Positions 1-64,000 of a stretch of DNA of 64,000 nt are shown here, piece by piece. The position numbers were made by a program, and so were the translations under genes. Under the pieces are notes generated by a model that had not been told where the DNA came from, ran no database searches, and saw nothing but the letters and a program-made list of their open reading frames with translations. The stretch comes from an uncultured Gammaproteobacteria bacterium (GTDB lineage Bacteria; Patescibacteriota; Microgenomatia; UBA10105; UBA927): positions 44,302 to 108,301 of the forward strand of contig CAZNKB010000002.1 in NCBI GenBank assembly GCA_964573695.1, given 5' to 3'. How positions within the stretch are numbered: the stretch's first letter is position 1; each line of letters starts with the position of its first letter.

Positions 1-1100
1 TCCCAGGGGAAACCAGTTCGCCCGAAGTGGCCGTACCGTGCGGTTTCCCGATAGATCGGGCGTCGCAAACGTAGCCCCGTGATAATCCCCGGCACGGAAA
101 GATCCAGAAGCGACCAGGCAAACGCTTCAATAGACGAAAGGGATTTTTTTTCTGTCCCGAACGTCTCGATGCCGCGCGCGAGCGGTTCCCGTTGTCCGAT
201 GACGTATGCGACCCGCACCTCCGCCCGGTCAGCTAACCCGTGAGCTACGATATTTTTGGCTATGTAGCGCGCAGCATATGCCCCGCTTCTGTCCACTTTG
301 GTAGGATCTTTGCCACTAAAGGCTCCTCCGCCGTGACGGGCAAACGCTCCGTAGGTATCCACGATAATTTTCCGTCCCGTCACTCCGGTATCCGAGGCTG
401 GGCCGCCTATTTCCCAGCGCCCCTTGCTGCCATTAACGATGACATCGTCTTCTTTGGGAGGCGTCATCTTATACTTTTTCATCACTGGCTTGATCACCTT
501 GTCATAGAGTGCCTTTTTAAGATGCGCATGCGTTATCCTGGGATCGTGGGGAACGGCGAGCACTATACGGTCTACAGCGGTGGGCTTCCCGTCTTCGTAA
601 ATCACCTTCACTTCGCTCTTGCCGTCCGGACGCAAAAACGGAAGAATTTTTTTCTCCCGTGCCTCATCCATGCGCTCAACTAACCGGTGCGCCAGCACAA
701 GCGGCATGGGCATGTATTCCGGCGTTTCGTTGGTAGCGTAACCAAACATCATCCCCTGGTCACCCGCTCCCCCGTCATCGACGCCGACGGCAATATCCGG
801 TGATTGCTCATGAATATATACGGAAATCGGTGATTTATAGGAAAAATTATATTTGGCGTTGTCGTAGCCCAAAGACTTGATCGTTTTTCGGGCAATACTC
901 TCATAATCCAGTTTTTTCTTACAGGTCACTTCTCCCGCCAGCACCACTCGATTGGTCGTCACGAGTGTTTCGACCGCGACACGCGCCTTGGGATCGGCTT
1001 TGAGAGCCGCGTCTACGATTGCGTCAGAAATCTGATCGCAAATTTTATCCGGATGTCCGCTGGCAACCGATTCCGATGTGAAGTGCGTTGTTTTTTTCAT
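1..1100 (-). CDS. metK: S-adenosylmethionine synthetase; the C-terminus runs off the window start
   Basis: Reverse-complement translation from ATG (cat at 1098-1100) gives MKKTTHFTSESVASGHPDKICDQISDAIVDAALKADP... and the GAGDQGMMFGYA MetK signature. AAAGG SD 6-8 nt upstream. Absent from the ORF track only because no stop falls inside the window. The plus-strand ORF 240-683 is antisense to it. Confidence 0.9.
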   Translation of the reverse strand, partial: MKKTTHFTSESVASGHPDKICDQISDAIVDAALKADPKARVAVETLVTTNRVVLAGEVTCKKKLDYESIARKTIKSLGYDNAKYNFSYKSPISVYIHEQSPDIAVGVDDGGAGDQGMMFGYATNETPEYMPMPLVLAHRLVERMDEAREKKILPFLRPDGKSEVKVIYEDGKPTAVDRIVLAVPHDPRITHAHLKKALYDKVIKPVMKKYKMTPPKEDDVIVNGSKGRWEIGGPASDTGVTGRKIIVDTYGAFARHGGGAFSGKDPTKVDRSGAYAARYIAKNIVAHGLADRAEVRVAYVIGQREPLARGIETFGTEKKSLSSIEAFAWSLLDLSVPGIITGLRLRRPIYRETARYGHFGRTGFPW

Positions 1101-1318
1101 GTATGCCTTTCTTCGCCCGAATAAGTAAAAAATAACCCCGCCAAGCGGGGTATATTTTTTCCCTACTCTAGGCAAATCATCCCGCCTCATTGGCGGACTC
1201 GTTGGGGCACCGCGGTCTCATTGACTCGGTTGCCGGGTGGATCATAAAGCGAGAGCTTTCCCCACCACTCTTGATTTATTAACTTGTCATCTACAGTACT
1301 CCTGTGCCTTACGTATTG

Positions 1319-2614
1319 TCAAGATGTGATCTCACGGTCCACGACTTCCTGAAACGCCACATCAGGCAGCCCCTGCACACCACCGAAGGAAATACGGTCC
1401 AACACTTTTTGCTCCATGTTTACCATTCGCCCCGAGTGGATAACAAAATCTCCGAAACGGTTCCGGATCGTATCCATGGCATACGTCAGGTCCCGTTTTC
1501 TGTTCTCTTCGGGAAACAGTGACGACTGCATCGACTGCTCCCGGTGTAACGCATAACAATACACCGCCAATAGTTTCACTCTTTTTTCGGGAGCATGAGT
1601 AAGCATAAATCTCATCGCGGTATAAAAATCCGCATCGCTAAACATCGGCGAAAGCTTTTTCTCCTGCGTGTGCCAGTGCGTGTGATCTTCAAACATCAAT
1701 GAGATACCCACGCCATAGGCGACAAACCCGTCTATCCGCAAGCGCCTGCCCATTTTCATGACCAGCTGCGCGAGTATCTGCCAGAGGCGCGGATCATTTG
1801 GTCCGTGACCAGAACCCAGGACATACGACTGACCGAAACTTTTTTGGTCTTCCTGTGTGTCATGCTCAAATTCTTTGTACATACTGCCGTCTTCGTACCC
1901 GTGAAGCCGAAGCCACCAGTGATATCCGGTAATGGAGTGAAATGCGCGTTTAAGGTCGGAGGCGCTCGAGTGAAAAAACGCCACGGGGGTCATGATGCCT
2001 GCGGCCCTGAGCCTGCCCGCATTTCCTTCTTTGATGCCGCAAAAGTCTTCCAATTTCATGGAAGCAAAGGTGTCCAGGATGTTTTCTTTTGTAATACAGA
2101 CTAACCCGTCAGGTTTTATGCGACCGGAGGCGACCTTGGCAAGGTAGCGATTGGGGGCGATGCCGCAAGAAACCGTAATCCACTCTCCGATTTCCGCTTT
2201 GATCCGCATCTTGATCTCTTTGGCTACGTCACTCATCGAAGCTCTCGTAAGGATCGGTGTGTTGCGAAGATTCATAACCATTTCGTCGATCGACTCAACG
2301 CTGATATGTGCGGTATAAGACTTGAGAATGGCAAAGAGTTGGCGATTTACCACCCGGTATTTCGGCGGATCCGACGGCAATACGACCAACCGGGGAGCCA
2401 AGCGCTTGCCTTCTTTTACCCTCATACCTGTTTTGACCCCCAATGTTTTCGCCTCGCGGGAGGCAGCCAGAATACAACCGTAATCCGCAACATACGCCGC
2501 TACCGCTACCGGCTTACCTCGCAGTAGTGGATTGGCCTGCTGTTCCACGGTCGCGAAACAGGAGTTGATGTCCACATGCATCGTCGTGGGCGCAATCGGG
2601 TTAAAGTTATCCAT
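1319..2614 (-). CDS. Y-family DNA polymerase (DinB/Pol IV or UmuC-like), 431 aa
   Basis: N-terminal MHVDINSCFATVEQ plus the SIDE catalytic acidic residues of Y-family polymerases; catalytic D/E are conserved. Confidence 0.85.
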   Translation of the reverse strand: MDNFNPIAPTTMHVDINSCFATVEQQANPLLRGKPVAVAAYVADYGCILAASREAKTLGVKTGMRVKEGKRLAPRLVVLPSDPPKYRVVNRQLFAILKSYTAHISVESIDEMVMNLRNTPILTRASMSDVAKEIKMRIKAEIGEWITVSCGIAPNRYLAKVASGRIKPDGLVCITKENILDTFASMKLEDFCGIKEGNAGRLRAAGIMTPVAFFHSSASDLKRAFHSITGYHWWLRLHGYEDGSMYKEFEHDTQEDQKSFGQSYVLGSGHGPNDPRLWQILAQLVMKMGRRLRIDGFVAYGVGISLMFEDHTHWHTQEKKLSPMFSDADFYTAMRFMLTHAPEKRVKLLAVYCYALHREQSMQSSLFPEENRKRDLTYAMDTIRNRFGDFVIHSGRMVNMEQKVLDRISFGGVQGLPDVAFQEVVDREITS

Positions 2615-2617
2615 ATG

Positions 2618-2875
2618 TTAGTCAGATTGGCTATCTACTTCTATCAGTTTCCAGGCAAGGGTTTCACTGTCCATGATCAGCTTAAAAAACGTGTTGCCGT
2701 CGCTTACCGAAAAGATGTGAAACAGCCGCCGCCCTTCCCATATGGTATGGTGCATGCCTACCGTCGTAATCTGATACTTCCTCCCGTGCCAATAAAGACT
2801 ATACGGAAGCACTTTCCGTGTCGCGTGATTACTCCAAAGTGTGACGGAAACCGGTTCGTTGATCGTTTCTGACAT
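2618..2875 (-). CDS. Hypothetical 85-aa protein, translationally coupled upstream of the Y-family polymerase
   Basis: ORF ends 4 nt before the polymerase start. No recognisable motif. Confidence 0.45.
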   Translation of the reverse strand: MSETINEPVSVTLWSNHATRKVLPYSLYWHGRKYQITTVGMHHTIWEGRRLFHIFSVSDGNTFFKLIMDSETLAWKLIEVDSQSD

Positions 2876-3052
2876 ATCGTAAAACCATAATAAACCCGAA
2901 AATAATAGTCGTCAACTAGGTGTAAATATATCAAATAGTACGAAATTCAACCGAAACCTGGTCAGTTTGCACTTCTATCCGTTTGGAAGATATTTTCTTT
3001 TCGTCTGCCCGCTATTTGAGTTTTAATTAGTCCTATAGTATAATATCTGCTC

Positions 3053-3496
3053 ATGTCTGCATCACCCGAAGGCTATCTGTTACGGCCATATATCCCCAGC
3101 GACCGCAAACCACTCATGGATTTTTTCATGAACTTACAACGCGGGAACCGTGGCTGGTCGGAACATCTGATCCAGTGCGTCCTTACCCGAAATGTCCGAG
3201 TGCTGGTTGCAGAATGCGAAGCAGGGATTGTCGGTTATGGGGAAACCCACAGAAACAACTTCCGTTCGGTATATTTTCACCGCGCAGCAGTATTGAAAGA
3301 GCACCGTTTACAGGGAATATTCACCGCTATCCTCGAATCCGTAGTAAAGGATGCCGGCAGAGCAGAAATTACCGCCGAAGTAAGTCGGGATGCCAAACAT
3401 CTGCCTGCCATGAAGCGCGCGGGATTTGAAATAACGGACACGCTTTCCGGATACCGCTATCAGCTCGTCCGGCCACGCCAACGGTATTTTCGCTAA
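3053..3496 (+). CDS. GNAT-family N-acetyltransferase (147 aa)
   Basis: Acetyl-CoA-binding-like segment ...HRLQGIFTAILESVVKDAGRAEI.... TATAAT at 3036-3041, 11 nt before the ATG. Confidence 0.6.
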   Translation: MSASPEGYLLRPYIPSDRKPLMDFFMNLQRGNRGWSEHLIQCVLTRNVRVLVAECEAGIVGYGETHRNNFRSVYFHRAAVLKEHRLQGIFTAILESVVKDAGRAEITAEVSRDAKHLPAMKRAGFEITDTLSGYRYQLVRPRQRYFR

Positions 3497-3701
3497 CAGA
3501 ATATTCACCGTTCATTTGCTATTACCCGGATAGTCTGCTATACTCTCTTTTGCACTTGTATTGAAACAATACATCTGCTTATCGTTAACAGTTTGAGAAG
3601 TTTAGAGAAAAAACGCCCCAAGATTTATTCTTTATTTACCTGCGTCTTTTCCCCTTTTCAGGTTTTTTCCACATAAGCAGTTCTATTGTTTCAACAATCC
3701 C

Positions 3702-4925
3702 GTGTACGAGACTATGTATCAACACAACAACCGTTCATTTCGTCGTCCCAGGCCGTCTTTCGGCAATTCCCGTCCTGCTTTCGGCAGGAATCGGGCGATC
3801 AAAACGGTCCCAAAAAGCGTGATACTTGCTACCATTGCCCGGAGCCAGGACAATCACGCGGGAGACGCAGAAATCGCTCCCATGCCCGTCACACACCAGT
3901 TTACGGATTTTGGGCTGGATACCGCGCTTACCGATACCATTAAGGCAAAAGGATTTACGACTCCCACGCCCATTCAGGACATGGCGATTCCGGCAATCCT
4001 CTCCGGACGAGATATCATAGGGACCGCCAACACAGGAACGGGCAAAACCGCTGCATTTCTCATACCGCTATTGCAAAAAGTGACAAACGACCGGGCACAA
4101 CGGGTGCTCGTGGTGGCCCCCACCCGCGAACTCGCTGTCCAGATACACAAGGAACTCCGGGATTTCTCCCGCGGATTATCGATAAAAAGCGCCATGCTTA
4201 TCGGCGGAGCTAACGAATGGCGGCAGCGGGCAGACCTCAAACTCGACCCGCATTTCGTGATAGCCACTCCGGGCCGACTCAAGGATTTTATCGAGTCCCG
4301 CTACATTCGGCTTTCGGCGTTTCGTAACGTCGTCTTGGACGAAGCGGACCGCATGGTGGACATAGGGTTTATCAACGACATCAAATACTTTATCTCTCTG
4401 CTGCCCAAAGAACGGCAGTCATTGTTTTTTTCTGCGACGATTTCCGGCAAAGTCGGCGAAATACTGACTGAGTTTGTCAAAGATCCGGTGCGGGTTTCCG
4501 TCAAGACAGAAGATGTCGCCACGACCATACGCCAGGAAGTCATCCGGGTACCCAATAGCAACGCCAAAATAGAAGCGCTTCACGACCTTTTGATTCAGAA
4601 GGAATTCGGCAAAGTGCTCATCTTCGGCCGCACCAAATGGGGAGTGCAGCGCCTGTCCGATGAATTGGTAAAACGCGGATTCCGTTCGGGGGCCATACAC
4701 GGCAACAAACGCCAAAATCAACGCCAATATGTGCTGGAGCAATTTAAGCGGAGCGAAATCCAGATTTTGCTCGCTACCGATGTCGCCAGCCGAGGACTAG
4801 ACATCCCGGACGTTTCCCATGTCATAAACTATGACTTACCGGAAACGCTCGATGACTACATTCATCGTATCGGACGCACTGGCAGGGCCAACAAACGCGG
4901 CATCGCGCTCACCTTCGTAGACTAA
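3702..4925 (+). CDS. DEAD-box ATP-dependent RNA helicase
   Basis: Q-motif/TPIQ, GTGKTAAF (motif I), VLDEADRM (DEAD), SAT, HRIGRTGRA motifs. About 200 nt AT-rich untranslated leader upstream. Confidence 0.9.
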   Translation: MYETMYQHNNRSFRRPRPSFGNSRPAFGRNRAIKTVPKSVILATIARSQDNHAGDAEIAPMPVTHQFTDFGLDTALTDTIKAKGFTTPTPIQDMAIPAILSGRDIIGTANTGTGKTAAFLIPLLQKVTNDRAQRVLVVAPTRELAVQIHKELRDFSRGLSIKSAMLIGGANEWRQRADLKLDPHFVIATPGRLKDFIESRYIRLSAFRNVVLDEADRMVDIGFINDIKYFISLLPKERQSLFFSATISGKVGEILTEFVKDPVRVSVKTEDVATTIRQEVIRVPNSNAKIEALHDLLIQKEFGKVLIFGRTKWGVQRLSDELVKRGFRSGAIHGNKRQNQRQYVLEQFKRSEIQILLATDVASRGLDIPDVSHVINYDLPETLDDYIHRIGRTGRANKRGIALTFVD

Positions 4926-4966
4926 TCCTTTCCCCTTGAGACACTGTTATAATTGGCTTACCCTAT

Positions 4967-5626
4967 ATGATCAAACTCGTGGCTATTGACGTCGACGACA
5001 CGCTTTGCATGACCGAGGAAGCGTGCTTTCACATGGAAAATGAAGCAGCAGCGCAATTAGGGTACCCACCCATGGAGCGCGCAGTCCACCGGCACAACTG
5101 GGGGCATCCTCTGGAGGAAGCTATCACGAAACGATTTCCTGGCATTCACGTAGGTCGTTTTATGAGAGAGTTAACTAAACTTGTACCTCAGTATGTCAGC
5201 CAAGGAAAACTCGATGACATCCAAGCCACCACGCTAAACGCTTTGGATACACTGCGAAATCAGGGGGTCTCCCTTGCGATTCTTACGTCCCGAAGCAGCA
5301 AAGAAGTCACACACTTCCTGGAAAAAAATCACCCGCTCCAAAAAAGGATCCAAGGGTTCTATCACAAAGATAATTCAGAATTTGGCAAGCCGGATCCGAG
5401 AGTTTTCATCCAAATATTGAAGCAATTCGAAGTCCTTCCCCACGAGTCTGTCTATATTGGAGATACCGTAACGGACGCGCAATGCGCGAAGTCAGCCGGA
5501 CTTTATTTTATCGCCACCCTCGAAAACAACCTCCGCTCCCAAAGCGACTTCGCACATACGTCTGTGGATGCGTTTATCCGTAATTTTACCGAAGTGCCCC
5601 AAGTCATCACTGCACTGGGGGAATAA
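4967..5626 (+). CDS. HAD-superfamily hydrolase
   Basis: N-terminal AIDVDDTL (DxD motif I), later GDTVTDA. Confidence 0.8.
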   Translation: MIKLVAIDVDDTLCMTEEACFHMENEAAAQLGYPPMERAVHRHNWGHPLEEAITKRFPGIHVGRFMRELTKLVPQYVSQGKLDDIQATTLNALDTLRNQGVSLAILTSRSSKEVTHFLEKNHPLQKRIQGFYHKDNSEFGKPDPRVFIQILKQFEVLPHESVYIGDTVTDAQCAKSAGLYFIATLENNLRSQSDFAHTSVDAFIRNFTEVPQVITALGE

Positions 5627-5642
5627 GGCCTGACAAGCTTAT

Positions 5643-5849
5643 TTATCGCAGCGTGGATGAGGAACCAAACCTTGCATCCCGGCGCAGGTGATGCACATGT
5701 TCTGCATCAGACTGCAAAAGATTTGTCAGGCGAAGGCCCCGCAAATCAAGGTAGACATCACCCATAGCTGCCCACGCCCTTCGCAAAGAAAAATGTTTGG
5801 GCAAAGACCTTGGCTTTTCTTTTTCCGGAGTGGTGGCTTTTGCCGCCAT
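5643..5849 (-). CDS. Small hypothetical protein (68 aa)
   Basis: Internal ATG at 5847-5849 is preceded by a strong GGAGGTG SD with 7-nt spacing. The track ORF 5643-5933 starts further upstream. Confidence 0.4.
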   Translation of the reverse strand: MAAKATTPEKEKPRSLPKHFSLRRAWAAMGDVYLDLRGLRLTNLLQSDAEHVHHLRRDARFGSSSTLR

Positions 5850-6026
5850 ACGTTTCACCTCCTTCCGCTTTTTCCAAAAAGAGTATGGCGCGATATCAAT
5901 AGATACACAATGCATAAAGGATATGTACAGCATAAACAGACGGCCAAAACATCGTACATATGCCCCAAAGTCAGGCTATCTCCCCCGGAGTACTGAGCCG
6001 TAAATCGATATGCTATAGTAGAACGT

Positions 6027-6377
6027 ATGAATGACACGAAAAACGAGCATGTGCCGCCATTTGTACAATCCGATGATTTACCGGGTCCGCACGAGTTCCC
6101 CGAAGGAGACGTCGGCGACCAGCTCAGGGTAGCCAAAGTAGCAGAGCATCGGCGAAAAGAACTCCTCAAGCAACACGAGCGGAAAGAAAACCCGGGTGAC
6201 ACAATGCGGCGTATCATGAAGGAATCCGCACGAATAGAGGAATTGCGTCCAAAGCCCTCCGTCCAGACCGTCTTTGTGGCAGAAGCCAAACCGGATCCGG
6301 TACATCACGAGTTTGACCGCAGAGAAGATCCTTCTGCCACTCTCCGCAAAATTTTATCCACTGCTAAACCCAAGTAG
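6027..6377 (+). CDS. Hypothetical protein (116 aa, charged)
   Basis: ORF followed by a hairpin terminator. No motif recognised. Confidence 0.5.
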   Translation: MNDTKNEHVPPFVQSDDLPGPHEFPEGDVGDQLRVAKVAEHRRKELLKQHERKENPGDTMRRIMKESARIEELRPKPSVQTVFVAEAKPDPVHHEFDRREDPSATLRKILSTAKPK

Positions 6378-6402
6378 GAATTCGTTTGTCCATATCGCCT
6401 TA

Positions 6403-6438
6403 CATAAAAAAAGCCCCACACGAAGTGGAGCTTTTTTA
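6403..6438. terminator. Bidirectional rho-independent terminator between the hypothetical gene and cspA
   Basis: A-tract, AGCCCCA...TGGAGCT stem (6/7 bp), T-tract. Reads as hairpin plus U-run on both strands. Confidence 0.5.
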
Positions 6439-6464
6439 GGCGATATTTCTATCACCGTGAGTTT

Positions 6465-6662
6465 TTATGCTCGTTTTACATTTTTTGCGCTTGGGCCTTT
6501 CGGACCGTCTACGACTTCAAACGTAACCGTTTCGCCCACTTGAAGTTCATCAAATGTGACGCCAACTAAGTCTTTGGAATGAAAGAACAAGTCTTTTGAC
6601 TCGCCTTCCCGTGCTATAAAACCAAAGCCTCTATCTGTTTTTGTTTTAATTGTGCCGTTCAT
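6465..6662 (-). CDS. cspA: Cold-shock protein (CspA family)
   Basis: MNGTIKTKTDRGFGFIAREG...KDLFFHSKDL...GETVTFEVVDGPKGPSA; RNP motifs of the CSD. Confidence 0.92.
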   Translation of the reverse strand: MNGTIKTKTDRGFGFIAREGESKDLFFHSKDLVGVTFDELQVGETVTFEVVDGPKGPSAKNVKRA

Positions 6663-6711
6663 AGGTATCTCCTTTCTGAACTCCTAGTATACCATATCTT
6701 TGGGGAAAGTA

Positions 6712-7686
6712 TCAGATCTGGGATGCGTTGAAGAACTCAATGAGGATTTTTTTAAAAGCCTTTACGCTTTGTTCGTCGTGGACCGAACCCGCAAATACCT
6801 TTTTACCCTGGGCCGTGAATATTTGGGCTGCCTCTTGGGCCTCCTTTTTGGTCACGAGATCCGTTTTGTTGAGGAAAACAATCTCGGGTTTCTCAAGGAG
6901 CGCCGGGTTAAACTCCCTAAATTCGTTACGCACGGTCTCATATGCCCGCAGGGGATTTTCCACGGTTATATCGATACAATGGACAAGTATTTTGGTCTTT
7001 TCTATGTGCTTGAGGAACTTGATCCCCAGGCCTATCCCACGCGAAGCTCCCTCGATAAGGCCGGGTATATCGGCGATTGGATAGGTACCAAACATCCCGA
7101 TCATCGGCTCGAGTGTGGTAAATGGATATGCACCGATTGCAGGGGTGGCATTGGTGAGTCTAGAGAGCAAGCTGCTTTTCCCGGCGTTGGGAAGTCCGAT
7201 AAGACCGATTTGTGCTATCAACCGCAGTTCCAGAAGGACGGTTTTTACTTCGCCTGCACCGCCAAGTTCCCGGTTTGTAGGAGCCTGATTGGTCGCCGAT
7301 TTGAATTTGAAGTTTCCGAAACCCCCCTTGCCCCCACGTGCTATGATTACGGGTTTATCTACCGACGAGATTTCCATGACACTGCCGCTATCCGCATCCG
7401 TCACGCGAGTGCCCAAAGGAACCTCAATGGTTATGTGTTGGGCGTTCTTCCCGAAGCCGTTATGTTTGGTACCGTGCCCACCGTTTTGCCCGACTACCTT
7501 TTTCTTGTACCGGAAATGCCGCAGGTCATTGACGTTTGTGGACCCCTGTATGAGGATGTCGCCGCCGTTGCCCCCATTACCACCGTCCGGGCCGCCGCGC
7601 GCTTTCATGGAGGTATGGGCAAACGTAGCCGCGCCATTGCCCCCGTCTCCCGCCTTTAAGATGATCGTCACGTTGTCTATGAGCAT
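6712..7686 (-). CDS. obg: GTPase Obg/CgtA
   Basis: Glycine-rich Obg fold (KAGDGGNGAATF, GGPDGGNGGNGGDI) plus G-domain GLIGLPNAGKSSLL. Confidence 0.93.
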   Translation of the reverse strand: MLIDNVTIILKAGDGGNGAATFAHTSMKARGGPDGGNGGNGGDILIQGSTNVNDLRHFRYKKKVVGQNGGHGTKHNGFGKNAQHITIEVPLGTRVTDADSGSVMEISSVDKPVIIARGGKGGFGNFKFKSATNQAPTNRELGGAGEVKTVLLELRLIAQIGLIGLPNAGKSSLLSRLTNATPAIGAYPFTTLEPMIGMFGTYPIADIPGLIEGASRGIGLGIKFLKHIEKTKILVHCIDITVENPLRAYETVRNEFREFNPALLEKPEIVFLNKTDLVTKKEAQEAAQIFTAQGKKVFAGSVHDEQSVKAFKKILIEFFNASQI

Positions 7687-7762
7687 TATGCGTATTGTAC
7701 CATTGTGACCACCCGTTTAGTGCTTGTCGAAAAATCCGGAGTGCAATACGGGGTATCGAGGG

Positions 7763-9025
7763 TTATTTGGTCTCGTGTACAGTCGGAAGCTTCTTGCCTT
7801 TAAACAGCACGCCCCAATCGTTAATTTTCCCGTTCTCGCCCGCCGGGGGATTGATCCGTGAGGCCTGTAGGACATAGACGACCGGATCGGGTACCTTGTT
7901 CTTTTCGCGGATTTTGTCTTCCCAAAGCTCCAACATGGCCAAGCCGCCACCCAAATAGATACGGGTTTCATTTTTCCCCGACCCGTACATCCGGACATGA
8001 GGATTGATCCTTCCTTCGCGGCCTGTGGATAGCTTGTCCCCCATGTCGCCAACGGTAAATAATCCGAAGTCTACCATTTCGGGCTGTGTGTTGATGAGAT
8101 AATTGGAGCCGATGGCTTTGGTACCCAACCCGTAAGAGAGCGCCCCCACACGCACGAGTAGCGGCACTTTGCGATCCAGCGCACGTTTGATCGCGATTGT
8201 AATACCCTGTGTGGATGCCACTGCCACGCGTATTTCCTCCAGCGTGTGCTTGTGTGGCTTACCCATAGCGTCGTCGACCTCCTGATCTCCGATTATGGTG
8301 GCCCCTGATGCCAGACAGTCGTCAAAACGCGTGAGTCGCGCGTATTCATAAAGCCCCAGGCGTTTGCGTACCGCTGTGGCTCCCTTGGCAGAAAATCCTC
8401 CGAGACAATCGCTTACTGCCTGACGGTATCGCTGTTTCTTTTCGGCAGTCATGTCGGAATCATTGCCAAGAGTCGTAAGCTCACGCATCACCGGCGACAG
8501 GGAGCCGTTTCTGATTTCGATGATAATCTTACCTTCGTCGTCATTTTTGATCGCCCGCATAACGGGAATCTCTTCCTGGGGAGACACAATTTGGGCCGAA
8601 TCCTGTGAAGATATCGCCAGTACCGCCTCACGGTCGGTGTACAACCTACCGTTACCGTCTTCGCAGACGAAATTCAGACTTCTCAGGCCTTCGATAAACT
8701 TTTCGGCTGACAACCGTGTCCCTTCAATCGTCTCGACAAGCAGCGGCCCAAATAATACCTCTGCGTCTCCCGTATTGGGTTTGCCGTATTTTTGGGCTCC
8801 GTGCCACTGCTCCGGGATGCGTATGGTTTCTCCGTCTCCCGCAACTCTGATACGCACGTTTGCCGGTTTCCACTGGTCGTTAAAGTGGGCAAATATCTCC
8901 GGCACGGATATGTCCCGAAGGGATTTGCTCAGCTCTCGTGCCGTAGGCGGCTCCGGTGGGCGTGTAAAAATTTCGGTGAGATGTGAGGCTACATGAGGAG
9001 CGCGGCGTGGTGATTCTATACCCAT
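7763..9025 (-). CDS. Conserved hypothetical protein, 420 aa, family not identified
   Basis: Long ORF of native composition. Tested mentally against RuBisCO-like, thymidine/AMP phosphorylase, HMG-CoA reductase and TldD/PmbA with no convincing match. Confidence 0.7.
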   Translation of the reverse strand: MGIESPRRAPHVASHLTEIFTRPPEPPTARELSKSLRDISVPEIFAHFNDQWKPANVRIRVAGDGETIRIPEQWHGAQKYGKPNTGDAEVLFGPLLVETIEGTRLSAEKFIEGLRSLNFVCEDGNGRLYTDREAVLAISSQDSAQIVSPQEEIPVMRAIKNDDEGKIIIEIRNGSLSPVMRELTTLGNDSDMTAEKKQRYRQAVSDCLGGFSAKGATAVRKRLGLYEYARLTRFDDCLASGATIIGDQEVDDAMGKPHKHTLEEIRVAVASTQGITIAIKRALDRKVPLLVRVGALSYGLGTKAIGSNYLINTQPEMVDFGLFTVGDMGDKLSTGREGRINPHVRMYGSGKNETRIYLGGGLAMLELWEDKIREKNKVPDPVVYVLQASRINPPAGENGKINDWGVLFKGKKLPTVHETK

Positions 9026-9169
9026 AATTATGGGGATAGTAATATGCCGAAAAGAAAATTACAAGATTGGACGCTCTGTTTGTACGGTATCGCACTTTTT
9101 GGCACTACCCCATAACGCTGGGCAAGTTTGAATTTACCCCAACAATGTCCTATAATATTTAGCTCGTAG

Positions 9170-9772
9170 ATGCGAATCCTGGGAAACGCGCAGAAAATAC
9201 AATGCATTATGTTAGGAGAAATACCATTTCACACGCAAGAAACCCGTCGCAGCCGCAAATCCAGAAGTGCTTCCCAATACCGGGATGTCTTGCCTGAATA
9301 CGGCAAGCTGCTAGGACGGCTTTCCCGACACCTCATGTGGCATCACGGTGACGGCGTACTGACGCTGGGCAATTCGGCGGAAAACATGTGGAAAGACATG
9401 CGCTCGATGTCTCCGCTACAATCATTTGCCATACTGCCGCCTGCAGGGCATATCACCGGAGAAATTGCCTATGAACTCTATACCGGAAACCTTTTCGATA
9501 TGGAGTCCGCAGTCCGCCGATCCGGCATACTGTTTCCTGGTAGGGTGATTGTCGAAGATTATGCAAGAAGAGCTAGTAAAATCATCAAATTAGACGGGCT
9601 CTTTAAACACTTGGGATTTGCCGTGCGATTTGCCGTTCTCTATGCGTCACCTCATGCGTTATGGGAATTTGCCGATTATGGTATCCCCGTCCACGTAGTG
9701 GCGACCAAAACGAACCAAAGGCTTCAGGATTTGCTTGCTACACGGAAAACTGACCGTTGGCACAAGGAGTAG
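9170..9772 (+). CDS. Hypothetical protein (200 aa; alternative start at 9209)
   Basis: ORF with TATAAT 15 nt upstream. No motif recognised. Confidence 0.5.
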   Translation: MRILGNAQKIQCIMLGEIPFHTQETRRSRKSRSASQYRDVLPEYGKLLGRLSRHLMWHHGDGVLTLGNSAENMWKDMRSMSPLQSFAILPPAGHITGEIAYELYTGNLFDMESAVRRSGILFPGRVIVEDYARRASKIIKLDGLFKHLGFAVRFAVLYASPHALWEFADYGIPVHVVATKTNQRLQDLLATRKTDRWHKE

Positions 9773-9798
9773 CGCGCCACCCGGTCCGCACAGGAGAT

Positions 9799-10068
9799 CT
9801 ACGTACGGTAATAATGCGACTTCCAGTAATTTTTAAAAAACGGCAGCGTCAGCGTAGACAGAAAGAATCCTACCGTAGGGATGACCGCATTGATCCACGG
9901 CTTATCAACCTCAATGACGTACATATAGAGGCTTATGGACACGTACGTAAAAACCATAAGGATCACTTTCCGAAACAAGCTCGTTTCCCATGATTTGTCG
10001 AGCTCGACAGAGGCGTTTCGTTTTTCGATTGCGCCAATTCGCTGCTCCAACTCCGTTATAGAAGACAT
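9799..10068 (-). CDS. Small putative 2-TM membrane protein (89 aa)
   Basis: C-terminal part of a long track ORF, starting at ATG 10066-10068 (MSSITELEQRIGAIEKR...). Two hydrophobic helices. The upstream part of the track ORF is antisense to the DUF1801 gene. Confidence 0.4.
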   Translation of the reverse strand: MSSITELEQRIGAIEKRNASVELDKSWETSLFRKVILMVFTYVSISLYMYVIEVDKPWINAVIPTVGFFLSTLTLPFFKNYWKSHYYRT

Positions 10069-10186
10069 GATGAGATTATAACAATCGGAAAACGCGTGTA
10101 CAAACGCATGAAGGTGATCGCTGATATTTGACAACGACACACATTCACACTGTAATATTACGTACAATAGAAGAAAGGACGTACGT

Positions 10187-10618
10187 ATGAAAACCACCAG
10201 CAAAAAGATCACAGGATTTACCGACGACGAACGCGCTGCGATGAAGGAGCACATCCTGGAACTCCGGGCGGCCGCACCAGGCCAGGACGGGGAAAAAGCC
10301 GTACTTGGCAAAATCGCCCAAATGCCGGAACCGGACCGGGCTATGGCCAAACGTCTCCACACGATAATAAGAACAAATGCACCGTCACTTACGCCAAGAC
10401 TCTGGTACGGGATGCCAGCGTATGCCAACAAAGACGGCAAGGTCGTTTGTTTCTTCCAGGGAGCGAGCAAATTTAAGGCGCGGTACTCCACACTGGGATT
10501 CAATGACTCGGCGATGCTCGATGAAGGCGCCCTGTGGCCGACAGCCTTTGCGCTCAAGGAGCTAACGAGCTCCGTAGAGACCACTATCGCCAAGCTCGTG
10601 AAAAAAGCAGTGAGCTAA
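10187..10618 (+). CDS. DUF1801 (YdhG-like) family protein, 143 aa
   Basis: AAAGGA SD 9 nt upstream. Sequence resembles YdhG/DUF1801 small proteins (…[16 protein letters not shown]…[10 protein letters not shown]…). Confidence 0.55.
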
Positions 10619-10737
10619 AAGACGAGACAGTTACACTCCTGAAGTACAACAACTTCGCACATGGGAAAAATACATAGCAATGCGCGTGATTTGGTAGAGC
10701 GTAGATACGAAATTCGTACGCTTTATAAATAAGGGTA

Positions 10738-12087
10738 TTATTCGTATCTTCGACTGTCCTCAATAATATGTTTAATTATCTCAATCTTGTCTTTTGTTAA
10801 ATCGATTGTTTCCTTCATGCTTTCCCACCACATTGCTAATGATATGGCGCTATATATTGACGTCAACGTTTCGTATGATCCAATTCGTATTCTAGATTTA
10901 TGAGATACTAGATTTCTATATTTTCTAAGTTCTTTAAGGTTCTCGTTTATTATTTTTGGGAAAATTAGGTTTGCCCCAGAACTGTTGAGGTTCGAAATGC
11001 TGATGTCTAACATAGATTTTTGGTGGTTAGTATAGTTAATTGATTCTCGGATAAGATCAAATATTTGATTATGTTCATGTGCACTTTTTATCTTTGTTTT
11101 TTTGGCTTCTTCAAGTTTTTTGTATAAATCCTCTAAATTGTATTTTTTGAATGAGTTAGTTTTTAGTATGCTGCTGGTTTCACGACCTAATAAGCTATAC
11201 AAATCTCCGAATGATGCCTCTCTTGAACAAGCCTTTCTAAATAAGGTTTCGTAAATTTGGGTGAGGTATTCTTCTGCAATAATTCCCGAGTCGGATATAG
11301 AGTATTTATATTCCCTATCGAAGTAGTTTTTGATAGATGCTTCGATTAACTTATTTAGCCTTTTATCTTCGAGAATATGCTTATGTAAATAATTTAGTAC
11401 CTTAAAATAAGGAAGAAGGATTTTGTTGTCAGGTGAAAATACTAGCTGTAGTTTGAAGTTGGTAATTTTGCCAATTTTGATTAAAAACTTTGCAAAATTT
11501 TCAAGACCTTCCTTTTCAGCCGAAAAAAATATAATTTTTTGATTTTCACTGCCAGGGATAGGGAATAGTTCTAAAAATATTACATAGCTCTCTTTAAGTT
11601 TAAAAACGCCCCCTTTTCTGCTAATGTAATCAGAAAAATTATTATAATAAAGGTTGTCTTTGAATAGTTGGAAAGCTTCTGAGTAGTTCTTTTTAATATA
11701 CTTCTTGTTGATTCTTTTTAAATTCTGTCGAGCGACAAATTCCTCAACTGGAGAAATTTTCTCTTCGTTTACATCTTTAAGAATCGAGTCTTCAGATGAT
11801 TCACAACTAATCTTTCCGTTCACAAGATATCTGAATAGGATAAAAATTGACTCAATATCCCAAAATGCTCGAGATAAATACTTTTCATTAACTGGATCAG
11901 ATTTTATACGTCCTCGTTTTTCGGTTTTTGAAAACCTCTTTAATTGTGTTGTTAAATCGTTTTGTAAGTACTCTGTTATTCCTTCTTTCTTCAAGTAAGT
12001 AATATCCAAAAACCACATTCCTTGTTTTGTTGGATATTTTAGATAATTAATTAACTTTTCTTGTTGTTCTTTATTAAGTGTATTCAT
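10738..12087 (-). CDS. Hypothetical 449-aa protein with a C-terminal HEPN-like Rx4H motif (possible Abi-type RNase toxin)
   Basis: AT-rich ORF. The C-terminal helix ...NLKELRKYRNLVSHKSRIRIG... fits the HEPN Rx4-6H consensus. The N-terminal 380 aa is unrecognised. Confidence 0.65.
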   Translation of the reverse strand: MNTLNKEQQEKLINYLKYPTKQGMWFLDITYLKKEGITEYLQNDLTTQLKRFSKTEKRGRIKSDPVNEKYLSRAFWDIESIFILFRYLVNGKISCESSEDSILKDVNEEKISPVEEFVARQNLKRINKKYIKKNYSEAFQLFKDNLYYNNFSDYISRKGGVFKLKESYVIFLELFPIPGSENQKIIFFSAEKEGLENFAKFLIKIGKITNFKLQLVFSPDNKILLPYFKVLNYLHKHILEDKRLNKLIEASIKNYFDREYKYSISDSGIIAEEYLTQIYETLFRKACSREASFGDLYSLLGRETSSILKTNSFKKYNLEDLYKKLEEAKKTKIKSAHEHNQIFDLIRESINYTNHQKSMLDISISNLNSSGANLIFPKIINENLKELRKYRNLVSHKSRIRIGSYETLTSIYSAISLAMWWESMKETIDLTKDKIEIIKHIIEDSRRYE

Positions 12088-12202
12088 ATTAACTTACAAA
12101 AAAACTGCCCGTGAGGGCAGCTCGTGTAGTATACATCAAAACAATTATTTAACAAACTAATCATGTCATGTTTGGCGTGGCAGCTCTACAGAATCTACTT
12201 AT

Positions 12203-12247
12203 GTACTCCTGCCGGATGAATAGCAGCGCTAAGAAGCGCTCCGAACC
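12203..12247. repeat. att-like direct repeat copy 1: tRNA-Glu 3'-end fragment plus extension
   Basis: GTACTCCTGCCGGATGAATAGCAGCGCTAAGAAGCGCTCCGAACC is about 90% identical to 14585-14631. Followed at 12268-12296 by a palindromic hairpin flanked by A- and T-tracts. Confidence 0.6.
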
Positions 12248-12352
12248 CGCCTTAAAGCGAGGTTCATCGTCGTGAGGTACTAAAAACCGGCACCGGGCCG
12301 GTTTTCTTAGTACAGGTGTTGGGACGAAATTGGAACGACTCTTACTAGTCTC

Positions 12353-12949
12353 TTATAACGAATTGACTAGCATTTTTAATTTTGTAATATTTCTACAATA
12401 ACTGAAATAGTTTAATTCTGTCACCCTAAATGTGTCTGAGGATATTTTTGCATTTCTATTTCTAAAATTTAATGTTAAATCGTCATTATATGAATATTGC
12501 TTCTTTACTAGAATATCAATGATTTCATGAAATTTTCTATTGCGACTATATTCTGATATTTTATCTTTTAATATCGAAAGTAAGTTACTTTGAGCTCTCA
12601 GCTTTAGGATAATTTTGTTCGCCACTAATTTTGTTAGAATTTTATCTTTTAAGAAAACCTCTTCGACACCACGATGCAATTCACTAAGATCTGACTCAAA
12701 TTTCACACAGTCAGCTATTAAAATATCCTTCTCCATGCGTTTATTATTAATTTTTTTATCAAGATAAAAGGGAATATAAATAGCTATAAAAAATGTTAGA
12801 AGGAAGCTGGCTATATCACCAACAGCTAATTTAGTATCAAAAGTTAAATAAGGGAAGTCTCTTATTACAACTCCGAGCGCAATCCCTATTAGAAGAAAAA
12901 GAAGGGTTATTAAAACTTCAGCACTAATAAATCCTGTACCACTTTTCAC
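12353..12949 (-). CDS. Membrane protein, 198 aa, with two N-terminal TM helices and a helical cytoplasmic C-domain. Third gene of the cassette.
   Basis: GTG start overlaps the stop of the upstream gene (GTGA). Hydrophobic segments ISAEVLITLLFLLIGIALGVVI and IASFLLTFFIAIYIPFYL. Confidence 0.6.
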   Translation of the reverse strand: MKSGTGFISAEVLITLLFLLIGIALGVVIRDFPYLTFDTKLAVGDIASFLLTFFIAIYIPFYLDKKINNKRMEKDILIADCVKFESDLSELHRGVEEVFLKDKILTKLVANKIILKLRAQSNLLSILKDKISEYSRNRKFHEIIDILVKKQYSYNDDLTLNFRNRNAKISSDTFRVTELNYFSYCRNITKLKMLVNSL

Positions 12950-13290
12950 TGTGTATTAGTTTCGTCAATTATGCTTAATATAGAAGTGATCAAAAGAGGC
13001 TCATCATTACTTATTAATTTAATTTTTTCTTTAATTTTATTCTTGTCTTTATACTCTTTTGTTAATCTAGTAAAAACTTCTGAGGTGAACGAGGAAGCAT
13101 AACCAAAAGTTCCATCCAAATCTAGATTTAATATCTTAAATTCATCATTCCATACCAAATCAACTTTTGGTTTAAGAACGTCTATAAAGAAAGCCTCTCC
13201 AGAATTAGGTCCATCAGACCTATATCTTGCTCCAGGGTATTTACTAAAATCAGTTGCAATTTTAACCGTAATTTCTTCAATCGAAGTCAT
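12946..13290 (-). CDS. Small STAS-like (DUF4325-type, anti-sigma-antagonist-like) protein, 114 aa
   Basis: ATG at 13288-13290 lies 1 nt after the TAA of the upstream gene. ...ILNLDLDGTFGYASSFTSEVF... parallels the SpoIIAA DLSGVxFMDSSG phospho-Ser loop and matches the DUF4325 pattern. The track ORF adds 31 spurious N-terminal residues. Confidence 0.6.
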   Translation of the reverse strand: MTSIEEITVKIATDFSKYPGARYRSDGPNSGEAFFIDVLKPKVDLVWNDEFKILNLDLDGTFGYASSFTSEVFTRLTKEYKDKNKIKEKIKLISNDEPLLITSILSIIDETNTQ

Positions 13291-13291
13291 A

Positions 13292-14365
13292 TTAAGGCAC
13301 CAACTCCCAATAGTACATTGTGCCATTAAACATAGCACCAAGGGACTCAACTGTATCAGGCATATTATACCCGATCTTAGCAATTACATCATTACTCAGC
13401 ATAGTAAAGTGTTTTATTTGTTGATCTGATTTAACCCACTTGTATATGTTATATAAACCATTTCCTCTCTCCTCCAATTTTGTTGATGATCTATTAACTC
13501 CTGAAAATATTTTAACTAATGTAGCGCGATTGTCGGTAAGATTAATGACTGACTTAAAAAATGCGCTAAGGAGATTACGCTTGTATTTTTCTTCAAGGGA
13601 GTCAAAAATCCCAATACCTAAATCTAAAAAGCAAAACTTAGTTATTTTTGTTTCAGGCTCTTTATAAGCTAATAACCACCAGTTATATATTTTAATATTT
13701 TTATCTGGACTAGCATGGTTCCAACTATTAGACATGCACTCGATCAACATTGTGTAACTCTTCTGTCTCATGGGATCAACTTCTCCGAATGTGTGGTGGA
13801 CTGCCGACTCGACAATTTTTCCTGCTAATTCCGACTCAACTTGTTCTTTTGTAATGCGATGGATAAGTTTGTCTACATACTCCTGATCGGGGTTATAGTC
13901 TTTATTTTGAGATTTTACAAAATCAAAAAATCCTGATCTTGCAAAAACCTCTCTGATTTTTGCATCTTTTGGTGAAAAACCTTGCAGTGGTGTGTTACTA
14001 GTACAACTATCATCATTTATGAAAGCACAAAGATATGTAATAGTCTCAGGACCCATCACAACGACGTCTTTTAAGTCAAAAATAACAGGTGTTTTATTGC
14101 GTAAAAGATTTTTTGCATGTTGGAAAAAATTAATAACAATAAGCGGATCATTAAGTAGAGAAAATGTAGTCGGGGCTACACAATTTTCATGATCACTTTT
14201 TTGAGGGTGATCGACAAACTTCTTTACTCTAGCCCTATTAACTTGCTTGCTTAAATTCTCATACCTCAATTTTTTCCTTAATAATTTTCGTTCTCTATTA
14301 TGGTGCGCCTTCCTGATAGGGGAACGTTTAAGAAATTCGCGAAATTTATTTCCTCTTTTTTTCAT
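13292..14365 (-). CDS. STAS-domain / GHKL (HATPase_c) ATPase fusion protein (about 357 aa from ATG 14363-14365), anti-sigma-factor-kinase-like
   Basis: STAS: VIFDLKDVVVMGPETITYLCAF ... FSPKDAKIREVFARSGFFDFV, compare SpoIIAA IVLNLEDLSFMDSSGLGVIL ... ISPAVKRLFDMSGLF. GHKL boxes: N-box ECMSNSWNHA, G1 FLDLGIGIFD, G2 RGNGLYNI. The track start (TTG at 14527) translates GC-rich palindromic att DNA, so ATG 14365 is preferred. Confidence 0.65.
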   Translation of the reverse strand: MKKRGNKFREFLKRSPIRKAHHNRERKLLRKKLRYENLSKQVNRARVKKFVDHPQKSDHENCVAPTTFSLLNDPLIVINFFQHAKNLLRNKTPVIFDLKDVVVMGPETITYLCAFINDDSCTSNTPLQGFSPKDAKIREVFARSGFFDFVKSQNKDYNPDQEYVDKLIHRITKEQVESELAGKIVESAVHHTFGEVDPMRQKSYTMLIECMSNSWNHASPDKNIKIYNWWLLAYKEPETKITKFCFLDLGIGIFDSLEEKYKRNLLSAFFKSVINLTDNRATLVKIFSGVNRSSTKLEERGNGLYNIYKWVKSDQQIKHFTMLSNDVIAKIGYNMPDTVESLGAMFNGTMYYWELVP

Positions 14366-14390
14366 ATTAGCTTTGTAATCTATCAAATGG

Positions 14391-14399
14391 ATTATATCA
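14391..14399 (-). promoter_or_regulatory. Extended -10 element (TGATATAAT) for the cassette operon
   Basis: Reverse complement of 14391-14399 is TGATATAAT, about 26 nt upstream of ATG 14365. Confidence 0.3.
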
Positions 14400-14584
14400 T
14401 CGGGACAAAATACGTTATTAAGGAGCGCCGCCTCTTGATGCGCGTCAGGGGTGAGTCCTCGAACCCGCGACAGCCCTTGACGCGCATCCGTGTTCCATAA
14501 TTGTTCTAGAGGGAGGATGCTTTCCAAGGGAAGCCCGGATTTGGTTTGAATTAGCTTTACACCTCGGAGGTGTAGGTACCAGGA

Positions 14585-14631
14585 GTACCCCCTTGCCGGA
14601 TGAATAACAGCGCAAAGAAGCGCTCCGAACC
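14585..14631. repeat. att-like direct repeat copy 2: tRNA-Glu 3'-end fragment plus extension
   Basis: GTACCCCCTTGCCGGATGAATAACAGCGCAAAGAAGCGCTCCGAACC. The first 17 nt match the 3' end of the intact tRNA-Glu at 14776-14792. Confidence 0.6.
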
Positions 14632-14658
14632 GGATTTGGTTTGACTACAAACCACTCA

Positions 14659-14693
14659 CCAGCACTAATGCTCGAAGACTCGCAAAGTGCTGG
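14659..14693. repeat. Hairpin element H1 (CCAGCACT...AGTGCTGG), paralogous to H2 at 14906-14950
   Basis: 8-bp perfect stem between the shared flanks CACTCA and ACTGCG. H2 has CCAGCAGT...ACTGCTGG, a compensatory C:G to G:C change that preserves pairing. Confidence 0.4.
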
Positions 14694-14736
14694 ACTGCGA
14701 ACCGGTAAACCGGTTCAAATCGCCAAGCGAATATTC

Positions 14737-14771
14737 ACAAAAAAATCCGGCGACATGCCGGATTCTTTTTG
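14737..14771. terminator. Hairpin terminator immediately downstream of tRNA-Glu
   Basis: AAAAAAA-TCCGGC-gacat-GCCGGA-TTCTTTTT. Bidirectional geometry. Confidence 0.5.
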
Positions 14772-14775
14772 TGAG

Positions 14776-14849
14776 TACCCCCTGCCGGATTCGAACCGGC
14801 GATTCACGGGCTGAAAACCCGTTGTCCTAGGCCGCTAGACGAAGGGGGC
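14776..14849 (-). tRNA. tRNA-Glu (anticodon TTC)
   Basis: Reverse complement GCCCCCTTCGTCTAGCGGCCTAGGACAACGGGTTTTCAGCCCGTGAATCGCCGGTTCGAATCCGGCAGGGGGTA. Cloverleaf with G1-U72 and anticodon loop UUUUCAG. Confidence 0.85.
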
Positions 14850-14905
14850 AATATTCACTTGTTAACGAATCCGGCAAGCCGGATTGCCGAGATTATTCGG
14901 CACTC

Positions 14906-14950
14906 ACCAGCAGTAAGTCTCGCTTCGCTTGCTCCACTCATCAACTGCTG
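14906..14950. repeat. Hairpin element H2 plus tRNA-Glu 5'-like fragment (GCGCCCCCTTCGTTGCCGG at 14985-15003 on the minus strand)
   Basis: See H1. An additional partial copy of the tRNA-Glu 5' end lies at about 14980-15003. Confidence 0.35.
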
Positions 14951-15122
14951 GACTGCGCCTCGATTCCGATGTTACCGGGGACCGGCAACGAAGGGGGCGC
15001 TACTACCAAGTATTGTACCAAATATCAGGGACAAAAAAAATAACGCCCGAAATCTGTACCAAACAGCACTCCGCATATTTGCGGACTACGTGTTGGCCCA
15101 AAAAGGGCGTTATACCATATCG

Positions 15123-15539
15123 TCAATTGTCCCCCCGAATAATATTCGCTGACCATTTCATGAGCATACCAAACACTGCAGATATGATGACAGGTTTGAT
15201 AAACTGCATGACGGAAAATTGTATAAACCAGGCATTCCTAGCAGTCTCAGTAACATCTGCCTGGAGCGCTACGGGAACACCGTATAATAAAATCGGCCAT
15301 AGCGCGGCGTTAACACAGACAATAATCCACGACCACACGCCGTAGTCAGCCGCCAAAATAAACGCGGCGATGACTGCGACAATCAATTGCAACAGTATGA
15401 GAAATTGATAGTCCGGTGGCTCTGCTGCTATGTTATACGCAAGTATTCCGACAGGCGGGCCGATGCTGACTATGAACAATAAAAGAAATTGATTTATCTT
15501 TTTCTTGTGTTTCTTTGGTTTCCATTTGTTGACTGGCAT
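15123..15539 (-). CDS. Hypothetical polytopic membrane protein (alternative start at 15581)
   Basis: Lys-rich N-terminus followed by 4 hydrophobic helices. Confidence 0.5.
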   Translation of the reverse strand: MPVNKWKPKKHKKKINQFLLLFIVSIGPPVGILAYNIAAEPPDYQFLILLQLIVAVIAAFILAADYGVWSWIIVCVNAALWPILLYGVPVALQADVTETARNAWFIQFSVMQFIKPVIISAVFGMLMKWSANIIRGDN

Positions 15540-15819
15540 AGGGGTATCCTCCGGTGAAAAAATTTGAATGAAGCTATCCAAAGCGATTTAGGTACTTCGC
15601 TCCAGGTAGCCTCATCCAATCCGAAGGAGGGCAAAACGACATGTCAAAGAACCACCTGCCGCACCCGCTTACCACTCCGGCGTGTCGGAGCGTGCCAATG
15701 CGATAGGTAATGTGCGATTATATCGCACCAAAGCCAAAAACTCATCTTCTCACCCATATCCGTTACCATTCCTAACCTTTCGATTTGCTTATCTTTTGGG
15801 CACCCACTAGACTACACTC

Positions 15820-17085
15820 ATGGAACGAAGCCCGGAACCCCTACCGAAACGGCGATACGAATCCCCACTTCACCTCACCTGGGAAGTCAAAGACCCGGTC
15901 AAATTTACCGAGCTTGAGGACGTCGTCACAAAGCAACATAAACTCATGACGAACCCTCCCGCCGTATTTCGGGGCGGAGGTGTATTCTCCCCGACTTCAA
16001 AGGATTTGGCGCTTCCCTATCGTCATTTTCTCGCTTCGGAGCGCCCTTTTGTCGTCATGCCGGTAACGACGGAAGCAGGCGGCAAGCTTACGGACGTCAT
16101 CCACTTCCCGACGTCTACGGAAGAATTGAGATTCGATGCCAATCTAGCGGCGTATAAGCAGCACCTCGGAGACTATGTTTCGGGTCACTGGAACAAAGAA
16201 GGTATGTCACCTATCCCGAAGACGACTGATATCACCACGCTTCCTGACGGACGCTATGTGACGACGGAGGAATACCGCGGCTATACCAAAGGCATCGGCA
16301 AAGGCCCGGGAGCTCTTGGTATCCATGAGCTGGATATCCAGCATGTTACACCCGACGATATGCGCCATATCGTACGGACACTCAGCAGCGCCACTCCTAG
16401 CTCCAGAGACTTCTACAGTTGGATAAGAGAAAACAACCGCGTATTGCCGGAGGAAAGTTTACTCAATCCCGCTAACCCCAAGACGGCACTGCGCGGACAG
16501 GAATGGTGGTCTTCGCCCGGAGCCCCGCAGGAAACGAGATCCCAGGAACTCGCCAAACAGCTCAAACCCCTGGAAAAGGATTTCCATGCGGTCGATCCGG
16601 CTATGGATCCATACCAAAAAATTGTGACCCTCATCGAGAACAATATGCAGATATTTCTTCATCAGAACGGACAGGCGGATCACCCTGAGCTCGTCGCAGA
16701 GCCGGTCGTCGTCCACGGCGCGCTCTATCCGGATAACATACAATTGTCGCGCCAGAGAGGCACCCAGGTTCCCGACGTTACGATACTTGGCGGAGATCGC
16801 GCACACATCGGCGTACGGGGAGAAATGATCGACTGGCTAGTGACTGCCGCTGCAGAATCTCCCGCGCATCAAAAGGCCATGATTGAGGAATTCATCGCTC
16901 TTCACCCTTCCGAATCAGACAGGCGTGGGCTGGCGATGCACGTGCTGTACCGCTCACTCAAAGAAGCGCCCTGGTTTGCCAAACACCGGCCCTCGGCTTA
17001 CCGAAACCTCATCCGACTCAGTTACGATATCCTGGAAGGAAATGGTATCTGGAAGGACGTCAATACCCCATACAACGCCAAATAA
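15820..17085 (+). CDS. Protein-kinase-like / aminoglycoside-phosphotransferase-fold protein (421 aa) with a non-canonical catalytic loop
   Basis: VVVHGALYPDNI aligns to the APH/CHK catalytic loop HGDLHPGN, with D replaced by A. ...GEMIDWL... aligns to the IDWE metal-binding motif. Confidence 0.55.
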   Translation: MERSPEPLPKRRYESPLHLTWEVKDPVKFTELEDVVTKQHKLMTNPPAVFRGGGVFSPTSKDLALPYRHFLASERPFVVMPVTTEAGGKLTDVIHFPTSTEELRFDANLAAYKQHLGDYVSGHWNKEGMSPIPKTTDITTLPDGRYVTTEEYRGYTKGIGKGPGALGIHELDIQHVTPDDMRHIVRTLSSATPSSRDFYSWIRENNRVLPEESLLNPANPKTALRGQEWWSSPGAPQETRSQELAKQLKPLEKDFHAVDPAMDPYQKIVTLIENNMQIFLHQNGQADHPELVAEPVVVHGALYPDNIQLSRQRGTQVPDVTILGGDRAHIGVRGEMIDWLVTAAAESPAHQKAMIEEFIALHPSESDRRGLAMHVLYRSLKEAPWFAKHRPSAYRNLIRLSYDILEGNGIWKDVNTPYNAK

Positions 17086-17119
17086 CTCTCCTTATCTTGC
17101 ACCTCACTGTGAGTTTGGA

Positions 17120-17524
17120 TTACATGCTCGTCCGCTCGAGGAACTGGACTGCGGGAGAGTGCCTCCGTATACGGTGCAGCGTATCTATAGTCACTTGCTC
17201 ATTCTTTCTGTGAGTATTGATATTGTAGACTTGCACCACCATAGCGGCGATATTCGGGATAATGCCGCGAATTGCGTCCGGCCGCGGGCCCTTCAGTTTT
17301 TCTTCTATTTCGTCAAGCATGCCGTTCCACAAATCCTCCAGCCTCACGCGTCTTCGGAGCGCCCCGTAGGTAAATCCGGTCAGACTATCCCACTCCCCCC
17401 GTGTGATTCCGTGGTTTACGTTATCCTTCGGCATAGTTTCGTCGGATATCGCAAAAATGAGCCTATCCCGCTTATCGATGTATTCCAAAGACATAATCCG
17501 TAATTGTATCATACTATAGGTCAT
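17120..17524 (-). CDS. Hypothetical protein (134 aa from ATG 17522-17524; the track start at 17581 is a TTG)
   Basis: ORF only. Confidence 0.45.
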   Translation of the reverse strand: MTYSMIQLRIMSLEYIDKRDRLIFAISDETMPKDNVNHGITRGEWDSLTGFTYGALRRRVRLEDLWNGMLDEIEEKLKGPRPDAIRGIIPNIAAMVVQVYNINTHRKNEQVTIDTLHRIRRHSPAVQFLERTSM

Positions 17525-17601
17525 AATACAACACTCCCTACGTTCTTCATGAAGCGGGATAACTATTGCTACAATAACCAAAATACCCTATAATTTCCCA
17601 A

Positions 17602-18165
17602 ATGCGCTCGCACGAACATCCTGTACTCCCACTTCTTCGCCAGGCAGAAGCCGCATGGCGCCGAAAAACGACTACCTCTTCGGTATCTGCCCGCCTACAA
17701 AGAAACGTCACCAGACTATTTGAATTGGCGAAAGATCAGCCCGACGTCCTGAGCGTACGAGCGCAGGATCTCGATAGCGCTGTACGGCTGTTTAACCACC
17801 TGCGTCGAAGCAATAGCCTTACTGGCGCCGAATCACGCACACTTGCCCAGATACTCCCCGGAGAATTCCGTCTTCCTACATTTGGCCAATTATCCCGAAA
17901 CACAAGGCAATCCAGATCGTTTTTTGACATGATGATTTCCCGGCTGCAACGGGGCGATTACGGATTTACCCAAAATATCGCCCAACCGGAAACACTGGGT
18001 ACCCTGACCATACTTTCCGGCTATAGCCTGGCGACACATCGGCAATTAGCGTTTCGCAGGCACGCCGTGGGTTCGGGATTTGATAATATCCTCGTAAGCG
18101 GCCTCAGTACCATGCTCAACCCCGAAAGCGCACTCTATCGCGATATTTTCCGCGCCGCGGCCTAA
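17602..18165 (+). CDS. Hypothetical protein (187 aa)
   Basis: ORF. TATAAT at 17588-17593, only 8 nt before the ATG, so possibly leaderless. Confidence 0.5.
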   Translation: MRSHEHPVLPLLRQAEAAWRRKTTTSSVSARLQRNVTRLFELAKDQPDVLSVRAQDLDSAVRLFNHLRRSNSLTGAESRTLAQILPGEFRLPTFGQLSRNTRQSRSFFDMMISRLQRGDYGFTQNIAQPETLGTLTILSGYSLATHRQLAFRRHAVGSGFDNILVSGLSTMLNPESALYRDIFRAAA

Positions 18166-18232
18166 TCCTATGCTTATTTACTGATAATGTAAGTTGTATT
18201 ACAATACCGGCTTCCGAAAGAAAGACCGTCTT

Positions 18233-18604
18233 ATGCCGTCAGCCCGTTGTGAAAATACAGATTGCCGAGCAGTCCTTACCGCTGCAACCGCGGAGGAATT
18301 ATTCGAAAAGGCGCTCGCCCACCACCGTGGCAGGAAAACCGAAGGCCTCATCATATCCCTATTGGGTGCCCGCGGCACCAAAGACAGTCACCATGCGTGC
18401 CGGGACTTCGAGATCTTTGACGACGCTGAAATAAGCCTGGGGAAATGGCACTTTGCCAATGACCAGTATTCGGATATGTGGTCAACCGCCACGCTACTTA
18501 CCGGAAGAGCCAATACGCATCACCGCTATGACCGCAGGGATCGCGGAGACCGCACGGAAAACAGGCAATATTACGAGCGCCCCAAGCGTCCACGACGAGG
18601 TTAA
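18233..18604 (+). CDS. Hypothetical protein (123 aa) with an Arg/Asp-rich C-terminus
   Basis: ATG at 18233 with a purine-rich tract upstream. The track start at 18194 is a TTG. Confidence 0.4.
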   Translation: MPSARCENTDCRAVLTAATAEELFEKALAHHRGRKTEGLIISLLGARGTKDSHHACRDFEIFDDAEISLGKWHFANDQYSDMWSTATLLTGRANTHHRYDRRDRGDRTENRQYYERPKRPRRG

Positions 18605-19031
18605 GGAGCCACAAAGCACACTGCGTGCTGTGTAATCGTTAGTTTTTTGTGATGCACCGCATTGGTCGAAGCGTTCATACTTCCGGACAGATCCAGGCCG
18701 TTTAAGGGACTGTTGGGATTGGTACACCTTCCTGTGACGAAGTAGTTGTTCCCGTCGGCAAACGGCTTTAGGCCGCGTGCGCTGGCACGAGCGTAGAACT
18801 TACATCCCTCACACGGAGGCTCTGACTCTTGTCGTTGGGCTCTCATAATCTATTTCCTGGAATCTTATTCGTCTTTCCTGCCAAAGAATCATAGTATAGT
18901 AGATTTTTGCCCATACCTCAAATGAAATGGCGCTAATACAAGGCAAACTACTACTTTTCCTCGCAAAAATTCTGCGGATCTACTACTTACCCCTTGCATC
19001 TGGTAGGGGTTTTGCATTTAAATAGTCCAAT

Positions 19032-19475
19032 ATGAATGACCAACTCTCAAGTGAGCCAACACAAACTTCCGACACAGCAAGTGCCGACACAGTACTGGAA
19101 TTAGAGTCAATGATCAAAAATTCCGTTGCGACGATAGACCGCAACAAAACCGAGCTCAAAAAACTCAAAGAGATGCTCGAAAGCGCTCTTTTAAACGACG
19201 AGCCCTACCGCCTAGCGAGCGAAAAAACCAAAGAAGCCGCCAAGGAAAAAGGCAAAGCGAAAATGAACGTCATGCAAAACCCGGCAACCAAACAAATCGC
19301 AGACAAAGTCAAAGACATGACCCAGGAAAACAAAGATCTCGTTTCCGCACAATCCGAATACCTTCGCGAATACGCGAGGCTTTCGGGAACGAACGAGATC
19401 GAAGGCGAAGACGGCGAAGTAAGAGAAATTATCTACGTCGCTAAATTGGTCAAAAAGGCCAAACGAAATTCATGA
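19032..19475 (+). CDS. Hypothetical acidic coiled-coil protein (147 aa), translationally coupled (ATGA) to the downstream glycosyltransferase
   Basis: ORF; the stop overlaps the start of 19472. Confidence 0.55.
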   Translation: MNDQLSSEPTQTSDTASADTVLELESMIKNSVATIDRNKTELKKLKEMLESALLNDEPYRLASEKTKEAAKEKGKAKMNVMQNPATKQIADKVKDMTQENKDLVSAQSEYLREYARLSGTNEIEGEDGEVREIIYVAKLVKKAKRNS

Positions 19476-21307
19476 AACCCAATCGGCCCACAGTGGGCAA
19501 ACCGCCAAACTCACCGAGACTACCTTGGTGGTATTTTGCATTCGCGGCGGCTTTTCTCATACTCGCGACTTTTTTCCGGATTTGGCTTCTCGATCGGATC
19601 CCCACGGGTATCGTCGGGGATGAACTGGATTATGTGCTGAATGCCAAGGCGATCTATCACACCGGCGGCAGCATCATTACGAAAGACTGGTCCCCTCTCT
19701 CTCTTACTACCGTTCCCGATGAAATTCCCAAAGCGGAATTTCCCTATGTCATAAGTCTGCCGTTTGTAGGCCCGTTTGGCCTTTCGCTATTTACCGCACG
19801 CGTAGGATACGCCATAGTGAGCGTCCTCTATGTCCTTCTCGTCGCTTTTTGCGCTGCTGTATTTTTTTCTCCCTGGGTGGGGCTTACTGCCGGATTTATG
19901 GCAGCCATAAATCCGTGGAGTATTTATTACGGCAGGACGGCCTACGATGTCCCGATCGCCATAACCGGCTACATTGCAGCTCTTGTTATCCTCGCCAAAT
20001 GGAAAGGTCCCAAGCTGCTCCTGGCTCTTATCCCGCTCTTTATCGCGTTTTATAGCTACATAGGCACCAAAGTACTGTTCCTTCCGTTCGTGATCGTGTC
20101 GGTAGCCGGCGTGTGGCTCACCATACAAAAGCGGCGGGAGACTATATGGCTTGCCATTGTGGGAATCGTAGCGACGTGCATGTTCGGATATTTCGTCGTG
20201 CAGTTGCGTACCCTCGATGCCAACGAACGGGTCAACCAGCTGTTTACGCCATTTAACCAAACGGTGGTGAACGACGTAGACGGTCAGCGCCGTATGACTC
20301 TTGCGTCACCGCTTACCCGGATTTTTGCCAATAAACCCGTCGTGTATACCAAGACCGCACTTATCAAATTTTTTGGAGCATTTTCCCCCTCGATATTATT
20401 TACCAACGGGGAGGGAATCGCGACATTTTCACTCTGGGAACACGGACTGTTTTATCCCGTAGACGCGTTGTTTTTACTCATCGGCATCGGCGTATTGTTT
20501 GGTTCCTCACCCTCGCTGCTTGTATTTTTTGGCATCCTTATCGCCCTCTCTACGCTTCCTTCTGTGCTCTCTACCGAAGGCACGACCTACGTACACCGCT
20601 CGTCGCTTATGTATCCCTTGCTCACGATACTTATAAGCTACGGCATCGTATCTTCGGCAGAGCGTATCAGGAGTTCCTGGCGCAAGTGGTTTGTAGGAAT
20701 TACCATAATCATATACCTTGTCGCGGTCATCAACTTTTCGTATCTGTATTATTTCCGGTTCCCCTATTACAACTCCGAAGCATTTGGTCTGAGTCAGCGC
20801 ATCTATAGCCGGTATATGACCCTCGCCAACGAAAAAGGGATCCCCGTCATAAATATTTCCAGTTCTTCGGTCGGATATTTCCGGAATTTTATTTTCTACA
20901 ACAATATCCCGTCTCAGGAGACTATTTCTGCTATCCGCAAGGCGTTCGAAGACAAATCCTTTACCTGGGGGCTGTCGTCTTTTTCGGACAGCTGCCCGAC
21001 GACTGCCGATATACGTTCCGGCGACACCTCCTATATCCTTTCCGATACATCGCCCTGCAAAGAATTTTTCATCAAAAAACCCATGCTCGCGATCCCGACA
21101 CTCGCCGACGGGGGTTCGCTCTATATGATTTTTAACGACCGCGTCTGCGGACAATACGCACTGTCCAACTACCCTTCGGGATTTACGATAGGCGATTTCG
21201 ACGTGGAAAAGCTTTCGGAGAAACAATTTTGCGAGCGATTTATCATCCGCTACAGCCAGCCGCTCTACATGCCTCAGGACAAAAACGGCACCTGGGTCAC
21301 CCCGTAA
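19472..21307 (+). CDS. PMT/ArnT-family (GT-C, GT39/GT83-like) membrane glycosyltransferase, 611 aa
   Basis: About 11 TM helices. Periplasmic-loop DE motif (IVGDELDYVLNAKAI) typical of dolichyl/undecaprenyl-phosphate-sugar transferases. Confidence 0.8.
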   Translation: MKPNRPTVGKPPNSPRLPWWYFAFAAAFLILATFFRIWLLDRIPTGIVGDELDYVLNAKAIYHTGGSIITKDWSPLSLTTVPDEIPKAEFPYVISLPFVGPFGLSLFTARVGYAIVSVLYVLLVAFCAAVFFSPWVGLTAGFMAAINPWSIYYGRTAYDVPIAITGYIAALVILAKWKGPKLLLALIPLFIAFYSYIGTKVLFLPFVIVSVAGVWLTIQKRRETIWLAIVGIVATCMFGYFVVQLRTLDANERVNQLFTPFNQTVVNDVDGQRRMTLASPLTRIFANKPVVYTKTALIKFFGAFSPSILFTNGEGIATFSLWEHGLFYPVDALFLLIGIGVLFGSSPSLLVFFGILIALSTLPSVLSTEGTTYVHRSSLMYPLLTILISYGIVSSAERIRSSWRKWFVGITIIIYLVAVINFSYLYYFRFPYYNSEAFGLSQRIYSRYMTLANEKGIPVINISSSSVGYFRNFIFYNNIPSQETISAIRKAFEDKSFTWGLSSFSDSCPTTADIRSGDTSYILSDTSPCKEFFIKKPMLAIPTLADGGSLYMIFNDRVCGQYALSNYPSGFTIGDFDVEKLSEKQFCERFIIRYSQPLYMPQDKNGTWVTP

Positions 21308-21311
21308 ATTT

Positions 21312-21992
21312 CTACACAATCTCTATGGACTTTCGTCGCTTCGTGACGAAAAACCATTCTTCCTTGGGGCTTATGAGCCAGCGGGCGATTACCCGAAGCG
21401 CATCCTTATACTGCGTTTTGTGACATTTGGCTGCCGCTACCTTTTTGGCAAATGTGCGCCCGACCCTAACGACCATATCCACGTCAGCGCGCTTGAATCC
21501 GGGCGGAAAAAATACGAAATAATCTTTCATCATGCTGCTTACAAACTCGCTCACGCAGTTGTACCAAATCGAGTCGATACTGCGATTCTCACGGTAAACA
21601 TAACTTGTGATCATCGCCACAGCCACATGATCCAAATGTCCGGAAACGCCGCGGAGTTCGGTGGTAATGAGAAGCGAAGGCTTATACTCCTTCACCAATT
21701 CGGTCAGCTTGGCCGCTACTTCGTGATATACGTTATTGTTGAGCGTCCCGTCCTGAAAATGCAAAAGGTGCACGTGCTGCACACCGAGCGCTTTAGCCGA
21801 TGCGCGAAGTTCCTCTATGCGCAGGTCAGAAAGCTTTTTGCCCCCAATCGGATGAAACCGGGGATCGCTTGCCCCGTCGGTCACGCAGATGACGTGGACA
21901 TCGTGTACTTTCGCTAGCAGCGCCAGCGTACCCGAAGGACCAAACGCTTCATCGTCTGGGTGAGCTATTACGCAAAATACCGTTTTTTTCAT
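21312..21992 (-). CDS. PIG-L/LmbE-family N-acetylglucosaminyl deacetylase
   Basis: AHPDDEAFG zinc-binding motif near the N-terminus, HxxH further along. Confidence 0.85.
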   Translation of the reverse strand: MKKTVFCVIAHPDDEAFGPSGTLALLAKVHDVHVICVTDGASDPRFHPIGGKKLSDLRIEELRASAKALGVQHVHLLHFQDGTLNNNVYHEVAAKLTELVKEYKPSLLITTELRGVSGHLDHVAVAMITSYVYRENRSIDSIWYNCVSEFVSSMMKDYFVFFPPGFKRADVDMVVRVGRTFAKKVAAAKCHKTQYKDALRVIARWLISPKEEWFFVTKRRKSIEIV

Positions 21993-22014
21993 TGATGTAG
22001 ATTATAATACACCC

Positions 22015-22935
22015 ATGAAGGTATTTACACAGTTTGGTGAGGATCTCCGCACTGTCTGGGCTACGGCTTATGAGGCAAACCGGGACCCATGGCCCTTCCT
22101 TACGTTTGCCTGGCACGAAGCCTGGTACACGCATCTTGCCTCAAAGGTGCGGCTTATGATCTTTTCTGACGACGAAAAAAAAGTACTCCTCCCCCTGGCA
22201 TTATCCGCAAACACCGCACATTTTACCGGAGGAGAAGAAATCGCCGACTATCTGGATATGATAGGAAACGAGGAAAACAAACAGTCGCTGTGGCAGGAAG
22301 TATTGGCGGCGCTGAAAACCCAAAACATTACACGCCTCTCACTTCGCAACATACCGGCTTTTTCAGAAAGCCTGGCCTTTTTCCGCAACCTAGGTACTAC
22401 CCATGTGGAAGAAGAGGATTCCACGCCGATACTTCGGCTTCCCGAATCTTTTGAGGCTTACGTATCATCCCTCGACCGCAAAAGGCGTCACGAGATGCGT
22501 CGGAAACTTCGTAAGTTCGAAGAAAACAATCCTCAGTCAGTGTTTGCGCCTCTTTCTCGCCCGGACATGGATTTACTCATTCGGCTCATGCGCCTCAATC
22601 CGGAAAAGAATACCTTCCTGACTCCAAACATGGAAAAATTCTTCCGTCACCTCCCGTCTTTCTGTACTACCGGGCTCAAGCAGTTCGTCCTCACCGGGAA
22701 TAACCAGCCCATTGCGACCACACTCGCATTTACTTCCAAAAAGGCGTTGCTCCTCTATAATTCGGGGTATGATCCGTCGATAGAGGGCGCGGGCTGGTAC
22801 CTCAAATCCAAACTTATCGCCTGGGCGGTGGAGCATACATATTCTGAAATAAATTTCCTTCAGGGCAAAGAACGATACAAATACGATATGGGGGCAAAAG
22901 ACGAAATGGTATATCGCGTAGAAATTTTACTTTAG
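22015..22935 (+). CDS. GNAT-fold acyltransferase of the CelD/BcsL (FemAB-like, Acetyltransf_6) type
   Basis: 306 aa. General resemblance to CelD-like GNATs. Sits in the glycosylation cluster. Confidence 0.5.
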   Translation: MKVFTQFGEDLRTVWATAYEANRDPWPFLTFAWHEAWYTHLASKVRLMIFSDDEKKVLLPLALSANTAHFTGGEEIADYLDMIGNEENKQSLWQEVLAALKTQNITRLSLRNIPAFSESLAFFRNLGTTHVEEEDSTPILRLPESFEAYVSSLDRKRRHEMRRKLRKFEENNPQSVFAPLSRPDMDLLIRLMRLNPEKNTFLTPNMEKFFRHLPSFCTTGLKQFVLTGNNQPIATTLAFTSKKALLLYNSGYDPSIEGAGWYLKSKLIAWAVEHTYSEINFLQGKERYKYDMGAKDEMVYRVEILL

Positions 22936-22963
22936 GAATATATTTGATATACTAGATTGATTA

Positions 22964-25513
22964 GTGATACGTATTCCTCATCTTTCGCAGGCAAAAGCAG
23001 AATCTCTGCTTCGCACATACGGGCCGAACGCCTTGAGTGAGCAATCCTCGCACTCTCCTCTTACGATATTTATCGATCAGTTCAAGAATATCCTCGTCGT
23101 CATGCTTATGGGGGCCGCAGGTCTTTCATTTTTTCTCGGTGACGCATTGGACGGAGCCCTCATCCTGACGATTCTTGTGCTCAACGCGCTGTTAGGGTTC
23201 GCCCAGGAATTCAAAGCAGAGAAAGCCCTCTCTGCACTCAAACGCATGACCGTCGGCATGGTAAAAGTTCTGCGGGACAATAAAATGATTGAACTCCCGA
23301 GTACGGATATCGTCCCGGGAGATATTATCTTTTTGGATGAAGGAGATAAAGTTCCGGCAGACGCAACACTGGTTGAAGCGATCCATATTGAACTAAACGA
23401 GGCAGCGCTTACCGGCGAATCGCTCCCCGTCGAGAAAAATACCACAACAGATCCTGAAATATTCATGGGTACAATAGTTTCGAGAGGGCGTGGTACTGCC
23501 AAAATCACAAAAACAGGCATGCGCACAAAATTTGGCTCCATTGCGACCAAATTGGGAGAAATCACCGACGAAGAAACCCCACTCGAGAAAAAAATGGCGA
23601 CACTAGGCAAACAACTCGGGATGGTCGCACTGGCATGTTCGAGTATTATTTTCGGATACGGGTTTATTCGCCATGATCCGCTATTTGAGTCACTCCTTAC
23701 CGCAATAAGCTTGGCTGTCGCTGCCGTTCCTGAGGGATTACCTGCAGTCGTCACCATTGCTCTTGCTGTGGGAACACAACGTATGGCCCGTCAAAAATCC
23801 ATACTTCGCAAGCTCTCGGCTATTGAATCGTTAGGAAGTGTCACCGTTATTGCCACAGATAAGACTGGCACGCTTACACAAAATGATATGCGCGTGACAG
23901 ACGTATGGGCTGCCGGCAAAGCCTACAAATTAGAAGGCCTCAAGAAAAAAGTCCCTCCGATTCTTAAGAATCTTATTATCACAGGAGTACACTGCAACAA
24001 TGCAAGTTTGTCTCATTCGTATCAGGACGAAAAACCGACAGTCGTCGGAGACAAAACCGAGGGATCGCTTTTGCTGTTTGCCCACGATCTTCATGTATCG
24101 ACGGACGAAATACGTAGCGAAGGATCGCTTGTCGAAGAATTTGCGTTTACTTCCCTGCTTAAAATGATGACCGTCGTCATCAGAAAGGGAAAAAAGTCAT
24201 TCGTATACTCAAAAGGCGCACCAGAGGCAATATTGAATATATCCACTCACTATCAAAAAGGAAATGACGTATATCCACTCACCTCTGCCGCGCGGAAAGA
24301 AATAGAATCAGAGTTCCGGGCGTTCGCCGCAAAAGGCCTACGCATGATCGCACTCGCCAAACGGGATGTGATATGGAAAAAACAATCCCGAGAAGAAATA
24401 GAATCGAACCTTACATTTCTCGGATTTGTTGGAATTGCTGACCCGCCGCGCCCCCAGATTGCCGATGCCGTACACCTCGCTCAAAAAGCCGGGATCACAA
24501 CCGTTATGATTACCGGAGACAATGAATTGACTGCACAAGCCATTGGTGAAGAAATTGGGCTACTCAAATCCGGCGATCAGGTACTCACCGGAGCCCAGTT
24601 TGCTTCCCTTTCAGATGCAGAGGCGACTCAATCACTTGCGAAAACTCGTATTTTTGCCCGGACGACACCGGAGCAAAAACACAGAATTGTGCAGCTGCTT
24701 CAGCGCATGGGACACGTTGTCGCAGTCACGGGAGACGGGGTAAACGACGCCCTGGCACTCAAACAAGCAGATGTCGGAGTAGCTATGGGCATCACAGGAA
24801 CCGACGTCGCCAAAGAAGCCTCGGACATGATTATCACGGACGATAACTATGCGTCGCTCGTAGTAGCTATCGAAGAGGGTAGAACGATTTTTGACAATAT
24901 CAAATCCACCACGAAATATCTGATCGGGTGTAATTTGGGTGAAATAGGAGCTATCACTGGCGGAGTTCTTCTCGGGTGGCCGTTTATCTTAAGCCCGCTT
25001 CATATTCTGTATGTAAACCTCGTGACAGACGGCTTGCCCGCTATCGGGCTCTCCCTTACTCCAAAGCAGGGGGACATCATGGCCCAAAAGCCGCGTATGG
25101 AAAAAACGATATTCAATAACCACGACGTCTTTTGGTTTATAGAAGTCGGCATCATAACGACTCTTGCTACGCTTATTTCCTTTACGATTGGATCGGAAAC
25201 GAGCGTCACATTAGGCAGGACACTGGCGTTTCTGGCGATAATACTCGCGCAGCAGTATATTTTTTATGATATAGCAAGCCGAAACAAAACTATTCTCCAA
25301 CTCTCTGTACGCCGTTTCCCTTGGATCGTATTGCCCGTCATCATTATGATCGGGCAGGTGCTCCTTTTGGAAGTTCCCGCATTTGAACACATCTTCCAAA
25401 CCGTTGCACCGCCGATCATATTTTCCGTACTGAGTGTCGGGATCACAAGCACCTTGCTGATCGTTTCCGAGCTGAGGAAAAAATACGGCAAGCATTTGTA
25501 CTATCATCACTAA
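22964..25513 (+). CDS. P-type cation-transporting ATPase (type IIA Ca2+/Mg2+-ATPase-like), 849 aa, GTG start
   Basis: DKTGTLT phosphorylation motif, TGES actuator, [20 protein letters not shown] hinge. N-terminal [19 protein letters not shown]. Confidence 0.92.
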
Positions 25514-25586
25514 GAACGTCCGAAATTGAACCCATGATGTATAATACAGGCAACGATAATACCGGGACGGTTTTGTACGAATAATT

Positions 25587-26165
25587 ATGGATAAGAAAAA
25601 AGTACTCTTAATCGCAGGCGTCATCTTGATCATATTGGTCATTGCTGGGGCTGCGTATATGTTCGGCAAACGACAATCTTTTCCGGGAACGACAGAAATA
25701 ACCCCGACGCCCACCATAGAACTATCCGTAAGCCCGACCGACGGAACGACGCCCACTCCTTCGCTCACGCCGACCAAATCGCCAACCACCACCCCCACCA
25801 AAAAACCGACACTCACTCCCACCACAAGCCCGACTCCGTCTCCAACCACGACGCCGGGAGTCGTCAACATAGAAGCAAGCGTCACACCTACTACAAGTGC
25901 GGCGTGCAGCCAAAAATTCACCTTCAGCGCAAAAATCTATACTAACGGTGCCGCCACAGTAAAATACAAGTGGCTCCGAAGCGACAACGCAAGCGCGGCG
26001 GAACAAACACTCACCTATACCGAGGCGGGTATGCAAACCGTTACGACAGAATGGACACTCGGACAAGCATCCGGCTCTACCTATAACGGCTGGGAGCGAA
26101 TAGAAATAACAAGTCCGGGATCTGCTTTGGGAAACAAAGCGGAATTTACCCTCTCCTGTCCGTAA
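25587..26165 (+). CDS. Membrane-anchored Thr/Pro-rich repeat protein (192 aa)
   Basis: N-terminal TM helix, about 70-aa TPTPS/PTTTP low-complexity linker, C-terminal globular domain. Confidence 0.6.
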   Translation: MDKKKVLLIAGVILIILVIAGAAYMFGKRQSFPGTTEITPTPTIELSVSPTDGTTPTPSLTPTKSPTTTPTKKPTLTPTTSPTPSPTTTPGVVNIEASVTPTTSAACSQKFTFSAKIYTNGAATVKYKWLRSDNASAAEQTLTYTEAGMQTVTTEWTLGQASGSTYNGWERIEITSPGSALGNKAEFTLSCP

Positions 26166-26200
26166 GCTGACCCTAATGACGGTCAACGGCACCTGTCTTT

Positions 26201-26953
26201 ATGCTCGAACGGTTGCAGGCAACGGTTGCGCGCAGATTACCACAATGGATGTTTGACATCCGCATCTCCCCAAGTTCTCACGAAAGAATCCGAAGTGTTA
26301 GACAAACGCTAAACGAACATCCGTCATGGAACGCCATATTGTACTTTAACCATTTGGCGTACGGAGATCCGGGTATCTGGGGATATATCGCACGGACCGT
26401 AGATCCGGACGCGAGTCGTATCGCGGCCGTACTGGCTTCGAAATATCATACGACGTTTCGCAATAATCCGGCTTTCGCGCTTGCCGCACGCGCCGGGGAC
26501 ATCTTAGGCGGGATCCATGTCATTCCGACTATTCAGGCATATATGGTAGAAGACCCTCACTATGGTTTTACCCAGTCCGACGCAAGGAGAAATCAAAAGG
26601 AAATACTGCAAACCATACACGCATTTAGAAAACGAAAGCCGCTCATGTTACTCATATCGCCCGAAGGCCATAGAAGCGACGACCAAACGCTCGGCCAACC
26701 CGAAAAAGGCGTCGCGTCATTTGGTGCTATGCTCGCTCCCGCGCTTCTGATTCCGACCGGCATTTATTACGAAGGGAACTTCCGAAGGAACGGCATCAAC
26801 ACGCGTTCCCGAAAACACCCCGTCATCGCAATAGCCGAAGTCGGTGAGCCTCTCGTCCAAGAAAACCGCCACCACCGCGTACCGCTCGAAACAATGATGC
26901 ATCACCTTGCGCGGACGCTACCGAGAGAACTTCGCGGAGCCTGGAGAGAATGA
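26201..26953 (+). CDS. PlsC-family lysophospholipid acyltransferase
   Basis: NHLAYGD (NHxxxxD) and SPEGHRS (PEGTR-like) acyltransferase motifs. Confidence 0.7.
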   Translation: MLERLQATVARRLPQWMFDIRISPSSHERIRSVRQTLNEHPSWNAILYFNHLAYGDPGIWGYIARTVDPDASRIAAVLASKYHTTFRNNPAFALAARAGDILGGIHVIPTIQAYMVEDPHYGFTQSDARRNQKEILQTIHAFRKRKPLMLLISPEGHRSDDQTLGQPEKGVASFGAMLAPALLIPTGIYYEGNFRRNGINTRSRKHPVIAIAEVGEPLVQENRHHRVPLETMMHHLARTLPRELRGAWRE

Positions 26954-26988
26954 CATTGCCGCCCAATGTAGATCAGGCCGCTCTTCTT

Positions 26989-26997
26989 TGATATAAT
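26989..26997 (+). promoter_or_regulatory. Extended -10 (TGATATAAT) directly upstream of the tRNA-Lys 5' fragment. Likely the ancestral tRNA promoter, now driving the GIY-YIG/tRNA co-transcript.
   Basis: TGATATAAT at 26989-26997. The tRNA-like fragment begins 7 nt downstream. Confidence 0.35.
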
Positions 26998-27003
26998 TCC
27001 GTT

Positions 27004-27048
27004 ACGGGCCTGTAGCTGAACCCCGATAAGATCGGGGCAGGCGGTAGA
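27004..27048 (+). repeat. Duplicate of tRNA-Lys positions 1-26, interrupted in the D-loop by a 21-nt perfect hairpin (CCCCGATaagATCGGGG)
   Basis: ACGGGCCTGTAGCTGAA[CCCCGATAAGATCGGGGCAGG]CGGTAGAGCAG compared with tRNA-Lys ACGGGCCTGTAGCTCAA-CGGTAGAGCAG, 28/29 identities outside the insert. Confidence 0.6.
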
Positions 27049-27058
27049 GCAGGACAAT

Positions 27059-27316
27059 ATGGCTTGGGTATATATCCTACGTAATACGATAACTAATCGT
27101 TATTATGTTGGATCAACTATTGACCTAAAGAGAAGACTAAAACAGCATAAAAGCGGCAATACGAGAACAACAAAAATATTAGGAACAAAGGACTTGGTTT
27201 ATACGGAAGAATACGCAACGGAAATTGAAGCGAGGAGCAGAGAAAAACAAATAAAGTCGTATAAAAGTAAAGCGTATATAGAAAATTTAATACACGGGCC
27301 TGTAGCTCAACGGTAG
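27059..27316 (+). CDS. Mini GIY-YIG nuclease-domain protein (YhbQ/YazA UPF0213-like), 85 aa. The stop codon is U8-A9-G10 of tRNA-Lys.
   Basis: WVYILRN...YYVGSTIDLKRRLKQHKSG matches GIY...YIG plus the R/H catalytic core. AGGA SD. The last 7 codons are encoded by the tRNA 5' end. AT-rich relative to flanks. Confidence 0.8.
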   Translation: MAWVYILRNTITNRYYVGSTIDLKRRLKQHKSGNTRTTKILGTKDLVYTEEYATEIEARSREKQIKSYKSKAYIENLIHGPVAQR

Positions 27317-27367
27317 AGCAGTAGCCTTTTAAGCTATTGGTTCTGGGTTCGAATCCCAGCGGGCTCA
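27296..27367 (+). tRNA. tRNA-Lys (anticodon TTT)
   Basis: GGGCCTGTAGCTCAACGGTAGAGCAGTAGCCTTTTAAGCTATTGGTTCTGGGTTCGAATCCCAGCGGGCTCA. Canonical D/T arms, anticodon loop CUUUUAA. Confidence 0.85.
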
Positions 27368-27448
27368 CAATTTTGGAAATCGAAACATGGTTGAGGTGAT
27401 AGCTGAATGCTAATGCCATGAGGGCCTAGTCCATTATCACGAATATCT

Positions 27449-27667
27449 TCAATACCTTCCTTCTTTTTCCCATTTACGCCTAAACGCCTCGAAAGATATA
27501 CCTCTTTTGCCGTACGAATTTCTGCGCATCACTTCGGCATCATAGGCGTTTCGAAGCCTGGTAAGACGCTCATGATATGCGTTAAATACTCGCATTTTCT
27601 CCTGAGCCGAACGCGATATCGGTTCTACCGATGAAAACCCACGCAGACCTCTCACAGTATGGTACAT
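27449..27667 (-). CDS. Possible small basic protein (72 aa)
   Basis: ORF only, no SD. Confidence 0.3.
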   Translation of the reverse strand: MYHTVRGLRGFSSVEPISRSAQEKMRVFNAYHERLTRLRNAYDAEVMRRNSYGKRGISFEAFRRKWEKEGRY

Positions 27668-27736
27668 AGTATATCATGGGAACTCAAAGAATCACACAAT
27701 TCTGAAGATTTCTTATCGATATAGCAATAATGTGTA

Positions 27737-28585
27737 TCACGTAGCCCCAGGATAAAGTGTGATCAGTATCTCCCTTATCCTTGTTACCGAAACCAAATGA
27801 CCGTCAGACGGGTACACAATAAGCTTCGATCGAGGCAGCTTGTCGGAGTAAAAATATCCCATGTGTACAATATCAGGATAGTCATCGGCGCCGTACCATA
27901 GGTATATAAATTTTTTGATCTTCTTGAGTTGAAATCCCCAATCTTTTGCCATGATAGCGAGCTCATGCGATGGCCCTTGCGAACCATTTCGAAACGCTTC
28001 TTTCATAGTTTCATGCCCACGCTTAAGCAAAGCTGCGTTTTGATAGAGCCTTCTATCTGCTCTCCCCCATATAAATCTGTACGCGCGGATAGAAAATCCA
28101 TAGTACGTGTTTATGTACTGAATCCTGACCAGGATATTTTGAACCCAACGAATTGTTCCTAACCATAGACGCCAGTCAAATGATCTTCCTTTTGCATACT
28201 CCTTCACTGGCGCAGGACCCACAACTATACCTATATGGGAAATCCGCCTAGGTATTTTATACGCACAGGCAAGGGCATACGGACTTCCTCCAGATACGCC
28301 CAAAATGGAAAATCTCTTAAGCCCCAAGTGATCTGCTATTGCCACGACATCATCTGGCCAATCCAGCAAAACTCTTCCTTCCTGATAATCAGACGCGCCA
28401 AATCCCGGTCTGTCTGGAGCGATAATACGAATACCCCTACGTTTTGCTATCTTGTCGTATATGGCTGCGCTCACATGGCTCGCTGGCCAGCCATGAAAAT
28501 ACAACACCGGCGTGCCCAGGGAATCTCCATATTCAAAAACAGATATTTTACGCTGATTGGGTCGCACCACAATAAATTGTCGCAT
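27737..28585 (-). CDS. Alpha/beta-fold hydrolase
   Basis: HGWPAS oxyanion region. GVSGGS nucleophile elbow (GxSxG). Confidence 0.8.
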   Translation of the reverse strand: MRQFIVVRPNQRKISVFEYGDSLGTPVLYFHGWPASHVSAAIYDKIAKRRGIRIIAPDRPGFGASDYQEGRVLLDWPDDVVAIADHLGLKRFSILGVSGGSPYALACAYKIPRRISHIGIVVGPAPVKEYAKGRSFDWRLWLGTIRWVQNILVRIQYINTYYGFSIRAYRFIWGRADRRLYQNAALLKRGHETMKEAFRNGSQGPSHELAIMAKDWGFQLKKIKKFIYLWYGADDYPDIVHMGYFYSDKLPRSKLIVYPSDGHLVSVTRIREILITLYPGAT

Positions 28586-28650
28586 AGGCTTGAAATACGT
28601 ATATTTTTATAGTGTTTTATAAAGGCATACGTGTATAATACACAAGATAC

Positions 28651-29301
28651 ATGATGACCACACAAGACAAAGCGCTCGAAATATATAAGCGGCTCGCCAA
28701 AGCGACACCGAACCCCAAAGTGGAACTCAATTTTTCCAATCCTTTTGAACTGCTGGTCGCCACCATGCTGGCCGCCCAATGTACGGACAAACTGGTAAAC
28801 TCAGTCACCCCTGCGTTATTTTCCAAATACAAAACAATAAAAAGTTTTGCCGACGCAACACCGGACCAAATTGATCTCATGATTACCAAAATCAATTTCC
28901 ACGCAAACAAGGCAAAAAACATCCACGTTGCGGCTTGTATGATCATGGATACATACGGTGGCGCGGTTCCCAAAACCATGGAGGAACTGGACGCGCTCCC
29001 CGGCGTAGCCAGAAAAACAGCAAACGTGGTATTGGGAAGTGCGTTCGGGATCACCTCGGGCATCGTCATCGACACCCACGGCATACGGCTCTCAAACAAA
29101 CTCGGGTTAACCACCCAAAAAGATCCGGTAAAAATCGAGCAAGACCTAATGAAGCTTCTGCCCCGAGACACATGGATCAAATTCGGGCATTTGCTGACCC
29201 TTCACGGAAGATACGTATGCACCGCTCGCCCGCACACGTGTGAGGGATGTCCGCTTAATGACCTGTGTCCGGAATATCCAAGCTGGCACCGTTCCCGCTA
29301 A
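28651..29301 (+). CDS. nth: Endonuclease III (HhH-GPD with 4Fe-4S)
   Basis: HhH-GPD region (LPGVARKTANVVL, D in VIDTHGIR) and C-terminal CTARPHTCEGCPLNDLC cluster. Confidence 0.9.
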   Translation: MMTTQDKALEIYKRLAKATPNPKVELNFSNPFELLVATMLAAQCTDKLVNSVTPALFSKYKTIKSFADATPDQIDLMITKINFHANKAKNIHVAACMIMDTYGGAVPKTMEELDALPGVARKTANVVLGSAFGITSGIVIDTHGIRLSNKLGLTTQKDPVKIEQDLMKLLPRDTWIKFGHLLTLHGRYVCTARPHTCEGCPLNDLCPEYPSWHRSR

Positions 29302-29342
29302 ATTCTTGGGCAGAAATTTTCCGAACTTGTTATAATGGCCTC

Positions 29343-29651
29343 ATGAAGGGATTTATCGATTTCGTGCGGGAACAGGGAGTCGTCGGGCTTGCCGTCGGAT
29401 TTATCCTTGGGGGAGCGGTCTCCGCGCTGGTAAAGGCATTTATCGAAGATATCATCAGTCCCCTTCTTGCCCTGGGCATGAGCAATCTAAGCAGCCTGCA
29501 GGACGCGTACCTTCAAATTGGCTCCGCAAAAATCATGTGGGGAAGTTTCCTAAACGACATCATCAACTTTCTCGTCATTGCCTTTGTCGTGTACTTCGGA
29601 GTAAAGATCCTCAAACTCGACAAACTGGACAAGAAAAAAGCAGACAAGTAA
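29343..29651 (+). CDS. mscL: Large-conductance mechanosensitive channel
   Basis: MKGFIDFVREQGVVGLAVGFILGGA... is the canonical MscL N-terminus. TATAAT 8 nt upstream. The track ORF starts 26 codons earlier. Confidence 0.85.
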   Translation: MKGFIDFVREQGVVGLAVGFILGGAVSALVKAFIEDIISPLLALGMSNLSSLQDAYLQIGSAKIMWGSFLNDIINFLVIAFVVYFGVKILKLDKLDKKKADK

Positions 29652-29672
29652 GCTGCCCGGTACATTATTTAT

Positions 29673-30362
29673 ATGCTCTTTAGGAAGCGGTTCAACAAAT
29701 TTGCCGATAAACGCGGCACATGGTTTCTCAAACGGCTCGAGGATTCCCTTGTCACTAAAATTCTTCCCTACCTACCTCCGTGGCTTGAGACATACCACCT
29801 GACGCTCGCGACGTTTTTTTGGATCGTACTCATCATCCTGGGAGGATACCTTGCCACCGAAAATATGAATTACCTCTGGATCATGTCTGTCGGCGTCATG
29901 GGTCAGTACATCACCGACCGTCTGGACGGTGAGGTGGGAAGGGCGCGCAACACAGGGCTTATTAAGTGGGGATTTTATATGGATCATTTCCTGGACTACC
30001 TGTTCCTTTGCTCTATCGTCATCAGTTATTGGTTCCTCACGCCATACGAGTACAAATATATTCTCTTTGTAGTACTCGCTATAAGTGCCGCGTATTTCGT
30101 CCACACGATACTTTATTTCGGCGTAACCGGACAGTTTGAAATCTCCAGCGAAGGATTCGGCCCGTCGGAATTTCGTGTTATGGTGATTGCAATCAATACC
30201 ATGCTTATCTACCTTGATCGCATCATTTTTGTGCCGCTCATGATTACGTTCCTGTGCGGCAACATCATATATCTCATTGTGAGCATATACCGTTCCCAAC
30301 ACAAAATCTGGGACATGGATATGACCTTCAAACACAAACAGGACAGGTTCCGATCCAACTGA
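29673..30362 (+). CDS. CDP-alcohol phosphatidyltransferase family protein
   Basis: DRLDGEVGRARN ... D (DG-x2-AR-x8-G-x3-D motif), polytopic. Confidence 0.8.
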   Translation: MLFRKRFNKFADKRGTWFLKRLEDSLVTKILPYLPPWLETYHLTLATFFWIVLIILGGYLATENMNYLWIMSVGVMGQYITDRLDGEVGRARNTGLIKWGFYMDHFLDYLFLCSIVISYWFLTPYEYKYILFVVLAISAAYFVHTILYFGVTGQFEISSEGFGPSEFRVMVIAINTMLIYLDRIIFVPLMITFLCGNIIYLIVSIYRSQHKIWDMDMTFKHKQDRFRSN

Positions 30363-30746
30363 TTACGAGACATTCTTAAGATGCCGAAGACCGGAAATCC
30401 GAAGCGTAAGCGGGTCCAGTACGACCGCGATCACGTCTATGCGAACGCTCACCGTTTCCCAAGGATGTATATGAAGATAATACTGAGCGGTCTTTACCAC
30501 TTCCTGCAATTTCTTCGGGGTCACGGACTCCTCCGGCGTGCCAAAAGCGTTATTGCTTCTGGTTTTGACCTCCACAAATACCAGTGTTTCGTTTTCACGC
30601 GCAATGATATCTATTTCGCCGTAACGGGCTTTGAAGTTACGCGTGACAATGGTGAAACCATTCGAGAGGAGATAACCTACTGCGGCGTCTTCGCCGATGT
30701 TGCCGATATTACTTGATTGGCTTGGCTTGAACTGCTTCGGCAACAC
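30363..30746 (-). CDS. YraN-family (UPF0102) endonuclease
   Basis: GEDAAVGYL...RNFKARYGEIDIIA...LVFVEVKTR...VRIDVIAV. Confidence 0.8.
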   Translation of the reverse strand: MLPKQFKPSQSSNIGNIGEDAAVGYLLSNGFTIVTRNFKARYGEIDIIARENETLVFVEVKTRSNNAFGTPEESVTPKKLQEVVKTAQYYLHIHPWETVSVRIDVIAVVLDPLTLRISGLRHLKNVS

Positions 30747-31119
30747 GGTTTGCCTCTTTTCCTAATTTACCGCGCAGATAATATAATTTGGCGCGCTTGA
30801 CGCTTCCGTGTTTCTTAACGTCCACTTTTCTGATCCATGGGGAGATAAGTGGGAAAATACGCTCGATCCCTATGGCGGCCGCGCCGATTTTGCGTACCGT
30901 AAACATGGCGTTTGCTTTACTTCCCTTGATCGCAATCACGATACCTTCAAAGATTTGGATACGCTCGCGGGTTTCTTCTTTGACTTCACGCTTTGTTTTG
31001 CCGGCTACCTTTTCCTTTTCGATCAGTTTGTAGTGCACGCGTACCGTATCGCCGACGTGGATGTCGACCTGTAAATCTTTCTCACCGTCTTTGCCATTCC
31101 AAACAATGTGGTTTGCCAT
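30709..31119 (-). CDS. rplS: 50S ribosomal protein L19
   Basis: ...DIHVGDTVRVHYKLIEKEK...ERIQIFEGIVIAIKGSKANAMFTVRKI...GIERIFPLISPWI.... Start taken at MANHIV. The track ORF extends 16 codons. Confidence 0.9.
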   Translation of the reverse strand: MANHIVWNGKDGEKDLQVDIHVGDTVRVHYKLIEKEKVAGKTKREVKEETRERIQIFEGIVIAIKGSKANAMFTVRKIGAAAIGIERIFPLISPWIRKVDVKKHGSVKRAKLYYLRGKLGKEANRVAEAVQAKPIK

Positions 31120-31170
31120 ATAATCGTGTAAGAGGCTTATTTTACCATTCCCGCGAGCTTGACACAAGCT

Positions 31171-32838
31171 CTACCTGCCGAGACAGGCGCGGATGTAGGT
31201 AACAAACAACGGATGGGGTACGAGCGGGCTCGACCGGTACTCCGGGTGATATTGGGTACCCAGGAAAAACGGATGTACGGACTGAGGCAACTCCACGATT
31301 TCCGCAAGGTTCTCGACGATAGAACGCCCGGAAAACACGAGCCCCTTGTCCTCTAACTGTTTGGTAAATTCATCGTTGAATTCATAGCGGTGGCGGTGAC
31401 GCTCCCATACGGTTCTTTTTTCCGGGTTGGCGTAGCCATTGTGAGACCGATAACTTTGATCCGCGATCGAGCCTTCCTTGACCTCGCACTCCCAACGACC
31501 GAGCCTCATGGTGCCACCGTAGGCGCGGCGCTTCTGATTTTCCTCCTGCATCGGATTCATGTGAATGACCGGATACGGGGTTTTCTCATCGCATTCTGTC
31601 GTATTGGCATTGGTAAGTCCCAAGACATTACGCGCGTACTCCACGACAGCCAGCTGCATCCCGTAGCACAGGCCTAAATAGGGAATTTTCTGCTCACGGG
31701 CGTATCGTATGGCCTCCAGCATACCTTCTACTCCTCTGGGTCCCCAGCCGATCGGTACGATAACACCGGACACTCCGGAAAGGAGTGACTCGGCAGTTGC
31801 TCCTTTTTCGATTTTCTCGGAATTTACCCAACGGGTTTTGACCGTCACCCCTTCGTTCCAACCGGCATGATCAATCGCATCCATAAGTGCCGCATATGAA
31901 TCCCGTAGTTCATAATCCCCGGTACCGAAATATTTACCTACGATAGCTACTTCGATCGTTTTTTTCTTGCTCGCCTTGACACGGTCAAGCATCGCGGACC
32001 ATTGCGTCAGGTCTGCTGATCGGTCCGGAAGGTTAAATAAGGCCAGTATCTTTTGGGCGAACCCCTGTTCTTCGAACGTCTGCGGCACGGCATACGGAGT
32101 GGATTCGTCGGGATTATTGATGACGTTTTCGGGGGCGACATTACAAAACATGGCCAGTCGCTCGCGTCGCCGGATATCTATGGCCTTTTCTCCCCGACAC
32201 ACGATGAAGTCAGGCTGAATACCCATAGACAAGAGGAATTTGACCGAAAGCTGTGTGGGTTTGGTTTTGGGTTCCCCGAGATGATGCGGAGTCGGCAGAT
32301 AGCTCACGTGGACGTGGACAACCGGTGCTTTTTTGACTGTTTTTAGAATTCGCGAGGCTTCGTAGTAGAGCATATTCTGATATTCACCGGCGGTTCCCCC
32401 CAGCTCAACCACGACGATTTCCGCACCGTCTTTTTTGGCCGCAGTCTCTATGCGCCCCAATATCTCATCGGTGATATGCGGAATTGCCTCAACATCCTCC
32501 CCCTTGTATTCGAAGTTACGCTCCCGCCCGATAACGGCCGAATAGATCTGGCCCATGGTTACGAAATTGTGGCGGTGGACGTTTTTGCCCAGGAATTTCT
32601 CGTAGGTTCCCATATCCATATCGGCCTCGGTACCGTCATCACAAAGGAACGGATCGCCGTGCTCGATCGGATTGATGAGTCCGGAGTCCACGTTTAAGTA
32701 GTTTTCAAACTTTATGGGGGTGACCTTATAGCCTCTTGCCTGAAGGAGTAATCCTATGGAGGCGGTCGTGATGCCCTTCCCTAATCCGGAGAGTACGCCT
32801 CCCGAAACGAAAATATATTTAGGTTCAGTAAGGTGCAT
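31171..32838 (-). CDS. pyrG: CTP synthase
   Basis: KYIFVSGGVLSGLGKGITTASIG N-terminus. C-terminal GATase domain with GLCYGMQ. Confidence 0.95.
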   Translation of the reverse strand: MHLTEPKYIFVSGGVLSGLGKGITTASIGLLLQARGYKVTPIKFENYLNVDSGLINPIEHGDPFLCDDGTEADMDMGTYEKFLGKNVHRHNFVTMGQIYSAVIGRERNFEYKGEDVEAIPHITDEILGRIETAAKKDGAEIVVVELGGTAGEYQNMLYYEASRILKTVKKAPVVHVHVSYLPTPHHLGEPKTKPTQLSVKFLLSMGIQPDFIVCRGEKAIDIRRRERLAMFCNVAPENVINNPDESTPYAVPQTFEEQGFAQKILALFNLPDRSADLTQWSAMLDRVKASKKKTIEVAIVGKYFGTGDYELRDSYAALMDAIDHAGWNEGVTVKTRWVNSEKIEKGATAESLLSGVSGVIVPIGWGPRGVEGMLEAIRYAREQKIPYLGLCYGMQLAVVEYARNVLGLTNANTTECDEKTPYPVIHMNPMQEENQKRRAYGGTMRLGRWECEVKEGSIADQSYRSHNGYANPEKRTVWERHRHRYEFNDEFTKQLEDKGLVFSGRSIVENLAEIVELPQSVHPFFLGTQYHPEYRSSPLVPHPLFVTYIRACLGR

Positions 32839-32905
32839 GGTTTAAGATACCAAAAAATACCCACCCCGTCAACTCTCCCCCCGTTTGGAAGTGGAGTAAT
32901 CAGGG

Positions 32906-33418
32906 CTATTTTTTCTCTGTCTTGCGGCTCTTTTTTGCGGTGAGGTTTGATGTTTTGGACTTACCTTTGTCGCCAAAATTCTTCCGAAACAATGAATAAA
33001 AAATATCCCCCTTGGTAATCACACCCACGACCTGATCCTCGTCGTTTAAAACCGGCAACTGATCCACATGGCGCACGATCATCCGGGACAACGCCCGCAT
33101 CACAAGGGTTGACTCCCGGGAAAAAATAACGGTCCTGCACATGATATCTTTTGCCTTGATAGGTGCCATTTCGCGTATACGCTCTTCCATAGCCTCAAAA
33201 TCCTGAGGAGTCTCCAAATAGTCCATGACATCCTGATATTTAGGATACAGGCGCTCCAAAATATCTTTGCGGGTCACGATACCTACGAGTTTTCCGGTAC
33301 TGTTTACTACGGGCATCGTATGGATATGGGTGGAAAAAATTTTCTTACAGAGGTCACGATACGTCGTTTCTGGGGTAACCGTCATCACCGCTCTAGACAT
33401 GATTTCTGATACTGTCAT
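32906..33418 (-). CDS. CBS-domain pair protein
   Basis: Two CBS repeats (...HTMPVVNSTGKLVGIVTRKDIL..., ...LPVLNDEDQVVGVITKGDIF...). Confidence 0.75.
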   Translation of the reverse strand: MTVSEIMSRAVMTVTPETTYRDLCKKIFSTHIHTMPVVNSTGKLVGIVTRKDILERLYPKYQDVMDYLETPQDFEAMEERIREMAPIKAKDIMCRTVIFSRESTLVMRALSRMIVRHVDQLPVLNDEDQVVGVITKGDIFYSLFRKNFGDKGKSKTSNLTAKKSRKTEKK

Positions 33419-33483
33419 AGATCGTGTTTTACAAAGTATACCACAGATCAAAATATTCTTGTCAAATACGAGAAAAATGACAG

Positions 33484-33918
33484 TTACTGCATGCGGAACG
33501 GCGAGGCTTTGCGCTTACGCTTACTTACCTTGAGCTCTAGAAGTGACCTGTGAAGTATGGCAACCGCCTGCGCGAGCTCTTCGCCCTTGGCTTTGCGGGC
33601 GATCAGCAATTTGGCCGATTCCATAGCCTTGTGGATCTCTGATTCGTTCACCTCATCGGCATGGACCGCGCGCGAGACCAATATGGACACTTCGCCCTTT
33701 TTCCGTACCTCCATGAATCCTCCGCCGATAGCAAGATAAAATTCCTTGCCGCCGGACATGATCTTCACCTCTCCCGGGGCTAGTTGGGAAAACAGCGGCT
33801 CGTGGTTTGCAAGCACCTCTATCGTCCCGTCGGGTGTGGGCACGGATACGGCGTCAACTTTTTCCGAAAACGCTTTCCGCTGTGGTGTGATGACATCAAG
33901 AAGAAATTGATTATTCAT
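33484..33918 (-). CDS. atpC: ATP synthase F1 epsilon subunit
   Basis: Position at the end of the atp operon. LLDVITPQ...VPTPDGTIEVLANHEPL. Confidence 0.88.
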   Translation of the reverse strand: MNNQFLLDVITPQRKAFSEKVDAVSVPTPDGTIEVLANHEPLFSQLAPGEVKIMSGGKEFYLAIGGGFMEVRKKGEVSILVSRAVHADEVNESEIHKAMESAKLLIARKAKGEELAQAVAILHRSLLELKVSKRKRKASPFRMQ

Positions 33919-33977
33919 AATCCTGCTATGTACTTATGAAGCATCTGGCAAGGTCAACGGGATGAATGAGTATATAC

Positions 33978-35399
<1,422 letters not shown>

Positions 35400-36254
35400 T
35401 TATTCAACTGCCAATCTGGCGGTGACCATATCGGTAATTTCGTACGTGATTTTTTCCTGTCGTGCTTTGTTGTATTGGAGCGTCAGGTCGTCCTGAAGCG
35501 AGTTGGCATTGTCTGTTGCGTTGTGCATGGCGATCATCCGTGCGGAATGCTCAGCCGCCTCAGCCTGAAGCACGGCATCGCGGATCTGGTTTTCTACGTA
35601 GTGCGGCAAAAGCGCGGCAAACACTTCTTCGACACTCGGCTCGATCAAAAATTCATACGTCCCTTCGTCATCCTGGGCTGCCTCCCCGGTTATGGTTAAG
35701 GGCAATATGGTCTTCATCCTTGGAATCTGCTTAGAAACGGACAAAAACTCATTTGACACCAAATCAACCGCATCGTACGACTCGGTCAAAAACTGCTCAG
35801 TCAGATACGCAACCAGCGCGGGTACCACGCGCTCCCAAGGTGTTGTGTCAGAAAAATCCGCTTTTACCCCATGACCAAGCCGGGTAACGAAATCGGCACC
35901 CTTTTTGCCTATCGAGACGACATCATAAGAAGCATTGTGCGGGTACTGTTTCATAAAAAAACGAAACAGCGAGGTATTGAGCCCTCCGCACAGTCCTTTG
36001 TTGGTGGAAAGGAGTACGACGAGACGTTTTCCGGTCAACGGCGGAGTCTGAAGCAATTTATGATTGCGAAAGTCGGTGCGTTTGGCCAGTCGCATCACCA
36101 TTTCGTAAATTTTCTGGGCGTAAAGTTTGCCGGATAGTGCGGCAGCCTGTGCCTTTTTCATTTTGGCAGCGGCAACGAGTTCCATGGCTTTGGTGATCTG
36201 TGCGATGTTTTTCGCACTTTTGATTCTTCTTTTGATAAGACGGATGTTTGCCAT
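35400..36254 (-). CDS. atpG: ATP synthase F1 gamma subunit
   Basis: MANIRLIKRRIKSAKNIAQITKAMELVAAAKMKKAQ. Confidence 0.93.
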   Translation of the reverse strand: MANIRLIKRRIKSAKNIAQITKAMELVAAAKMKKAQAAALSGKLYAQKIYEMVMRLAKRTDFRNHKLLQTPPLTGKRLVVLLSTNKGLCGGLNTSLFRFFMKQYPHNASYDVVSIGKKGADFVTRLGHGVKADFSDTTPWERVVPALVAYLTEQFLTESYDAVDLVSNEFLSVSKQIPRMKTILPLTITGEAAQDDEGTYEFLIEPSVEEVFAALLPHYVENQIRDAVLQAEAAEHSARMIAMHNATDNANSLQDDLTLQYNKARQEKITYEITDMVTARLAVE

Positions 36255-36256
36255 AC

Positions 36257-37765
36257 TTACTTAAATGACTTTTTGAATTCCGAAATCGCCGTTTCGAGAC
36301 CTTTTTCTATTTCAGGGGACAGCATCTTTTCTTTGGCGATGGCTCCCAGTACTTTACGATGCCTCGCGTGCATAAAACTTAAAAATTGGCTCTCAAAATC
36401 CGTCACGCGGTTGACGGGAATCTCATCGAGATATCCTTTGCTCCCTGCCCACATAATCGCGACTTGTAACGAAACGGAAACCGGCTGGAACTGCCCCTGT
36501 TTCAAAAGCTCCATCATGCGGGATCCGCGGGCGATTTGTTTTTTGGTTATATCGTCGACATCCGAGGCAAATTGGGCAAATGCCGCCAAATCCCTAAATT
36601 GTGCCAAATCGAGACGCAAATTCCCCGAGACTTTTTTCATCGCCTTTATCTGTGCGCTGCCTCCGACGCGCGATACGGACAATCCGACGTTGACTGCGGG
36701 GCGCTGCCCGCTGTTAAACAGGTCGCTCTCAAGGTAAATTTGCCCGTCGGTAATGGAAATAACGTTTGTCGGAATATAGGCGGACATATCTCCTGCCTGT
36801 GTTTCGATGATCGGAAGTGCGGTAATGGAACCTCCTCCGCGAGCCTCGGAAAGTCGGCATGCACGCTCGAGTAACCGGCTATGGAGATAAAACACGTCTC
36901 CCGGATATGCCTCACGCCCGGAAGGCCTGCGGAGCGTTAAGGATATCTGTCGGTAGGCCCAGGCATGTTTGGACAAATCATCGTAGATCACAAGCACGTC
37001 TTTACCTTTGTCCATGAAATATTCGCCGAGTGCGCACCCTGCATAAGGCGCCAAATATTGGTACGGCACCGGGTCGCTTGCCGTAGCTGCCACGATAATC
37101 GTGTGCTCCATGGCATTGTGCTTTTCCAAATCGGCGATGACCTGCGCTACTCTGCTGGTTTTTTGGCCAATCGCGACATAAATACAGATCACGTTTTCCC
37201 CTTTTTGGTTGATAATCGTATCCACGGCAATCGCTGTCTTTCCCGTGCTTCGATCCCCGATGATAAGCTCGCGCTGACCGCGCCCTATGGGAATCATCGC
37301 GTCGATTGCCTTGATGCCCGTCTGAAGCGGCGTCGTAACCGGCTGCCGGTGTACGACCCCCGATGCGATCTGTTCCATGGGATAACGGGTCTTGGAGGGA
37401 ATTGTTCCTTTGGCATCGATTGGCTCTCCCAGCGGGTTTATGACGCGACCTATGTACGCCTCCCCGACGGGAACAGAAAGCAGCGTACCGGTGCTTCGCA
37501 CTTCGTCGCCTTCCTTAAGCTTGAGGTAATCCCCAAGCACCATAATACCGACCTCTTCTTCCTCGAGGTTGACGACCACGCCCTGTATACCATTTGCAAA
37601 CGTCACGAGTTCAAGATATTTCGCTCCCGGTAATCCGGAAGCCTTGGCGACGCCGTCTGCCAGGGTGGTAAGGTATCCTACGCGTCTGGCCTTGGCGCCA
37701 GTTTCGAAGCTTTCTAATTTTTTGACAAGTTCTTTCGCAATGAGGGATGCTGTATTTGTTTTCAT
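36257..37765 (-). CDS. atpA: ATP synthase F1 alpha subunit
   Basis: [21 protein letters not shown]-loop. Confidence 0.97.
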
Positions 37766-37772
37766 ACGTTAC

Positions 37773-38129
37773 TTAAGAAACGGTTACTACCGTGGCCATT
37801 TCCCGAAGCTCATTTCGGATACTTGAATCCATAACCCAGTCTGCCATGATGACCCGAAGTCCTCCGATAAGGGACGGGTTGACGACACTCGTCAAGCTCA
37901 CCTCGTGTCCTGCTATACGGGAAAGGGCCCGGGCTATGCTTTGGGTCTCACCAAGCGTCAATTTGACGGCGGATTCCACTTTGGCCTGATGCTCATGCTT
38001 GGCTGAAGCCGACATTTTCCTAAGCAGTGACTCCACCTTTGGCGAGACGTCATTTGCTTTGCCGCCACGCTTGAGATGACTTATAACCCCGTCTACAAAT
38101 CCGCGGGCGTCTTTGGAAACAGATTTCAT
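37773..38129 (-). CDS. atpH: ATP synthase F1 delta subunit, unusually short (118 aa)
   Basis: C-terminal ...VVNPSLIGGLRVIMADWVMDSSIRNELREM matches the OSCP/delta C-domain. Only 22 nt separate it from atpF, leaving no room for a longer N-terminus. Confidence 0.8.
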   Translation of the reverse strand: MKSVSKDARGFVDGVISHLKRGGKANDVSPKVESLLRKMSASAKHEHQAKVESAVKLTLGETQSIARALSRIAGHEVSLTSVVNPSLIGGLRVIMADWVMDSSIRNELREMATVVTVS

Positions 38130-38151
38130 ACGCGTCGAAATAGCCCTTATG

Positions 38152-38667
38152 TCAGGACGATTTCCCCTCCCGATCTGCCCATACTTCCAAGTCTTTTATC
38201 CTTTTGGAAATAAGCGCGTGCTGTTCTTTGGCGCTCATAACAGACGAAAGCAACCGCTTGGCCATAACGACCGCGAGATTGACCGCTTCCGCGGCTATCG
38301 CCTTCTTTTGGGATTTATGCGTTTCCTCCGCTTCCTGCTTGGCTCTCGTGATGATTGCCGCCGCCTGCGTATGTGCTTCCGCAACCAGCTCTTTTTCTAC
38401 CTCTTTTGCCTGTTTTTTGGCGTCTTCGATGATGAGGAGGGCGTCTTCCCGTGCCTTGGCGAGAGCCTTTTCCTGTTTCACTCTGAGCTTTTCTTCCTCA
38501 TCTTTGAGCTTGGCAGTCAGCTCAACGCCGTCTGCGATCTCCTTTTTCCGTTTCTCAAGCATCGTAAGGATCGGCTTGTAGAGCAGTTTCTGCAGCACAA
38601 AGATGATAACCAAAAAGTTAACAACCTGGGCTGCCAGTAATGATGGTTCAATACCTAATTTGTCCAT
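38152..38667 (-). CDS. atpF: ATP synthase Fo b subunit
   Basis: N-terminal TM followed by a long charged coiled coil. Operon position. Confidence 0.88.
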   Translation of the reverse strand: MDKLGIEPSLLAAQVVNFLVIIFVLQKLLYKPILTMLEKRKKEIADGVELTAKLKDEEEKLRVKQEKALAKAREDALLIIEDAKKQAKEVEKELVAEAHTQAAAIITRAKQEAEETHKSQKKAIAAEAVNLAVVMAKRLLSSVMSAKEQHALISKRIKDLEVWADREGKSS

Positions 38668-38681
38668 GAGTTACCAATGCT

Positions 38682-38909
38682 TTATACAAATTTAATGATA
38701 AGACCTACCACGAGCGAGTAAATAGCAATAGCTTCTGCGAATGCGATACCCAAAATCATACTCGTGCGAATCTCGTTAGCGGCTTCCGGGTTCCGACCCA
38801 TGGCCTCTAATGCTTTCCCCGTCAACAAACCGATTGCCAACGCCGGCATACCTCCGCCGATCGCGACAGTAAGACCCATCATAATCATACGAACTGATGC
38901 TTCATCCAT
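38682..38909 (-). CDS. atpE: ATP synthase Fo c subunit
   Basis: GLTVAIGGGMPALAIGLL...ARNPEA..., carboxylate E in the second helix (FAEAIAIYSLVV). Confidence 0.93.
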   Translation of the reverse strand: MDEASVRMIMMGLTVAIGGGMPALAIGLLTGKALEAMGRNPEAANEIRTSMILGIAFAEAIAIYSLVVGLIIKFV

Positions 38910-39028
38910 TTTACGCTCACCCCCTTCTATATCCGGAAAAAATTGTTTTTCCGGCTATTTAATGTTTATAAGTATATCGTGCTTTGTCTATAACGCAATA
39001 TGCATCACTTTGATGCATAGGCTCGGTC

Positions 39029-39913
39029 TTAGCTGTGTTCTCCCTCGCCGTGAGACACCGCCACGGAAAAAAACGCGGTCGACAACATGGAAAACACCAA
39101 TGCCTGGATAAGTCCGACGAACAGCTCCATCATAAGGAACGGCAATGGGACGATAAACGGCATAAGGAACGCAATCACCGCGAGAAGTACTTCTCCCGCA
39201 AAGATATTTCCGAATAACCGGAATGCGAATGAAATAACTTTGGATATGTCAGAAATAATTTCCAGAATACCCACGCTAAAGAGTATGGGGTCCTTGAAAT
39301 TGATAAACCTCCCTATATAATGGCCACCCAAATTCCGGAAGCCGAAATACTGCATGGCGATAACGGCAACGAGCGCTAACGCAAGCGTCATATTCAGGTC
39401 AGCAGTAGCCGCCCGAAGCAAAGGTACAAATTCCGGTTTCTCTTCGTGTTTTTCTTCAGCCGGCGGCTCGCTCGCTACCGGAGGTATTGCCTCAGGAGCT
39501 TCGGAAGGGGCACTGTTATGGTCTGCCGGTGTTTCCGCCGCGGGTTCCGACACCGGCAAAGATTGTGAAGCCGCTTCCTTGACGGCTTCTGTTCGGTAAA
39601 ATCCGACGGTGCCCACACCAGGGAGCAATCCCACCCAATTTGCCGTGAGAATAAACAGGAATAGCGAAGCGACGATAGGGAAAAACTGCTTGACGTGCCG
39701 GCCTGCGATAGCAGCAAAAAAATCATACAGCCCGCCGACGACCATTTCCGCGATAAGCTGGGCATTTGTGGGAATTATGGAGATTTTGCGACTGGCAAGA
39801 TACGACAAGACGATAAGGATCACCATGACGACCCATGTCGTGATAAACGCGTTTGAAACGGGCAGTCCTCCGACTGTCCACAATGTTTCCGCGGCAAGTG
39901 ATATATGCAACAT
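39029..39913 (-). CDS. atpB: ATP synthase Fo a subunit with an about 60-aa Pro/Glu/Ala-rich loop insertion
   Basis: Conserved R in ...FAFRLFGNIFAGEVLL.... Insert ...SQSLPVSEPAAETPADHNSAPSEAPEAIPPVASEPPAEEKHEEKPEF.... Confidence 0.9.
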   Translation of the reverse strand: MLHISLAAETLWTVGGLPVSNAFITTWVVMVILIVLSYLASRKISIIPTNAQLIAEMVVGGLYDFFAAIAGRHVKQFFPIVASLFLFILTANWVGLLPGVGTVGFYRTEAVKEAASQSLPVSEPAAETPADHNSAPSEAPEAIPPVASEPPAEEKHEEKPEFVPLLRAATADLNMTLALALVAVIAMQYFGFRNLGGHYIGRFINFKDPILFSVGILEIISDISKVISFAFRLFGNIFAGEVLLAVIAFLMPFIVPLPFLMMELFVGLIQALVFSMLSTAFFSVAVSHGEGEHS

Positions 39914-39944
39914 GATTAGCTAATTATATCGTTGTATCCTTCTA

Positions 39945-40271
39945 TTATCGGCGATCAAGCGCATCTTTCACAATACGTATCAGTGATGCACATGAAATCA
40001 CCAATCCAGCGGCAAACAAGATCAATGTGGCATTTGGCCTGGTTCCCCACCGCTCGTCAAGCTTGACGCCGACGACAAGCCCCAACACCATAGGAAGGGC
40101 GATATCAAACCCTATCTGCCCGGCAAGAGAAGCAAACTGCCAGCCGCCGCTTTTGTCTGCAACGGGCTTGTCGGCAGCCTTCATTTTGCGGGGACGAATA
40201 CCTGTTTCGACATCCTCCAAGATAACGTCGAAATATTCACCCTCCGATTGATCGTTGTTATCTGCTGTCAT
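39945..40271 (-). CDS. AtpZ/AtpI-like small membrane protein preceding atpB
   Basis: 108 aa with 2 TM helices at the C-terminus. Operon position. Confidence 0.5.
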   Translation of the reverse strand: MTADNNDQSEGEYFDVILEDVETGIRPRKMKAADKPVADKSGGWQFASLAGQIGFDIALPMVLGLVVGVKLDERWGTRPNATLILFAAGLVISCASLIRIVKDALDRR

Positions 40272-40310
40272 AAATGATTGTATCCCAGACTCCTTTTGGT
40301 CGTCAACATA

Positions 40311-43300
40311 TTATGGCACCATGCGCCCGGTGCCCGGGTCTATGCCCCGCACGTCGTCTGCCAGCATCACCAGACGGTCGTCTTTCTGATCGACTTTGCC
40401 GGTAATCACTACCACGCTGTCGCGCACCCAGTGCCTCACGCTTCTTGCGTAAATCTTGGGAAAAATCACCACCTCAATATTTCCCGTCAAATCCTCAAGG
40501 CGGATAAACGCCATTTCGCTACCGCCGTTTTTGGTGATAATTTTTTTCACTTGGGCGACTAAGCCTATCACCTGGATGCGGTCACCCACGCGCTCCTCCG
40601 TGACTTGCGAAATAGGAGTCATCGCGTCTTTATTGCCGAGCTTTTCTAAGGTTCTCTCCAGAGGGTGCGCGGTCAGGTAAAAACCCAACAGCTCCTTTTC
40701 GAGCGCGAGAAGCTCATGGCTTGCAAGTTCCGGCAATTGCGGCAAATGATCCAACACGGTCGACTGCTTGGCATCACCCGAATCAAAGAGTCCGGTCTGT
40801 CCGATCGAGGCTGCTTTTCGATCCTTGTGTATCTGTTCCAGCGCGGATTCCACAATAGAAAGTAGCGCGGCCCGGGTGCCAAATGCCTCCATAGCCCCGG
40901 CCTGGATAAGACTTTCCAGTGTCTTTTTGTTGACCTTGGACACATCTACCCGGCGCAAAAAATCCGAAAATGTCGCAAATGAGCCGTCTTTTCGTGCACG
41001 CAAAATGCTCTCTATAGCAGCTTCTCCGACGTTTTTGATTGCCGACAATCCAAAACGGATGCGGCCGCTTTCTATGGAAAATTCGATATCAGACATATTG
41101 ATATCCGGCGGCAACAAAAATATCCCGGTCCGCTTGCACTCAGCCACGATCATGGCGATTTTTTCACTTCTCGTATCTCCGGTATTGGCTCTCGACTCGG
41201 CGGTGAGGACTGCCGTCATGTATTCAACCGGATAGTTAGCCTTAAGATATGCGGTCTGGTAAGCGATAACGGCATAACATGCTGCGTGTGCTTTGTTAAA
41301 TCCGTATCCGGCAAACGGCTCGATAAGGTGAAAAATTTCTTCGGCCTTGTTTCTGGTCATGCCGTTTTTGACACATCCTTCCACGAATTTTTCCTGCTGT
41401 TTTTTCATTTCCGAAGGGATTTTTTTACCGACGGCTTTACGAAGCTTGTCCGCATCTCCCCAGGAATATCCGGCCAGTGTAATAGCCGTGAGCAACACGT
41501 CATCCTGATAACAGATAAGCCCGTATGACTGGTTAAGCACGTCTTTGAGTCTCGGATCCGGGAATGTAATACTCTCGGGGTTATTTTTGCGCGAAATATA
41601 CTGCGGAATGACCTGCATTGGCCCCGGACGGAACAATGCCACCATAGCCATAAGATCAAATATCGTCGTCGGCTTGAGCTCCTTGATATATCGGCGCATA
41701 CCGGCCGACTCCAGCTGGAACACTCCGGTGGTTTCCCCCAAAGAAAGCATTTCAAATGTCTTTTTGTCCGTAAGCGGTATATCGTACACGTCAACAACTT
41801 TGCCTTTTACCTCCTCGATAAACCTGGTGGCTGTAGTCATGATCGTTAAGTTCCGAAGTCCCAAAAAATCCATTTTCAGAAGTCCTACCCCGTCCTCTCC
41901 TACGGTATACATATCGTACTGGGTGATAACCCGGTCTCCTTTGCTCTCGCGCTGGAGCGGGGTGTACTCGACCAGCGGCTTATCGGCAATCACGACTCCA
42001 GCCGCATGCACCGACGCGTGCCGGGCTACTCCTTCGAGTTTACGGGCCACGTCGAGCAACCGCTTGGTCTCGGGTTCGGTCCGATACGCCGCAGAAAGTT
42101 CCGGCGTCATATCGATCGCTTTGTCGATCGTCATCCCGAAACCCTGTGCTCCCGGGGGGATGAGCTTGGCTATCCGGTCGGGCTGGATGTAAGGCATACC
42201 CAACGCTCGTCCCGCATCCCGCACTGCTCCCCTGGCCTCCATGGTTCCGAACGTGATGATCTGCGCTACCTTGTCATCCCCGTACTTTTGGGTGACGTAG
42301 GCAATCACCTCGTCCCGCCGGTCATCCGCGAAATCCAGATCGATATCGGGAGGACTCGGCCTGTGGGGATTGAGGAACCGTTCAAACGGCAACCGGAAGA
42401 AAAACGGGTCAATACCGGTAATACCCAATACGTAGGAAATCACGCTGCCCGCAGCTGATCCACGGCCTGGACCAACTCCGATCCGCTGACTTTTGGCCCA
42501 GTTCACGAAATCCGAAACGATCAAAAAATACGTAGAGTATCCCTTTTTGGTGATGATATCGAGCTCATAGTTGATGCGTTCCCTGATCTCATCGGTTACC
42601 TTTTCATACCGATTGCCCACCCGCTCATCGATGAGTAATCGTAAATATTCTTCCGGCGTTTGCCCCTCCGGAACCGGGAACCTTGGCAATATCCACTTGC
42701 CCACAGAAAGCGTGATATTGCACATCGCTGCAATTTTTACCGTGTTTTCGATTGCCTCTGGATATTGGGCAAAGAGTTCGCTCATTTCGTCGGGACTCCG
42801 CAGGTAAAAATCCGGAGAACCCATCATCGACAACGGGCGGTTCTTTTCCACAATGGTTCGCTGGGTCTGTACGCACAGCAATATTTCTTGCGCTTCCGCA
42901 TCATCGGGCCTCACATAATGCACGTCATTGGTCGCGACAAGCGGCAACCCCAACTTGCGGGAAAGCGCCACCAATTTTTCGTTTACTTTCTCAATCTCCG
43001 GTATATTCGGATGCTTCTGAAGTTCTATATAATAATGATCGGGACCAAAAAGCTCTGCGTACTTTTGGGCTACCTCCTCAGCTTCTTTTAGCTTATCCTG
43101 CATGAGGAGTTGCGGCACCTGGCCGGCCAAACACGCGGACAGACAAATAATCCCTTCGTGATGCTTCGTCAGCAAATCCCAATCGATCCGGGGTTTGTAG
43201 TAGTATCCGTCCAAGTGGGCGTACGTTACGAGCTTAAGAAGATTCCTATAGCCTACATCATCTTTGGCAAGCAAGACGAGGTGATAGGGGTCCGTATCGA

Positions 43301-43544
43301 TTTTGCCTTCTTTATCGAGTCTGCTTCTTCGCGCCACATAAGTTTCGACCCCTAAAATGGGCTTGATACCCGCAGCTTTGGCTTTGAGATAAAATTTGAA
43401 GCTGCCGTACATTGAACCATGATCAGTCAGGGCCAGGGTGTCCATACCCATTTCCTTGGTTCGTGCGATAAGCTGATCCAATTTACCCAGTCCGTCGAGA
43501 AGGGAAAATTCGCTATGAACGTGCAAATGTACGAAGTTCGCCAT
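40311..43544 (-). CDS. dnaE: DNA polymerase III alpha subunit (1077 aa)
   Basis: PHP domain HLHVHSEFSLLDG...LTDHGSMYG; polymerase core and OB fold. Confidence 0.95.
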   Translation of the reverse strand: MANFVHLHVHSEFSLLDGLGKLDQLIARTKEMGMDTLALTDHGSMYGSFKFYLKAKAAGIKPILGVETYVARRSRLDKEGKIDTDPYHLVLLAKDDVGYRNLLKLVTYAHLDGYYYKPRIDWDLLTKHHEGIICLSACLAGQVPQLLMQDKLKEAEEVAQKYAELFGPDHYYIELQKHPNIPEIEKVNEKLVALSRKLGLPLVATNDVHYVRPDDAEAQEILLCVQTQRTIVEKNRPLSMMGSPDFYLRSPDEMSELFAQYPEAIENTVKIAAMCNITLSVGKWILPRFPVPEGQTPEEYLRLLIDERVGNRYEKVTDEIRERINYELDIITKKGYSTYFLIVSDFVNWAKSQRIGVGPGRGSAAGSVISYVLGITGIDPFFFRLPFERFLNPHRPSPPDIDLDFADDRRDEVIAYVTQKYGDDKVAQIITFGTMEARGAVRDAGRALGMPYIQPDRIAKLIPPGAQGFGMTIDKAIDMTPELSAAYRTEPETKRLLDVARKLEGVARHASVHAAGVVIADKPLVEYTPLQRESKGDRVITQYDMYTVGEDGVGLLKMDFLGLRNLTIMTTATRFIEEVKGKVVDVYDIPLTDKKTFEMLSLGETTGVFQLESAGMRRYIKELKPTTIFDLMAMVALFRPGPMQVIPQYISRKNNPESITFPDPRLKDVLNQSYGLICYQDDVLLTAITLAGYSWGDADKLRKAVGKKIPSEMKKQQEKFVEGCVKNGMTRNKAEEIFHLIEPFAGYGFNKAHAACYAVIAYQTAYLKANYPVEYMTAVLTAESRANTGDTRSEKIAMIVAECKRTGIFLLPPDINMSDIEFSIESGRIRFGLSAIKNVGEAAIESILRARKDGSFATFSDFLRRVDVSKVNKKTLESLIQAGAMEAFGTRAALLSIVESALEQIHKDRKAASIGQTGLFDSGDAKQSTVLDHLPQLPELASHELLALEKELLGFYLTAHPLERTLEKLGNKDAMTPISQVTEERVGDRIQVIGLVAQVKKIITKNGGSEMAFIRLEDLTGNIEVVIFPKIYARSVRHWVRDSVVVITGKVDQKDDRLVMLADDVRGIDPGTGRMVP

Positions 43545-43546
43545 GA

Positions 43547-44869
43547 TTAAAGTTTACTGACGAGTAAAGACAATACTTTTTGTTTATCCCCTTTTCCCGC
43601 TAGTTTCTTAAGCACCATACCATACAGGAACATTTTTGCCTGTTCCTTCCCTGATTTATAATCCTGCACCGCTTTGGGGTTCTGTGCGACTACCTCGTCA
43701 ATAGTCTCCATGAGGACACTCTCGTCCACCGCCACGATTTGTTTGCTTTGGATAATTTGTTCGGCAAGATGCGTGGGCACGACGCCGGAAGTATCGGTAA
43801 CTTTGTTAATAATCCAATTGGCAACCGTTGGCCCAGAAATATTCGCCTGGCGGACAGAAGGCAATGAAGCCGTCTCCTCAAACAATTTCATTTTTCCGAA
43901 ATCTTCGCTCAACACATTTGCCTGGCTATCATTTAACCCGTATGTTTCTTTGACCGCTTTTTTGTAGGCGTCGGGGAGTTGGGGCATGGCCGCTTGTATC
44001 GCGTCCACATAGGCTTTCGTAAAGCGCATGGGGGGAATATCCGGCTCAGGAAAATACCGGTAGTCAGCCGCACCTTCTTTGGTACGTTGGGATACGGTAG
44101 CCGCTTTTGCTTCATCCCACCCCCGCGTTTCCTGTACGGGAATCTCACCCCGATCCAAAATCGCAGCGTGACGAGCGATTTCATATTCTATGGCAGACAC
44201 CGCAAAACGGAACGAATTGATGTTTTTCACTTCGACTTTATAGGGCGGCAACTCCGTTTCTCCCGCTTTCCGCAAGGAAATATTGGGCTCTAACCTCATG
44301 GATCCTTTTTCCATGTCGGCATCGGAAATTCCCAGGTACCGTACAATCTGATGCAATTTTTTGAGAAATTCCTTCGCTTGTTCGCTACTTGTAATGTCTG
44401 CCTCCGTCACGATCTCAACCAACGGCACCCCCGACCGGTTAAAATCTACCAGGGTTACTTTTTTCCCGTCAATCACGGCATGCTGTAATTTGCCGGTGTC
44501 TTCTTCAAGGTGTACCCGATGAATCCGTACGTCGCCGAACGACGTAGAAATTTTGCCGCCCTGACATAGTGGCTGATCGTATTGGGAAATCTGATAACCT
44601 TTAGGAAGATCGGGATAAAAATAGTGCTTGCGGTCAAACTTGGAAACCTCGGCGATTGTGCTTCCCAACGCCAATCCCAACATGATCGTCCAATCTACTG
44701 CCTGTTTATTGGGGATTGGCAATGCGCCGGGCAACCCCAGACACACGGGACACGTTCCCGTGTTTGGTTTTTTGCCGAAATGGTCGGCCGGGCACCCGCA
44801 GAACATCCCGCTCTTGGTTTTGAGCTCGACATGTATCTCTAACCCGATGACTGGTTCGTACGTATCCAT
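43547..44869 (-). CDS. gatB: Asp/Glu-tRNA amidotransferase subunit B
   Basis: YEPVIGLEIHVELKTKSGMFCGC...GTCPVCLGLPGALP. Start taken at ATG 44867-44869. The track start at 44905 would overlap gatA by 31 nt. Confidence 0.93.
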   Translation of the reverse strand: MDTYEPVIGLEIHVELKTKSGMFCGCPADHFGKKPNTGTCPVCLGLPGALPIPNKQAVDWTIMLGLALGSTIAEVSKFDRKHYFYPDLPKGYQISQYDQPLCQGGKISTSFGDVRIHRVHLEEDTGKLQHAVIDGKKVTLVDFNRSGVPLVEIVTEADITSSEQAKEFLKKLHQIVRYLGISDADMEKGSMRLEPNISLRKAGETELPPYKVEVKNINSFRFAVSAIEYEIARHAAILDRGEIPVQETRGWDEAKAATVSQRTKEGAADYRYFPEPDIPPMRFTKAYVDAIQAAMPQLPDAYKKAVKETYGLNDSQANVLSEDFGKMKLFEETASLPSVRQANISGPTVANWIINKVTDTSGVVPTHLAEQIIQSKQIVAVDESVLMETIDEVVAQNPKAVQDYKSGKEQAKMFLYGMVLKKLAGKGDKQKVLSLLVSKL

Positions 44870-44874
44870 ACGCA

Positions 44875-46287
44875 TTATTTCAAATCCGGAGCCCTTTCGT
44901 GCCACGATGTACCCGACTGGTAAGCATGACCCAATGCAAACAGCGTGCTTTCAGAAAACATATTGCCGACTAATTGCATCCCGATCGGAAGCCCCGTGGA
45001 TCCAAATCCGCATGGCAATGCCAAAGACGGTAATCCAACAATATTAACGGTCACGGTATAAAGATCAGCCATCATGTTTTTGATCGGATCATCCAGAAGT
45101 TCCCCAAACTTCGGCGGCATAATCGGCGTTACCGGGGAAAGGATCGCATCGAAACCGGATAATAATTTTTTGTATTCCCACATTAATATGGAGCGTACTT
45201 TTTGCGCCTTTTTGTAATACGCATCATAATACCCGGAAGAAAGCGCATATGTGCCGGTCATGATGCGACGTTTGTTTTCCTTGGTAAATAAATTTCTCCC
45301 AAATCCAAAACGCACCCCGTCGTAGCGACCCAAGTTGGAGCTCGTTTCACTCGGCGCCAAAATGTAATACACGGGAACACCATATTCCAAAAGCGGAAGC
45401 GATACGTCCTCTACCACCGCCCCCTTCGATTCAAACACGCTACGCGCTTGTAAGATTGCTTCCCGGATTTCCGGATCCAGAGCATTACCGTAAAACTCCG
45501 TGGGAAACGCAATCCTCTTCCCTTGTATATCTTTCCCTATTTCGGCACTGTATTTGGGAACAGGAATCGGGGAACTTGTTGCGTCGTATTCATCTTTTCC
45601 TGCGATTTCCTCGAGAATTACAGCGCAATCCTGCGCAGTTTTGGCAGTCGGACCCATGGTATCGAGACTGGAGGCATACGCAATAGCGCCGTAGCGGCTC
45701 ACTCGACCATAGGTCACTTTCATCGCGGTAATATTATTCCAGGCCGCCGGATTTCGAATCGAACCACCGGTATCCTCTCCTATGGCAAATGAACAAAATC
45801 GTGATGCTACTGCCGCTGCCGGTCCGCCGCCACTACCTCCGGCACTGCGGGTCGCGTCAAAGGGATTTTTGCACACGCCGTAATCGGTGTTTTCGGTGCT
45901 GGCTCCGTGCCCCCAGGAATCCATATTCATCTTCCCTAAAAGGATCGCTCCTGCATTTTCCAGTTTCTGATGAACGGTAGCGCTGTACTGCGGGATAAAA
46001 TTATCCAAAATTTTGCTTGCTGCAGTGGTACGGACACCGCGGGTCACAAACGCATCCTTCATGACGTAAGGTATACCAGCAAGAGGGGACGTATAGGATT
46101 CAAGATTTCGGGCGATATCTTTGGCCTTGGCAAGTGCGGTTTCCTTATCGACAACGGTGATAAACGCGTGCATCTTAGGATCAAATGCTTCGATGCGTCC
46201 GTAACACTCCTCGATAAGCGACGGTAACGAAATTTCTCCGCTTCGTATCTTTGCTGCTATGACAGTAATCGGAAGGTCGACGATCAT
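44875..46287 (-). CDS. gatA: Glu-tRNA(Gln) amidotransferase subunit A (amidase signature family)
   Basis: Amidase signature ...GGSGGGPAAAVAS..., Ser-cisSer-Lys triad context. Confidence 0.93.
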   Translation of the reverse strand: MIVDLPITVIAAKIRSGEISLPSLIEECYGRIEAFDPKMHAFITVVDKETALAKAKDIARNLESYTSPLAGIPYVMKDAFVTRGVRTTAASKILDNFIPQYSATVHQKLENAGAILLGKMNMDSWGHGASTENTDYGVCKNPFDATRSAGGSGGGPAAAVASRFCSFAIGEDTGGSIRNPAAWNNITAMKVTYGRVSRYGAIAYASSLDTMGPTAKTAQDCAVILEEIAGKDEYDATSSPIPVPKYSAEIGKDIQGKRIAFPTEFYGNALDPEIREAILQARSVFESKGAVVEDVSLPLLEYGVPVYYILAPSETSSNLGRYDGVRFGFGRNLFTKENKRRIMTGTYALSSGYYDAYYKKAQKVRSILMWEYKKLLSGFDAILSPVTPIMPPKFGELLDDPIKNMMADLYTVTVNIVGLPSLALPCGFGSTGLPIGMQLVGNMFSESTLFALGHAYQSGTSWHERAPDLK

Positions 46288-46289
46288 GG

Positions 46290-46631
46290 TTATTTTTCCT
46301 CGAGCACCCGGTCAACTACAAAAAACCCGTTGTGTGTGCGTGCCGCATTGGCGAGCGCTTCTTCCTGGGTAAACATACGATGCTCATCTACGACGTCTTC
46401 GCGCAACACGTTTTCCATTCCGGTCACCTGACTCGTTTCTATGACACCGGACGTATCCAGCGACGAAAGATGTGACACGTACGCCACGGTGACACCGACT
46501 TGCTCGGTAAGCTCGACTGCTTGCTCTGTGGTGAGCGGGAGATTGGCAAGTCTTGCGATATGATCTATGTCACTTGCCGTCACCATAGGAGGGGCATTGG
46601 TAGCTTTTGGGGATTTGCGCGCGGGTTTCAT
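46290..46631 (-). CDS. gatC: Glu-tRNA(Gln) amidotransferase subunit C (alternative start at 46586)
   Basis: ...MVTASDIDHIARLANLPLTTEQAVEL... is the GatC N-terminus. TATAAT abuts ATG 46631, suggesting a leaderless transcript. Confidence 0.8.
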   Translation of the reverse strand: MKPARKSPKATNAPPMVTASDIDHIARLANLPLTTEQAVELTEQVGVTVAYVSHLSSLDTSGVIETSQVTGMENVLREDVVDEHRMFTQEEALANAARTHNGFFVVDRVLEEK

Positions 46632-46715
46632 GGGCTCATTATAGCGGAAATAAACGTACTGCAACATAGGTTTAAGTTATTGCGAACATGACCTCCTTCG
46701 GGTACGCTACTATGT

Positions 46716-47003
46716 ATGAGTAAATATCGCGCGGCAGTCCAGCAGATGCTGGAAGAAAACAAAGAATTGTTTGATGAATTTAAACCTATCCATGATGCGT
46801 ATGTAGTAAATCCCGCCGCCAATCAGGCGAAATACAATTCTATCGGAGCTACCGTTATGGATGTCATCCGGGATTACGAACGCAAATTGTGCGCCAAAAT
46901 GGGAGCCGGACAATACAGCAAATTCAGCATGAACCTTTCGGAAAAGTTTATGGAAGAAATAAAAGCAATTTACCCCAAAATCATGTTCATCGGTATCGAA
47001 TGA
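46716..47003 (+). CDS. Hypothetical protein (95 aa)
   Basis: The only plus-strand ORF inside a 23-kb minus-strand run. Native composition. Confidence 0.5.
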   Translation: MSKYRAAVQQMLEENKELFDEFKPIHDAYVVNPAANQAKYNSIGATVMDVIRDYERKLCAKMGAGQYSKFSMNLSEKFMEEIKAIYPKIMFIGIE

Positions 47004-47046
47004 AACGATACCCCCTGTGGCATAGCTACACGTCGGGATATGAAAC

Positions 47047-47808
47047 CTACACCACGCTCATTCTTTCCTGTATGGCTTGTCGCGCGCGTTGGGCGTATTG
47101 GTCATCCAGCGACACCAACGCTATCTCTTTGGCGTATTTTTGCGAGACGGCTTTTGCGATCAGCCAGTCTGCAATCGCCGGGTTTTTCGGCAGGAGCGGT
47201 CCGTGGAAATAGCTGCCGATTGAATTTTTATACACAGCACCCTCCCACGTATCAGTGCCATTGTTGCCGTTTCCGGAAATTACCCGGGCCAACGGTTTCA
47301 TCTTCGGCCCCAGATAGGTCCTGCCGCCATGATTTTCGAACCCCACGATAATTGTGCCGGATAGTTCCGAAGGATACGCTATTTTTGCCGCGACATTCCC
47401 AATCAGGCGCTTGGCCTGGTCTCCGGGATGCACGGTTGTCAGATCAAAAATGCCTGCGCCTGGGATATTGTTTCCTGTGTACGGTTTGTAATAATGTCCG
47501 ACGAACTGATACGCGGCGCAAACAAATAACGCCGGTACACCTTTTTCCACCATTTTTTTGACGACTGGCCCTTTCCGCTTCAAAAAATCTTCGCCGGCCA
47601 GATGCTGCTGCCGATCCTGGGCGCCCCCCATAAAAATGAGATCGCAGGATGCAAGCGACGATATGTTTGTCTCCAGCGTAATAGGAACCACTTCTGCCTG
47701 TATTCCCCGCCACAGGCAACGCTTTTTGAGCACAATCACATTGCCCCTATCCCCATAGGTACTCATAAGGTCAGGGTAAAGCCACGCTATATTGAGACTG
47801 TATTTCAT
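47047..47808 (-). CDS. gatD: Lipid II isoglutaminyl synthase, glutamine amidotransferase subunit GatD (CobB/CobQ-like GATase)
   Basis: ...FMGGAQD...FVCAAYQFVGHYY... GATase core, immediately downstream of and overlapping murT (classic murT-gatD pair). Confidence 0.8.
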   Translation of the reverse strand: MKYSLNIAWLYPDLMSTYGDRGNVIVLKKRCLWRGIQAEVVPITLETNISSLASCDLIFMGGAQDRQQHLAGEDFLKRKGPVVKKMVEKGVPALFVCAAYQFVGHYYKPYTGNNIPGAGIFDLTTVHPGDQAKRLIGNVAAKIAYPSELSGTIIVGFENHGGRTYLGPKMKPLARVISGNGNNGTDTWEGAVYKNSIGSYFHGPLLPKNPAIADWLIAKAVSQKYAKEIALVSLDDQYAQRARQAIQERMSVV

Positions 47809-49124
47809 AATATTTTCCGCCCTTTGAGGATTTTACGCACTTCAAGCATCGCGGAATAGGTCGCCAATACATAGAGCGGCTCTTTGGTCGGAAGCGCTCT
47901 TCTTGCGTGCATAAGCGCCTGATCTAACTCAGGAAACACTTTCGGCACTGCTCCACTGGCGTATTTCATCCGAAGCGCCATGTCATAAACACGGTCGCCG
48001 CTTACCAGCACGGTATATTTATCCGGTATTGTTTCGAAATCTACATCCCATATCCAGCTGACGTCCCTACCGTCGGGGATGCGATCATTGATAACAATCA
48101 AAAACTCTTTCGCGCCCATTTCCAAAACAGTACGAATAGACGCGTTAAACCCGGCCGGATTTTTGGATAGGAAAAGCCGAACTGTTTTATCTCCCATGAG
48201 GATCTCTTCCTGCCGCCCGAACGCGGGAGTAAATGATTTTAGGGATTTTTTGATTTCGGTCTCGGGGATATCCAGCGATTTGGCAAGAGCGACGGCTGCA
48301 AGGGTGTTGTATTGGTTATAAAGTCCAGGCAACGTCATTGGCCAACGGTAGACTGTGGGTGTCGGACGTCGGGCTCCGCATGAGGTACATCGCCACTGAC
48401 CAATGTGGGAATAATACACGCCGTCGTATGTGAGCCGATGCCCGCACGCGGGACAAAATATAGAATCCGTCGCGTGTTCTTTGACTTTCAGGAATTTTGA
48501 CGCCTCTTCCAGTCCGAAGTATATAATCGGTCCTTTTACCTTTGCTCCTATACTCGCGACCCCCGGATCGTCACTATTTATAATATAGGTACAATCTTTG
48601 GAGATTTTTGAAAGTGCCCTGGTCCATTTTTCCACGATGACATCTACCTCACCATACCGGTCCAGCTGATCCCGGAATAAGTTAAGAAGCATAACGCGCT
48701 TGGGAGACAGGAACCTCAAGATTATGGGGAGAGAATTCTCGTCAATTTCGAAAATTCCTACATCCGCCCGTACTCTTCCAAGCCAATCGGCATTACGGAT
48801 AAAAGCAGAGGCAATTCCGTTGACTAAATTTGCACCCGTCGCATTGTGCACGACACTGTCACCGATATGCTCAAGGATAGTTTTGACCATGAGGGAGGTC
48901 GTCGTCTTGCCGTTGGTGCCCGCAACAAGGATCACCCCGTCAGAAAGCTTACTCACAAGTGATGTAATGATATTGGGGCGCAAACGGAGAGCGATTTCTC
49001 CCGGCCATGTTTCTCCCGCCCCCAAGCCCAGCAAGGAACTGGCAAACGACACAAATTTCGTGAGGACAACGACGAGGTGGTCTAACAAACCCATACCCCT
49101 CATTATCGCGCAACATGGGCGCAC
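47805..49124 (-). CDS. murT: Lipid II isoglutaminyl synthase, Mur-ligase-like subunit MurT
   Basis: GTNGKTTTSLMV Mur ligase P-loop. CPACGHRL...CTSCG zinc ribbon. DUF1727-like C-terminus. Confidence 0.85.
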   Translation of the reverse strand: MRPCCAIMRGMGLLDHLVVVLTKFVSFASSLLGLGAGETWPGEIALRLRPNIITSLVSKLSDGVILVAGTNGKTTTSLMVKTILEHIGDSVVHNATGANLVNGIASAFIRNADWLGRVRADVGIFEIDENSLPIILRFLSPKRVMLLNLFRDQLDRYGEVDVIVEKWTRALSKISKDCTYIINSDDPGVASIGAKVKGPIIYFGLEEASKFLKVKEHATDSIFCPACGHRLTYDGVYYSHIGQWRCTSCGARRPTPTVYRWPMTLPGLYNQYNTLAAVALAKSLDIPETEIKKSLKSFTPAFGRQEEILMGDKTVRLFLSKNPAGFNASIRTVLEMGAKEFLIVINDRIPDGRDVSWIWDVDFETIPDKYTVLVSGDRVYDMALRMKYASGAVPKVFPELDQALMHARRALPTKEPLYVLATYSAMLEVRKILKGRKIL

Positions 49125-49133
49125 AAGGCAAAC

Positions 49134-49628
49134 TTACGCCGCTATCGGTACGTTGAGAAACACATGGACAAACACTTCCTGCCCTTTGTAGGTTATGGTC
49201 TCGACGCCGACCGTCAGGGGTATATCGGGGTAATGCTTCGTGATGTGGTAACGATACTGCCAATCACCGTCCGGATCCGGATGTATATCCGAATGTAACC
49301 TCGTCTTATCAGCAAGTGCCGAAAGCTTCTGTTTGTGATAGGCAAGCACCTGATCTTCCGTAACTCGCAAATCGCGTAACTTTTCCTGCCTTACAATTCC
49401 CCCGGCAAACACCCGGGTAGTTATCTCACCTCCCAATCGCGCGATGTCCTGTCCTCCGCCCGTACGCCTGAAAAACCACTGGTCATTATAATCCGCATCC
49501 ATATCAGGGTATGACTCGGCGCTTTCCTTCCCATGAAACGGCCCGCGGGATATCTCTCGGGGCGTTTGGTTCCCGGCATAGCCGTCCTGTAGACCCTTGA
49601 CCAAGATTTTCTCGGCGTTATTTGTCAT
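49134..49628 (-). CDS. Hypothetical protein (164 aa)
   Basis: ORF only. Confidence 0.5.
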   Translation of the reverse strand: MTNNAEKILVKGLQDGYAGNQTPREISRGPFHGKESAESYPDMDADYNDQWFFRRTGGGQDIARLGGEITTRVFAGGIVRQEKLRDLRVTEDQVLAYHKQKLSALADKTRLHSDIHPDPDGDWQYRYHITKHYPDIPLTVGVETITYKGQEVFVHVFLNVPIAA

Positions 49629-49632
49629 ATGG

Positions 49633-50577
49633 TCACAACGCGCGCAGGCGCTTGATACGTTCTTCTATCGGTGGATGTGTATTAAACGCATTCGCAAACC
49701 ATGCACCGAAATTTTTACCCTTAAACGGATTGGTGATATAAAGATGCGCAGTCGCATTGGTAGCCGCTTCCAACACTTCACGGTCTCGGCCGAGTTTTTC
49801 AAGTGCGCGGGCTAGCCCTTCGGGATACCGGGTAAGCTTGGCACCCGACACATCCGCCAGATACTCACGGTTGCGGCTGGCAGCCATCTGGATGAGCATA
49901 GCAAGAATAGGCGAGATAATGGCAAGTACTATCCCTATAATCATAAGGAGACCTCCGAGTCCGCGGTCATCATCGCGGTCGCGCCGACTGCCTCCCCACC
50001 ACAATGAACGGAGGAACATATCCGCCAAATAAGCTACGGTACCGACAAGGACCGCGACCACTGCCATAAGCCGGGTATCAAAGTTTTTGATGTGTGACAG
50101 CTCGTGGGCGATAACGCCTTCCAATTCGCGCCGGTCAAGGCGATCGAGTATGCCCGTGGTAGCTACCACGATCGCGTGCTGTGGATCTCTCCCAGTCGCA
50201 AACGCGTTCATGGCGGTGTCTTCTATAACATAGAGTCTTGGTTTGGGAATCCCAGCGGCAATCGACAAATTTTCTGCTACGGTAAAAAAGTCAAAATCCC
50301 GTTTGCGATCGGCAGGTCTCGCTTGCGACATCGCGATAATAAGAGAATCCCCAAAGTAATAGCTTGCAAAGCTTGAAATGACGGAAAATAATACGGCAAA
50401 CCACATGAAGCTGTTGCCGTACCCCGACGCCTGACCGAATACATAGGCCAAAAGAACGACAAAAACGATAAACGCGACCATGATCACGTACGTTTTGGTG
50501 ACATTCGACTGAATGGCGGAAGACAGTGTCATGTTGTCATTACGAGGGAATACGATGACCGAAGCAAGCTCGGCCAT
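49633..50577 (-). CDS. htpX: Zinc metalloprotease HtpX (M48)
   Basis: HELSHIKNFD HExxH motif, N-terminal TM helices. Alternative start around 50532. Confidence 0.9.
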   Translation of the reverse strand: MAELASVIVFPRNDNMTLSSAIQSNVTKTYVIMVAFIVFVVLLAYVFGQASGYGNSFMWFAVLFSVISSFASYYFGDSLIIAMSQARPADRKRDFDFFTVAENLSIAAGIPKPRLYVIEDTAMNAFATGRDPQHAIVVATTGILDRLDRRELEGVIAHELSHIKNFDTRLMAVVAVLVGTVAYLADMFLRSLWWGGSRRDRDDDRGLGGLLMIIGIVLAIISPILAMLIQMAASRNREYLADVSGAKLTRYPEGLARALEKLGRDREVLEAATNATAHLYITNPFKGKNFGAWFANAFNTHPPIEERIKRLRAL

Positions 50578-50615
50578 ACGGGGATCCCTCGATATAATTC
50601 TCGGGATGTCGTTTA

Positions 50616-51173
50616 TTATTCAAACGACACTTTCACACTCTTTCGTTCTTCCTCATTGGCTGCGAAAAATTCCTTCTCCAGGAATCCGAGCATTTCGTTG
50701 AATAAGGTATTCGGGAACGTCCGGATCCGGATATTGTAGTCGTTTACGACAGAATTGTAATACTGCCTGCTGTAGGCCACCTTGTCCTCGGTATCCGAAA
50801 GTTCCTTTTGGAGCTGAATAAAATTTTCGTTTGCCTTAAGCTGCGGGTAACTCTCCGCCACCGCAAACAGCTTCCCCAAAGCTCCGGTAAGCGCGTCACT
50901 TGCCTCTGCCTTGGCCGGCAATGATTTGGCTCCCATAAGCGCCGTTCGCGCTTTGGTTACCTCGGTAAAGACCGACTTTTCATGCTTGGCATACCCTTTT
51001 ACCGTACTCACGAGATTCGGGATCAAATCTGCACGGCGCTTAAGCTGGATATCTATCTGACTCCATGCCTCCTCAATCTGGGTCTTTAGGGATACCAATC
51101 CGTTGTAGAGTGACCAAAAATACATCACGACGAGGGCTACTGCCCCGAGTCCGATCCAAAGTGTTTGATTCAT
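50616..51173 (-). CDS. lemA: LemA-family protein
   Basis: N-terminal TM plus ...YNGLVSLKTQIEEAWSQIDIQLKRRADLIPNLV... LemA signature. Confidence 0.88.
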   Translation of the reverse strand: MNQTLWIGLGAVALVVMYFWSLYNGLVSLKTQIEEAWSQIDIQLKRRADLIPNLVSTVKGYAKHEKSVFTEVTKARTALMGAKSLPAKAEASDALTGALGKLFAVAESYPQLKANENFIQLQKELSDTEDKVAYSRQYYNSVVNDYNIRIRTFPNTLFNEMLGFLEKEFFAANEEERKSVKVSFE

Positions 51174-51191
51174 AAATATCCTCCTCCTTTT

Positions 51192-51455
51192 TTAGGATGC
51201 TGCTTTTTTTATAACTAATTTGCCCTGCTCTAGTGTAATTTCCCCCCGCCCTATCGCTGCGTAGTGCCTGCTGATTTCGAGACCGCGATTTTTGTGTCCC
51301 ATGCCTATCATGTGATCCGTCCGTACGTGTCGTTCGATCGCCTCTAGCGTCTCGTGCTCGCCGACAAATCCCATTGCTCCTGCACCGAAAAAACGAGCCG
51401 TTCTACAAATTTCGGGTTTACGTGGTTTGTCATACGATGTTATCTCATAAACCAC
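51192..51455 (-). CDS. Hypothetical protein (87 aa)
   Basis: ORF overlapping the polX stop by 16 nt in another frame. Confidence 0.4.
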   Translation of the reverse strand: MVYEITSYDKPRKPEICRTARFFGAGAMGFVGEHETLEAIERHVRTDHMIGMGHKNRGLEISRHYAAIGRGEITLEQGKLVIKKAAS

Positions 51456-53212
51456 GCCCTGAATTTATTATAGTCCAAGCAATTTTGTATGTCACGTTTT
51501 GTCGCCCATCCGCGTCGTGCGACCACCACTCCATAACGCATAAGATCCATGTGTTCTACCGCGTGAGCATCAGTATCGATCGTGAGTTTGACTCCCTGTT
51601 TGATCGCGTCAAATACCAAACTATCCGACAGATCGAGCCGCTCAGGAAACGCATTGATCTCCAAAGCGACATCTCGCAAACGGGCAACATCAAAAACTTT
51701 GGGCCAATCCGCATCCACTCCCTCCCTGCTTCCCAATAATCTTCCCGAAGGATGCCCGAAGATGCGCACTTTGGGGTGCGCACCAAGCGCTGCGATAATC
51801 CGGTTTGTCACCTGCTCCTTGGGCTGGGTAAACGCAGAATGAATAGACACAATCACTCCGTCGACATACTCCATAGCGGGCTCGGGTAGTGCAAGTCGCC
51901 CGTCCGGCAGGATGTCGACTTCGCACATGAGAAACATCTCCATATGCTTTTTGTGGGTTCGTTTCCAGGAAGCGACGTGACGCTCGTATGCGTCTTTGCG
52001 CCGCTTCATGATGTCCACGATCTCCCTCGGGGATTGGTTTGCTCTCGGGTTGTGATCCGAAAATCCGATATAGTCATACCCCAGCGCTTCGGCTTTGGTA
52101 AGCAACTCCTCTATGGAATTTTTGCCCAGATCATGAGAGGAATTGAGGTCGAAACTTGAATGCACGTGCAGGTCTCCGCGCATATCCTTGAGAGAGACAA
52201 GCGTGGGCAACGTCCCGCGTGTAGCAGCGTCTATCTCGCCTCTGTCCTCACGGAGCTCCGGGGGAATAAACGACAACCCTACCGCTTTATAAAATCCTTC
52301 TTCCGAACTGTATTTTTTGACCTTACCGGTCTTTACGTCTTTGATCCCGTATTCGTTAAGCGACAAGCCCTGCTCAAGCGCACGCGAACGAAGGGCGATG
52401 TTATGATTTTTGCTCCCGGTGAAATACTGCAGCATGGCCCCATACGCATCCGGCGTCTGCACCCGCAAGTCGGCCTGCCTGCCGTTGGACAAAAGCAACG
52501 TCGCACCACGGGGGCCGTGATCTATCACTTTCTGATGAGGAAATGTCAAAAACTGTTTGAGCACCACTTCCGGCTTACGGGTGGCGACTGCTATATCGAT
52601 ATCGCCGATTGTCGACACTTGGCGCCGCAAACTCCCGAGGACGTCGATATGCTCTACCGATCCGCCCTTTTGTATATGCGCAATCACCTCATTAGCCACC
52701 TGATCAGCGTACGGAAGCGGCATGCGGTTTTCTTTGATCGCTCCCCGCTTATAAATCGCTATCGACTCCAAAATGACAGACTGGGACTTTTCCCCGAAGC
52801 CCTCAATCGGTGCGATTTTGCCGGCTTTTGCCGCCTTTTCCACATCCTCAATGACTGTTTTGGCGTCCGTAAGTTTGAGGGTGTTGACCAAGACAAATGC
52901 TTTTTTGGGACCCAAACCCGGCACCAGAAGAAGCGGAAATATCGCCTGCGGCACGCGGGCAAAAACCGTTTCCCAATGTTTGGATTTACCCAGCCGGAAC
53001 AGTTCATCGAGGTTGCTTGCGATCCCGCCGCCTACCCCCGGGATGTCTTCCAGTTTATGGTCGTCCCAATAGTCCTTCACTTCGCTTGTTAAATGTTCGA
53101 TGCTGTCAGCGGCTCTCTCGTAGGCGATAATACGGAATCTGTTTTCACCCAATATCAAATACGCGGCTGCAACTTTACGAAGCAGTTCGGCAATTTGGGG
53201 GTTTGTCATCAT
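51440..53212 (-). CDS. polX: DNA polymerase X family protein with C-terminal PHP phosphoesterase domain
   Basis: Pol-beta-like HhH/palm N-terminal half (...IPGVGGGIASNLDEL..., GSLRR...GDIDI). PHP C-terminal half (HVHSSFD..., ...SDH...). Confidence 0.9.
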   Translation of the reverse strand: MMTNPQIAELLRKVAAAYLILGENRFRIIAYERAADSIEHLTSEVKDYWDDHKLEDIPGVGGGIASNLDELFRLGKSKHWETVFARVPQAIFPLLLVPGLGPKKAFVLVNTLKLTDAKTVIEDVEKAAKAGKIAPIEGFGEKSQSVILESIAIYKRGAIKENRMPLPYADQVANEVIAHIQKGGSVEHIDVLGSLRRQVSTIGDIDIAVATRKPEVVLKQFLTFPHQKVIDHGPRGATLLLSNGRQADLRVQTPDAYGAMLQYFTGSKNHNIALRSRALEQGLSLNEYGIKDVKTGKVKKYSSEEGFYKAVGLSFIPPELREDRGEIDAATRGTLPTLVSLKDMRGDLHVHSSFDLNSSHDLGKNSIEELLTKAEALGYDYIGFSDHNPRANQSPREIVDIMKRRKDAYERHVASWKRTHKKHMEMFLMCEVDILPDGRLALPEPAMEYVDGVIVSIHSAFTQPKEQVTNRIIAALGAHPKVRIFGHPSGRLLGSREGVDADWPKVFDVARLRDVALEINAFPERLDLSDSLVFDAIKQGVKLTIDTDAHAVEHMDLMRYGVVVARRGWATKRDIQNCLDYNKFRAWFMR

Positions 53213-53320
53213 AATTACGGCCTCTCAATCATAACAAATCGCTTGAACGGCCTCAATTATCATGATAAGATCAAAGTCGTCTGGGATCGGAGGCTTTTTG
53301 AAAAATCGAATATAACCAAC

Positions 53321-53395
53321 GGGATCGTAGCTCAGCCTGGTTAGAGCGCCTCCCTGTCAAGGAGGAGGTCGCCGGTTCGAGTCCGGTCGGTCCCG
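53321..53395 (+). tRNA. tRNA-Asp (anticodon GTC)
   Basis: GGGATCGTAGCTCAGCCTGGTTAGAGCGCCTCCCTGTCAAGGAGGAGGTCGCCGGTTCGAGTCCGGTCGGTCCCG. Confidence 0.88.
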
Positions 53396-53434
53396 CAAGT
53401 TCCTATCTCTGCCTGGAACGGAGGAAATGAATAG

Positions 53435-53980
53435 ATGGTAGAACAACTCAAAAAGAAATTAAGCAATCCAGATTCTTTGGTTTCACTCTTTTTAGGCATT
53501 GCTGTCGTTGCAGTTATCGTCGTCATGATTTTTAACTACATCAAAGAGAAAAAGGCGACCGACAACACGCAAGCAGACGCAAAGACAGAGCAAAATGCTA
53601 CCGCCTCGGCCACAGCCACGACGCATACCGTCGCAGTTGGAGACACACTTTGGAGTATAGCAACAGCAAAAATAGGCAGTGGGTACAACTGGGTCGATAT
53701 CAGAGACGCAAACAAACTTACAAATGCCGACCGGATAGAAGTCGGACAACAGTTGATAATTCCGGCCGTAGCCAAACGTGAGCCAGGACAAATAGAGGCA
53801 GCGACAGTCGAAGTCAAACGTCCGGCAGACGGAAAATATACAGTCGTCAAAGGCGATACGTTATGGAAAATCGCCACGGCAGTATATGGCACCGGTTTCC
53901 GCTGGTCAGAAATCGCCAAGGCAAATAATTTATCGAATCCGAATCTGATCTTTAGCGGCAACGTCCTGACGCTGCCCTAA
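53435..53980 (+). CDS. LysM-domain protein (TM anchor plus 2 LysM repeats)
   Basis: Two HTV(A/V)xGDTLWxIA...NxxxI..GQxLxIP LysM repeats. Confidence 0.85.
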   Translation: MVEQLKKKLSNPDSLVSLFLGIAVVAVIVVMIFNYIKEKKATDNTQADAKTEQNATASATATTHTVAVGDTLWSIATAKIGSGYNWVDIRDANKLTNADRIEVGQQLIIPAVAKREPGQIEAATVEVKRPADGKYTVVKGDTLWKIATAVYGTGFRWSEIAKANNLSNPNLIFSGNVLTLP

Positions 53981-54035
53981 AAGTGTTTTTTTGATACACT
54001 GGAAAAAGGGAATCCTACACATGGGAATCCCTTGT

Positions 54036-54085
54036 CGCGGGATTAGTCGCCTCTTCGGCGACCCGCCGATGAGGCGGGTACACTC
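54036..54085 (+). repeat. Scrambled duplicate of the tRNA-Gly 5' end interrupted by two hairpins
   Basis: GTCGCGGGATTAGT (compare tRNA GTGCGGGCGTAGT), then hairpins GTCGCCtcttcGGCGAC and CCCGCCgatgaGGCGGG, then GTACACTCA (compare tRNA D-arm GTACACTGG). A further TACACTGG copy lies at 53995-54002. Confidence 0.45.
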
Positions 54086-54087
54086 AT

Positions 54088-54354
54088 ATGTATTATGTTT
54101 ACGTATTGGTAAGCAAGATAAATAAGAGTAAATACATAGGCTCAACAAGTAATCTTAAACAACGAATCAGTGATCATAACGAAAAACAAGGGGGCACGTA
54201 TACCAAAAAATATGCCCCCTTTGATTTAGTTTTCTATGAGGCCTATCTTGCAAAGAAAGATGCGATGAAACAAGAATTATTTTATAAGAGCGGGTACGGA
54301 CGAGAAGTATTACATGGTAAAATTGAATGGAGTCTAAAGTTAGTGCGGGCGTAG
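54088..54354 (+). CDS. Mini GIY-YIG nuclease-domain protein (YhbQ/UPF0213-like), 88 aa, paralogue of 27059-27316. The stop codon is U8-A9-G10 of tRNA-Gly.
   Basis: YYVYVLVSKINKSKYIGSTSNLKQRISDHNEKQGG.... The last 3 codons plus TAG are encoded by tRNA-Gly positions 1-10. AT-rich. Confidence 0.8.
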   Translation: MYYVYVLVSKINKSKYIGSTSNLKQRISDHNEKQGGTYTKKYAPFDLVFYEAYLAKKDAMKQELFYKSGYGREVLHGKIEWSLKLVRA

Positions 54355-54415
54355 TACACTGGTAGTATATATCCTTCCCAAGGATAGGAAGAGGGTTCGA
54401 TTCCCTTCGCCCGCT
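54345..54415 (+). tRNA. tRNA-Gly (anticodon CCC)
   Basis: GCGGGCGTAGTACACTGGTAGTATATATCCTTCCCAAGGATAGGAAGAGGGTTCGATTCCCTTCGCCCGCT. Confidence 0.85.
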
Positions 54416-54420
54416 CAAAT

Positions 54421-55383
54421 TTGCTACACTGGTTCTCTATGCTCCAGCATATCCTACTTTATATCGTATCGTTTGTCGGTATATGGATAGGGGCGGGACT
54501 TGCGATATCGTCAGTCGTTAAACTCTCGCACCGACTTCGATTATCTTCTTTTATCGTTTCATTTCTCATCCTTGGCTTTTTTACGTCTATCAGCGAATTT
54601 TCGGTAGGCATCAATGCGGTTCTCGATAACGACCCCGAAATATTTGTCGGCAATTTAATCGGGGCTTCAATCGTACTTTTTATGTTGGTTATACCTCTGC
54701 TCGCTATCACAGGGAAACAAATCCGAATAAGTAAAGAACTGCAGGGCGTCAATCTTGTATTACCCCTTATCGTCGTAGCCGTTCCCGTACTCTTATCACT
54801 GGACGGTTCCGTAAACCGGATAGATGCGGCAATATCACTCATTCTATACGGTATTTCCGCGTTCATTATCGAACAAAAACGCGGATTCACCAGCAATCCA
54901 GCACTATTTAAACAATTTGCGAAGGCAAAAGTCAGTGTTGAGTTTGGAAAAATAATTGCCGGCGTTGCCGTAATTTTCGCTTCCAGTCATTTGGTGGTTA
55001 CAGAAACTCTCTATTTTTCCGAATACTTCGGACTCTCGCCATTTCTTATCAGCTTACTTCTTGTAGCTATTGGCACCAACCTGCCGGAACTGTCGTTTAT
55101 CGTCCGGTCATTGTTTATGAAAAGCAACCAAGTGGCATTCGGGGATTATCTGGGATCTGCTGCATTCAATACGTTTCTGTACGGATTTCTAACACTATGT
55201 TTTGGGAGGACAATCCTGCTTACCAACAACTATGTCGTGAGTCTTACGTTTCTTATTGTCGGGCTTGTACTATTTTATATATTCGCCCGCAGTAAACACA
55301 CGATCTCCAAAAGCGAAGCGGCGGGATTATTTGCTATCTACGTCCTTTTCCTATTCACCGAATACTATCTGCACAAAGGCTAA
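54421..55383 (+). CDS. Na+/Ca2+-exchanger (CaCA/YrbG-like) membrane protein
   Basis: Two alpha-repeat regions with ...IGTNLPELSF... (GTSLPE-type) motif. About 10 TM helices. Probable start at M7 (54439). Confidence 0.85.
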   Translation: MLHWFSMLQHILLYIVSFVGIWIGAGLAISSVVKLSHRLRLSSFIVSFLILGFFTSISEFSVGINAVLDNDPEIFVGNLIGASIVLFMLVIPLLAITGKQIRISKELQGVNLVLPLIVVAVPVLLSLDGSVNRIDAAISLILYGISAFIIEQKRGFTSNPALFKQFAKAKVSVEFGKIIAGVAVIFASSHLVVTETLYFSEYFGLSPFLISLLLVAIGTNLPELSFIVRSLFMKSNQVAFGDYLGSAAFNTFLYGFLTLCFGRTILLTNNYVVSLTFLIVGLVLFYIFARSKHTISKSEAAGLFAIYVLFLFTEYYLHKG

Positions 55384-55391
55384 CGAAAGAA

Positions 55392-56375
55392 TTAGTTGAG
55401 GAACGTGCGGATGTTCTCCACATGCTCTTCATACGTTACTGCACAGTGAATCTGCCGATCTGGCGAATGCAGATAAAAAATACAATCGGTTTCCTCGGGA
55501 TTAAGAACCGCTTCAATGGCCGCTAGTCCCGGATTGCTGATAGGACCCGGAGGTAAGCCTTTGTTGCGGTAGGTGTTGTAAGGCGAATCCCGATATTTGT
55601 CCGCCGGCACCACTCTCGACCACCAGCCGTCGTTTGCATTACCTTTGACATATTGGAGCGTCGCGTCGATTTCGAGCTTCATATCCTTGTCGAGCCGGTT
55701 CCAAATCACACCGGCAATGAGCGCCTTATCACTATCGCCGCCGGATTCGCGCTCTATAAGCGATGCGATTTTTATCGCGGTCGTCCATTTGATGTTTTTG
55801 GCCGTAAATTTATCGAGGTACGGTGCGAATTTTTCGTTGAATCGATCGATAAACCGCTTCGCAACAGCCGACACCGGCTCGTCGGTCGGGAGCAAATACG
55901 TATCGGGAAAATATACGCCTTCGGAATACTCAGGTGAATCTTTGTTGTACATGTTCCACTGAGCTTCCTCTTCAAGGGTCCACCCGAGTATAGTAGCGAG
56001 ATATTCGCCGACCTGCTCTTTGCGGATCCCTTCTCGGATACTTACCCACACCAACTGAGGCGGGCTGGTTAACGCCGTCACCAATGACCAGGCAGTCATG
56101 GACGGATTAAGGCGGTAGCCGCCGGGAACTGTAGATTTACCAGGGCCAAATAACATCATGAACCAACGAAATGCCGTCTCATTCCGTATAAGACGCTGAG
56201 CATACAACTCCTTCGGCACATCAAAATCAGCCGAAAGTTGGGGAACCACAAACACGATGTCATCCGCTGTCTTCCCCCCGACCGGACCTAACAGCTTCCA
56301 CATCCCAATGGAAATAAGGCTTAATGAAACGACAAATGCTATAACGAACGGGAGAATATGCTTCATCGGGAACAA
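55392..56375 (-). CDS. mltG: Endolytic murein transglycosylase MltG (YceG family)
   Basis: N-terminal TM anchor. YceG-like core with conserved E in ...LIERESGGDSDKALIAGVIWNRL.... Confidence 0.88.
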   Translation of the reverse strand: MFPMKHILPFVIAFVVSLSLISIGMWKLLGPVGGKTADDIVFVVPQLSADFDVPKELYAQRLIRNETAFRWFMMLFGPGKSTVPGGYRLNPSMTAWSLVTALTSPPQLVWVSIREGIRKEQVGEYLATILGWTLEEEAQWNMYNKDSPEYSEGVYFPDTYLLPTDEPVSAVAKRFIDRFNEKFAPYLDKFTAKNIKWTTAIKIASLIERESGGDSDKALIAGVIWNRLDKDMKLEIDATLQYVKGNANDGWWSRVVPADKYRDSPYNTYRNKGLPPGPISNPGLAAIEAVLNPEETDCIFYLHSPDRQIHCAVTYEEHVENIRTFLN

Positions 56376-56405
56376 AAAGTGTTTTCCTCATGATACAATC
56401 AACGC

Positions 56406-57281
56406 GTGGAAAACTCCATGACGATACTCACTCCCGACGACTGGAAAGACTACGAACTTATCGACAGCGGCAACGGCGCTAAATTGGAACGTTTTGGGAC
56501 GTACATTATTGCCCGGCCCGATCCGCGGGCGATCTGGCTCCGCAGGGCGCCCGTCGCCGTATGGAACCAGGCCCATGCCGTATATGTACGCGGAACAAAA
56601 GACGAAGGACATTGGGATATCCGCGTCAAACCTCCCTCAGACTGGTCTATCCGATACCATAATATGGTTTTTACCCTTAAACCGACATCATTTAAACATG
56701 TCGGTGTGTTTCCCGAACAAGCCGTTAACTGGCAGTGGATGAAGCACATTATCACCGGCAAAAAAAGCCGAATCCTCAATCTTTTCGCTTATACCGGAGG
56801 AGCCACTATGGCGGCAGCCGAAGCAGGAAGCGACGTGACACACGTAGACAGCGCCAAAAGTGCGATCGAATGGGCAAAAGCGAACGTACAAGCATCAGGG
56901 CTCGCTTCCAAGCCGATCCGCTGGATTACCGATGACGCATATAAATTCGTGCAACGCGAAGCACGAAGAGGCAACACCTACGACGGATTCGTACTCGATC
57001 CTCCGCGGTTCGGCCGTGGCACCAAAGGCGAAGTCTGGAAAATAGAAGACGATCTCCCGAAATTACTAAATGCACTTCGCCCGCTTCTCTCACCCAACGT
57101 GCGATTTATTTTGATCAATGCCTATACCGCCGATTTATCCAGTACCGTCATTTCTCGATTATTAAGCGACCTCACGGACCTGTTGGGCGGGACACATACA
57201 AGCGGTGAATTGGCACTTCGGGATTCCTCGGGTAATCAGCTCCTGCCAAATGGTATTTTTGCCCGGTGGTCAGCTTTGTGA
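56406..57281 (+). CDS. Class I SAM-dependent (rRNA large subunit RlmI/RlmK-like) methyltransferase
   Basis: LNLFAYTGGATMAAA SAM-binding motif I. VLDPPRF motif IV (DPP). Confidence 0.8.
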   Translation: MENSMTILTPDDWKDYELIDSGNGAKLERFGTYIIARPDPRAIWLRRAPVAVWNQAHAVYVRGTKDEGHWDIRVKPPSDWSIRYHNMVFTLKPTSFKHVGVFPEQAVNWQWMKHIITGKKSRILNLFAYTGGATMAAAEAGSDVTHVDSAKSAIEWAKANVQASGLASKPIRWITDDAYKFVQREARRGNTYDGFVLDPPRFGRGTKGEVWKIEDDLPKLLNALRPLLSPNVRFILINAYTADLSSTVISRLLSDLTDLLGGTHTSGELALRDSSGNQLLPNGIFARWSAL

Positions 57282-57321
57282 CCTATCGATAATTTGATAC
57301 AATAGAGTACGTTTCTGTAGT

Positions 57322-57395
57322 GCCCCTTTAGCTCAACGGCAGAGCAGCGGTATCGTAAACCGTAGATGTCAGTCCAATTCTGACAAGGGGCTCCA
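57322..57395 (+). tRNA. tRNA-Thr (anticodon CGT) with encoded CCA and an atypical T-loop (UCCAAUU)
   Basis: GCCCCTTTAGCTCAACGGCAGAGCAGCGGTATCGTAAACCGTAGATGTCAGTCCAATTCTGACAAGGGGCTCCA. Confidence 0.75.
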
Positions 57396-58105
57396 TGGTT
57401 CATTCACGACTCCGCCGGTTTGAAGAAAAAAACGCCTCGCGACGTATAGCGGTAGCATTGATCGGCACTATAGCACTGCTCGTGTTTTTCGCGTTGTTTG
57501 GTCTTCGGATGCTCATTGGGTTTAGTTTGCTTATCGACCGCATTCGCGGCGGATCAGCGTCTCCACAACCACAACAATCCGTCATTCTTCCGCCGGTATT
57601 GGATCCTCTGCCGGAAGCGACCAGCAGCGCGACGATAACAGTCCATGGGAAGGCGACACCCAAAGCCGGACTTATCCTATATCTCAATAATACGGAATAC
57701 AAAAAGCTACAAGTTGGAGATAACGGCCTGTTTGAAGAACAAAATATTCCCGTGGAAGAAGGATCCGTCACCATAAGCGCCAAAACCGTAGATGAAAAAA
57801 ATGCGGTCAGCGAACTTTCCAATGTCCTCACGTCGACCGTCGACCGGACAGCCCCCAAGCTCACGGTCGACAAACCGGAAGACCGGTCAACTATCAATGA
57901 CGGCACACACAAAGTGACGGTAAACGGACTCACGGACGAAGATATGAAAGTTACGATTAACGGCCGCATTGTCGTCGTCAAATCCGACGGGTCATTTAGT
58001 TACAGCATGCCGCTTAATGACGGAGAAAACAAACTGACTATTCTCTCTCACGACCCCGCAGGAAACGAAACGAAAGTGGAACGCACCGTCATGTATCAGC
58101 CGTAA
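57395..58105 (+). CDS. Membrane-anchored protein with Ig-like (Big-type) beta-sandwich repeats, 236 aa
   Basis: Signal-anchor helix. Repeated ...VTVNGLTDEDMKVTINGRIVVVKSDGSFSYSMPLNDGENKLTI... bacterial-Ig-like pattern. The ATG overlaps the last base of the tRNA CCA. Confidence 0.6.
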   Translation: MVHSRLRRFEEKNASRRIAVALIGTIALLVFFALFGLRMLIGFSLLIDRIRGGSASPQPQQSVILPPVLDPLPEATSSATITVHGKATPKAGLILYLNNTEYKKLQVGDNGLFEEQNIPVEEGSVTISAKTVDEKNAVSELSNVLTSTVDRTAPKLTVDKPEDRSTINDGTHKVTVNGLTDEDMKVTINGRIVVVKSDGSFSYSMPLNDGENKLTILSHDPAGNETKVERTVMYQP

Positions 58106-59267
58106 GACGCTCAGTTACTCCTGTCCCCACCCACATCCACACAAGTACCCAAGGATAAAACAGACTATTGATAAATATACTATGGACGACGAGTGCGGAG
58201 AGCGTACTTATGTATCCTGCCGCAACGAGGCGCTGTTTGGTATTTCCCCGTAATCCGGGAATGGCCATACGGAATAAACGAACGATAAGCCACAGATAAA
58301 CCGCCATGCCGATTATCCCCGTCGTCGCTCCGACAAATAGCATGCTCGTATCGAGTCCCGAGCCGCTACGCGACGGGATGAGGCTCTCGTCGATCCAGCT
58401 ATGATCGGTCGCCACAAACCGCAACAGATTATATCCGTGTCCGAACACCGGTTTTTCCCGGATGAGTGTGAGGGCACGCTCGGCGTTCCCTATTCTCGCA
58501 TACGAAGAAACAGTGCGAAAAAGACTTCTCCCCTCACCCGTATGCGGAAGCACAAGGAGTAATGCGATAACCGCCGCAAGAATCCCGCCCATAAGCGCCT
58601 TGCGCTTTGTCAGTATGCCGAATATCAAAAATCCTACCCCTGCGGCAAGCAGGCTGCTTCGTGAATAGGTAAGGATCAGCGCGGCCAACACAACGAGAAG
58701 ACCGCCCACATGAACAGCCGATACCTTTTTCTGTACGGCGCTAAGCAAAGCTATAGCAGTCATGACGAAGATAATCCCGCTAAAATTCGGATCCAATAAC
58801 GTGCTAAAAAGCCGCTGATAGTGCGGATCCCACCCCAGGTAATACAGGTTCCGCAGATCCGGATACCACAGATACTGCACAAACCCTATTCCCGAAATTC
58901 CAAGCCCCGAATACACAAGCAAGGTAACCCAAGTCCCCGGAGCGATGAGGTTGCTGGAAGCGACCCAATACAATGCCGCGTAGGACACCCAACGAAGAAC
59001 ATAGAGAAGTCCTCCTCCGATCACATAGGTCGGCACGTTTCCGTACGTCAGTGCAAGAGAAACAATAGTCACTGCCCCAAATGCCAAAATCGGACCCCAA
59101 AGTGGAGGGATATATCGCTTCTTCCCCTGTTTGGTAGCGGAGTAAAGTAAAACAAGTACCACGGAAACATCCAGAAACATGAAGCGAGCACCCGCTGTAA
59201 ACGGCAGCGACAACACCTGACCACCGATGAGCCCGATCCACAACAAAGCAAGAATTATCGTTTGCAT
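58089..59267 (-). CDS. O-antigen ligase/polymerase-like (Wzy_C) polytopic membrane protein
   Basis: About 10 TM helices plus a large periplasmic loop ...LILTYSRSSLLAAGVGFL... typical of Wzy_C. Start taken at ATG 59265-59267. Confidence 0.65.
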   Translation of the reverse strand: MQTIILALLWIGLIGGQVLSLPFTAGARFMFLDVSVVLVLLYSATKQGKKRYIPPLWGPILAFGAVTIVSLALTYGNVPTYVIGGGLLYVLRWVSYAALYWVASSNLIAPGTWVTLLVYSGLGISGIGFVQYLWYPDLRNLYYLGWDPHYQRLFSTLLDPNFSGIIFVMTAIALLSAVQKKVSAVHVGGLLVVLAALILTYSRSSLLAAGVGFLIFGILTKRKALMGGILAAVIALLLVLPHTGEGRSLFRTVSSYARIGNAERALTLIREKPVFGHGYNLLRFVATDHSWIDESLIPSRSGSGLDTSMLFVGATTGIIGMAVYLWLIVRLFRMAIPGLRGNTKQRLVAAGYISTLSALVVHSIFINSLFYPWVLVWMWVGTGVTERLTADT

Positions 59268-59268
59268 A

Positions 59269-60351
59269 TTACAATGTCTGCCACCACACCAAAAGAGTAC
59301 CGATCCCAACATGCGAGGCGATAAGCCACCCCAATGGCATGGTATCAAGAAATCCGCTCGAGGCAAAATTCCAACTGACGAGGAAATAACTTACAGCCAA
59401 TGTCGCTCGTTGGTGCCACCTTTGCCTGATAGTCCAGAGCGTAATAAACGTAGGGATAAGCACGACGAAGTGGTGCTGCCACGCGATAGGCTCCATAAGA
59501 AGCAAAGCCGGAAAAAACATCCACACGCTATGGGCAAACGTCTGCTGTTTTTTCCTTATGAGGAGCATACATGCAAATAGCATGAGGAGAACTCCGACTG
59601 CGACAGGCAGCACCGGGGATACAAGCCCGGCGCGTGTAAGTAACCCGGTAAGGCTCTGGTTATAATAGATACCTGCATCGCGAAATCCCGAAGCGGCCGG
59701 CATCATCCGATTTGCATACTCGATATACGACTCTACCTTCCAATACAAAAGAGAAACACCCACCGCAACCCCAAGCGTGCCTAAGCTCCCCCACAGCATC
59801 TTCCAGCGCCGCCGAAGCAGAATAACCGGCAACAGCAGGATAAATTCGGGCTTAAATAGCCAGGAAATTCCCATGAGTATCCCGCTCAGCATCGGATAGC
59901 GCCGCTCTTCTAACGCGACAGACGCGACGATCAAGAAAAGCGCGATGAAGTTCACTTGCCCCATACCGAGAGTGAACTGCGTCGGAAATGAAAGATACGA
60001 AAAAGCAAGAATCACGCCGATATCGAGAGCTTTATACATACCCGCCGATCGGGCAAGATATATCCCTATCATGATAAGACACCCGAAAGAAACCAGTACC
60101 CATATGGCTTGGCTTACCGCAAAAGGAATGAGCTGCAACGGAGCAAAAAGTAAAAGTGACGCCGGCGGCAATAAATGAATCGGTGAAATGACCTGCTGCG
60201 TCGCTTCCTGGGCCGCCTGATAATAATATGCGAAATCAGGCGCGCTGGAACTGACAATACGCCAGAGCGAATACGTAGCTTTGAGAGCGGCGAGGGCGAC
60301 AAACAACGCCAGTAAGATGCGGATTATTCGGCGTGTTGCTGGAGCTGCCAT
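59269..60351 (-). CDS. GT87/DUF2029-like membrane glycosyl(mannosyl)transferase
   Basis: Polytopic. General GT87 pattern. Start at ATG 60349-60351 avoids overlap with the GT2 gene. Confidence 0.55.
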   Translation of the reverse strand: MAAPATRRIIRILLALFVALAALKATYSLWRIVSSSAPDFAYYYQAAQEATQQVISPIHLLPPASLLLFAPLQLIPFAVSQAIWVLVSFGCLIMIGIYLARSAGMYKALDIGVILAFSYLSFPTQFTLGMGQVNFIALFLIVASVALEERRYPMLSGILMGISWLFKPEFILLLPVILLRRRWKMLWGSLGTLGVAVGVSLLYWKVESYIEYANRMMPAASGFRDAGIYYNQSLTGLLTRAGLVSPVLPVAVGVLLMLFACMLLIRKKQQTFAHSVWMFFPALLLMEPIAWQHHFVVLIPTFITLWTIRQRWHQRATLAVSYFLVSWNFASSGFLDTMPLGWLIASHVGIGTLLVWWQTL

Positions 60352-61082
60352 AATTTTGCCCGAGTCAGAAAAGAATGAAAGCTCATCATAAGGGCGACGA
60401 TGATTCCCGGCATACCGTCGCGAAATCCTAAACGCCATAAATAATTCTGGATAAACTTTCCGGTAGGATACGCTACGATATGCCACCAGGAAACGCGTTT
60501 GCCGATTTCGAAGAAGTGCAAAGCGTTTATCGTCGAATACGTATTTATATCATCCAAAAAATGTGCGACGTCAGGGTGAGGGGTATGTAAAAGCGGATTT
60601 TCCAGTGTCCCCACCACGCCCCGGACATTCCAGGTTTCGTGCACAGGCCGCTGCCATGTGCCACTTTCCTTTTTGGCCAAACGAATGAGTCTTACCCGCT
60701 GCGTTTCTCCGTGCTGCATGGACTTACCCCACATTACATCCTGCCGCTTGAGAAAAAATCCCTGCACATCTACTTTTTGCACCGCTTCTTCTATTTCCTT
60801 CGCAAGTACCGGCGTCACCACTTCATCGGAATCTACAAATAACACCCACTCCTGACGTACTTGTGCCAGACCGAAATTGCGCTGTTTGGCAAAATCCCCT
60901 TTTAGCGGATGCGGTATGACGCGGGCACCGAATTTTTTGGCGATGTCGCAGGTTTCATCGGTCGACTCATCATCAATCACCACAATTTCATCGCAGAACC
61001 CAAGGCTTTTGAGGGAGACCTGTAGCGTAGCCTGGTTATTATGTGTCAGAACGACCGCAGATATACCCATACCGTGATTCAT
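60324..61082 (-). CDS. Family 2 glycosyltransferase
   Basis: SAVVLTHNN...IVVIDDESTD...FVDSDE (DxD) motifs. Confidence 0.85.
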   Translation of the reverse strand: MNHGMGISAVVLTHNNQATLQVSLKSLGFCDEIVVIDDESTDETCDIAKKFGARVIPHPLKGDFAKQRNFGLAQVRQEWVLFVDSDEVVTPVLAKEIEEAVQKVDVQGFFLKRQDVMWGKSMQHGETQRVRLIRLAKKESGTWQRPVHETWNVRGVVGTLENPLLHTPHPDVAHFLDDINTYSTINALHFFEIGKRVSWWHIVAYPTGKFIQNYLWRLGFRDGMPGIIVALMMSFHSFLTRAKLWQLQQHAE

Positions 61083-61096
61083 TGTATCATACGGCT

Positions 61097-62230
61097 ATGA
61101 CACTCCGAAGGACCCTAAGCCTTATCGCAATCGCCTATCTTCTCGCGTTTGTCTCTCATGCCTGGCACCTCAAAAAAACAGTGTACGGAGACGGAATTTT
61201 TTACTATTCCTGGCTTCGGTCCGTCGTCATAGATCGGGATATCAACTTTGCAAACGAATACGCACATTTTCAGGTGCGCCAACCTCTGACAACACGAGGT
61301 ACCTACGGCAACAAATATAGCATAGGACCTGCCATATTCTGGTCACCGCCGTATGTGATGCTTCATACGGCTCTTCGCGGAGACGGCTGGGGACTACCCT
61401 ATCAGTTAGCGGTGGGAGCAACCTCCGTACTGGCGGCTATATCAGGACTCGCCTTACTCACAAGACTTATCGGCCAACCATTACCCGTGGTGTCACTCAC
61501 CATACTCCTTATCGCAGGCGCCACGAATCTGCTTTTTTACGGAAGCATAGACGCGGTCAATTCTCATGCCCTATCCTTTTTTGCTGCCGTCGTGTTTCTC
61601 AATCTTTTGGCTGCCACAAAGCGACATTGGCTTGCCATAGGAATAGCACTTGCGATCCTTGCCTCCGTACGGCTGCAGGATCTGGTGTATGTCATTGCCC
61701 TTGTCCCGATACAAAAACATATTCATTGGAAGCAACTTTTACTGGGATTTCTTCTGGGATTTATGCCACAACTGACGTCCTGGTGGACGCTCTATGGTAC
61801 GCTTGCCAATCCGTATTTGTCGGGCGGCGAGTACTTTGACCTGCTCCGGCCGCATATACTGGGCGTTCTCTTTAGTCCTCAAAGCGGGCTTTTCCTCTGG
61901 ACACCCATTGTGGCAGTCGGAGTGTATGGACTCGTATATCCCTACGTGAGAAAGACGCAAACCGAAATGCAGGTGAAAAATCGACACATCTACCTCATTA
62001 TCTTTGGACTGCAGCTCTACTTTATCGCCAGCTGGAACACATGGTGGCAGGGGGCAAGTATCAGCGGCCGGATGTTTGTCAGCACATTGCCGCTGGTGGC
62101 CATTGGACTGGGGGATATAATTGCTCGTATTTATACGCACCGGTTGCTTCGCTCTGTACTCCCGCTTATGGTCGCAGGGATCAGTGTAGTGAATGCAATG
62201 GGAATCTTTTATTACCTGTTTACGAACTGA
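61097..62230 (+). CDS. Polytopic membrane protein, probable GT-C-type glycosyltransferase (alternative start 61043)
   Basis: About 11 hydrophobic helices. No soluble domains. Confidence 0.5.
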   Translation: MTLRRTLSLIAIAYLLAFVSHAWHLKKTVYGDGIFYYSWLRSVVIDRDINFANEYAHFQVRQPLTTRGTYGNKYSIGPAIFWSPPYVMLHTALRGDGWGLPYQLAVGATSVLAAISGLALLTRLIGQPLPVVSLTILLIAGATNLLFYGSIDAVNSHALSFFAAVVFLNLLAATKRHWLAIGIALAILASVRLQDLVYVIALVPIQKHIHWKQLLLGFLLGFMPQLTSWWTLYGTLANPYLSGGEYFDLLRPHILGVLFSPQSGLFLWTPIVAVGVYGLVYPYVRKTQTEMQVKNRHIYLIIFGLQLYFIASWNTWWQGASISGRMFVSTLPLVAIGLGDIIARIYTHRLLRSVLPLMVAGISVVNAMGIFYYLFTN

Positions 62231-63371
62231 GGACGCGCCTATATACACTATCCAGCAGCTTGGCCCCGATGCCGACATCGTGAACCCGGAGTGCGCGCTG
62301 ACGGGCCCTTCGCGCAAATACTTCTCGCTTTGCGGGGGTAAGGATAAACTCCCGAAGTGCATCGGCAATCGCGCCGGGTGAACTGGGAGGAACGAGCACC
62401 GCAGCGTCTTTGACGTTTTCCTCGATGCCGCCGCAGCGGGTAGTGATTATGGGCAGTCCGGACGATTGCGCCTCGAGTAACGCCATACCGTACTGCTCTT
62501 CCCACGTATTCGTCGGCTTACTCGGAGCGACGAATAAGTCTGCAGCTTGATAGATACCGGGCATTTGATCATACGTAGCACTCTCTATAGTAGAGTGCCA
62601 ATTTTTCCGGATATTCCGGTGGTGATGTAAGATGACCTGTCGCAGCGGCCCGTCACCCACAAATCGAAATTGTAATCTATACCCGGACAATCCCGGATCC
62701 TGTGCCAAAATCTGTGCTGATCTCAACAGATCCTCCACTCCCTTTTCCCAAACCAGCCGCCCACAAAAAAGAACAGTAAATGCACGCTTTTTGGGGTCGG
62801 CTACCAGCCGAAATGACGGATCAAACGGAACAAACCGATTCGTGTCTATATGTGCACCTATCACCGAGATTTTTTCGGCATCTGCACCCTCAATAACGAG
62901 TGCTCGCTTCGCTTTTTGGGTAACGGCGATAATGTGATCAAGTTCGCGCAGTGCACGTTTCTTGTACGCGAGCCTGCCATGTATCCCTTCGTTGTTGTGC
63001 GCGATCGTCTCCCATACCGTCGCAACTACTTTGCGGACTCGACCATGTTTTTTGGCATCCAGACACTGCTTCGTATACCGAAAATATGTTTCCGCCGTAT
63101 GAGCAAGATCAAATCCCTGCAGCGATTGCTCCAACCCCAGCAGGTACTGCGCATCCGTAAATATCCGGTTAAGGATTGGCATTTTGTACGGGAAATCCGG
63201 TATATCCATAGGACTCATCAGTTTGACGACCGGAAAGGGAAACTGATCATGCAAAGGGGAGAGCGATGCAAAGGCCGCGAGTCGGTATCGGCTCACAAGC
63301 GGCACGAAACTCTGCATATCATACCAATTGAGGAACTTCCCGCGGACTATGGCAACAGACGGGTTTTTCAT
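62220..63371 (-). CDS. Family 4 (GT-B) glycosyltransferase
   Basis: EEQYGMALLEAQSSGLPII (E-x7-E motif). Confidence 0.88.
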   Translation of the reverse strand: MKNPSVAIVRGKFLNWYDMQSFVPLVSRYRLAAFASLSPLHDQFPFPVVKLMSPMDIPDFPYKMPILNRIFTDAQYLLGLEQSLQGFDLAHTAETYFRYTKQCLDAKKHGRVRKVVATVWETIAHNNEGIHGRLAYKKRALRELDHIIAVTQKAKRALVIEGADAEKISVIGAHIDTNRFVPFDPSFRLVADPKKRAFTVLFCGRLVWEKGVEDLLRSAQILAQDPGLSGYRLQFRFVGDGPLRQVILHHHRNIRKNWHSTIESATYDQMPGIYQAADLFVAPSKPTNTWEEQYGMALLEAQSSGLPIITTRCGGIEENVKDAAVLVPPSSPGAIADALREFILTPAKREVFARRARQRALRVHDVGIGAKLLDSVYRRVLSS

Positions 63372-64000
63372 GAGTGAGGCTCGAAACGTGCCATGACCTC
63401 CGTAACCGTACGGGCAAATGAACGCCAGGAGAATTGCTTCGCCCGTTGCCGGCCTTTCTCGCTCAGTTTATTGCGAAAGCCCGAATCCGTTGTCATGGTG
63501 ACAAGCGCCCGAACGGCGGCTTGTTCATCTTGCGGGTCGACAAGCAAGCCCGCATCACCGACGACTTCGGGGTATGCGCCGGCCGTCGATCCGATTACCG
63601 GACAACCCGAGGCCATAGCTTCTACCACCGGAAGACCGAAGCCTTCGATCAGTGACACAGTCAGCAATACCCGGGCCCCACGATAATACTGTGCCAGCGT
63701 TTCATCGTCGACAAATCCGACAATCGATACCCGGTTCTGAAGTCCGAGTGAATTTATGGTCGCGGAGATTCCCGGATCCAGCCAGTAGTCACTGCCCACA
63801 AGCAAAAAATCATAGACCACCTCGCTCGTATGCAAAAAAGCAGCAAATGCCCGAAGCATCATGGGCACGTTCTTCCCGGGCTTAAGAGACCCGACGAAGA
63901 GAATGTAAGGATTATCACGCTTATGTTTGGTGCCTAAGGGGTGGAAATATTTTTCCACACCAAGATAGGCGACAGTCAGCTTCTCTTTCGGTACATGATA
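63368..64000 (-). CDS. Family 4 (GT-B) glycosyltransferase; N-terminus beyond the window end
   Basis: C-terminal ...SLIEGFGLPVVEAMASGCPVIGS... E-x7-E motif. The ORF remains open to the window edge. Confidence 0.8.
   Translation of the reverse strand, partial: YHVPKEKLTVAYLGVEKYFHPLGTKHKRDNPYILFVGSLKPGKNVPMMLRAFAAFLHTSEVVYDFLLVGSDYWLDPGISATINSLGLQNRVSIVGFVDDETLAQYYRGARVLLTVSLIEGFGLPVVEAMASGCPVIGSTAGAYPEVVGDAGLLVDPQDEQAAVRALVTMTTDSGFRNKLSEKGRQRAKQFSWRSFARTVTEVMARFEPHS

What the first reader, a model, noticed from the sequence alone, without database searches (positions are those of the whole stretch)
10640..14850. Low-GC islet beside tRNA-Glu, with direct repeats made from the tRNA 3' end and no integrase
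GC content drops sharply between about 10.72 and 14.43 kb. All four genes there lie on one strand and are AT-rich. Two 45-bp direct repeats (12203-12247 and 14585-14631, about 90% identical) begin with the terminal 16-17 nt of the intact tRNA-Glu (14776-14849, minus strand), which is the classic attL/attR signature of tRNA-3'-end integration. The internal repeat splits the region into a 2.3-kb unit (the three-gene cassette) and a 1.5-kb unit (the HEPN-motif gene), so two sequential insertions or a composite element are possible. A weak third vestige (…ACTCCTG… around 10650-10690) may mark the far end. No integrase, excisionase or transposase is present, so this would be a degraded or in-trans mobilised element.
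Basis: seen in the sequence. Interest (0 to 1): 0.75.

Follow-up and report, generated by a model that had tools for sequence, protein, structure and literature searches.

The report
Gene-cassette stack behind tRNA-Glu
The AT-rich 4-kb stretch beside a tRNA-Glu gene of an uncultured Patescibacteria bacterium is foreign DNA: defence-like gene cassettes stacked in a modular array whose units all end in the tRNA's last four bases. The same layout recurs with other cargo in related genomes, which suggests an integron-like gene-capture site with no recombinase nearby.

Summary
The stretch 10620-14424 has GC 0.33 against 0.50 elsewhere, holds four minus-strand genes, and contains two 45-nt repeats that start like the tRNA-Glu 3' end. 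The interpretation needs revision, because the repeats are not the island's attL/attR.

A close relative (L010) lacks all four genes but keeps one copy of the repeat 50 nt from its tRNA-Glu. The repeats belong to small non-coding "terminator + pseudo-tRNA-3'-end" modules.

The three-gene unit (GHKL-type ATPase, DUF4325/STAS-like protein, membrane protein) is a cassette. It ends in a 27-nt site, GTTCCAATTTCGTCCCAACACCTGTAC (12310-12336). That site closes ten unrelated cassettes in seven contigs; in the four where a tRNA-Glu(UUC) gene is visible, they lie just downstream of it, up to three in a row.

Every module ends in GTAC, the last four bases of the tRNA. Relative to L010, 2,465 nt were inserted exactly at that GTAC.

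No recombinase was found in the window. Elsewhere the same three-gene operon lies within 5 kb of a tyrosine or serine recombinase in 3 of 4 contexts.

Best reading: integron-like or tycheposon-like accretion of cassettes at the tRNA-Glu 3' end by an unlinked recombinase (inferred, about 0.6). The HEPN gene is a second foreign unit whose far boundary is unclear.

The parts
14775..14849 (-). tRNA-Glu(UUC). Its last four bases, GTAC (14775-14778), are the junction at which modules are inserted.
   Evidence: ARAGORN and Rfam tRNA at 56.8 bits. By eye, the gene is identical in L013, L014 and L017.
14741..14765 (-). Terminator-like hairpin T2, directly after the tRNA. It is the start of module 1.
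   Evidence: Terminator scan and sequence. Comparable hairpins follow the tRNA in L011 and L013.
14645..14716 (-). 'seg' structured element, copy B. It has three hairpins and lies inside a mimic of the tRNA T arm (CCGGTTCG | insert | CAAATCCGG).
   Evidence: Alignment A7. 19 pairs, 93% paired, 8 with compensatory changes, and 0 of 500 shuffles as good. Fold z-score -3.7.
14585..14631 (-). Repeat R2. It mimics the 3' half of the tRNA: TTCG, a 24-nt hairpin insert, then ATCCGGCAAGGGGGTAC. It is the end of module 1.
14425..14488 (-). GC-rich head hairpin element (15-bp stem) upstream of the cassette's genes. It is 97% identical over 63 nt to L013 8857-8919.
   Evidence: blastn, alignment A5, inverted repeat I21 and fold.
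13292..14371 (-). Cassette gene 1: a 359-aa protein with a GHKL (Bergerat-fold) ATPase domain in its C-terminal half.
   Evidence: 35 homologues. Invariant N-box E211/N215/H219, G1 D250xGxG254 and G2 R302-G303-x-G305. AlphaFold2 pLDDT 82. All top Foldseek hits are Hsp90, GyrB, Topo II or CheA, with weak E-values of about 1e-3.
12946..13272 (-). Cassette gene 2: DUF4325 (STAS-like) protein.
   Evidence: Pfam PF14213, E = 2.8e-8, 33.8 bits against a cut-off of 23. Adjacent to the ATPase gene in all four other contexts; carries a DUF4325 Pfam hit in three, with no Pfam hit recorded for L025/L026.
12353..12949 (-). Cassette gene 3: a 198-aa protein. That it is a membrane protein is my reading of its hydrophobic N-terminus.
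   Evidence: ORF. 34-48% identical counterparts occupy the same position in L004-L009.
12310..12336 (-). Cassette tail site: GTTCCAATTTCGTCCCAACACCTGTAC on the minus strand. Conservation stops exactly at GTAC.
   Evidence: Unique in the window. Ten copies in seven contigs score 32-37 bits with nhmmer.
12283..12305 (-). Terminator-like hairpin T1. Together with R1 it forms module 3, the homologue of the tRNA-proximal module of L010.
   Evidence: Alignment A3. Homology begins at GTAC|TAAGAAA, and the stems differ by compensatory changes.
12203..12247 (-). Repeat R1, a mimic of the tRNA 3' half that ends ...ATCCGGCAGGAGTAC. It is the end of module 3.
   Evidence: It is 97.5% identical to the single copy in L010.
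10738..12087 (-). Second foreign unit: a 449-aa protein with a C-terminal HEPN motif (R391-N392-x3-H396).
   Evidence: About 190 family representatives. R391, N392 and H396 are invariant in 50 sequences. 5 of 50 homologues hit Pfam HEPN_RiboL-PSP. Absent from L010.
10690..10721 (-). Possible decayed tail site just after the HEPN stop codon. This is weak.
   Evidence: nhmmer 5 bits, E = 8.4, which is noise level, though in the expected place and orientation. By eye it matches the site consensus at about 16 of 23 positions.
14860..14998 (-). 'seg' copy A, between the promoter and the tRNA. It is preceded by an 11-nt copy of the tRNA 5' end (14988-14998).
   Evidence: (D11, D13). A shortened version is in L010.

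Best explanation
The islet is foreign cargo stacked in a modular array behind the tRNA-Glu(UUC) gene of a Patescibacteria (CPR) bacterium.

Reading in the tRNA's direction, each unit ends in GTAC, except the last, whose end is unclear:
1. The tRNA itself.
2. A non-coding module: terminator T2, the 'seg' element, then the pseudo-3'-end R2.
3. The head hairpin, the three genes, then the 27-nt tail site.
4. A non-coding module: terminator T1, then the pseudo-3'-end R1.
5. The HEPN gene, whose tail may be decayed.

Shown:
- The 27-nt tail site closes unrelated cassettes in other genomes. In the four contigs where a tRNA-Glu(UUC) gene is visible, they lie just downstream of it.
- Conservation of the site stops exactly at GTAC.
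- In L017 the first cassette starts immediately after the tRNA's GTAC.
- Compared with relative L010, a 2,465-nt block sits precisely between the tRNA's GTAC and the T1-R module.
- The order of modules differs between genomes.

Inferred:
- Cassettes move as units by site-specific recombination between their tail site and the GTAC end of the tRNA or of a pseudo-3' end.
- The recombinase is encoded elsewhere in the genome or on another element.
- New units enter next to the tRNA and push older ones outward.
- This resembles an integron (primary site plus one-sided cassette sites) and the build-up of tRNA-proximal islands by tycheposons.

Cargo function is also inferred:
- The GHKL ATPase, the STAS-like DUF4325 protein and the membrane protein look like a partner-switching-type sensor/effector module of the kind found in defence islands.
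- The 449-aa protein is a HEPN (RiboL-PSP-like) putative RNase.
For: - Foreign composition.
- Empty-site-type comparison. L010 is syntenic on both sides at 83-86% DNA identity but has 1.25 kb of other genes instead of the 4.15-kb islet. None of the four islet proteins is found in L010, L011 or L013.
- Exact junction. In the window the sequence reads ...CACCTGTAC|TAAGAAAACCGG-hairpin-TTTTTAGTACC. In L010 it reads tRNA...GGGGGTAC|TAAGAAATCCCG-hairpin-TTTTTAGTACC.
- Tail site. There are 10 copies at 32-37 bits: window 1, L013 3, L014 1, L016 1, L017 2, L019 1, L022 1. Where a tRNA-Glu is in the locus, all copies have the same orientation relative to it. The DNA before and after each copy is unrelated.
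- L017 reads tRNA-GTAC|cassette-site-GTAC|cassette-site-GTAC.
- L013 has three cassettes in a row ending next to obg, and shares the 63-nt head hairpin with the window at 97% identity although the cargo differs.
- Pseudo-3' ends follow their own tRNA. L011 has AATCCGACACGGAGTAC against its tRNA's AATCCGACACGGGGTAC. L013 matches 17 of 17.
- No recombinase in the window or next to the arrays of L014 and L022.
- The same three-gene operon lies close to recombinases elsewhere. In L004-6 it sits in a 7.85-kb stretch that starts with a tyrosine integrase gene and is bounded by 38-nt direct repeats. In L007-9 it lies 1.4 kb from a large serine recombinase gene that abuts tRNA-Lys. In L023 a tyrosine integrase lies 2.8 kb upstream and a type I restriction subunit about 4 kb downstream.
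- Published analogue: tRNA-proximal islands built by successive integrations, with partial tRNAs scattered through them (bioRxiv 10.1101/2020.12.28.424599).
Against: - No recombinase has been identified, and no circular cassette or excision junction has been seen.
- Only one side of each junction is conserved, and the sequence shared with the tRNA is just GTAC (plus A or T at the next base in 20 of 21 junctions read by eye). That is short for a classical tyrosine-recombinase overlap region.
- The tail site is neither palindromic nor attC-like.
- ORF orientation within cassettes is mixed: about four forward and three reverse in the small cassettes.
- The data set is small: 10 sites in 7 metagenomic contigs.
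- One site, in L022, lies 3.5 kb from a tRNA-Glu(CUC) whose gene does not end in GTAC.
- The HEPN unit has no convincing tail site.
- The role of the head hairpin, the 'seg' element and the R repeats is unexplained. Their history could also involve ordinary homologous exchange.
Confidence: 0.6

Rival explanations
1. A degraded integrase-type genomic island, or two in tandem, integrated into the tRNA-Glu 3' end. The two 45-nt repeats are its attL/attR-type scars, and the integrase was lost by deletion.
For: - The repeats carry 14-16 of the last 16-17 nt of the tRNA.
- The repeats bracket the three-gene unit.
- The operon lies close to integrases elsewhere.
- Tandem integration at tRNA genes is well known.
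Against: - L010 lacks the islet yet has the repeat next to its tRNA.
- Between the cassette and R1 lie the 27-nt tail site and terminator T1. T1 is homologous to L010's tRNA-proximal terminator, so R1 belongs to a neighbouring module and not to the cassette.
- The same tail site closes cassettes of 0.5-0.8 kb that could never have held an integrase.
- The HEPN unit lies outside the repeat pair.
Confidence: 0.15
2. A flexible (hypervariable) region maintained only by homologous recombination through the conserved flanks (DUF1801 gene, tRNA-Glu and the tRNA-like repeats). The 27-nt motif would be a regulatory, terminator or protein-binding element that travels with the genes, not a recombination site.
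For: - Homology with L010 ends exactly at the DUF1801 stop codon on one side and at the tRNA on the other.
- Several conserved non-coding elements (R, seg, head hairpin) could serve as homology patches.
- No recombinase was found.
Against: - Conservation of the site stops at the same base (GTAC) in all ten copies, and the tRNA ends with the same four bases.
- Cassette number and order differ between genomes in whole-module steps.
- The site occurs up to three times in 1.5 kb between unrelated genes.
- The site is 96% identical between genomes whose flanking protein is only 57% identical.
Confidence: 0.17
3. Single-strand (HUH/Y1, IS200/IS605-like) transposition of non-autonomous elements that target the tetranucleotide GTAC.
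For: - Insertion is directly 3' of a fixed tetranucleotide.
- Orientation is fixed.
- There is no target duplication beyond GTAC.
- A hairpin lies near one end in the window and in L013.
Against: - The tail site has no subterminal hairpin.
- Most cassettes have no conserved head end at all.
- All copies are at one locus rather than at the many GTAC sites of the genome.
- No tnpA or tnpB gene was seen.
Confidence: 0.05
4. An assembly or binning chimera: low-GC DNA from another organism joined to this contig through the repeats.
For: - The GC step is sharp.
- The repeats lie at unit borders.
- The source is a metagenome-assembled contig.
Against: - An independent Logan assembly (L001) spans the DUF1801-HEPN-R1-tail site-TM gene stretch at 99.97% identity.
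- The same architecture, with other cargo, is seen in independent samples L013, L014 and L017.
Confidence: 0.03

Closest known systems
Integrons and CALINs (cassette arrays with attC sites, with or without an integron integrase)
   Same: - Small units of mostly 0.5-2.3 kb (L022 up to about 3.5 kb), holding 1-3 genes that mostly have no known function, are stacked in a row at one primary site.
- Each unit carries one conserved site at one end.
- Conservation stops at the crossover point.
- The module order in the window compared with L010 fits entry next to the primary site.
- As in CALINs, no integrase is adjacent.
   Different: - The primary site is the 3' end of a tRNA gene rather than attI.
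- The cassette site is 27 nt and non-palindromic, with no R''/R' GTTRRRY boxes.
- No IntI was found.
- ORF orientation is mixed.
- The host is a Patescibacteria lineage.
Tycheposon-built tRNA-proximal islands of Prochlorococcus (bioRxiv 10.1101/2020.12.28.424599)
   Same: - A streamlined genome with a hot spot next to a tRNA gene.
- Successive insertions push older ones inward.
- Partial tRNA copies are scattered through the island.
- Cargo includes defence-type genes.
   Different: - Tycheposons carry their own tyrosine recombinase and replication genes and are flanked by partial tRNAs.
- Here the units are far smaller and have no recombinase.
- Here the cargo cassettes end in a site that shares only GTAC with the tRNA.
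CIMEs: cis-mobilisable elements formed by site-specific accretion at tRNA or fda 3' ends in Streptococcus (from my own knowledge; not checked in a paper here)
   Same: att-bounded DNA without recombination genes, stacked in tandem next to a conserved gene's 3' end and dependent on an integrase supplied by another element.
   Different: - CIME internal att sites keep arms on both sides and a core of tens of bases identical to the target.
- Here only one arm is conserved and the shared core is 4-5 nt.
Classical tRNA-integrated genomic islands (P4-type integrase, with attL/attR made from the tRNA 3' end)
   Same: - Located at a tRNA 3' end.
- Foreign base composition.
- Absent from a close relative.
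- tRNA 3'-end copies are present.
   Different: - No integrase.
- The tRNA-like repeats are not the cargo's boundaries, and they persist in the relative that lacks the cargo.

Membership tests
Classical tRNA-integrated genomic island | Lies directly at the 3' end of a tRNA gene | tested here: met
   The inserted block starts at the base after the tRNA's GTAC.
Classical tRNA-integrated genomic island | The distal boundary is a direct repeat of the tRNA 3' segment (attR) | tested here: not met
   The cassette's distal end (12310-12336) shares only GTAC with the tRNA; a local alignment is no better than shuffles, p = 0.35. The tRNA-like repeats R1 and R2 belong to separate modules and occur in L010 without the cargo.
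Classical tRNA-integrated genomic island | Integrase gene inside the island | tested here: not met
   The Pfam, PADLOC and NCBIfam scans of the four genes, and the Pfam scans of 35 further window ORFs, gave no recombinase. tblastn was negative.
Classical tRNA-integrated genomic island | Absent from related genomes at the same site | tested here: met
   L010 is syntenic on both sides and lacks all four genes.
Integron / CALIN | Integron integrase (IntI) next to the array | tested here: not met
   No tyrosine recombinase in the 64-kb window or beside the arrays of L014 and L022. Absence of IntI is allowed for CALINs.
Integron / CALIN | attC sites: imperfect palindromes of about 57-141 nt with R''/R' (GTTRRRY) boxes | tested here: not met
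   The site is 27 nt, has no inverted repeat and has no GTTRRRY box. The DNA upstream of each copy is unrelated and shows no complementary box. No attC covariance model was run.
Integron / CALIN | Tandem cassettes, each with one site at one end, inserted at one primary site | tested here: met
   L017 has 2 cassettes and L013 has 3. The window has 1 plus non-coding modules. The first L017 cassette abuts the tRNA's GTAC.
Integron / CALIN | Cassette ORFs nearly all in one orientation | tested here: inconclusive
   The window and L014 are forward. L013 cassettes 2 and 3 and L017 cassette 1 are reverse.
Tycheposon-like element | Element-borne tyrosine recombinase and replication module | tested here: not met
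   None in the islet.
Tycheposon-like element | tRNA-proximal island with scattered partial tRNAs | tested here: met
   Copies of the tRNA 3' end at 14585-14601 and 12203-12217. T-arm-like pieces at about 14689-14706 and 14459-14470. A 5'-end copy at 14988-14998.
HEPN superfamily (449-aa protein) | Conserved Rx4-6H motif | tested here: met
   R391, N392 and H396 are invariant in 50 family members.
HEPN superfamily (449-aa protein) | Significant match to a HEPN profile or fold | tested here: inconclusive
   The protein itself has no Pfam hit. 5 of 50 homologues hit PF18735 HEPN_RiboL-PSP, best E = 5.5e-5. No significant PDB fold match for the whole model.
GHKL ATPase (359-aa protein) | N-box, G1 (DxGxG) and G2 motifs, and the Bergerat fold | tested here: met
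   The motif residues are invariant in 32 sequences. All top Foldseek hits are GHKL proteins with probability up to 0.94, but E is only about 1e-3. There is no Pfam hit.
DUF4325 (STAS-like) | Pfam PF14213 score above the gathering threshold | tested here: met
   33.8 bits against a cut-off of 23, E = 2.8e-8.
Known anti-phage defence systems (PADLOC) | Match to any PADLOC-DB model | tested here: not met
   No hits at E <= 0.1 for any of the four proteins.

The most novel reading that the evidence does not exclude
A clade of Patescibacteria carries a gene-capture platform that works like an integron but is built from different parts. The 3' end of tRNA-Glu (and its decoy copies) serves as the primary insertion site. 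A non-palindromic 27-nt sequence ending in GTAC serves as the cassette site. The recombinase is unlinked and not yet identified. The conserved 'terminator + structured seg element + pseudo-3'-end' modules are functional adapters that restore a terminator and a fresh docking site after each insertion.
Probability: 0.35. Interest if true: 0.8.

Novelty: new variant of a known kind. Interest (0 to 1): 0.62.

Why it matters
CPR/Patescibacteria have tiny genomes and few recognisable mobile elements, so how they take up accessory and defence genes is poorly understood.

A cassette array anchored on a tRNA 3' end would be a compact gene-capture route for such genomes. It has a short conserved cassette site and no recombinase beside it. 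That would extend the integron idea beyond IntI and attC.

It also gives two concrete search handles. One is the 27-nt site. The other is the set of tRNA-like decoy modules. Both can be used to map flexible gene pools in uncultured bacteria.

The cargo is also of interest. It consists of two uncharacterised, probably defensive gene sets: a conserved GHKL ATPase + DUF4325 + membrane-protein operon, and a 450-aa HEPN family with about 190 cluster representatives.

Tried and rejected
- The third vestige at about 10650 (ACTCCTG) is only a 7-nt match, which is chance level. An alternative decayed tail site at 10690-10721 scores only 5 bits (E = 8.4) and is kept as a weak possibility.
- Rfam found nothing but the tRNA in 12050-15300 at E <= 5.
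- PADLOC and NCBIfam gave no assignment for the four proteins.
- The genome-contig scan with the 421-aa flank protein returned one locus, cut inside the gene, which was useless for the site.
- Exact-protein look-ups of several window proteins found only short contigs of the same organism, or nothing.
- Four viral-contig scans (seg motif, R repeat, tail site, head hairpin) all gave 0 hits.
- Similarity between the cassette's distal end and the tRNA beyond GTAC is not significant.
- I considered the tail site as a dif/Xer-like site and rejected it by eye: its arms are not palindromic.
- I considered it as a serine-recombinase site. That is unlikely, because the cassette starts show no conserved half-site.
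- The 449-aa protein looked like an orphan in the word-indexed search, but the exhaustive HMMER search found a family.
- The PDB fold search for the 449-aa model and the PDB sequence searches for the ATPase and DUF4325 proteins gave nothing significant.
- Four metagenome hits (L015, L018, L020, L021) match only the 21-nt core. L015 and L020 were checked and the match lies inside an ORF; L018 and L021 carry the same flanking sequence as L020. All four sit in GC-normal DNA. I treat them as chance or unrelated.
- I did not find att repeats for the tRNA-Lys element of L007.

Full report

Yes.
- GC in 400-nt windows falls from 0.56 to 0.27-0.38 between about 10.6 and 14.4 kb and then recovers to 0.53.
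- The islet 10620-14424 has GC 0.326 against 0.498 for the rest of the window. It is the only part of the 64 kb below 0.42. The four genes have GC3 of 0.21-0.30, against 0.59-0.64 for six flanking and housekeeping genes.
- All four ORFs are on the minus strand.
- tRNA-Glu(UUC) is at 14775-14849 on the minus strand.
- The direct repeat 12210-12247 / 14594-14631 matches at 36 of 38 positions and is unique in the window, with no match in any shuffle.
- Each copy is preceded by a copy of the tRNA 3' end. Repeat 2 matches at 16 positions over 17 alignment columns, with one indel. Repeat 1 matches 14 of 16.
- An independent assembly of the same organism (L001) reproduces 9789-12766 at 99.97% identity, so the left half is not a chimera.
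- No integrase, excisionase or transposase was found in the islet or among 35 other Pfam-scanned ORFs of the window. tblastn with recombinases taken from related contexts was also negative.

**2. The host and its relatives**

The window is a bacterial chromosome carrying DnaE, ATP synthase, CTP synthase, Obg and other housekeeping genes. Homologues of the 421-aa flank protein are labelled Patescibacteria.

Three relatives were recovered with their tRNA-Glu neighbourhood:
- L010: flank protein 87% identical, DNA 83-86% identical.
- L013: flank protein 57% identical.
- L011: flank protein 54% identical.

**3. The repeats are not the island's ends**

L010 is syntenic with the window on both sides:
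- Window 9003-10619 corresponds to L010 6169-7790.
- The tRNA corresponds to the tRNA.
- Window 14989-17999 corresponds to L010 9171-12169.

Between the DUF1801 stop codon and the tRNA, L010 has 1.25 kb with two other small genes. The window has the 4.15-kb islet there instead. None of the four islet proteins is encoded in L010, L011 or L013.

L010 nevertheless has one copy of the 45-nt repeat (8944-8989, 96-97.5% identical to the window's copies). It lies about 50 nt downstream of its tRNA, after a terminator hairpin (T1).

In the window, the sequence next to repeat 1 is homologous to L010's tRNA-T1-repeat segment:
- Window: ...CACCTGTAC|TAAGAAAACCGGCCCGGTGCCGGTTTTTAGTACCTCACG...
- L010: tRNA...GGGGGTAC|TAAGAAATCCCGCAATAGCGGGATTTTTAGTACCCTCACG...

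The terminator stems differ by compensatory changes (alignment A3). Relative to an L010-like state, therefore, 2,465 nt were inserted exactly after the tRNA's terminal GTAC. The insert itself also ends in GTAC.

**4. The three-gene unit is a cassette with conserved ends**

L013 has an identical tRNA-Glu. It shares two short, nearly identical elements with the window, although the genes between them are unrelated:
- A 63-nt GC-rich hairpin element. Window 14425-14486 corresponds to L013 8857-8919 at 97% identity.
- A 27-nt tail site. Window 12310-12336 corresponds to L013 7616-7642 at 96% identity.

L013 has two more copies of the tail site (6171-6197 and 6810-6836) in the same orientation. These delimit three cassettes in a row that end next to obg.

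A metagenome scan for the site's 21-nt core gave nine loci. Five of them hold full 27-30-nt sites. Together with the window and L013, that makes ten copies in seven contigs, each scoring 32-37 bits against a profile of the site.

Properties of the site:
- The consensus on the tRNA's strand is GTTC-N-R-ATTTCGTCCCAACACCTGTAC.
- The DNA before each copy is AT-rich and unrelated between copies.
- The DNA after GTAC is also unrelated between copies.

Arrays in other loci:
- L017: the tRNA's ...GGGGGTAC is followed immediately by a 663-nt cassette ending in the site, then by a 531-nt cassette ending in the site.
- L014: the order is tRNA, a terminator module ending in the pseudo-3' end AAATCCGGCAGGGGGTAC, then a 762-nt cassette ending in the site.
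- L022: a RhuM + PIF1-helicase + GNAT block ends in the site, 3.5 kb from a tRNA-Glu(CUC). That tRNA does not end in GTAC, so this case fits less well.

Most cargo proteins have no Pfam family.

**5. Anatomy of the window's array**

Reading on the minus strand, the units are:
- The tRNA, ending in GTAC at 14775.
- Module 1: terminator T2 (14741-14765), the 'seg' element (14645-14716) and repeat R2, ending in GTAC at 14585.
- Module 2: linker, head hairpin (14425-14488), GHKL ATPase gene, DUF4325 gene, membrane-protein gene and the tail site, ending in GTAC at 12310.
- Module 3: T1 (12283-12305) and repeat R1, ending in GTAC at 12203.
- The HEPN unit: a terminator at 12102-12123 and the gene at 10738-12087.

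After the HEPN stop codon there is at best a decayed site (10690-10721; 5 bits, E = 8.4, noise level but in the right place and orientation). Homology with L010 resumes exactly at the DUF1801 stop codon.

Module order differs between genomes:
- In L010 the T1-R module is first after the tRNA.
- In L013 it is second, after the seg module and before the hairpin cassette.
- In the window it is third.

These differences are in steps of whole modules.

**6. What the repeats are**

Read on the tRNA's strand, R is CGG-TTCG-[GAGCGCTTCTTAGCGCTGTTATTC]-ATCCGG-CAGGGGGTA(C). That is the tRNA's T arm and acceptor 3' strand, with a 24-nt hairpin inserted in the T loop. This description is my reading.

The seg modules have the same design with a larger insert: CCGGTTCG-[seg]-CAA(A)TCCGG...GTAC. 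Their pseudo-3' ends follow the host's own tRNA:
- L011 has AATCCGACACGGAGTAC, against its tRNA's AATCCGACACGGGGTAC.
- L013 matches 17 of 17.

They are parts of recurrent non-coding decoy modules, not borders of the cargo.

The seg element has three helices with 93% of cells paired. Eight of 19 pairs show compensatory changes among only four copies, and 0 of 500 shuffles did as well. A second copy (A) lies between the promoter and the tRNA, preceded by an 11-nt copy of the tRNA 5' end. I cannot explain these elements.

**7. The cargo**

The 359-aa protein:
- It has 35 homologues at 51% identity or less, mostly about 360 aa long, from CPR and other phyla.
- Its invariant residues form an N-box, a G1 motif and a G2 motif.
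- The AlphaFold2 model (pLDDT 82) matches only GHKL ATPases, though weakly.

The operon:
- The next gene is DUF4325, which is STAS-like.
- The third gene encodes a 198-aa protein with a hydrophobic N-terminus.
- All three proteins are conserved in the same order in L004-L009. Gene calls of matching size and order are seen in L023 and L025.
- In L004-6 the operon is the distal cargo of a 7.85-kb stretch that starts with a tyrosine integrase gene and is bounded by 38-nt direct repeats at the ftsZ 3' end.
- In L007-9 it lies 1.4 kb from a large serine recombinase gene that abuts tRNA-Lys.
- In L023 a tyrosine integrase lies 2.8 kb upstream and a type I restriction subunit about 4 kb downstream.
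- In L025 no recombinase lies within 8 kb.
- Those host genomes are low in GC (0.30-0.40), which fits the islet's composition.

The 449-aa protein:
- It belongs to a family of about 190 cluster representatives.
- R391-N392-x3-H396 is invariant.
- 5 of 50 members hit Pfam HEPN_RiboL-PSP.
- No PADLOC model matches any of the four proteins.

A defence or conflict role is an inference from domain content and neighbourhood.

**8. Mechanism**

Shown:
- Modular units that all end in GTAC.
- A one-sided conserved 27-nt site.
- An exact insertion at the tRNA's GTAC relative to a close relative.
- Different cargo and different module order in relatives.
- No linked recombinase.

Inferred (confidence about 0.6): cassettes are inserted by site-specific recombination between their tail site and the GTAC end of the tRNA or of a decoy, catalysed in trans. 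New units enter next to the tRNA.

This works like an integron or CALIN. It also resembles the successive integrations that build tRNA-proximal islands in Prochlorococcus.

It is not a member of either family. There is no IntI, the site is not attC-like, and there is no element-borne recombinase.

Rival explanations:
- Degraded classical island: 0.15.
- Pure homologous exchange of a flexible region: 0.17.
- HUH-type transposition: 0.05.
- Assembly chimera: 0.03.

**9. Verdict**

The finding is more interesting than a decayed island, but the key actor, the recombinase, is missing. The data set is also small: ten sites, all from metagenomic contigs.

Noticed in passing
window 14645-14716 and 14872-14988; L011 4278-4383; L013 9648-9753: A conserved structured element ('seg') of about 100 nt with three helices. 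8 of 19 pairs change in a compensatory way among four copies. It is embedded in a mimic of the tRNA-Glu T arm and has no Rfam match. The window has one copy downstream and one upstream of the tRNA.
   Followed up: partly
window 14988-14998 (minus strand); L010 about 9160-9170: An 11-nt copy of the tRNA-Glu 5' end (GCCCCCTTCGT) sits right after the promoter-like TGGTACAAT box, 139 nt upstream of the real tRNA. It looks as if an older tRNA start had been displaced. L010 has a shortened version.
   Followed up: no
window 14535-14549 and 14630-14644: An exact 15-nt direct repeat, CCGGATTTGGTTTGA. On the tRNA strand it reads TCAAACCAAATCCGG, which is another T-arm 3'-strand mimic. The two copies bracket repeat R2.
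   Followed up: no
window 14459-14470, inside the head hairpin: The hairpin loop contains TCGCGGGTTCGA, matching 11 of 12 positions of the tRNA-Glu variable-loop/T-arm segment. It breaks off in the T loop, like the other tRNA-like fragments.
   Followed up: no
window 1145-1282 (minus strand): A SAM-I/IV riboswitch match just above the Rfam gathering score (41.6 against 41.1 bits). In relatives L011 and L013 an S-adenosylmethionine synthetase gene lies next to the dinB/IMS gene at the corresponding place.
   Followed up: no
L004 4282-4319 and 12122-12159: 38-nt direct repeats (82% identical), one at the 3' end of ftsZ. They bound a 7.85-kb stretch that starts with a tyrosine integrase gene and carries the GHKL-DUF4325-TM operon as distal cargo.
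   Followed up: partly
L007/L008 7030-8574; L009 181-1725: The gene call for a 514-aa large serine recombinase overlaps the whole tRNA-Lys(CUU) gene on the opposite strand. This suggests integration at that tRNA. No att repeat was found within the locus.
   Followed up: partly
L022 456-482 and 4041-4115: A full tail site lies 3.5 kb from a tRNA-Glu(CUC) that ends in GCAC rather than GTAC. The cargo is a RhuM-family protein, a PIF1-like helicase and a GNAT. This does not fit the simple GTAC rule.
   Followed up: partly
L015 2035-2055; L018 1871-1891; L020 9724-9744; L021 8899-8919: Exact matches to the 21-nt core of the tail site, in DNA of normal GC and without the GTTC prefix. L015 and L020 were checked and the match lies inside an ORF; L018 and L021 share L020's flanking sequence. 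They are probably chance or unrelated.
   Followed up: partly
window 15820-17085: The conserved 421-aa protein beside the tRNA-Glu locus has no Pfam family. It contains HGALYPDN...DW, which by eye recalls the catalytic-loop motifs of aminoglycoside/choline-kinase-like phosphotransferases.
   Followed up: no

Follow-up and report, generated by a model that had tools for sequence, protein, structure and literature searches.

A low-GC islet at a variable tRNA-Glu-linked site carries a member of a previously unannotated two-domain HEPN family

Introduction

Many immune systems, including Cas13, Csm6, RnlA, PrrC, and HepS, use HEPN nucleases as effectors, and some HEPN proteins are not nucleases. 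The systems closest to the one described here include abortive infection (Abi) and T4-defence HEPN proteins with N-terminal accessory domains, namely RnlA/LsoA, AbiA, AbiF/AbiD (Abi_2), AbiU2, and AbiV. The superfamily and the logic of its architectures are well known. HepS, which is carried by the Gifsy-1 prophage and works as a single-protein HEPN Abi system, recognises a tail-tip protein of the phage and cuts tRNA in the anticodon loop (PMC13043305).

Here we analyze a gene within a 64,000-nucleotide stretch of DNA (the window; GCA_964573695.1 CAZNKB010000002.1:44302-108301) from an uncultured Gammaproteobacteria bacterium, with coordinates counted from its first nucleotide. The gene product belongs to a horizontally mobile, previously unannotated family of two-domain proteins. 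The family, its N-terminal domain, and its motifs are unrepresented in Pfam, NCBIfam, PADLOC 2.0, PHROGs, and the source annotations. We interpret the protein, with a probability of roughly 0.6, as a stand-alone, self-inhibited HEPN RNase that would act in abortive infection or defence.

Results

The gene and its start codon

The open reading frame proposed in the earlier note was recovered in full, with an ATG start.

10738..12087, minus strand: coding sequence of the HEPN-family protein, 449 aa; stop codon at 10738-10740; homolog alignments span residues 4 to about 443
12019-12087, minus strand: segment cut off by a start at M24, which removes the family-invariant Y15, L16, P19, and G23

The NCBI record of the protein has 426 aa and starts at M24, and the Logan gene call for the same ORF, which is independent of that record, has 449 aa. 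The longer form has the correct start because the family-invariant residues P19 and G23 lie upstream of M24. Judged from these sequence positions, the deposited 426-aa annotation is too short and its M24 start is mis-annotated. This copy is without the ~25-30 poorly conserved N-terminal residues that are present in most homologs.

The gene also occurs in run SRR14932511. Neither the 449-aa gene nor the island had a match in E. coli genomes, plasmids, or phages. The 449-aa protein also had no match among GTDB species representatives, so the host may belong to a poorly characterised lineage.

A C-terminal HEPN domain with a conserved predicted catalytic site

The C-terminal half of the protein carries the features listed below, with conservation counts taken from a 71-sequence family alignment (A2).

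10741..11364, minus strand: C-terminal HEPN domain, residues ~242-449, with a helical insert at ~293-368
10900..10917, minus strand: predicted catalytic motif R391-N392-L-V-S-H396 (Rx4H); R in 70/71, N in 69/71, and H in 70/71 members
11236..11250, minus strand: E280-T-L-F-R284, the Ex3[KR] motif of the HEPN N-terminal hairpin; E280 in 67/71 and R284 in 69/71 members

The Rx4H motif that had been noticed near the C terminus is RNLVSH, at residues 391-396, and it is the only Rx4-6H in the protein. On its own, such a motif is weak evidence, because 27% of shuffles of the 449-aa protein contain an Rx4H; an RNx3H appears in 2%. The motif gains its meaning from family conservation and from the fold. 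Across the 71 sequences, the near-invariant positions of the C-terminal half are E272 (conserved in 70 of 71 aligned members), E280, R284, R391, N392, H396, E406, W420, and W421. The second motif follows the Ex3[KR] definition of PMC3710099. In P0082, a metagenomic member, RYYLAASD replaces R-N-x3-H, so that all three residues are lost, which points to a decayed or inactive copy.

AlphaFold2 run with the alignment gave a model with a mean pLDDT of 88.8 and a pTM of 0.84 (the single-sequence run, at a pLDDT of 36, was of no use). In this model, the C-terminal domain adopts the four-helix up-and-down core of a HEPN fold. Helix 378-395 closes with R391 and N392, and the loop that leads on to helix 404-427 begins with H396. 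This placement of R and N at a helix end with H in the loop is as described for HEPN domains (PMC3710099). E280-x3-R284 is located in helix 260-283 and provides the second conserved acidic residue of HEPN domains, which typically occurs within Ex3[KR] in the N-terminal helical hairpin. Between the two motifs lies a helical segment, residues 293-368, most of which is poorly conserved. The main proposal of the earlier note, in which an unassigned N-terminal region precedes a HEPN RNase-type domain at the C terminus, would have been refuted by a predicted non-HEPN fold around the motif; the HEPN fold of the predicted model supports it.

Profile libraries did not assign the protein to a family. 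The query had no HEPN family match in Pfam at E<=1, and none of the Pfam, NCBIfam, PADLOC, or PHROG models reached threshold for it. Among the 71 members, sub-threshold Pfam matches were found to HEPN_RiboL-PSP (9/71), DUF4145 (4/71), and HEPN_Swt1 (3/71), plus HEPN_MAE_28990, and these HEPN-type matches span the motif region; DUF4145 is counted here because we take it to be HEPN-related. The best of them, to HEPN_RiboL-PSP (PF18735), had an E value of 5.5e-5 and fell below the gathering score; P0037, the one member with a bit score given, reached 18.0 bits against a cutoff of 28.4. Since no named HEPN family reaches its gathering threshold, the homologs form a distinct family inside the HEPN superfamily. 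The protein is a member of that superfamily and belongs to no named family.

A conserved N-terminal domain

The remainder of the chain forms a second domain, delimited by conservation and by the AF2 model.

11365..12087, minus strand: N-terminal domain, residues 1-241, alpha/beta in the AF2 model

Two motifs characterize this domain, YLxNPTxxGxW (near-invariant Y15, L16, P19, G23, and W25) and FSPEExxFxPY (near-invariant S218, P219, and Y227). The model places strands at residues 24-31, 161-163, 168-176, 183-189, and 211-216, and residues ~37-146 make up a large helical insertion of weak conservation. That the region has no recognisable domain was borne out, as no significant match came from Pfam, NCBIfam, PADLOC, PHROGs, PDB profile searches, or Foldseek (against both PDB and BFVD). 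Profiles of the whole family and of its N-terminal half picked up only coiled-coil and designed-helix noise in the PDB.

Foldseek gave faint matches (probability <= 0.44) to ferredoxin-like domains of the ACT/RAM type. These agree with the beta-alpha-beta-beta-alpha-beta order seen in the N-terminal core, and we treat them as a lead only. A PDB sequence match to the YTH domain of YTHDC2 (residues 47-92, E 0.15) was rejected because it lies in the poorly conserved helical insertion and disappeared when the family profile was used.

A sparse family spread across bacteria and archaea

An HMMER scan of 1.84 billion representatives returned 190 proteins at E<=1e-3, of which 90 also passed E<=1e-30; the count of ~190 refers to sequence clusters at 50% identity. 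Family members are mostly 440-490 aa long and are 25-35% identical over their full length, covering query residues ~4 to ~443. The exhaustive HMMER search was needed because the AT-rich, K/N/I-rich sequence swamps the word filter of indexed searches. With a word-indexed search, the query recovered its own NCBI entry only, and the 71-sequence profile recovered only P0001 (the query's entry) and P0115.

Every named homolog is annotated as "hypothetical protein". These come from Ignavibacteriaceae, Nanoarchaeia, Pseudomonas sp. TH41, P. oryzihabitans, Pseudogulbenkiania, Acidovorax, Sorangium, Polyangium, and Pyrinomonadaceae, and further loci were found in Acidobacteriota and Methanocellaceae. 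The Pseudomonas sp. TH41 homolog is WP_201114693.1, and the P. oryzihabitans gene lies at 1,823,829-1,825,208 of CP021645.1. The family thus has a patchy spread over bacteria and archaea (Pseudomonadota, Myxococcota, Acidobacteriota, Ignavibacteriaceae, Nanoarchaeia, and Methanocellaceae). It was not found by tblastn in phage and plasmid collections, nor in PADLOC 2.0, PHROGs, or BFVD, and PADLOC-DB 2.0 gave no match for the query or for two homologs. In a Methanocellaceae MAG, the copy (L013 5507-6948) is split into two overlapping ORFs; this split reflects a frameshift or an assembly error and points to a decayed or inactive copy.

The gene lies on an islet absent from a related genome

The gene occupies one part of a variable region anchored by a tRNA gene.

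14775..14849, minus strand: tRNA-Glu(UUC), anchor of the variable region
10620..12207, no strand assigned: HEPN islet, 1.6 kb, ~31-35% GC versus ~50% in the flanks; absent from the related genome L014
12210..12247, minus strand: direct repeat copy 2, at the upstream edge of the HEPN islet, where L014 synteny resumes
14594..14631, minus strand: direct repeat copy 1, 95% identical to copy 2; the two copies bracket a three-gene cassette
L014 5909-7061: alternative cargo of L014, 1.15 kb, with ORFs of 161 aa and 138 aa, unrelated to the HEPN islet

A wider low-GC stretch extends from ~10650 to 14550, with 31-36% GC in the 1-kb windows fully contained in it versus ~50% in the flanks. The direct repeat is 38 nt long, and none would be expected by chance. 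It copies the 3' end and T-stem of tRNA-Glu: the repeat holds the tRNA 3'-end copy ATCCGGCA(G/A)GGGGTAC after CCGGTTCG, with a 24-nt GC hairpin replacing the T loop. The tRNA-Glu leader is itself partly duplicated downstream of the tRNA (14653-14699 versus 14901-14957). Together, the repeats and the leader duplication look like scars of serial site-specific insertions. Scanning the island ORFs against Pfam gave no integrase-family match.

Comparison with L014 (Logan ERR13763444), which has 82-90% nucleotide identity in the flanks, defined the boundaries of the islet. By BLAST, L014 matches collinearly as far as 10619, one base past the stop codon of a convergent DUF1801 gene, and resumes at a single repeat copy. 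We conclude that 10620-12207 is a discrete islet at a variable tRNA-linked site, because L014 lacks the segment and homology ends at 10619 and resumes at the repeat. Since L014 holds different cargo at that position, the interval from the DUF1801 gene to the repeat is a cargo-swapping hotspot. Neither of the L014 cargo proteins (161 aa and 138 aa) had a Pfam match. An MNT-like GS...DxD motif seen by eye in the 161-aa protein was set aside as unsupported.

The cassette between the repeats is a second, independent insertion.

12248-14593, minus strand: low-GC three-gene cassette, bracketed by the 38-nt direct repeats
13292-14527, minus strand: 411-aa cassette protein, matching phrog_3364 (E 8e-34), with no Pfam match
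12946-13383, minus strand: 145-aa DUF4325 STAS-like cassette protein
12353-12949, minus strand: 198-aa predicted membrane protein of the cassette

PADLOC matched none of the three cassette proteins. By eye, the 411-aa protein has GHKL-ATPase-like N-box, G1, and G2 motifs, and its pairing with the 145-aa protein recalls an anti-sigma kinase with a STAS partner-switching protein. Elsewhere in the window, a match to the SAM-I/IV riboswitch lies at 1145-1282 on the minus strand (41.6 bits versus an Rfam gathering score of 41.1 bits), and the syntenic neighbourhood in L014 includes a SAM synthetase gene. The host backbone also contains long ORFs without a Pfam family, for example 7763-9025, 15820-17085, and 19472-21307 (420, 421, and 611 aa).

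Homologs sit among defence genes, mobile elements, and housekeeping genes

At most family loci, the GC content of the gene falls well below that of its flanks (0.42 versus 0.6-0.7, 0.40 versus 0.52, 0.24 versus 0.35, and 0.43 versus 0.65). Low gene GC relative to the flanks, in the window and at most other loci, is a signature of horizontal transfer.

Among 12 loci with usable flanks, counted by hand, three abut DSR1, SPARTA-type, or AIPR systems, and two more lie in a prophage or a Rep/transposase element. In Pseudomonas sp. TH41, a split DSR1 is directly upstream of the homolog (PADLOC, 1e-51). In a Pyrinomonadaceae MAG, TIR-APAZ and a short pAgo of the SPARTA type are directly downstream (7e-131 and 2e-200). 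Sorangium has AIPR 1 kb upstream, plus an integrase element. A rolling-circle Rep and a DDE transposase are near the member at locus L020. The prophage copy is the following.

L016 (IMG/VR UViG 643886068_000004) 5917-7293, in opposite orientation: family member in a Mu-like prophage, GC 0.43 versus 0.65 in the flanks

Gp27, Mor, GemA, and a Mu transposase were found in this element, and the family member lies between mor/gemA and the gp27/terminase region, a typical position for accessory (moron-like) genes. About half of the examined loci (L001, L002, L010, and L026) have housekeeping or uninformative neighbours only. No partner gene or antitoxin recurs across the 12 loci, and neither in the window nor at the examined loci does a nucleotidyltransferase, MNT or other, adjoin the gene.

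A terminator-type hairpin next to the start codon

Two further elements lie between the start codon and the upstream edge of the islet.

12098..12123, minus strand: intrinsic-terminator-type hairpin followed by T7; core stem 12120-12115/12110-12105
12128..12155, minus strand: candidate promoter, sigma-70-like TTGTTA-16-TATACT, 9/12 matches, just upstream of the hairpin

The perfect hairpin reported next to the ATG is real, consisting of CTGCCC (12120-12115), a TCAC loop, and GGGCAG (12110-12105), followed by seven T residues (12104-12098). Its distance from the start codon had been given as 13 nt and is in fact 10 nt from the T run (17 nt from the stem). The core stem of 6 bp is perfect and extends to 9 bp with G-U and A-U pairs (12123-12102). 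The folding energy was -16.8 kcal/mol (z = -5.0), and none of 200 shuffles folded as well. In a scan of 10000-15500, this was the top terminator-like site, and it is unique in the window. The predicted structure has the anatomy of a Rho-independent terminator, with a GC-rich stem, a 4-nt loop, and U7. The candidate promoter match is not significant, as the scanned region contains 21 sigma-70-like sites versus 16 +/- 4 in shuffles.

Transcripts of the gene must cross the hairpin, because the 10 nt between the T run and the ATG leave no room for a promoter. We propose that the hairpin insulates the HEPN gene from the neighbouring cassette and that read-through probably keeps expression low. The hairpin may instead be only the terminator of the upstream cassette or of tRNA-Glu read-through, with the gene silent or expressed by rare read-through, a reading to which we give slightly less than even odds. 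Its canonical anatomy and energy, together with the short distance to the ATG, argue for such a role, as does Pseudomonas sp. TH41, where a terminator follows DSR1 ~45 nt upstream of the homolog; consistent with this, a start-proximal hairpin is not conserved at the other homolog loci. Against it, the 198-aa gene of the upstream cassette is followed by its own terminator-like hairpin (12277-12313, -18.6 kcal/mol) and then by the direct repeat, and the start-proximal hairpin is part of the HEPN islet, with that repeat lying beyond it as seen from the gene. The weak -35/-10 match ends 5 nt before the hairpin; transcription from it would begin at the base of the stem and place the hairpin at the 5' end of the mRNA, where it could be an attenuator or a 5' stabiliser.

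Discussion

Our data suggest a model for how such a protein could work. R391, N392, and H396, together with E280 and R284, are predicted to form a metal-independent RNase site. The metal-independent RNase activity of the HEPN superfamily yields 2',3'-cyclic phosphate ends. The N-terminal ~240 aa would be a sensor or regulator that holds this site inactive until an infection cue arrives. Pairing of the HEPN domains may follow, with cleavage of RNA from the cell or the phage (mRNA, or tRNA in its anticodon loop), and this cleavage would stop phage growth. The gene is the only cargo of its 1.6-kb low-GC islet at the tRNA-Glu-linked variable site.

Two other roles have to be weighed against a self-inhibited defence RNase. 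The protein could be the toxin of a toxin-antitoxin module that serves addiction or stabilisation of the islet, paired with an antitoxin that escaped recognition, for example an antisense RNA, a small ORF, or an MNT-type protein encoded in trans. We consider this improbable, given that no neighbour is conserved over the 12 loci and no MNT or nucleotidyltransferase gene is adjacent. In the window, a partner ORF would not fit, as the gene has the terminator on one side and a convergent host gene on the other, and self-inhibition is explained more economically by the conserved ~240-aa N-terminal domain.

The protein could also be a HEPN-fold protein outside defence, acting in RNA processing or binding or as a DNA-binding regulator, and be carried passively on mobile DNA. 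HEPN domains do occur in housekeeping RNA-processing enzymes and in the non-catalytic binders Roquin, sacsin, and MtlR, and the housekeeping neighbours at several loci would agree with such a role. The N-terminus of the family consensus has a weak match to HTH_32 (E 0.004), which is below the cutoff and falls partly in the non-conserved N-terminal extension. This role nevertheless seems very unlikely to us. Non-catalytic HEPN proteins typically lose the catalytic set (PMC3710099), whereas the full set (R, the polar N, H, and Ex3R) is retained in 67-70 of the 71 members. The sparse, patchy, AT-shifted distribution and the replacement of cargo between close relatives are likewise unlike a housekeeping gene. 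The self-inhibited defence RNase is the reading we favour.

A broader reading can be built on that proposal. The homologs may constitute a new family of single-gene immune nucleases across bacteria and archaea, including DPANN-type Nanoarchaeia, in which a previously unseen N-terminal sensor fold detects an infection cue directly and unleashes the HEPN RNase; the gene would move as a minimal cassette lacking an integrase, exchanged at tRNA-3'-end repeats and at the moron slots of prophages. Taken jointly, these two parts are possible and lie on the doubtful side.

The assignment gives the family a concrete predicted catalytic site where the public annotation reads "hypothetical". Should the family prove to be an autonomous sensor-effector, the unassigned N-terminal domain would represent a new module for sensing infection. 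If it is merely another HEPN toxin, the gain is a corrected annotation, comprising the domain, the start codon, and the islet boundaries. Comparison with L014 reveals a small tRNA-linked hotspot at which unrelated cargo genes are replaced between close relatives. Experiments are feasible, as cultured Pseudomonas, Pseudogulbenkiania, and Sorangium strains carry the family.

Comparison with known systems

Within the HEPN superfamily (Anantharaman et al. 2013, PMC3710099), the closest groups by weak Pfam signal are RiboL-PSP-HEPN (PF18735), DUF4145, Swt1-like, and MAE_28990-like. The ~240-aa N-terminal domain of the query family matches no described HEPN-associated domain in the libraries searched. 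HEPN-MNT modules differ in two respects: they have an adjacent MNT gene, for which no counterpart lies by the query gene in the window or by its homologs at the 12 loci, and the query protein is about three times the length of HEPN-MNT toxins. HepS and the query family have no detectable sequence relationship; HepS is the nearest functional precedent, and an experimental one, for a single-protein HEPN Abi. The HepS chain has 218 residues and is a single-HEPN-domain protein (PMC13043305), whereas members of the query family have ~450 aa and a large N-terminal domain.

Follow-up and report, generated by a model that had tools for sequence, protein, structure and literature searches.

A cassette of three tightly coupled genes lies on a small low-GC islet in the window, by which we mean the whole 64,000-nucleotide stretch of DNA analysed here. 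Gene 1 encodes a STAS domain joined to a GHKL ATPase/kinase domain, gene 2 a DUF4325 protein, and gene 3 a membrane protein with two predicted transmembrane (TM) helices. On balance we favour reading the three genes as a toxin-antitoxin-like module under kinase control, of the CapK/VapK type, which is housed on a small integrative islet and has the membrane protein as its putative effector; phage defence or element addiction appears to be its most likely function. The initial annotation of this DNA had recognised no comparable described system; however, the first two components are the same as those of the anti-phage toxin-antitoxin operon vapKSC, which Chambers, Rani, Min, Villa and Corbett described together with CapK/CapS (EMBO J 2026; PMC13373217). 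What is new is the third gene, which encodes a membrane protein where vapKSC has the PIN nuclease VapC.

Organization and mobile context of the cassette

The gene boundaries were read from the sequence and are listed in Table 1 with the other features. The junctions are as tight as had been described: the TAA of gene 1 and the ATG of gene 2 are one base apart (TAA-N-ATG), and the GTG of gene 3 overlaps the stop codon of gene 2 in a GTGA. The cassette had been extended to position 14399, where there is no start codon; an extended -10-like element begins there instead. The reading frame of gene 1 stays open upstream as far as TTG 14527, but its homologues are approximately 340-360 aa long and begin with MKK, which is consistent with the ATG at 14365 as the start. 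A promoter/terminator consensus scanner found sites no more numerous than in shuffled sequence, and it listed neither the terminator-like hairpin nor the -10-like element, the latter missed because a good -35 is absent.

Table 1. Features of the cassette and its surroundings (positions in the window).
Feature	Position	Strand	Description
Gene 1	14365-13292	-	ATG 14365 to TAA 13294-13292, 357 aa
Gene 2	13290-12946	-	ATG 13290 to TGA 12948-12946, 114 aa
Gene 3	12949-12353	-	GTG 12949 to TAA 12355-12353, 198 aa
Basic helix, gene 1 residues 1-55	14201..14365	-	long helix, 21 K/R against 4 D/E
cis STAS domain, gene 1 residues ~58-147	13925..14194	-	Pro106 at the canonical phospho-Ser position
GHKL (Bergerat) ATPase/kinase domain, gene 1 residues ~165-357	13295..13873	-	N, G1 and G2 boxes
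Extended -10-like putative promoter element TGATATAAT	14399-14391	-	by eye, motif only; 26 nt 5' of the gene 1 ATG
Terminator-like hairpin AAAACCGGC-CCGGT-GCCGGTTTT, then T	12283..12305	-	by eye; ~45 nt past the gene 3 stop
tRNA-Glu(UUC)	14775-14849	-	ARAGORN; Rfam tRNA 56.8 bits
38-nt direct repeat, left copy	14594..14631		repeat family D1, 95% identity, spacing 2384 nt
38-nt direct repeat, right copy	12210..12247		repeat family D1

From about 10750 to about 14500 the GC content is 30-37%, compared with about 50% in the flanks, and this profile together with the position of the tRNA-Glu gene bears out the description of a tRNA-associated low-GC islet. The tRNA gene is likely the integration target of the islet. 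The 38-nt direct repeats flank the cassette on both sides, and by eye the left copy looks like a tRNA-Glu 3' end into which a hairpin has been inserted. An Rfam scan of the islet gave the tRNA-Glu as its sole match; the tRNA-like repeats thus match no recognised RNA. A 449-aa gene at 10738-12087 was considered as a fourth component and rejected, since it is never found beside homologues of gene 1 and lies outside the direct repeats.

We collected 49 loci from unrelated phyla, and the same three genes occur in the same order wherever the downstream DNA suffices. Gene 2 follows gene 1 in all 45 loci that are long enough, and a 2-TM protein of about 200 aa follows gene 2 in all 44 that reach past it; the 4-nt overlap between genes 2 and 3 is preserved in approximately 26 loci. 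Such recurrence in a fixed order across unrelated phyla is more than chance, and the three genes are strictly inherited together. No neighbour beyond them is conserved across the loci, and the flanking genes differ in every genome. With the gene 1 profile, about 900 clusters at 50% identity were found at E<=1e-30. The distribution is patchy and covers CPR/Patescibacteria, Bacteroidota, Proteobacteria, Acidobacteria and one DPANN archaeal bin (Woesearchaeota). Large serine recombinases are located 1-7.4 kb away in 10 of the 49 loci, and further neighbours include restriction enzymes, ParE, transposases and many ordinary genes. Distant relatives that keep the order of kinase, STAS protein and TM protein are found on a Leptospira plasmid, where an MNT/HepT toxin-antitoxin pair adjoins them, as well as in a Helicobacter prophage and in Marinobacter phage AS1 next to Cro/CI. 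Both gene 1 and gene 2 have matches among the PHROG phage families, and one distant prophage relative reaches 24.6 bits with HATPase_c_2, below the cut-off of 27.4; a pattern scan of IMG/VR gave no relatives. The cassette is self-contained and mobile.

These observations bear on the possibility that the three genes are a housekeeping regulator of a membrane process, comparable to the STAS regulation of the MlaB or SLC26 type, with no role in conflict or defence. STAS domains do regulate transporters, SLC26 and MlaB are among the fold matches, and many of the neighbours are ordinary genes. Moreover, PADLOC-DB v2.0.0 gave zero matches at E<=1 for genes 1-3 and for the neighbouring 449-aa gene. 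We nevertheless consider a housekeeping role very improbable: a patchy family whose neighbours change from genome to genome, whose window copy sits within repeats on a low-GC islet at a tRNA, and which has recombinases nearby, plasmid and prophage copies and some decaying ones (L041 and L028), does not behave like one, and gene 3 shows no transporter-like features. The link between the cassette and defence genes is soft. PADLOC neighbour counts were treated cautiously as proof of a defence island because matches of the AriA, NsnB and AbiLi types include UvrA-like or generic ABC ATPases (AAA_21/ABC-type).

The kinase and the DUF4325 protein

Gene 1 has no match at E<=1 in Pfam, NCBIfam or PADLOC, so the GHKL and STAS calls cannot come from library profiles and are supported instead by invariant motifs. 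The N box comprises E209, N213 and H217, the G1 box D248xGxG252 and the G2 box R300GxG303, and among 33-50 homologues of gene 1 the positions E209..N213..H217-A, D248xG250xG252 and R300-G301xG303 are invariant. The structure model and its fold matches likewise predict a STAS domain followed by a GHKL domain. Motifs and fold are thus in accord with the STAS domain and complete ATPase of the anti-sigma type, with N, G1 and G2 boxes, that the initial annotation had proposed, while the good STAS alignment to SpoIIAA that it reported comes down to a likeness at the level of the fold only, with about 10% identity. PDB searches yielded nothing meaningful for gene 1, whether its single sequence or its profile was the query, and a BFVD fold search returned generic GHKL matches only. 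We rejected the alternative, raised earlier for this gene, of a sensor histidine kinase fragment: a DHp/HisKA region with a phospho-His before the CA domain, accompanied by a partner response regulator, was not found.

In the cis STAS domain, loop position 105 is Gly in the window copy and Thr or Ser in most relatives. The N-terminal helix of gene 1 (residues 6-52) is modelled at a pLDDT of about 90, and the first 45 residues of the family carry a median net charge of +15 over 43 full-length homologues; such a basic helix may bind nucleic acid.

Gene 2 is a DUF4325 protein (PF14213) with 33.6 bits at a cut-off of 23, as is VapS with 62.7 bits. DUF4325 is its only match in Pfam, where the STAS model is unmatched and a DNA-binding domain is absent. 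Its loop reads G63-Y-A-S66-S67-F68, in which G63, S67 and F68 never vary and 45 of 46 sequences have Ser or Thr at position 66; the C-terminal tail is also conserved, including S94 and I108. The closest PDB match of the gene 2 profile is VapS (9z7o_A), from the VapS-VapC structure 9Z7O (PMC13373217). Against VapS the profile scores 16.9 bits, and in the alignment the Ser-Ser-Phe loop falls in the same register as VapS S48 and CapS S54. The DUF4325 match and this register agree with the earlier view of gene 2 as a standalone STAS-like protein whose Ser loop occupies the phospho-acceptor position.

Comparison with VapKSC, CapK/CapS and classical partner switches

In VapKSC, an experimentally proven toxin-antitoxin system that gives approximately 2 log protection against phage Bas42, a STAS-GHKL kinase phosphorylates the STAS antitoxin VapS, which leads to the release of the PIN toxin VapC (PMC13373217). 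Of the vapKSC operons, 36% have a defence gene within 10 kb. A conserved Ser/Thr at the STAS phospho-site is the signature of CapS and VapS, and ssDNA, contacted by CapK W68 and VapK F54, is the cue of CapK and VapK (PMC13373217); a counterpart of neither contact residue was located in gene 1. Mutation of CapK N218 strongly reduces the phosphorylation of CapS and prevents reporter induction (PMC13373217), and N213 of gene 1 is aligned with this N-box Asn.

How close is gene 1 to these kinases? The published sequences were taken by OCR from a PDF table. Among the published proteins VapK is the best match of the gene 1 profile, with 14.9 bits (hhalign E 7.5e-5, probability 62%), and for CapK the hhalign probability is 2.7%. 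The kinase on the Leptospira plasmid reaches 233 bits with the gene 1 profile and 23.0 bits with CapK, and the transitive link from gene 1 through this kinase to CapK is significant. The direct similarity to VapK and CapK is weak, and the kinship rests on this transitive homology and on the shared architecture.

What the cassette shares with VapKSC is an operon of three genes, with the kinase first, the STAS protein second and the (here putative) effector last. In both cases the first protein joins a STAS domain to an anti-sigma-type GHKL kinase, VapK being also without a Pfam match; the second is a DUF4325 protein of about 115 aa with a conserved Ser/Thr phospho-site and a short C-terminal tail; and the distribution is mobile and patchy. 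On the other hand, the kinases are only remotely similar (15 bits), that of the cassette has an extra basic N-terminal helix of 55 residues, and its third gene encodes a 2-TM protein with a four-helix bundle, not a VapC/PIN nuclease. With CapK/CapS the cassette has in common a STAS-GHKL kinase and, after it, a STAS protein as the (here putative) substrate, CapS S54 being aligned with the invariant S67 of gene 2. In contrast to CapK, gene 1 has a single long basic helix and no N-terminal HTH, gene 2 has no C-terminal wHTH, and a fixed membrane-protein gene and a terminator-like hairpin lie downstream, where CapK/CapS has a variable immune operon.

Compared with SpoIIAB/SpoIIAA and RsbW/RsbV, the kinase here carries its own STAS domain, the identity is about 10-13% with Pfam HATPase_c_2 and STAS/STAS_2 unmatched, and neither a sigma factor nor a PP2C phosphatase accompanies the cassette. 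Neither was found among the window neighbours tested or recurrently among 150 flanking proteins of the homologous loci, a census in line with the earlier remark that the cassette lacks a sigma factor. These differences are relevant to a classical partner switch, in which gene 1, through its GHKL domain and in the manner of SpoIIAB or RsbW, would sequester the cytoplasmic domain of gene 3 until unphosphorylated gene 2 displaced it; the ATP/ADP ratio or the supply of gene 2 would set the switch, and an energy collapse during infection would free the membrane protein. We regard this scheme as rather unlikely. No PP2C-type phosphatase or fourth gene is conserved, so the switch, meant to be reversible, would be without a reset enzyme, and the overlap that would couple translation joins gene 3 to gene 2 rather than to gene 1. 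Moreover, the closest relatives that have been characterised bind the output through the STAS protein and not through the kinase, CapS binding DNA and VapS the toxin VapC (PMC13373217). The domain reading behind the name “partner-switching”, given to the cassette initially, stands. The name itself is less apt than “kinase-controlled toxin-antitoxin”: neither a phosphatase nor a sequestered partner is conserved alongside the three genes.

The membrane protein and a proposed mechanism

Gene 3 has predicted TM helices at residues ~10-28 and ~43-62, followed by a four-helix bundle; in the structure model the helices span 10-28 and 43-100 before the bundle begins. Two hydrophobic segments are present in gene 3 and in 40 of 44 homologues, and together with the model they support the earlier description of two TM helices joined to a helical domain in the cytoplasm. 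Basic residues that come after the TM segment suggest this cytoplasmic location for the helical domain, more clearly so in the single-TM relatives, and there it could be within reach of gene 2. Gene 3 gave zero matches in Pfam, NCBIfam and PADLOC, PIN included; its profile found coiled-coil noise only in the PDB, and its HMM did not match VapC. The alignment of gene 3 was built from the related loci, since a word-index homology search returned gene 3 itself only. Sequence conservation is weak across the homologues, and the fold search identified a generic helical bundle, with de novo designed bundles among the matches. Both properties fit a pore or a scaffold and prove neither.

The membrane effectors of abortive-infection systems such as CBASS, Pycsar, retrons and type III CRISPR have one or two TM helices and a cytoplasmic regulatory domain. 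The cassette would resemble them in having a small TM protein as the terminal effector of a mobile unit, although no similarity of gene 3 to these effectors in sequence or specific fold was found. Control would also differ, as it would consist in release from a phosphorylatable inhibitor and not in a nucleotide second messenger.

Could the kinase itself be the effector? Gene 3 would then sense envelope damage or phage entry, or serve as an anchor, gene 2 would relay the signal, and gene 1 would phosphorylate host or phage proteins or sequester a transcription factor as anti-sigma factors do. The sensor domains compared are located in the periplasm, with a TM helix on either side, whereas the bundle of gene 3 follows the last TM helix and is more likely cytoplasmic, and its similarity to four-helix bundles is generic and extends to designed proteins. 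The cassette is also present in the Woesearchaeota bin L009, and to our knowledge archaea have no sigma factors. As there is furthermore no precedent for such an arrangement in the CapK/VapK family (PMC13373217), we consider a kinase effector quite improbable.

We return to the toxin-antitoxin-like reading, which retains the logic of sensor, phospho-switch and membrane effector suggested in the initial annotation and favoured here too. Gene 3 would be the effector, its cytoplasmic four-helix bundle bound and kept inactive by gene 2, which would be made just upstream by translational coupling. Gene 1 would act as a signal-activated serine kinase that, upon a cue from stress or infection, phosphorylates gene 2 at Ser66 or Ser67. 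By analogy ssDNA or another nucleic acid could be the cue, with its binding site between the STAS and kinase domains or on the basic N-terminal helix. Phosphorylation would dissociate the complex of genes 2 and 3, and the freed gene 3 would oligomerise or otherwise harm the membrane, resulting in a growth stop, either as abortive infection or as addiction. The toxicity of gene 3, its complex with gene 2, the phosphorylation, the trigger and the defence phenotype are what we infer in this scheme.

As a tentative further step, possible but short of probable, we hypothesize that the cassette represents a widespread, unnamed family of defence or addiction systems, in which Ser phosphorylation of a DUF4325 protein serves as the switch that directly gates an effector damaging the membrane, and the basic N-terminal helix gives the kinase a cue other than the ssDNA of CapK/VapK. 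If this is true, the “K-S” pair of kinase and STAS protein would be a general, swappable sensor module with nuclease and membrane outputs. Already on the toxin-antitoxin-like reading, the control known from CapKS and VapKSC would reach beyond nucleases to membrane proteins as an unrelated second class of effector, in support of a modular sensor that can be wired to various toxins. The cassette would also offer a simple three-gene system for the question of how Ser phosphorylation of a STAS protein frees a bound partner. Finally, a role would be given to a large set of unannotated proteins, as neither gene 1 nor gene 3 belongs to a Pfam family and the family of gene 2 is a DUF; many such proteins come from CPR bacteria, whose defence systems are poorly charted.

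Organization of the cassette and its islet

The cassette consists of three head-to-tail ORFs on the minus strand of the window. The tight coupling of the three genes described in the initial annotation is borne out by the sequence, with a one-base gap between genes 1 and 2 and a GTGA overlap between genes 2 and 3. Position 14399, the upper coordinate given initially, carries no start codon and is instead the first base of an extended -10-like element. Neither this element nor the hairpin past gene 3 was listed by a consensus promoter and terminator scanner.

Coordinates of the cassette, its surroundings and its distant versions (window positions unless an accession is given)
Feature	Position	Strand	Description
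Gene 1	ATG 14365 to TAA 13292	minus	STAS-GHKL kinase-like protein, 357 aa
Gene 2	ATG 13290 to TGA 12946	minus	DUF4325/STAS-like protein, 114 aa; start one base past gene 1 stop
Gene 3	GTG 12949 to TAA 12353	minus	2-TM membrane protein, 198 aa; GTGA overlap with gene 2 stop
Extended -10-like element TGATATAAT	first base 14399	minus	read from sequence; motif only
Terminator-like hairpin	12305-12283	minus	perfect 9-bp, then Ts; ~45 nt past gene 3; read from sequence
tRNA-Glu(UUC)	14775-14849		directly adjoins cassette stretch
38-nt direct repeat	14594-14631 and 12210-12247		copies 95% identical, flanking cassette
Orphan gene	10738-12087	minus	449 aa; second low-GC segment, past right repeat
L050, Leptospira interrogans plasmid p4	NZ_CP043897.1 48555-50383		335-aa kinase, 106-aa DUF4325 protein, 166-aa TM protein
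Distant version, Helicobacter prophage			tblastn with gene 1
Distant version, Marinobacter phage AS1			tblastn with gene 1; adjoins Cro/CI switch

The stretch carrying the cassette (~10750-14500) has a GC content of 30-37%, compared to roughly 50% in the surrounding DNA, and lies directly beside the tRNA gene, in agreement with its description as a low-GC, tRNA-associated islet. Compared by eye, the 38-nt repeat resembles the T-arm and 3' acceptor end of the tRNA, into which a hairpin of 23 nt has been inserted. Repeats and tRNA together look like a leftover of integration at tRNA-Glu; no integrase is present. The sequence upstream of the tRNA is partly duplicated downstream of it (14653-14699 and 14901-14957; families D4 and D7, 82-86% identity), which together with the tRNA-3'-end-like repeats suggests successive insertions, each regenerating the leader and a pseudo-tRNA end.

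The orphan protein encoded past the right repeat is unrelated to the cassette and has no match in Pfam, PADLOC, NCBIfam or PHROGs. An R-N-L-V-S-H motif (Rx4H, HEPN-like) was spotted by eye close to its C-terminus. Its homologues never adjoin gene 1 homologues in the recovered loci, and it may be a separate gene, with an accessory or defence role, within a tandem islet. Several of the long ORFs flanking the islet (7763-9025, 9170-9772, 15820-17085 and 19472-21307) lack any Pfam match, and the window also holds ordinary genes for DnaE (40311-43544), ATP synthase subunits (33978-37765) and a P-type ATPase (22964-25513). The host probably belongs to a lineage that is little characterised.

Co-inheritance and mobility across genomes

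Scanning one genome per species returned 49 loci with cassette homologues, which span Patescibacteria/CPR, Bacteroidota, Gamma- and Deltaproteobacteria, Acidobacteria, Fibrobacterota, Spirochaetota, Bdellovibrionota and one Woesearchaeota bin. The genes are inherited together: in all 45 loci with sufficient downstream sequence, the gene 1 homologue is directly followed by one of gene 2, and in 42 of these the HMM places a gene 3 homologue next. At loci L043 and L049 the HMM misses a diverged gene 3, where an overlapping ORF of ~205 aa with two TM segments is found, and at the remaining locus, L040, the sequence ends ahead of the gene 3 position. Genes 2 and 3 still overlap by 4 nt in ~26 loci. 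Some copies are in decay: in L041 (7840-9472) gene 1 is distributed over three ORFs and gene 3 is shortened to 78 aa, and in L028 (9205-9776) gene 3 is broken into two pieces.

When all ORFs within 8 kb are compared with one another by BLAST, conservation is limited to the three cassette genes. Apart from these, only a large serine recombinase recurs nearby (10 of 49 loci, 1-7.4 kb away, in variable orientation), which suggests that the cassette is carried on serine-recombinase mobile elements. These recombinases (Resolvase and Recombinase domains, ~540-577 aa) occur near L002, L004, L012, L019 and six more loci, mostly in Patescibacteria. According to a Pfam scan, the 150 nearest flanking proteins are heterogeneous (139 families, with scattered resolvases, transposases, ParE and restriction enzymes), and neither a sigma factor nor a PP2C phosphatase recurs among them, which upholds the initial view of a cassette without a sigma factor. 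A role of the cassette as a housekeeping membrane regulator is contradicted by this patchy, mobile distribution and seems highly improbable. PADLOC matches among the neighbours include restriction-modification components and MADS-like proteins. Because several AAA_21/ABC-type neighbours are UvrA-like or generic ABC ATPases, which are the likely source of matches such as AriA, NsnB or AbiLi, we regard the defence-island signal as no more than suggestive.

More distant versions were recovered by tblastn with gene 1 (~24% identity) in three places, each with the order kinase, DUF4325 protein and small TM-anchored helical protein. The genes of the Leptospira plasmid version, L050, are annotated in RefSeq as ‘ATP-binding protein’, ‘STAS-like domain-containing protein’ and hypothetical; an MNT/HepT toxin-antitoxin pair follows ~320 bp downstream and a protein with a 7TM histidine-kinase N-terminal domain lies upstream. 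Against the gene 3 profile, the third gene of this plasmid version reaches 19 bits, and the Helicobacter prophage kinase scores 24.6 bits against Pfam HATPase_c_2 (SpoIIAB/RsbW family). Gene 1 matches PHROG phrog_3364 with 118.9 bits, and gene 2 (window 12949-13290) aligns to positions 339-439 only of the 441-position family phrog_5816, which suggests phage proteins where DUF4325 forms the C-terminal part of a longer chain, possibly as kinase-STAS fusions. In IMG/VR, a strict pattern scan gave no relatives.

Folds and conserved motifs of the three proteins

Gene 1 has no match in Pfam, NCBIfam or PADLOC, nor by sequence in the PDB. It is a member of a real family: a word-indexed search found 36 relatives, and a profile search retrieved representatives of 3005 clusters (50% identity) at E<=1e-3, 897 of them at E<=1e-30. 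The Bergerat-fold motifs E209-x3-N213-x3-H217-A (N box), D248-x-G-x-G252 (G1) and R300-G-x-G303 (G2) are invariant in the alignment. The AlphaFold2 model (33 aligned sequences; pLDDT 85, pTM 0.82) starts with a 47-residue basic helix, with 21 K/R among the first 55 residues and a family median net charge of +15 over the first 45, followed by an alpha/beta domain (~58-147), a linker and the ATPase domain with a disordered lid (292-301). Fold and motifs thus support the proposed fusion of STAS to an anti-sigma-type GHKL kinase, although library HMMs do not match it, and the STAS likeness is one of fold, with only ~10-13% identity to the matched folds. In this cis-STAS, Pro106 occupies the canonical phospho-Ser index (of 50 family members, 30 have Pro and 11 Thr here), and the domain therefore resembles a STAS with a regulatory or pseudo-substrate role more than a substrate. 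The loop at 105-106 (window 14053-14048) reads Gly-Pro in the window copy and Thr/Ser-Pro in 45 of 50 family members, comparable to S48-P49 of VapS; the cis-STAS of most relatives may undergo autophosphorylation, unlike that of the window copy.

Gene 2 belongs to Pfam DUF4325 (‘STAS-like domain’; 33.6 bits, cut-off 23). In the loop, G63, S67 and F68 are invariant among 46 family members, and 45 have S or T at position 66; conservation also extends to an N-terminal PGAR-x3-DG-x2-SGE-x-F motif and to the C-terminal tail (FKS...P...I). None of the library families matches gene 3. Like 40 of 44 homologues, it carries two hydrophobic segments. Its model (pLDDT 81) places TM1 at 10-28 and, beyond a loop of 14 residues, TM2 in the first third of a long helix (43-100), followed by three further helices to give a four-helix bundle, consistent with the two TM helices and helical domain originally assigned.

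Relation to VapKSC and CapK/CapS

The initial interpretation was right in spirit, but its view that the cassette matches no described defence system no longer holds, since both kinase/STAS control and its use in a three-gene toxin-antitoxin operon were published in 2026 (PMC13373217). The ssDNA-activated CapK (HTH-STAS-GHKL) phosphorylates CapS (STAS-wHTH) at S54 (Chambers et al., EMBO J 2026; PMC13373217), which de-represses adjacent immune operons. The toxin-antitoxin system vapKSC combines VapK (STAS-GHKL), the STAS antitoxin VapS (phospho-site S48) and the PIN toxin VapC; it gives ~2 log protection against phage Bas42, and 36% of the 289 operons found lie within 10 kb of defence genes (PMC13373217). 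Literature searches on DUF4325, STAS+GHKL anti-phage proteins and partner-switching in abortive infection gave no further description.

Comparison sequences were taken from Appendix Table S2 of that paper, read as OCR text. VapS is a strong DUF4325 member (62.7 bits) and thus shares the Pfam family of gene 2, while VapK, like gene 1, has no Pfam match. In the PDB, the gene 2 profile matches ‘Escherichia VapS’ best (9z7o_A, E 0.046), and the OCR-derived VapS scores 16.9 bits; in the loop, VapS S48 aligns with S66 and CapS S54 with the invariant S67 of gene 2. For the gene 1 profile, the best match among the published proteins, though weak, is VapK (OCR-derived; 14.9 bits, hhalign E 7.5e-5), in register from the G1 box to the C-terminus. 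The N and G1 boxes of CapK are likewise in register, with N218 equivalent to N213 of gene 1. The Leptospira plasmid kinase connects gene 1 to CapK by transitive homology, with 233 bits against the gene 1 profile and 23.0 bits against CapK in a single-sequence search.

In the cassette, a membrane protein takes the place of the PIN nuclease of VapKSC. On the basis of architecture and homology, we lean towards a VapKSC-type module with this exchange of effector, in which gene 2 would gate the release of gene 3. Gene 2 would bind the cytoplasmic bundle of gene 3 and hold it inactive. Once activated by a cue, the gene 1 kinase would phosphorylate gene 2 at S66 or S67; the freed, putatively toxic membrane protein would then compromise the membrane and halt growth, perhaps with a defence phenotype. 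A nucleic acid may serve as the cue, in view of the ssDNA groove described for CapK/VapK and the very basic N-terminal helix of gene 1. A true partner switch, with the gene 1 kinase itself holding gene 3, is unlikely, as no phosphatase accompanies the cassette and the behaviour of CapS and VapS weakens the idea. It is very unlikely that the roles are exchanged, with the kinase as effector and gene 3 as sensor.

The effector class of this family and its absence from Pfam and PADLOC are apparently undescribed, as is its breadth, which extends over hundreds to thousands of sequence clusters, many of them in CPR bacteria.
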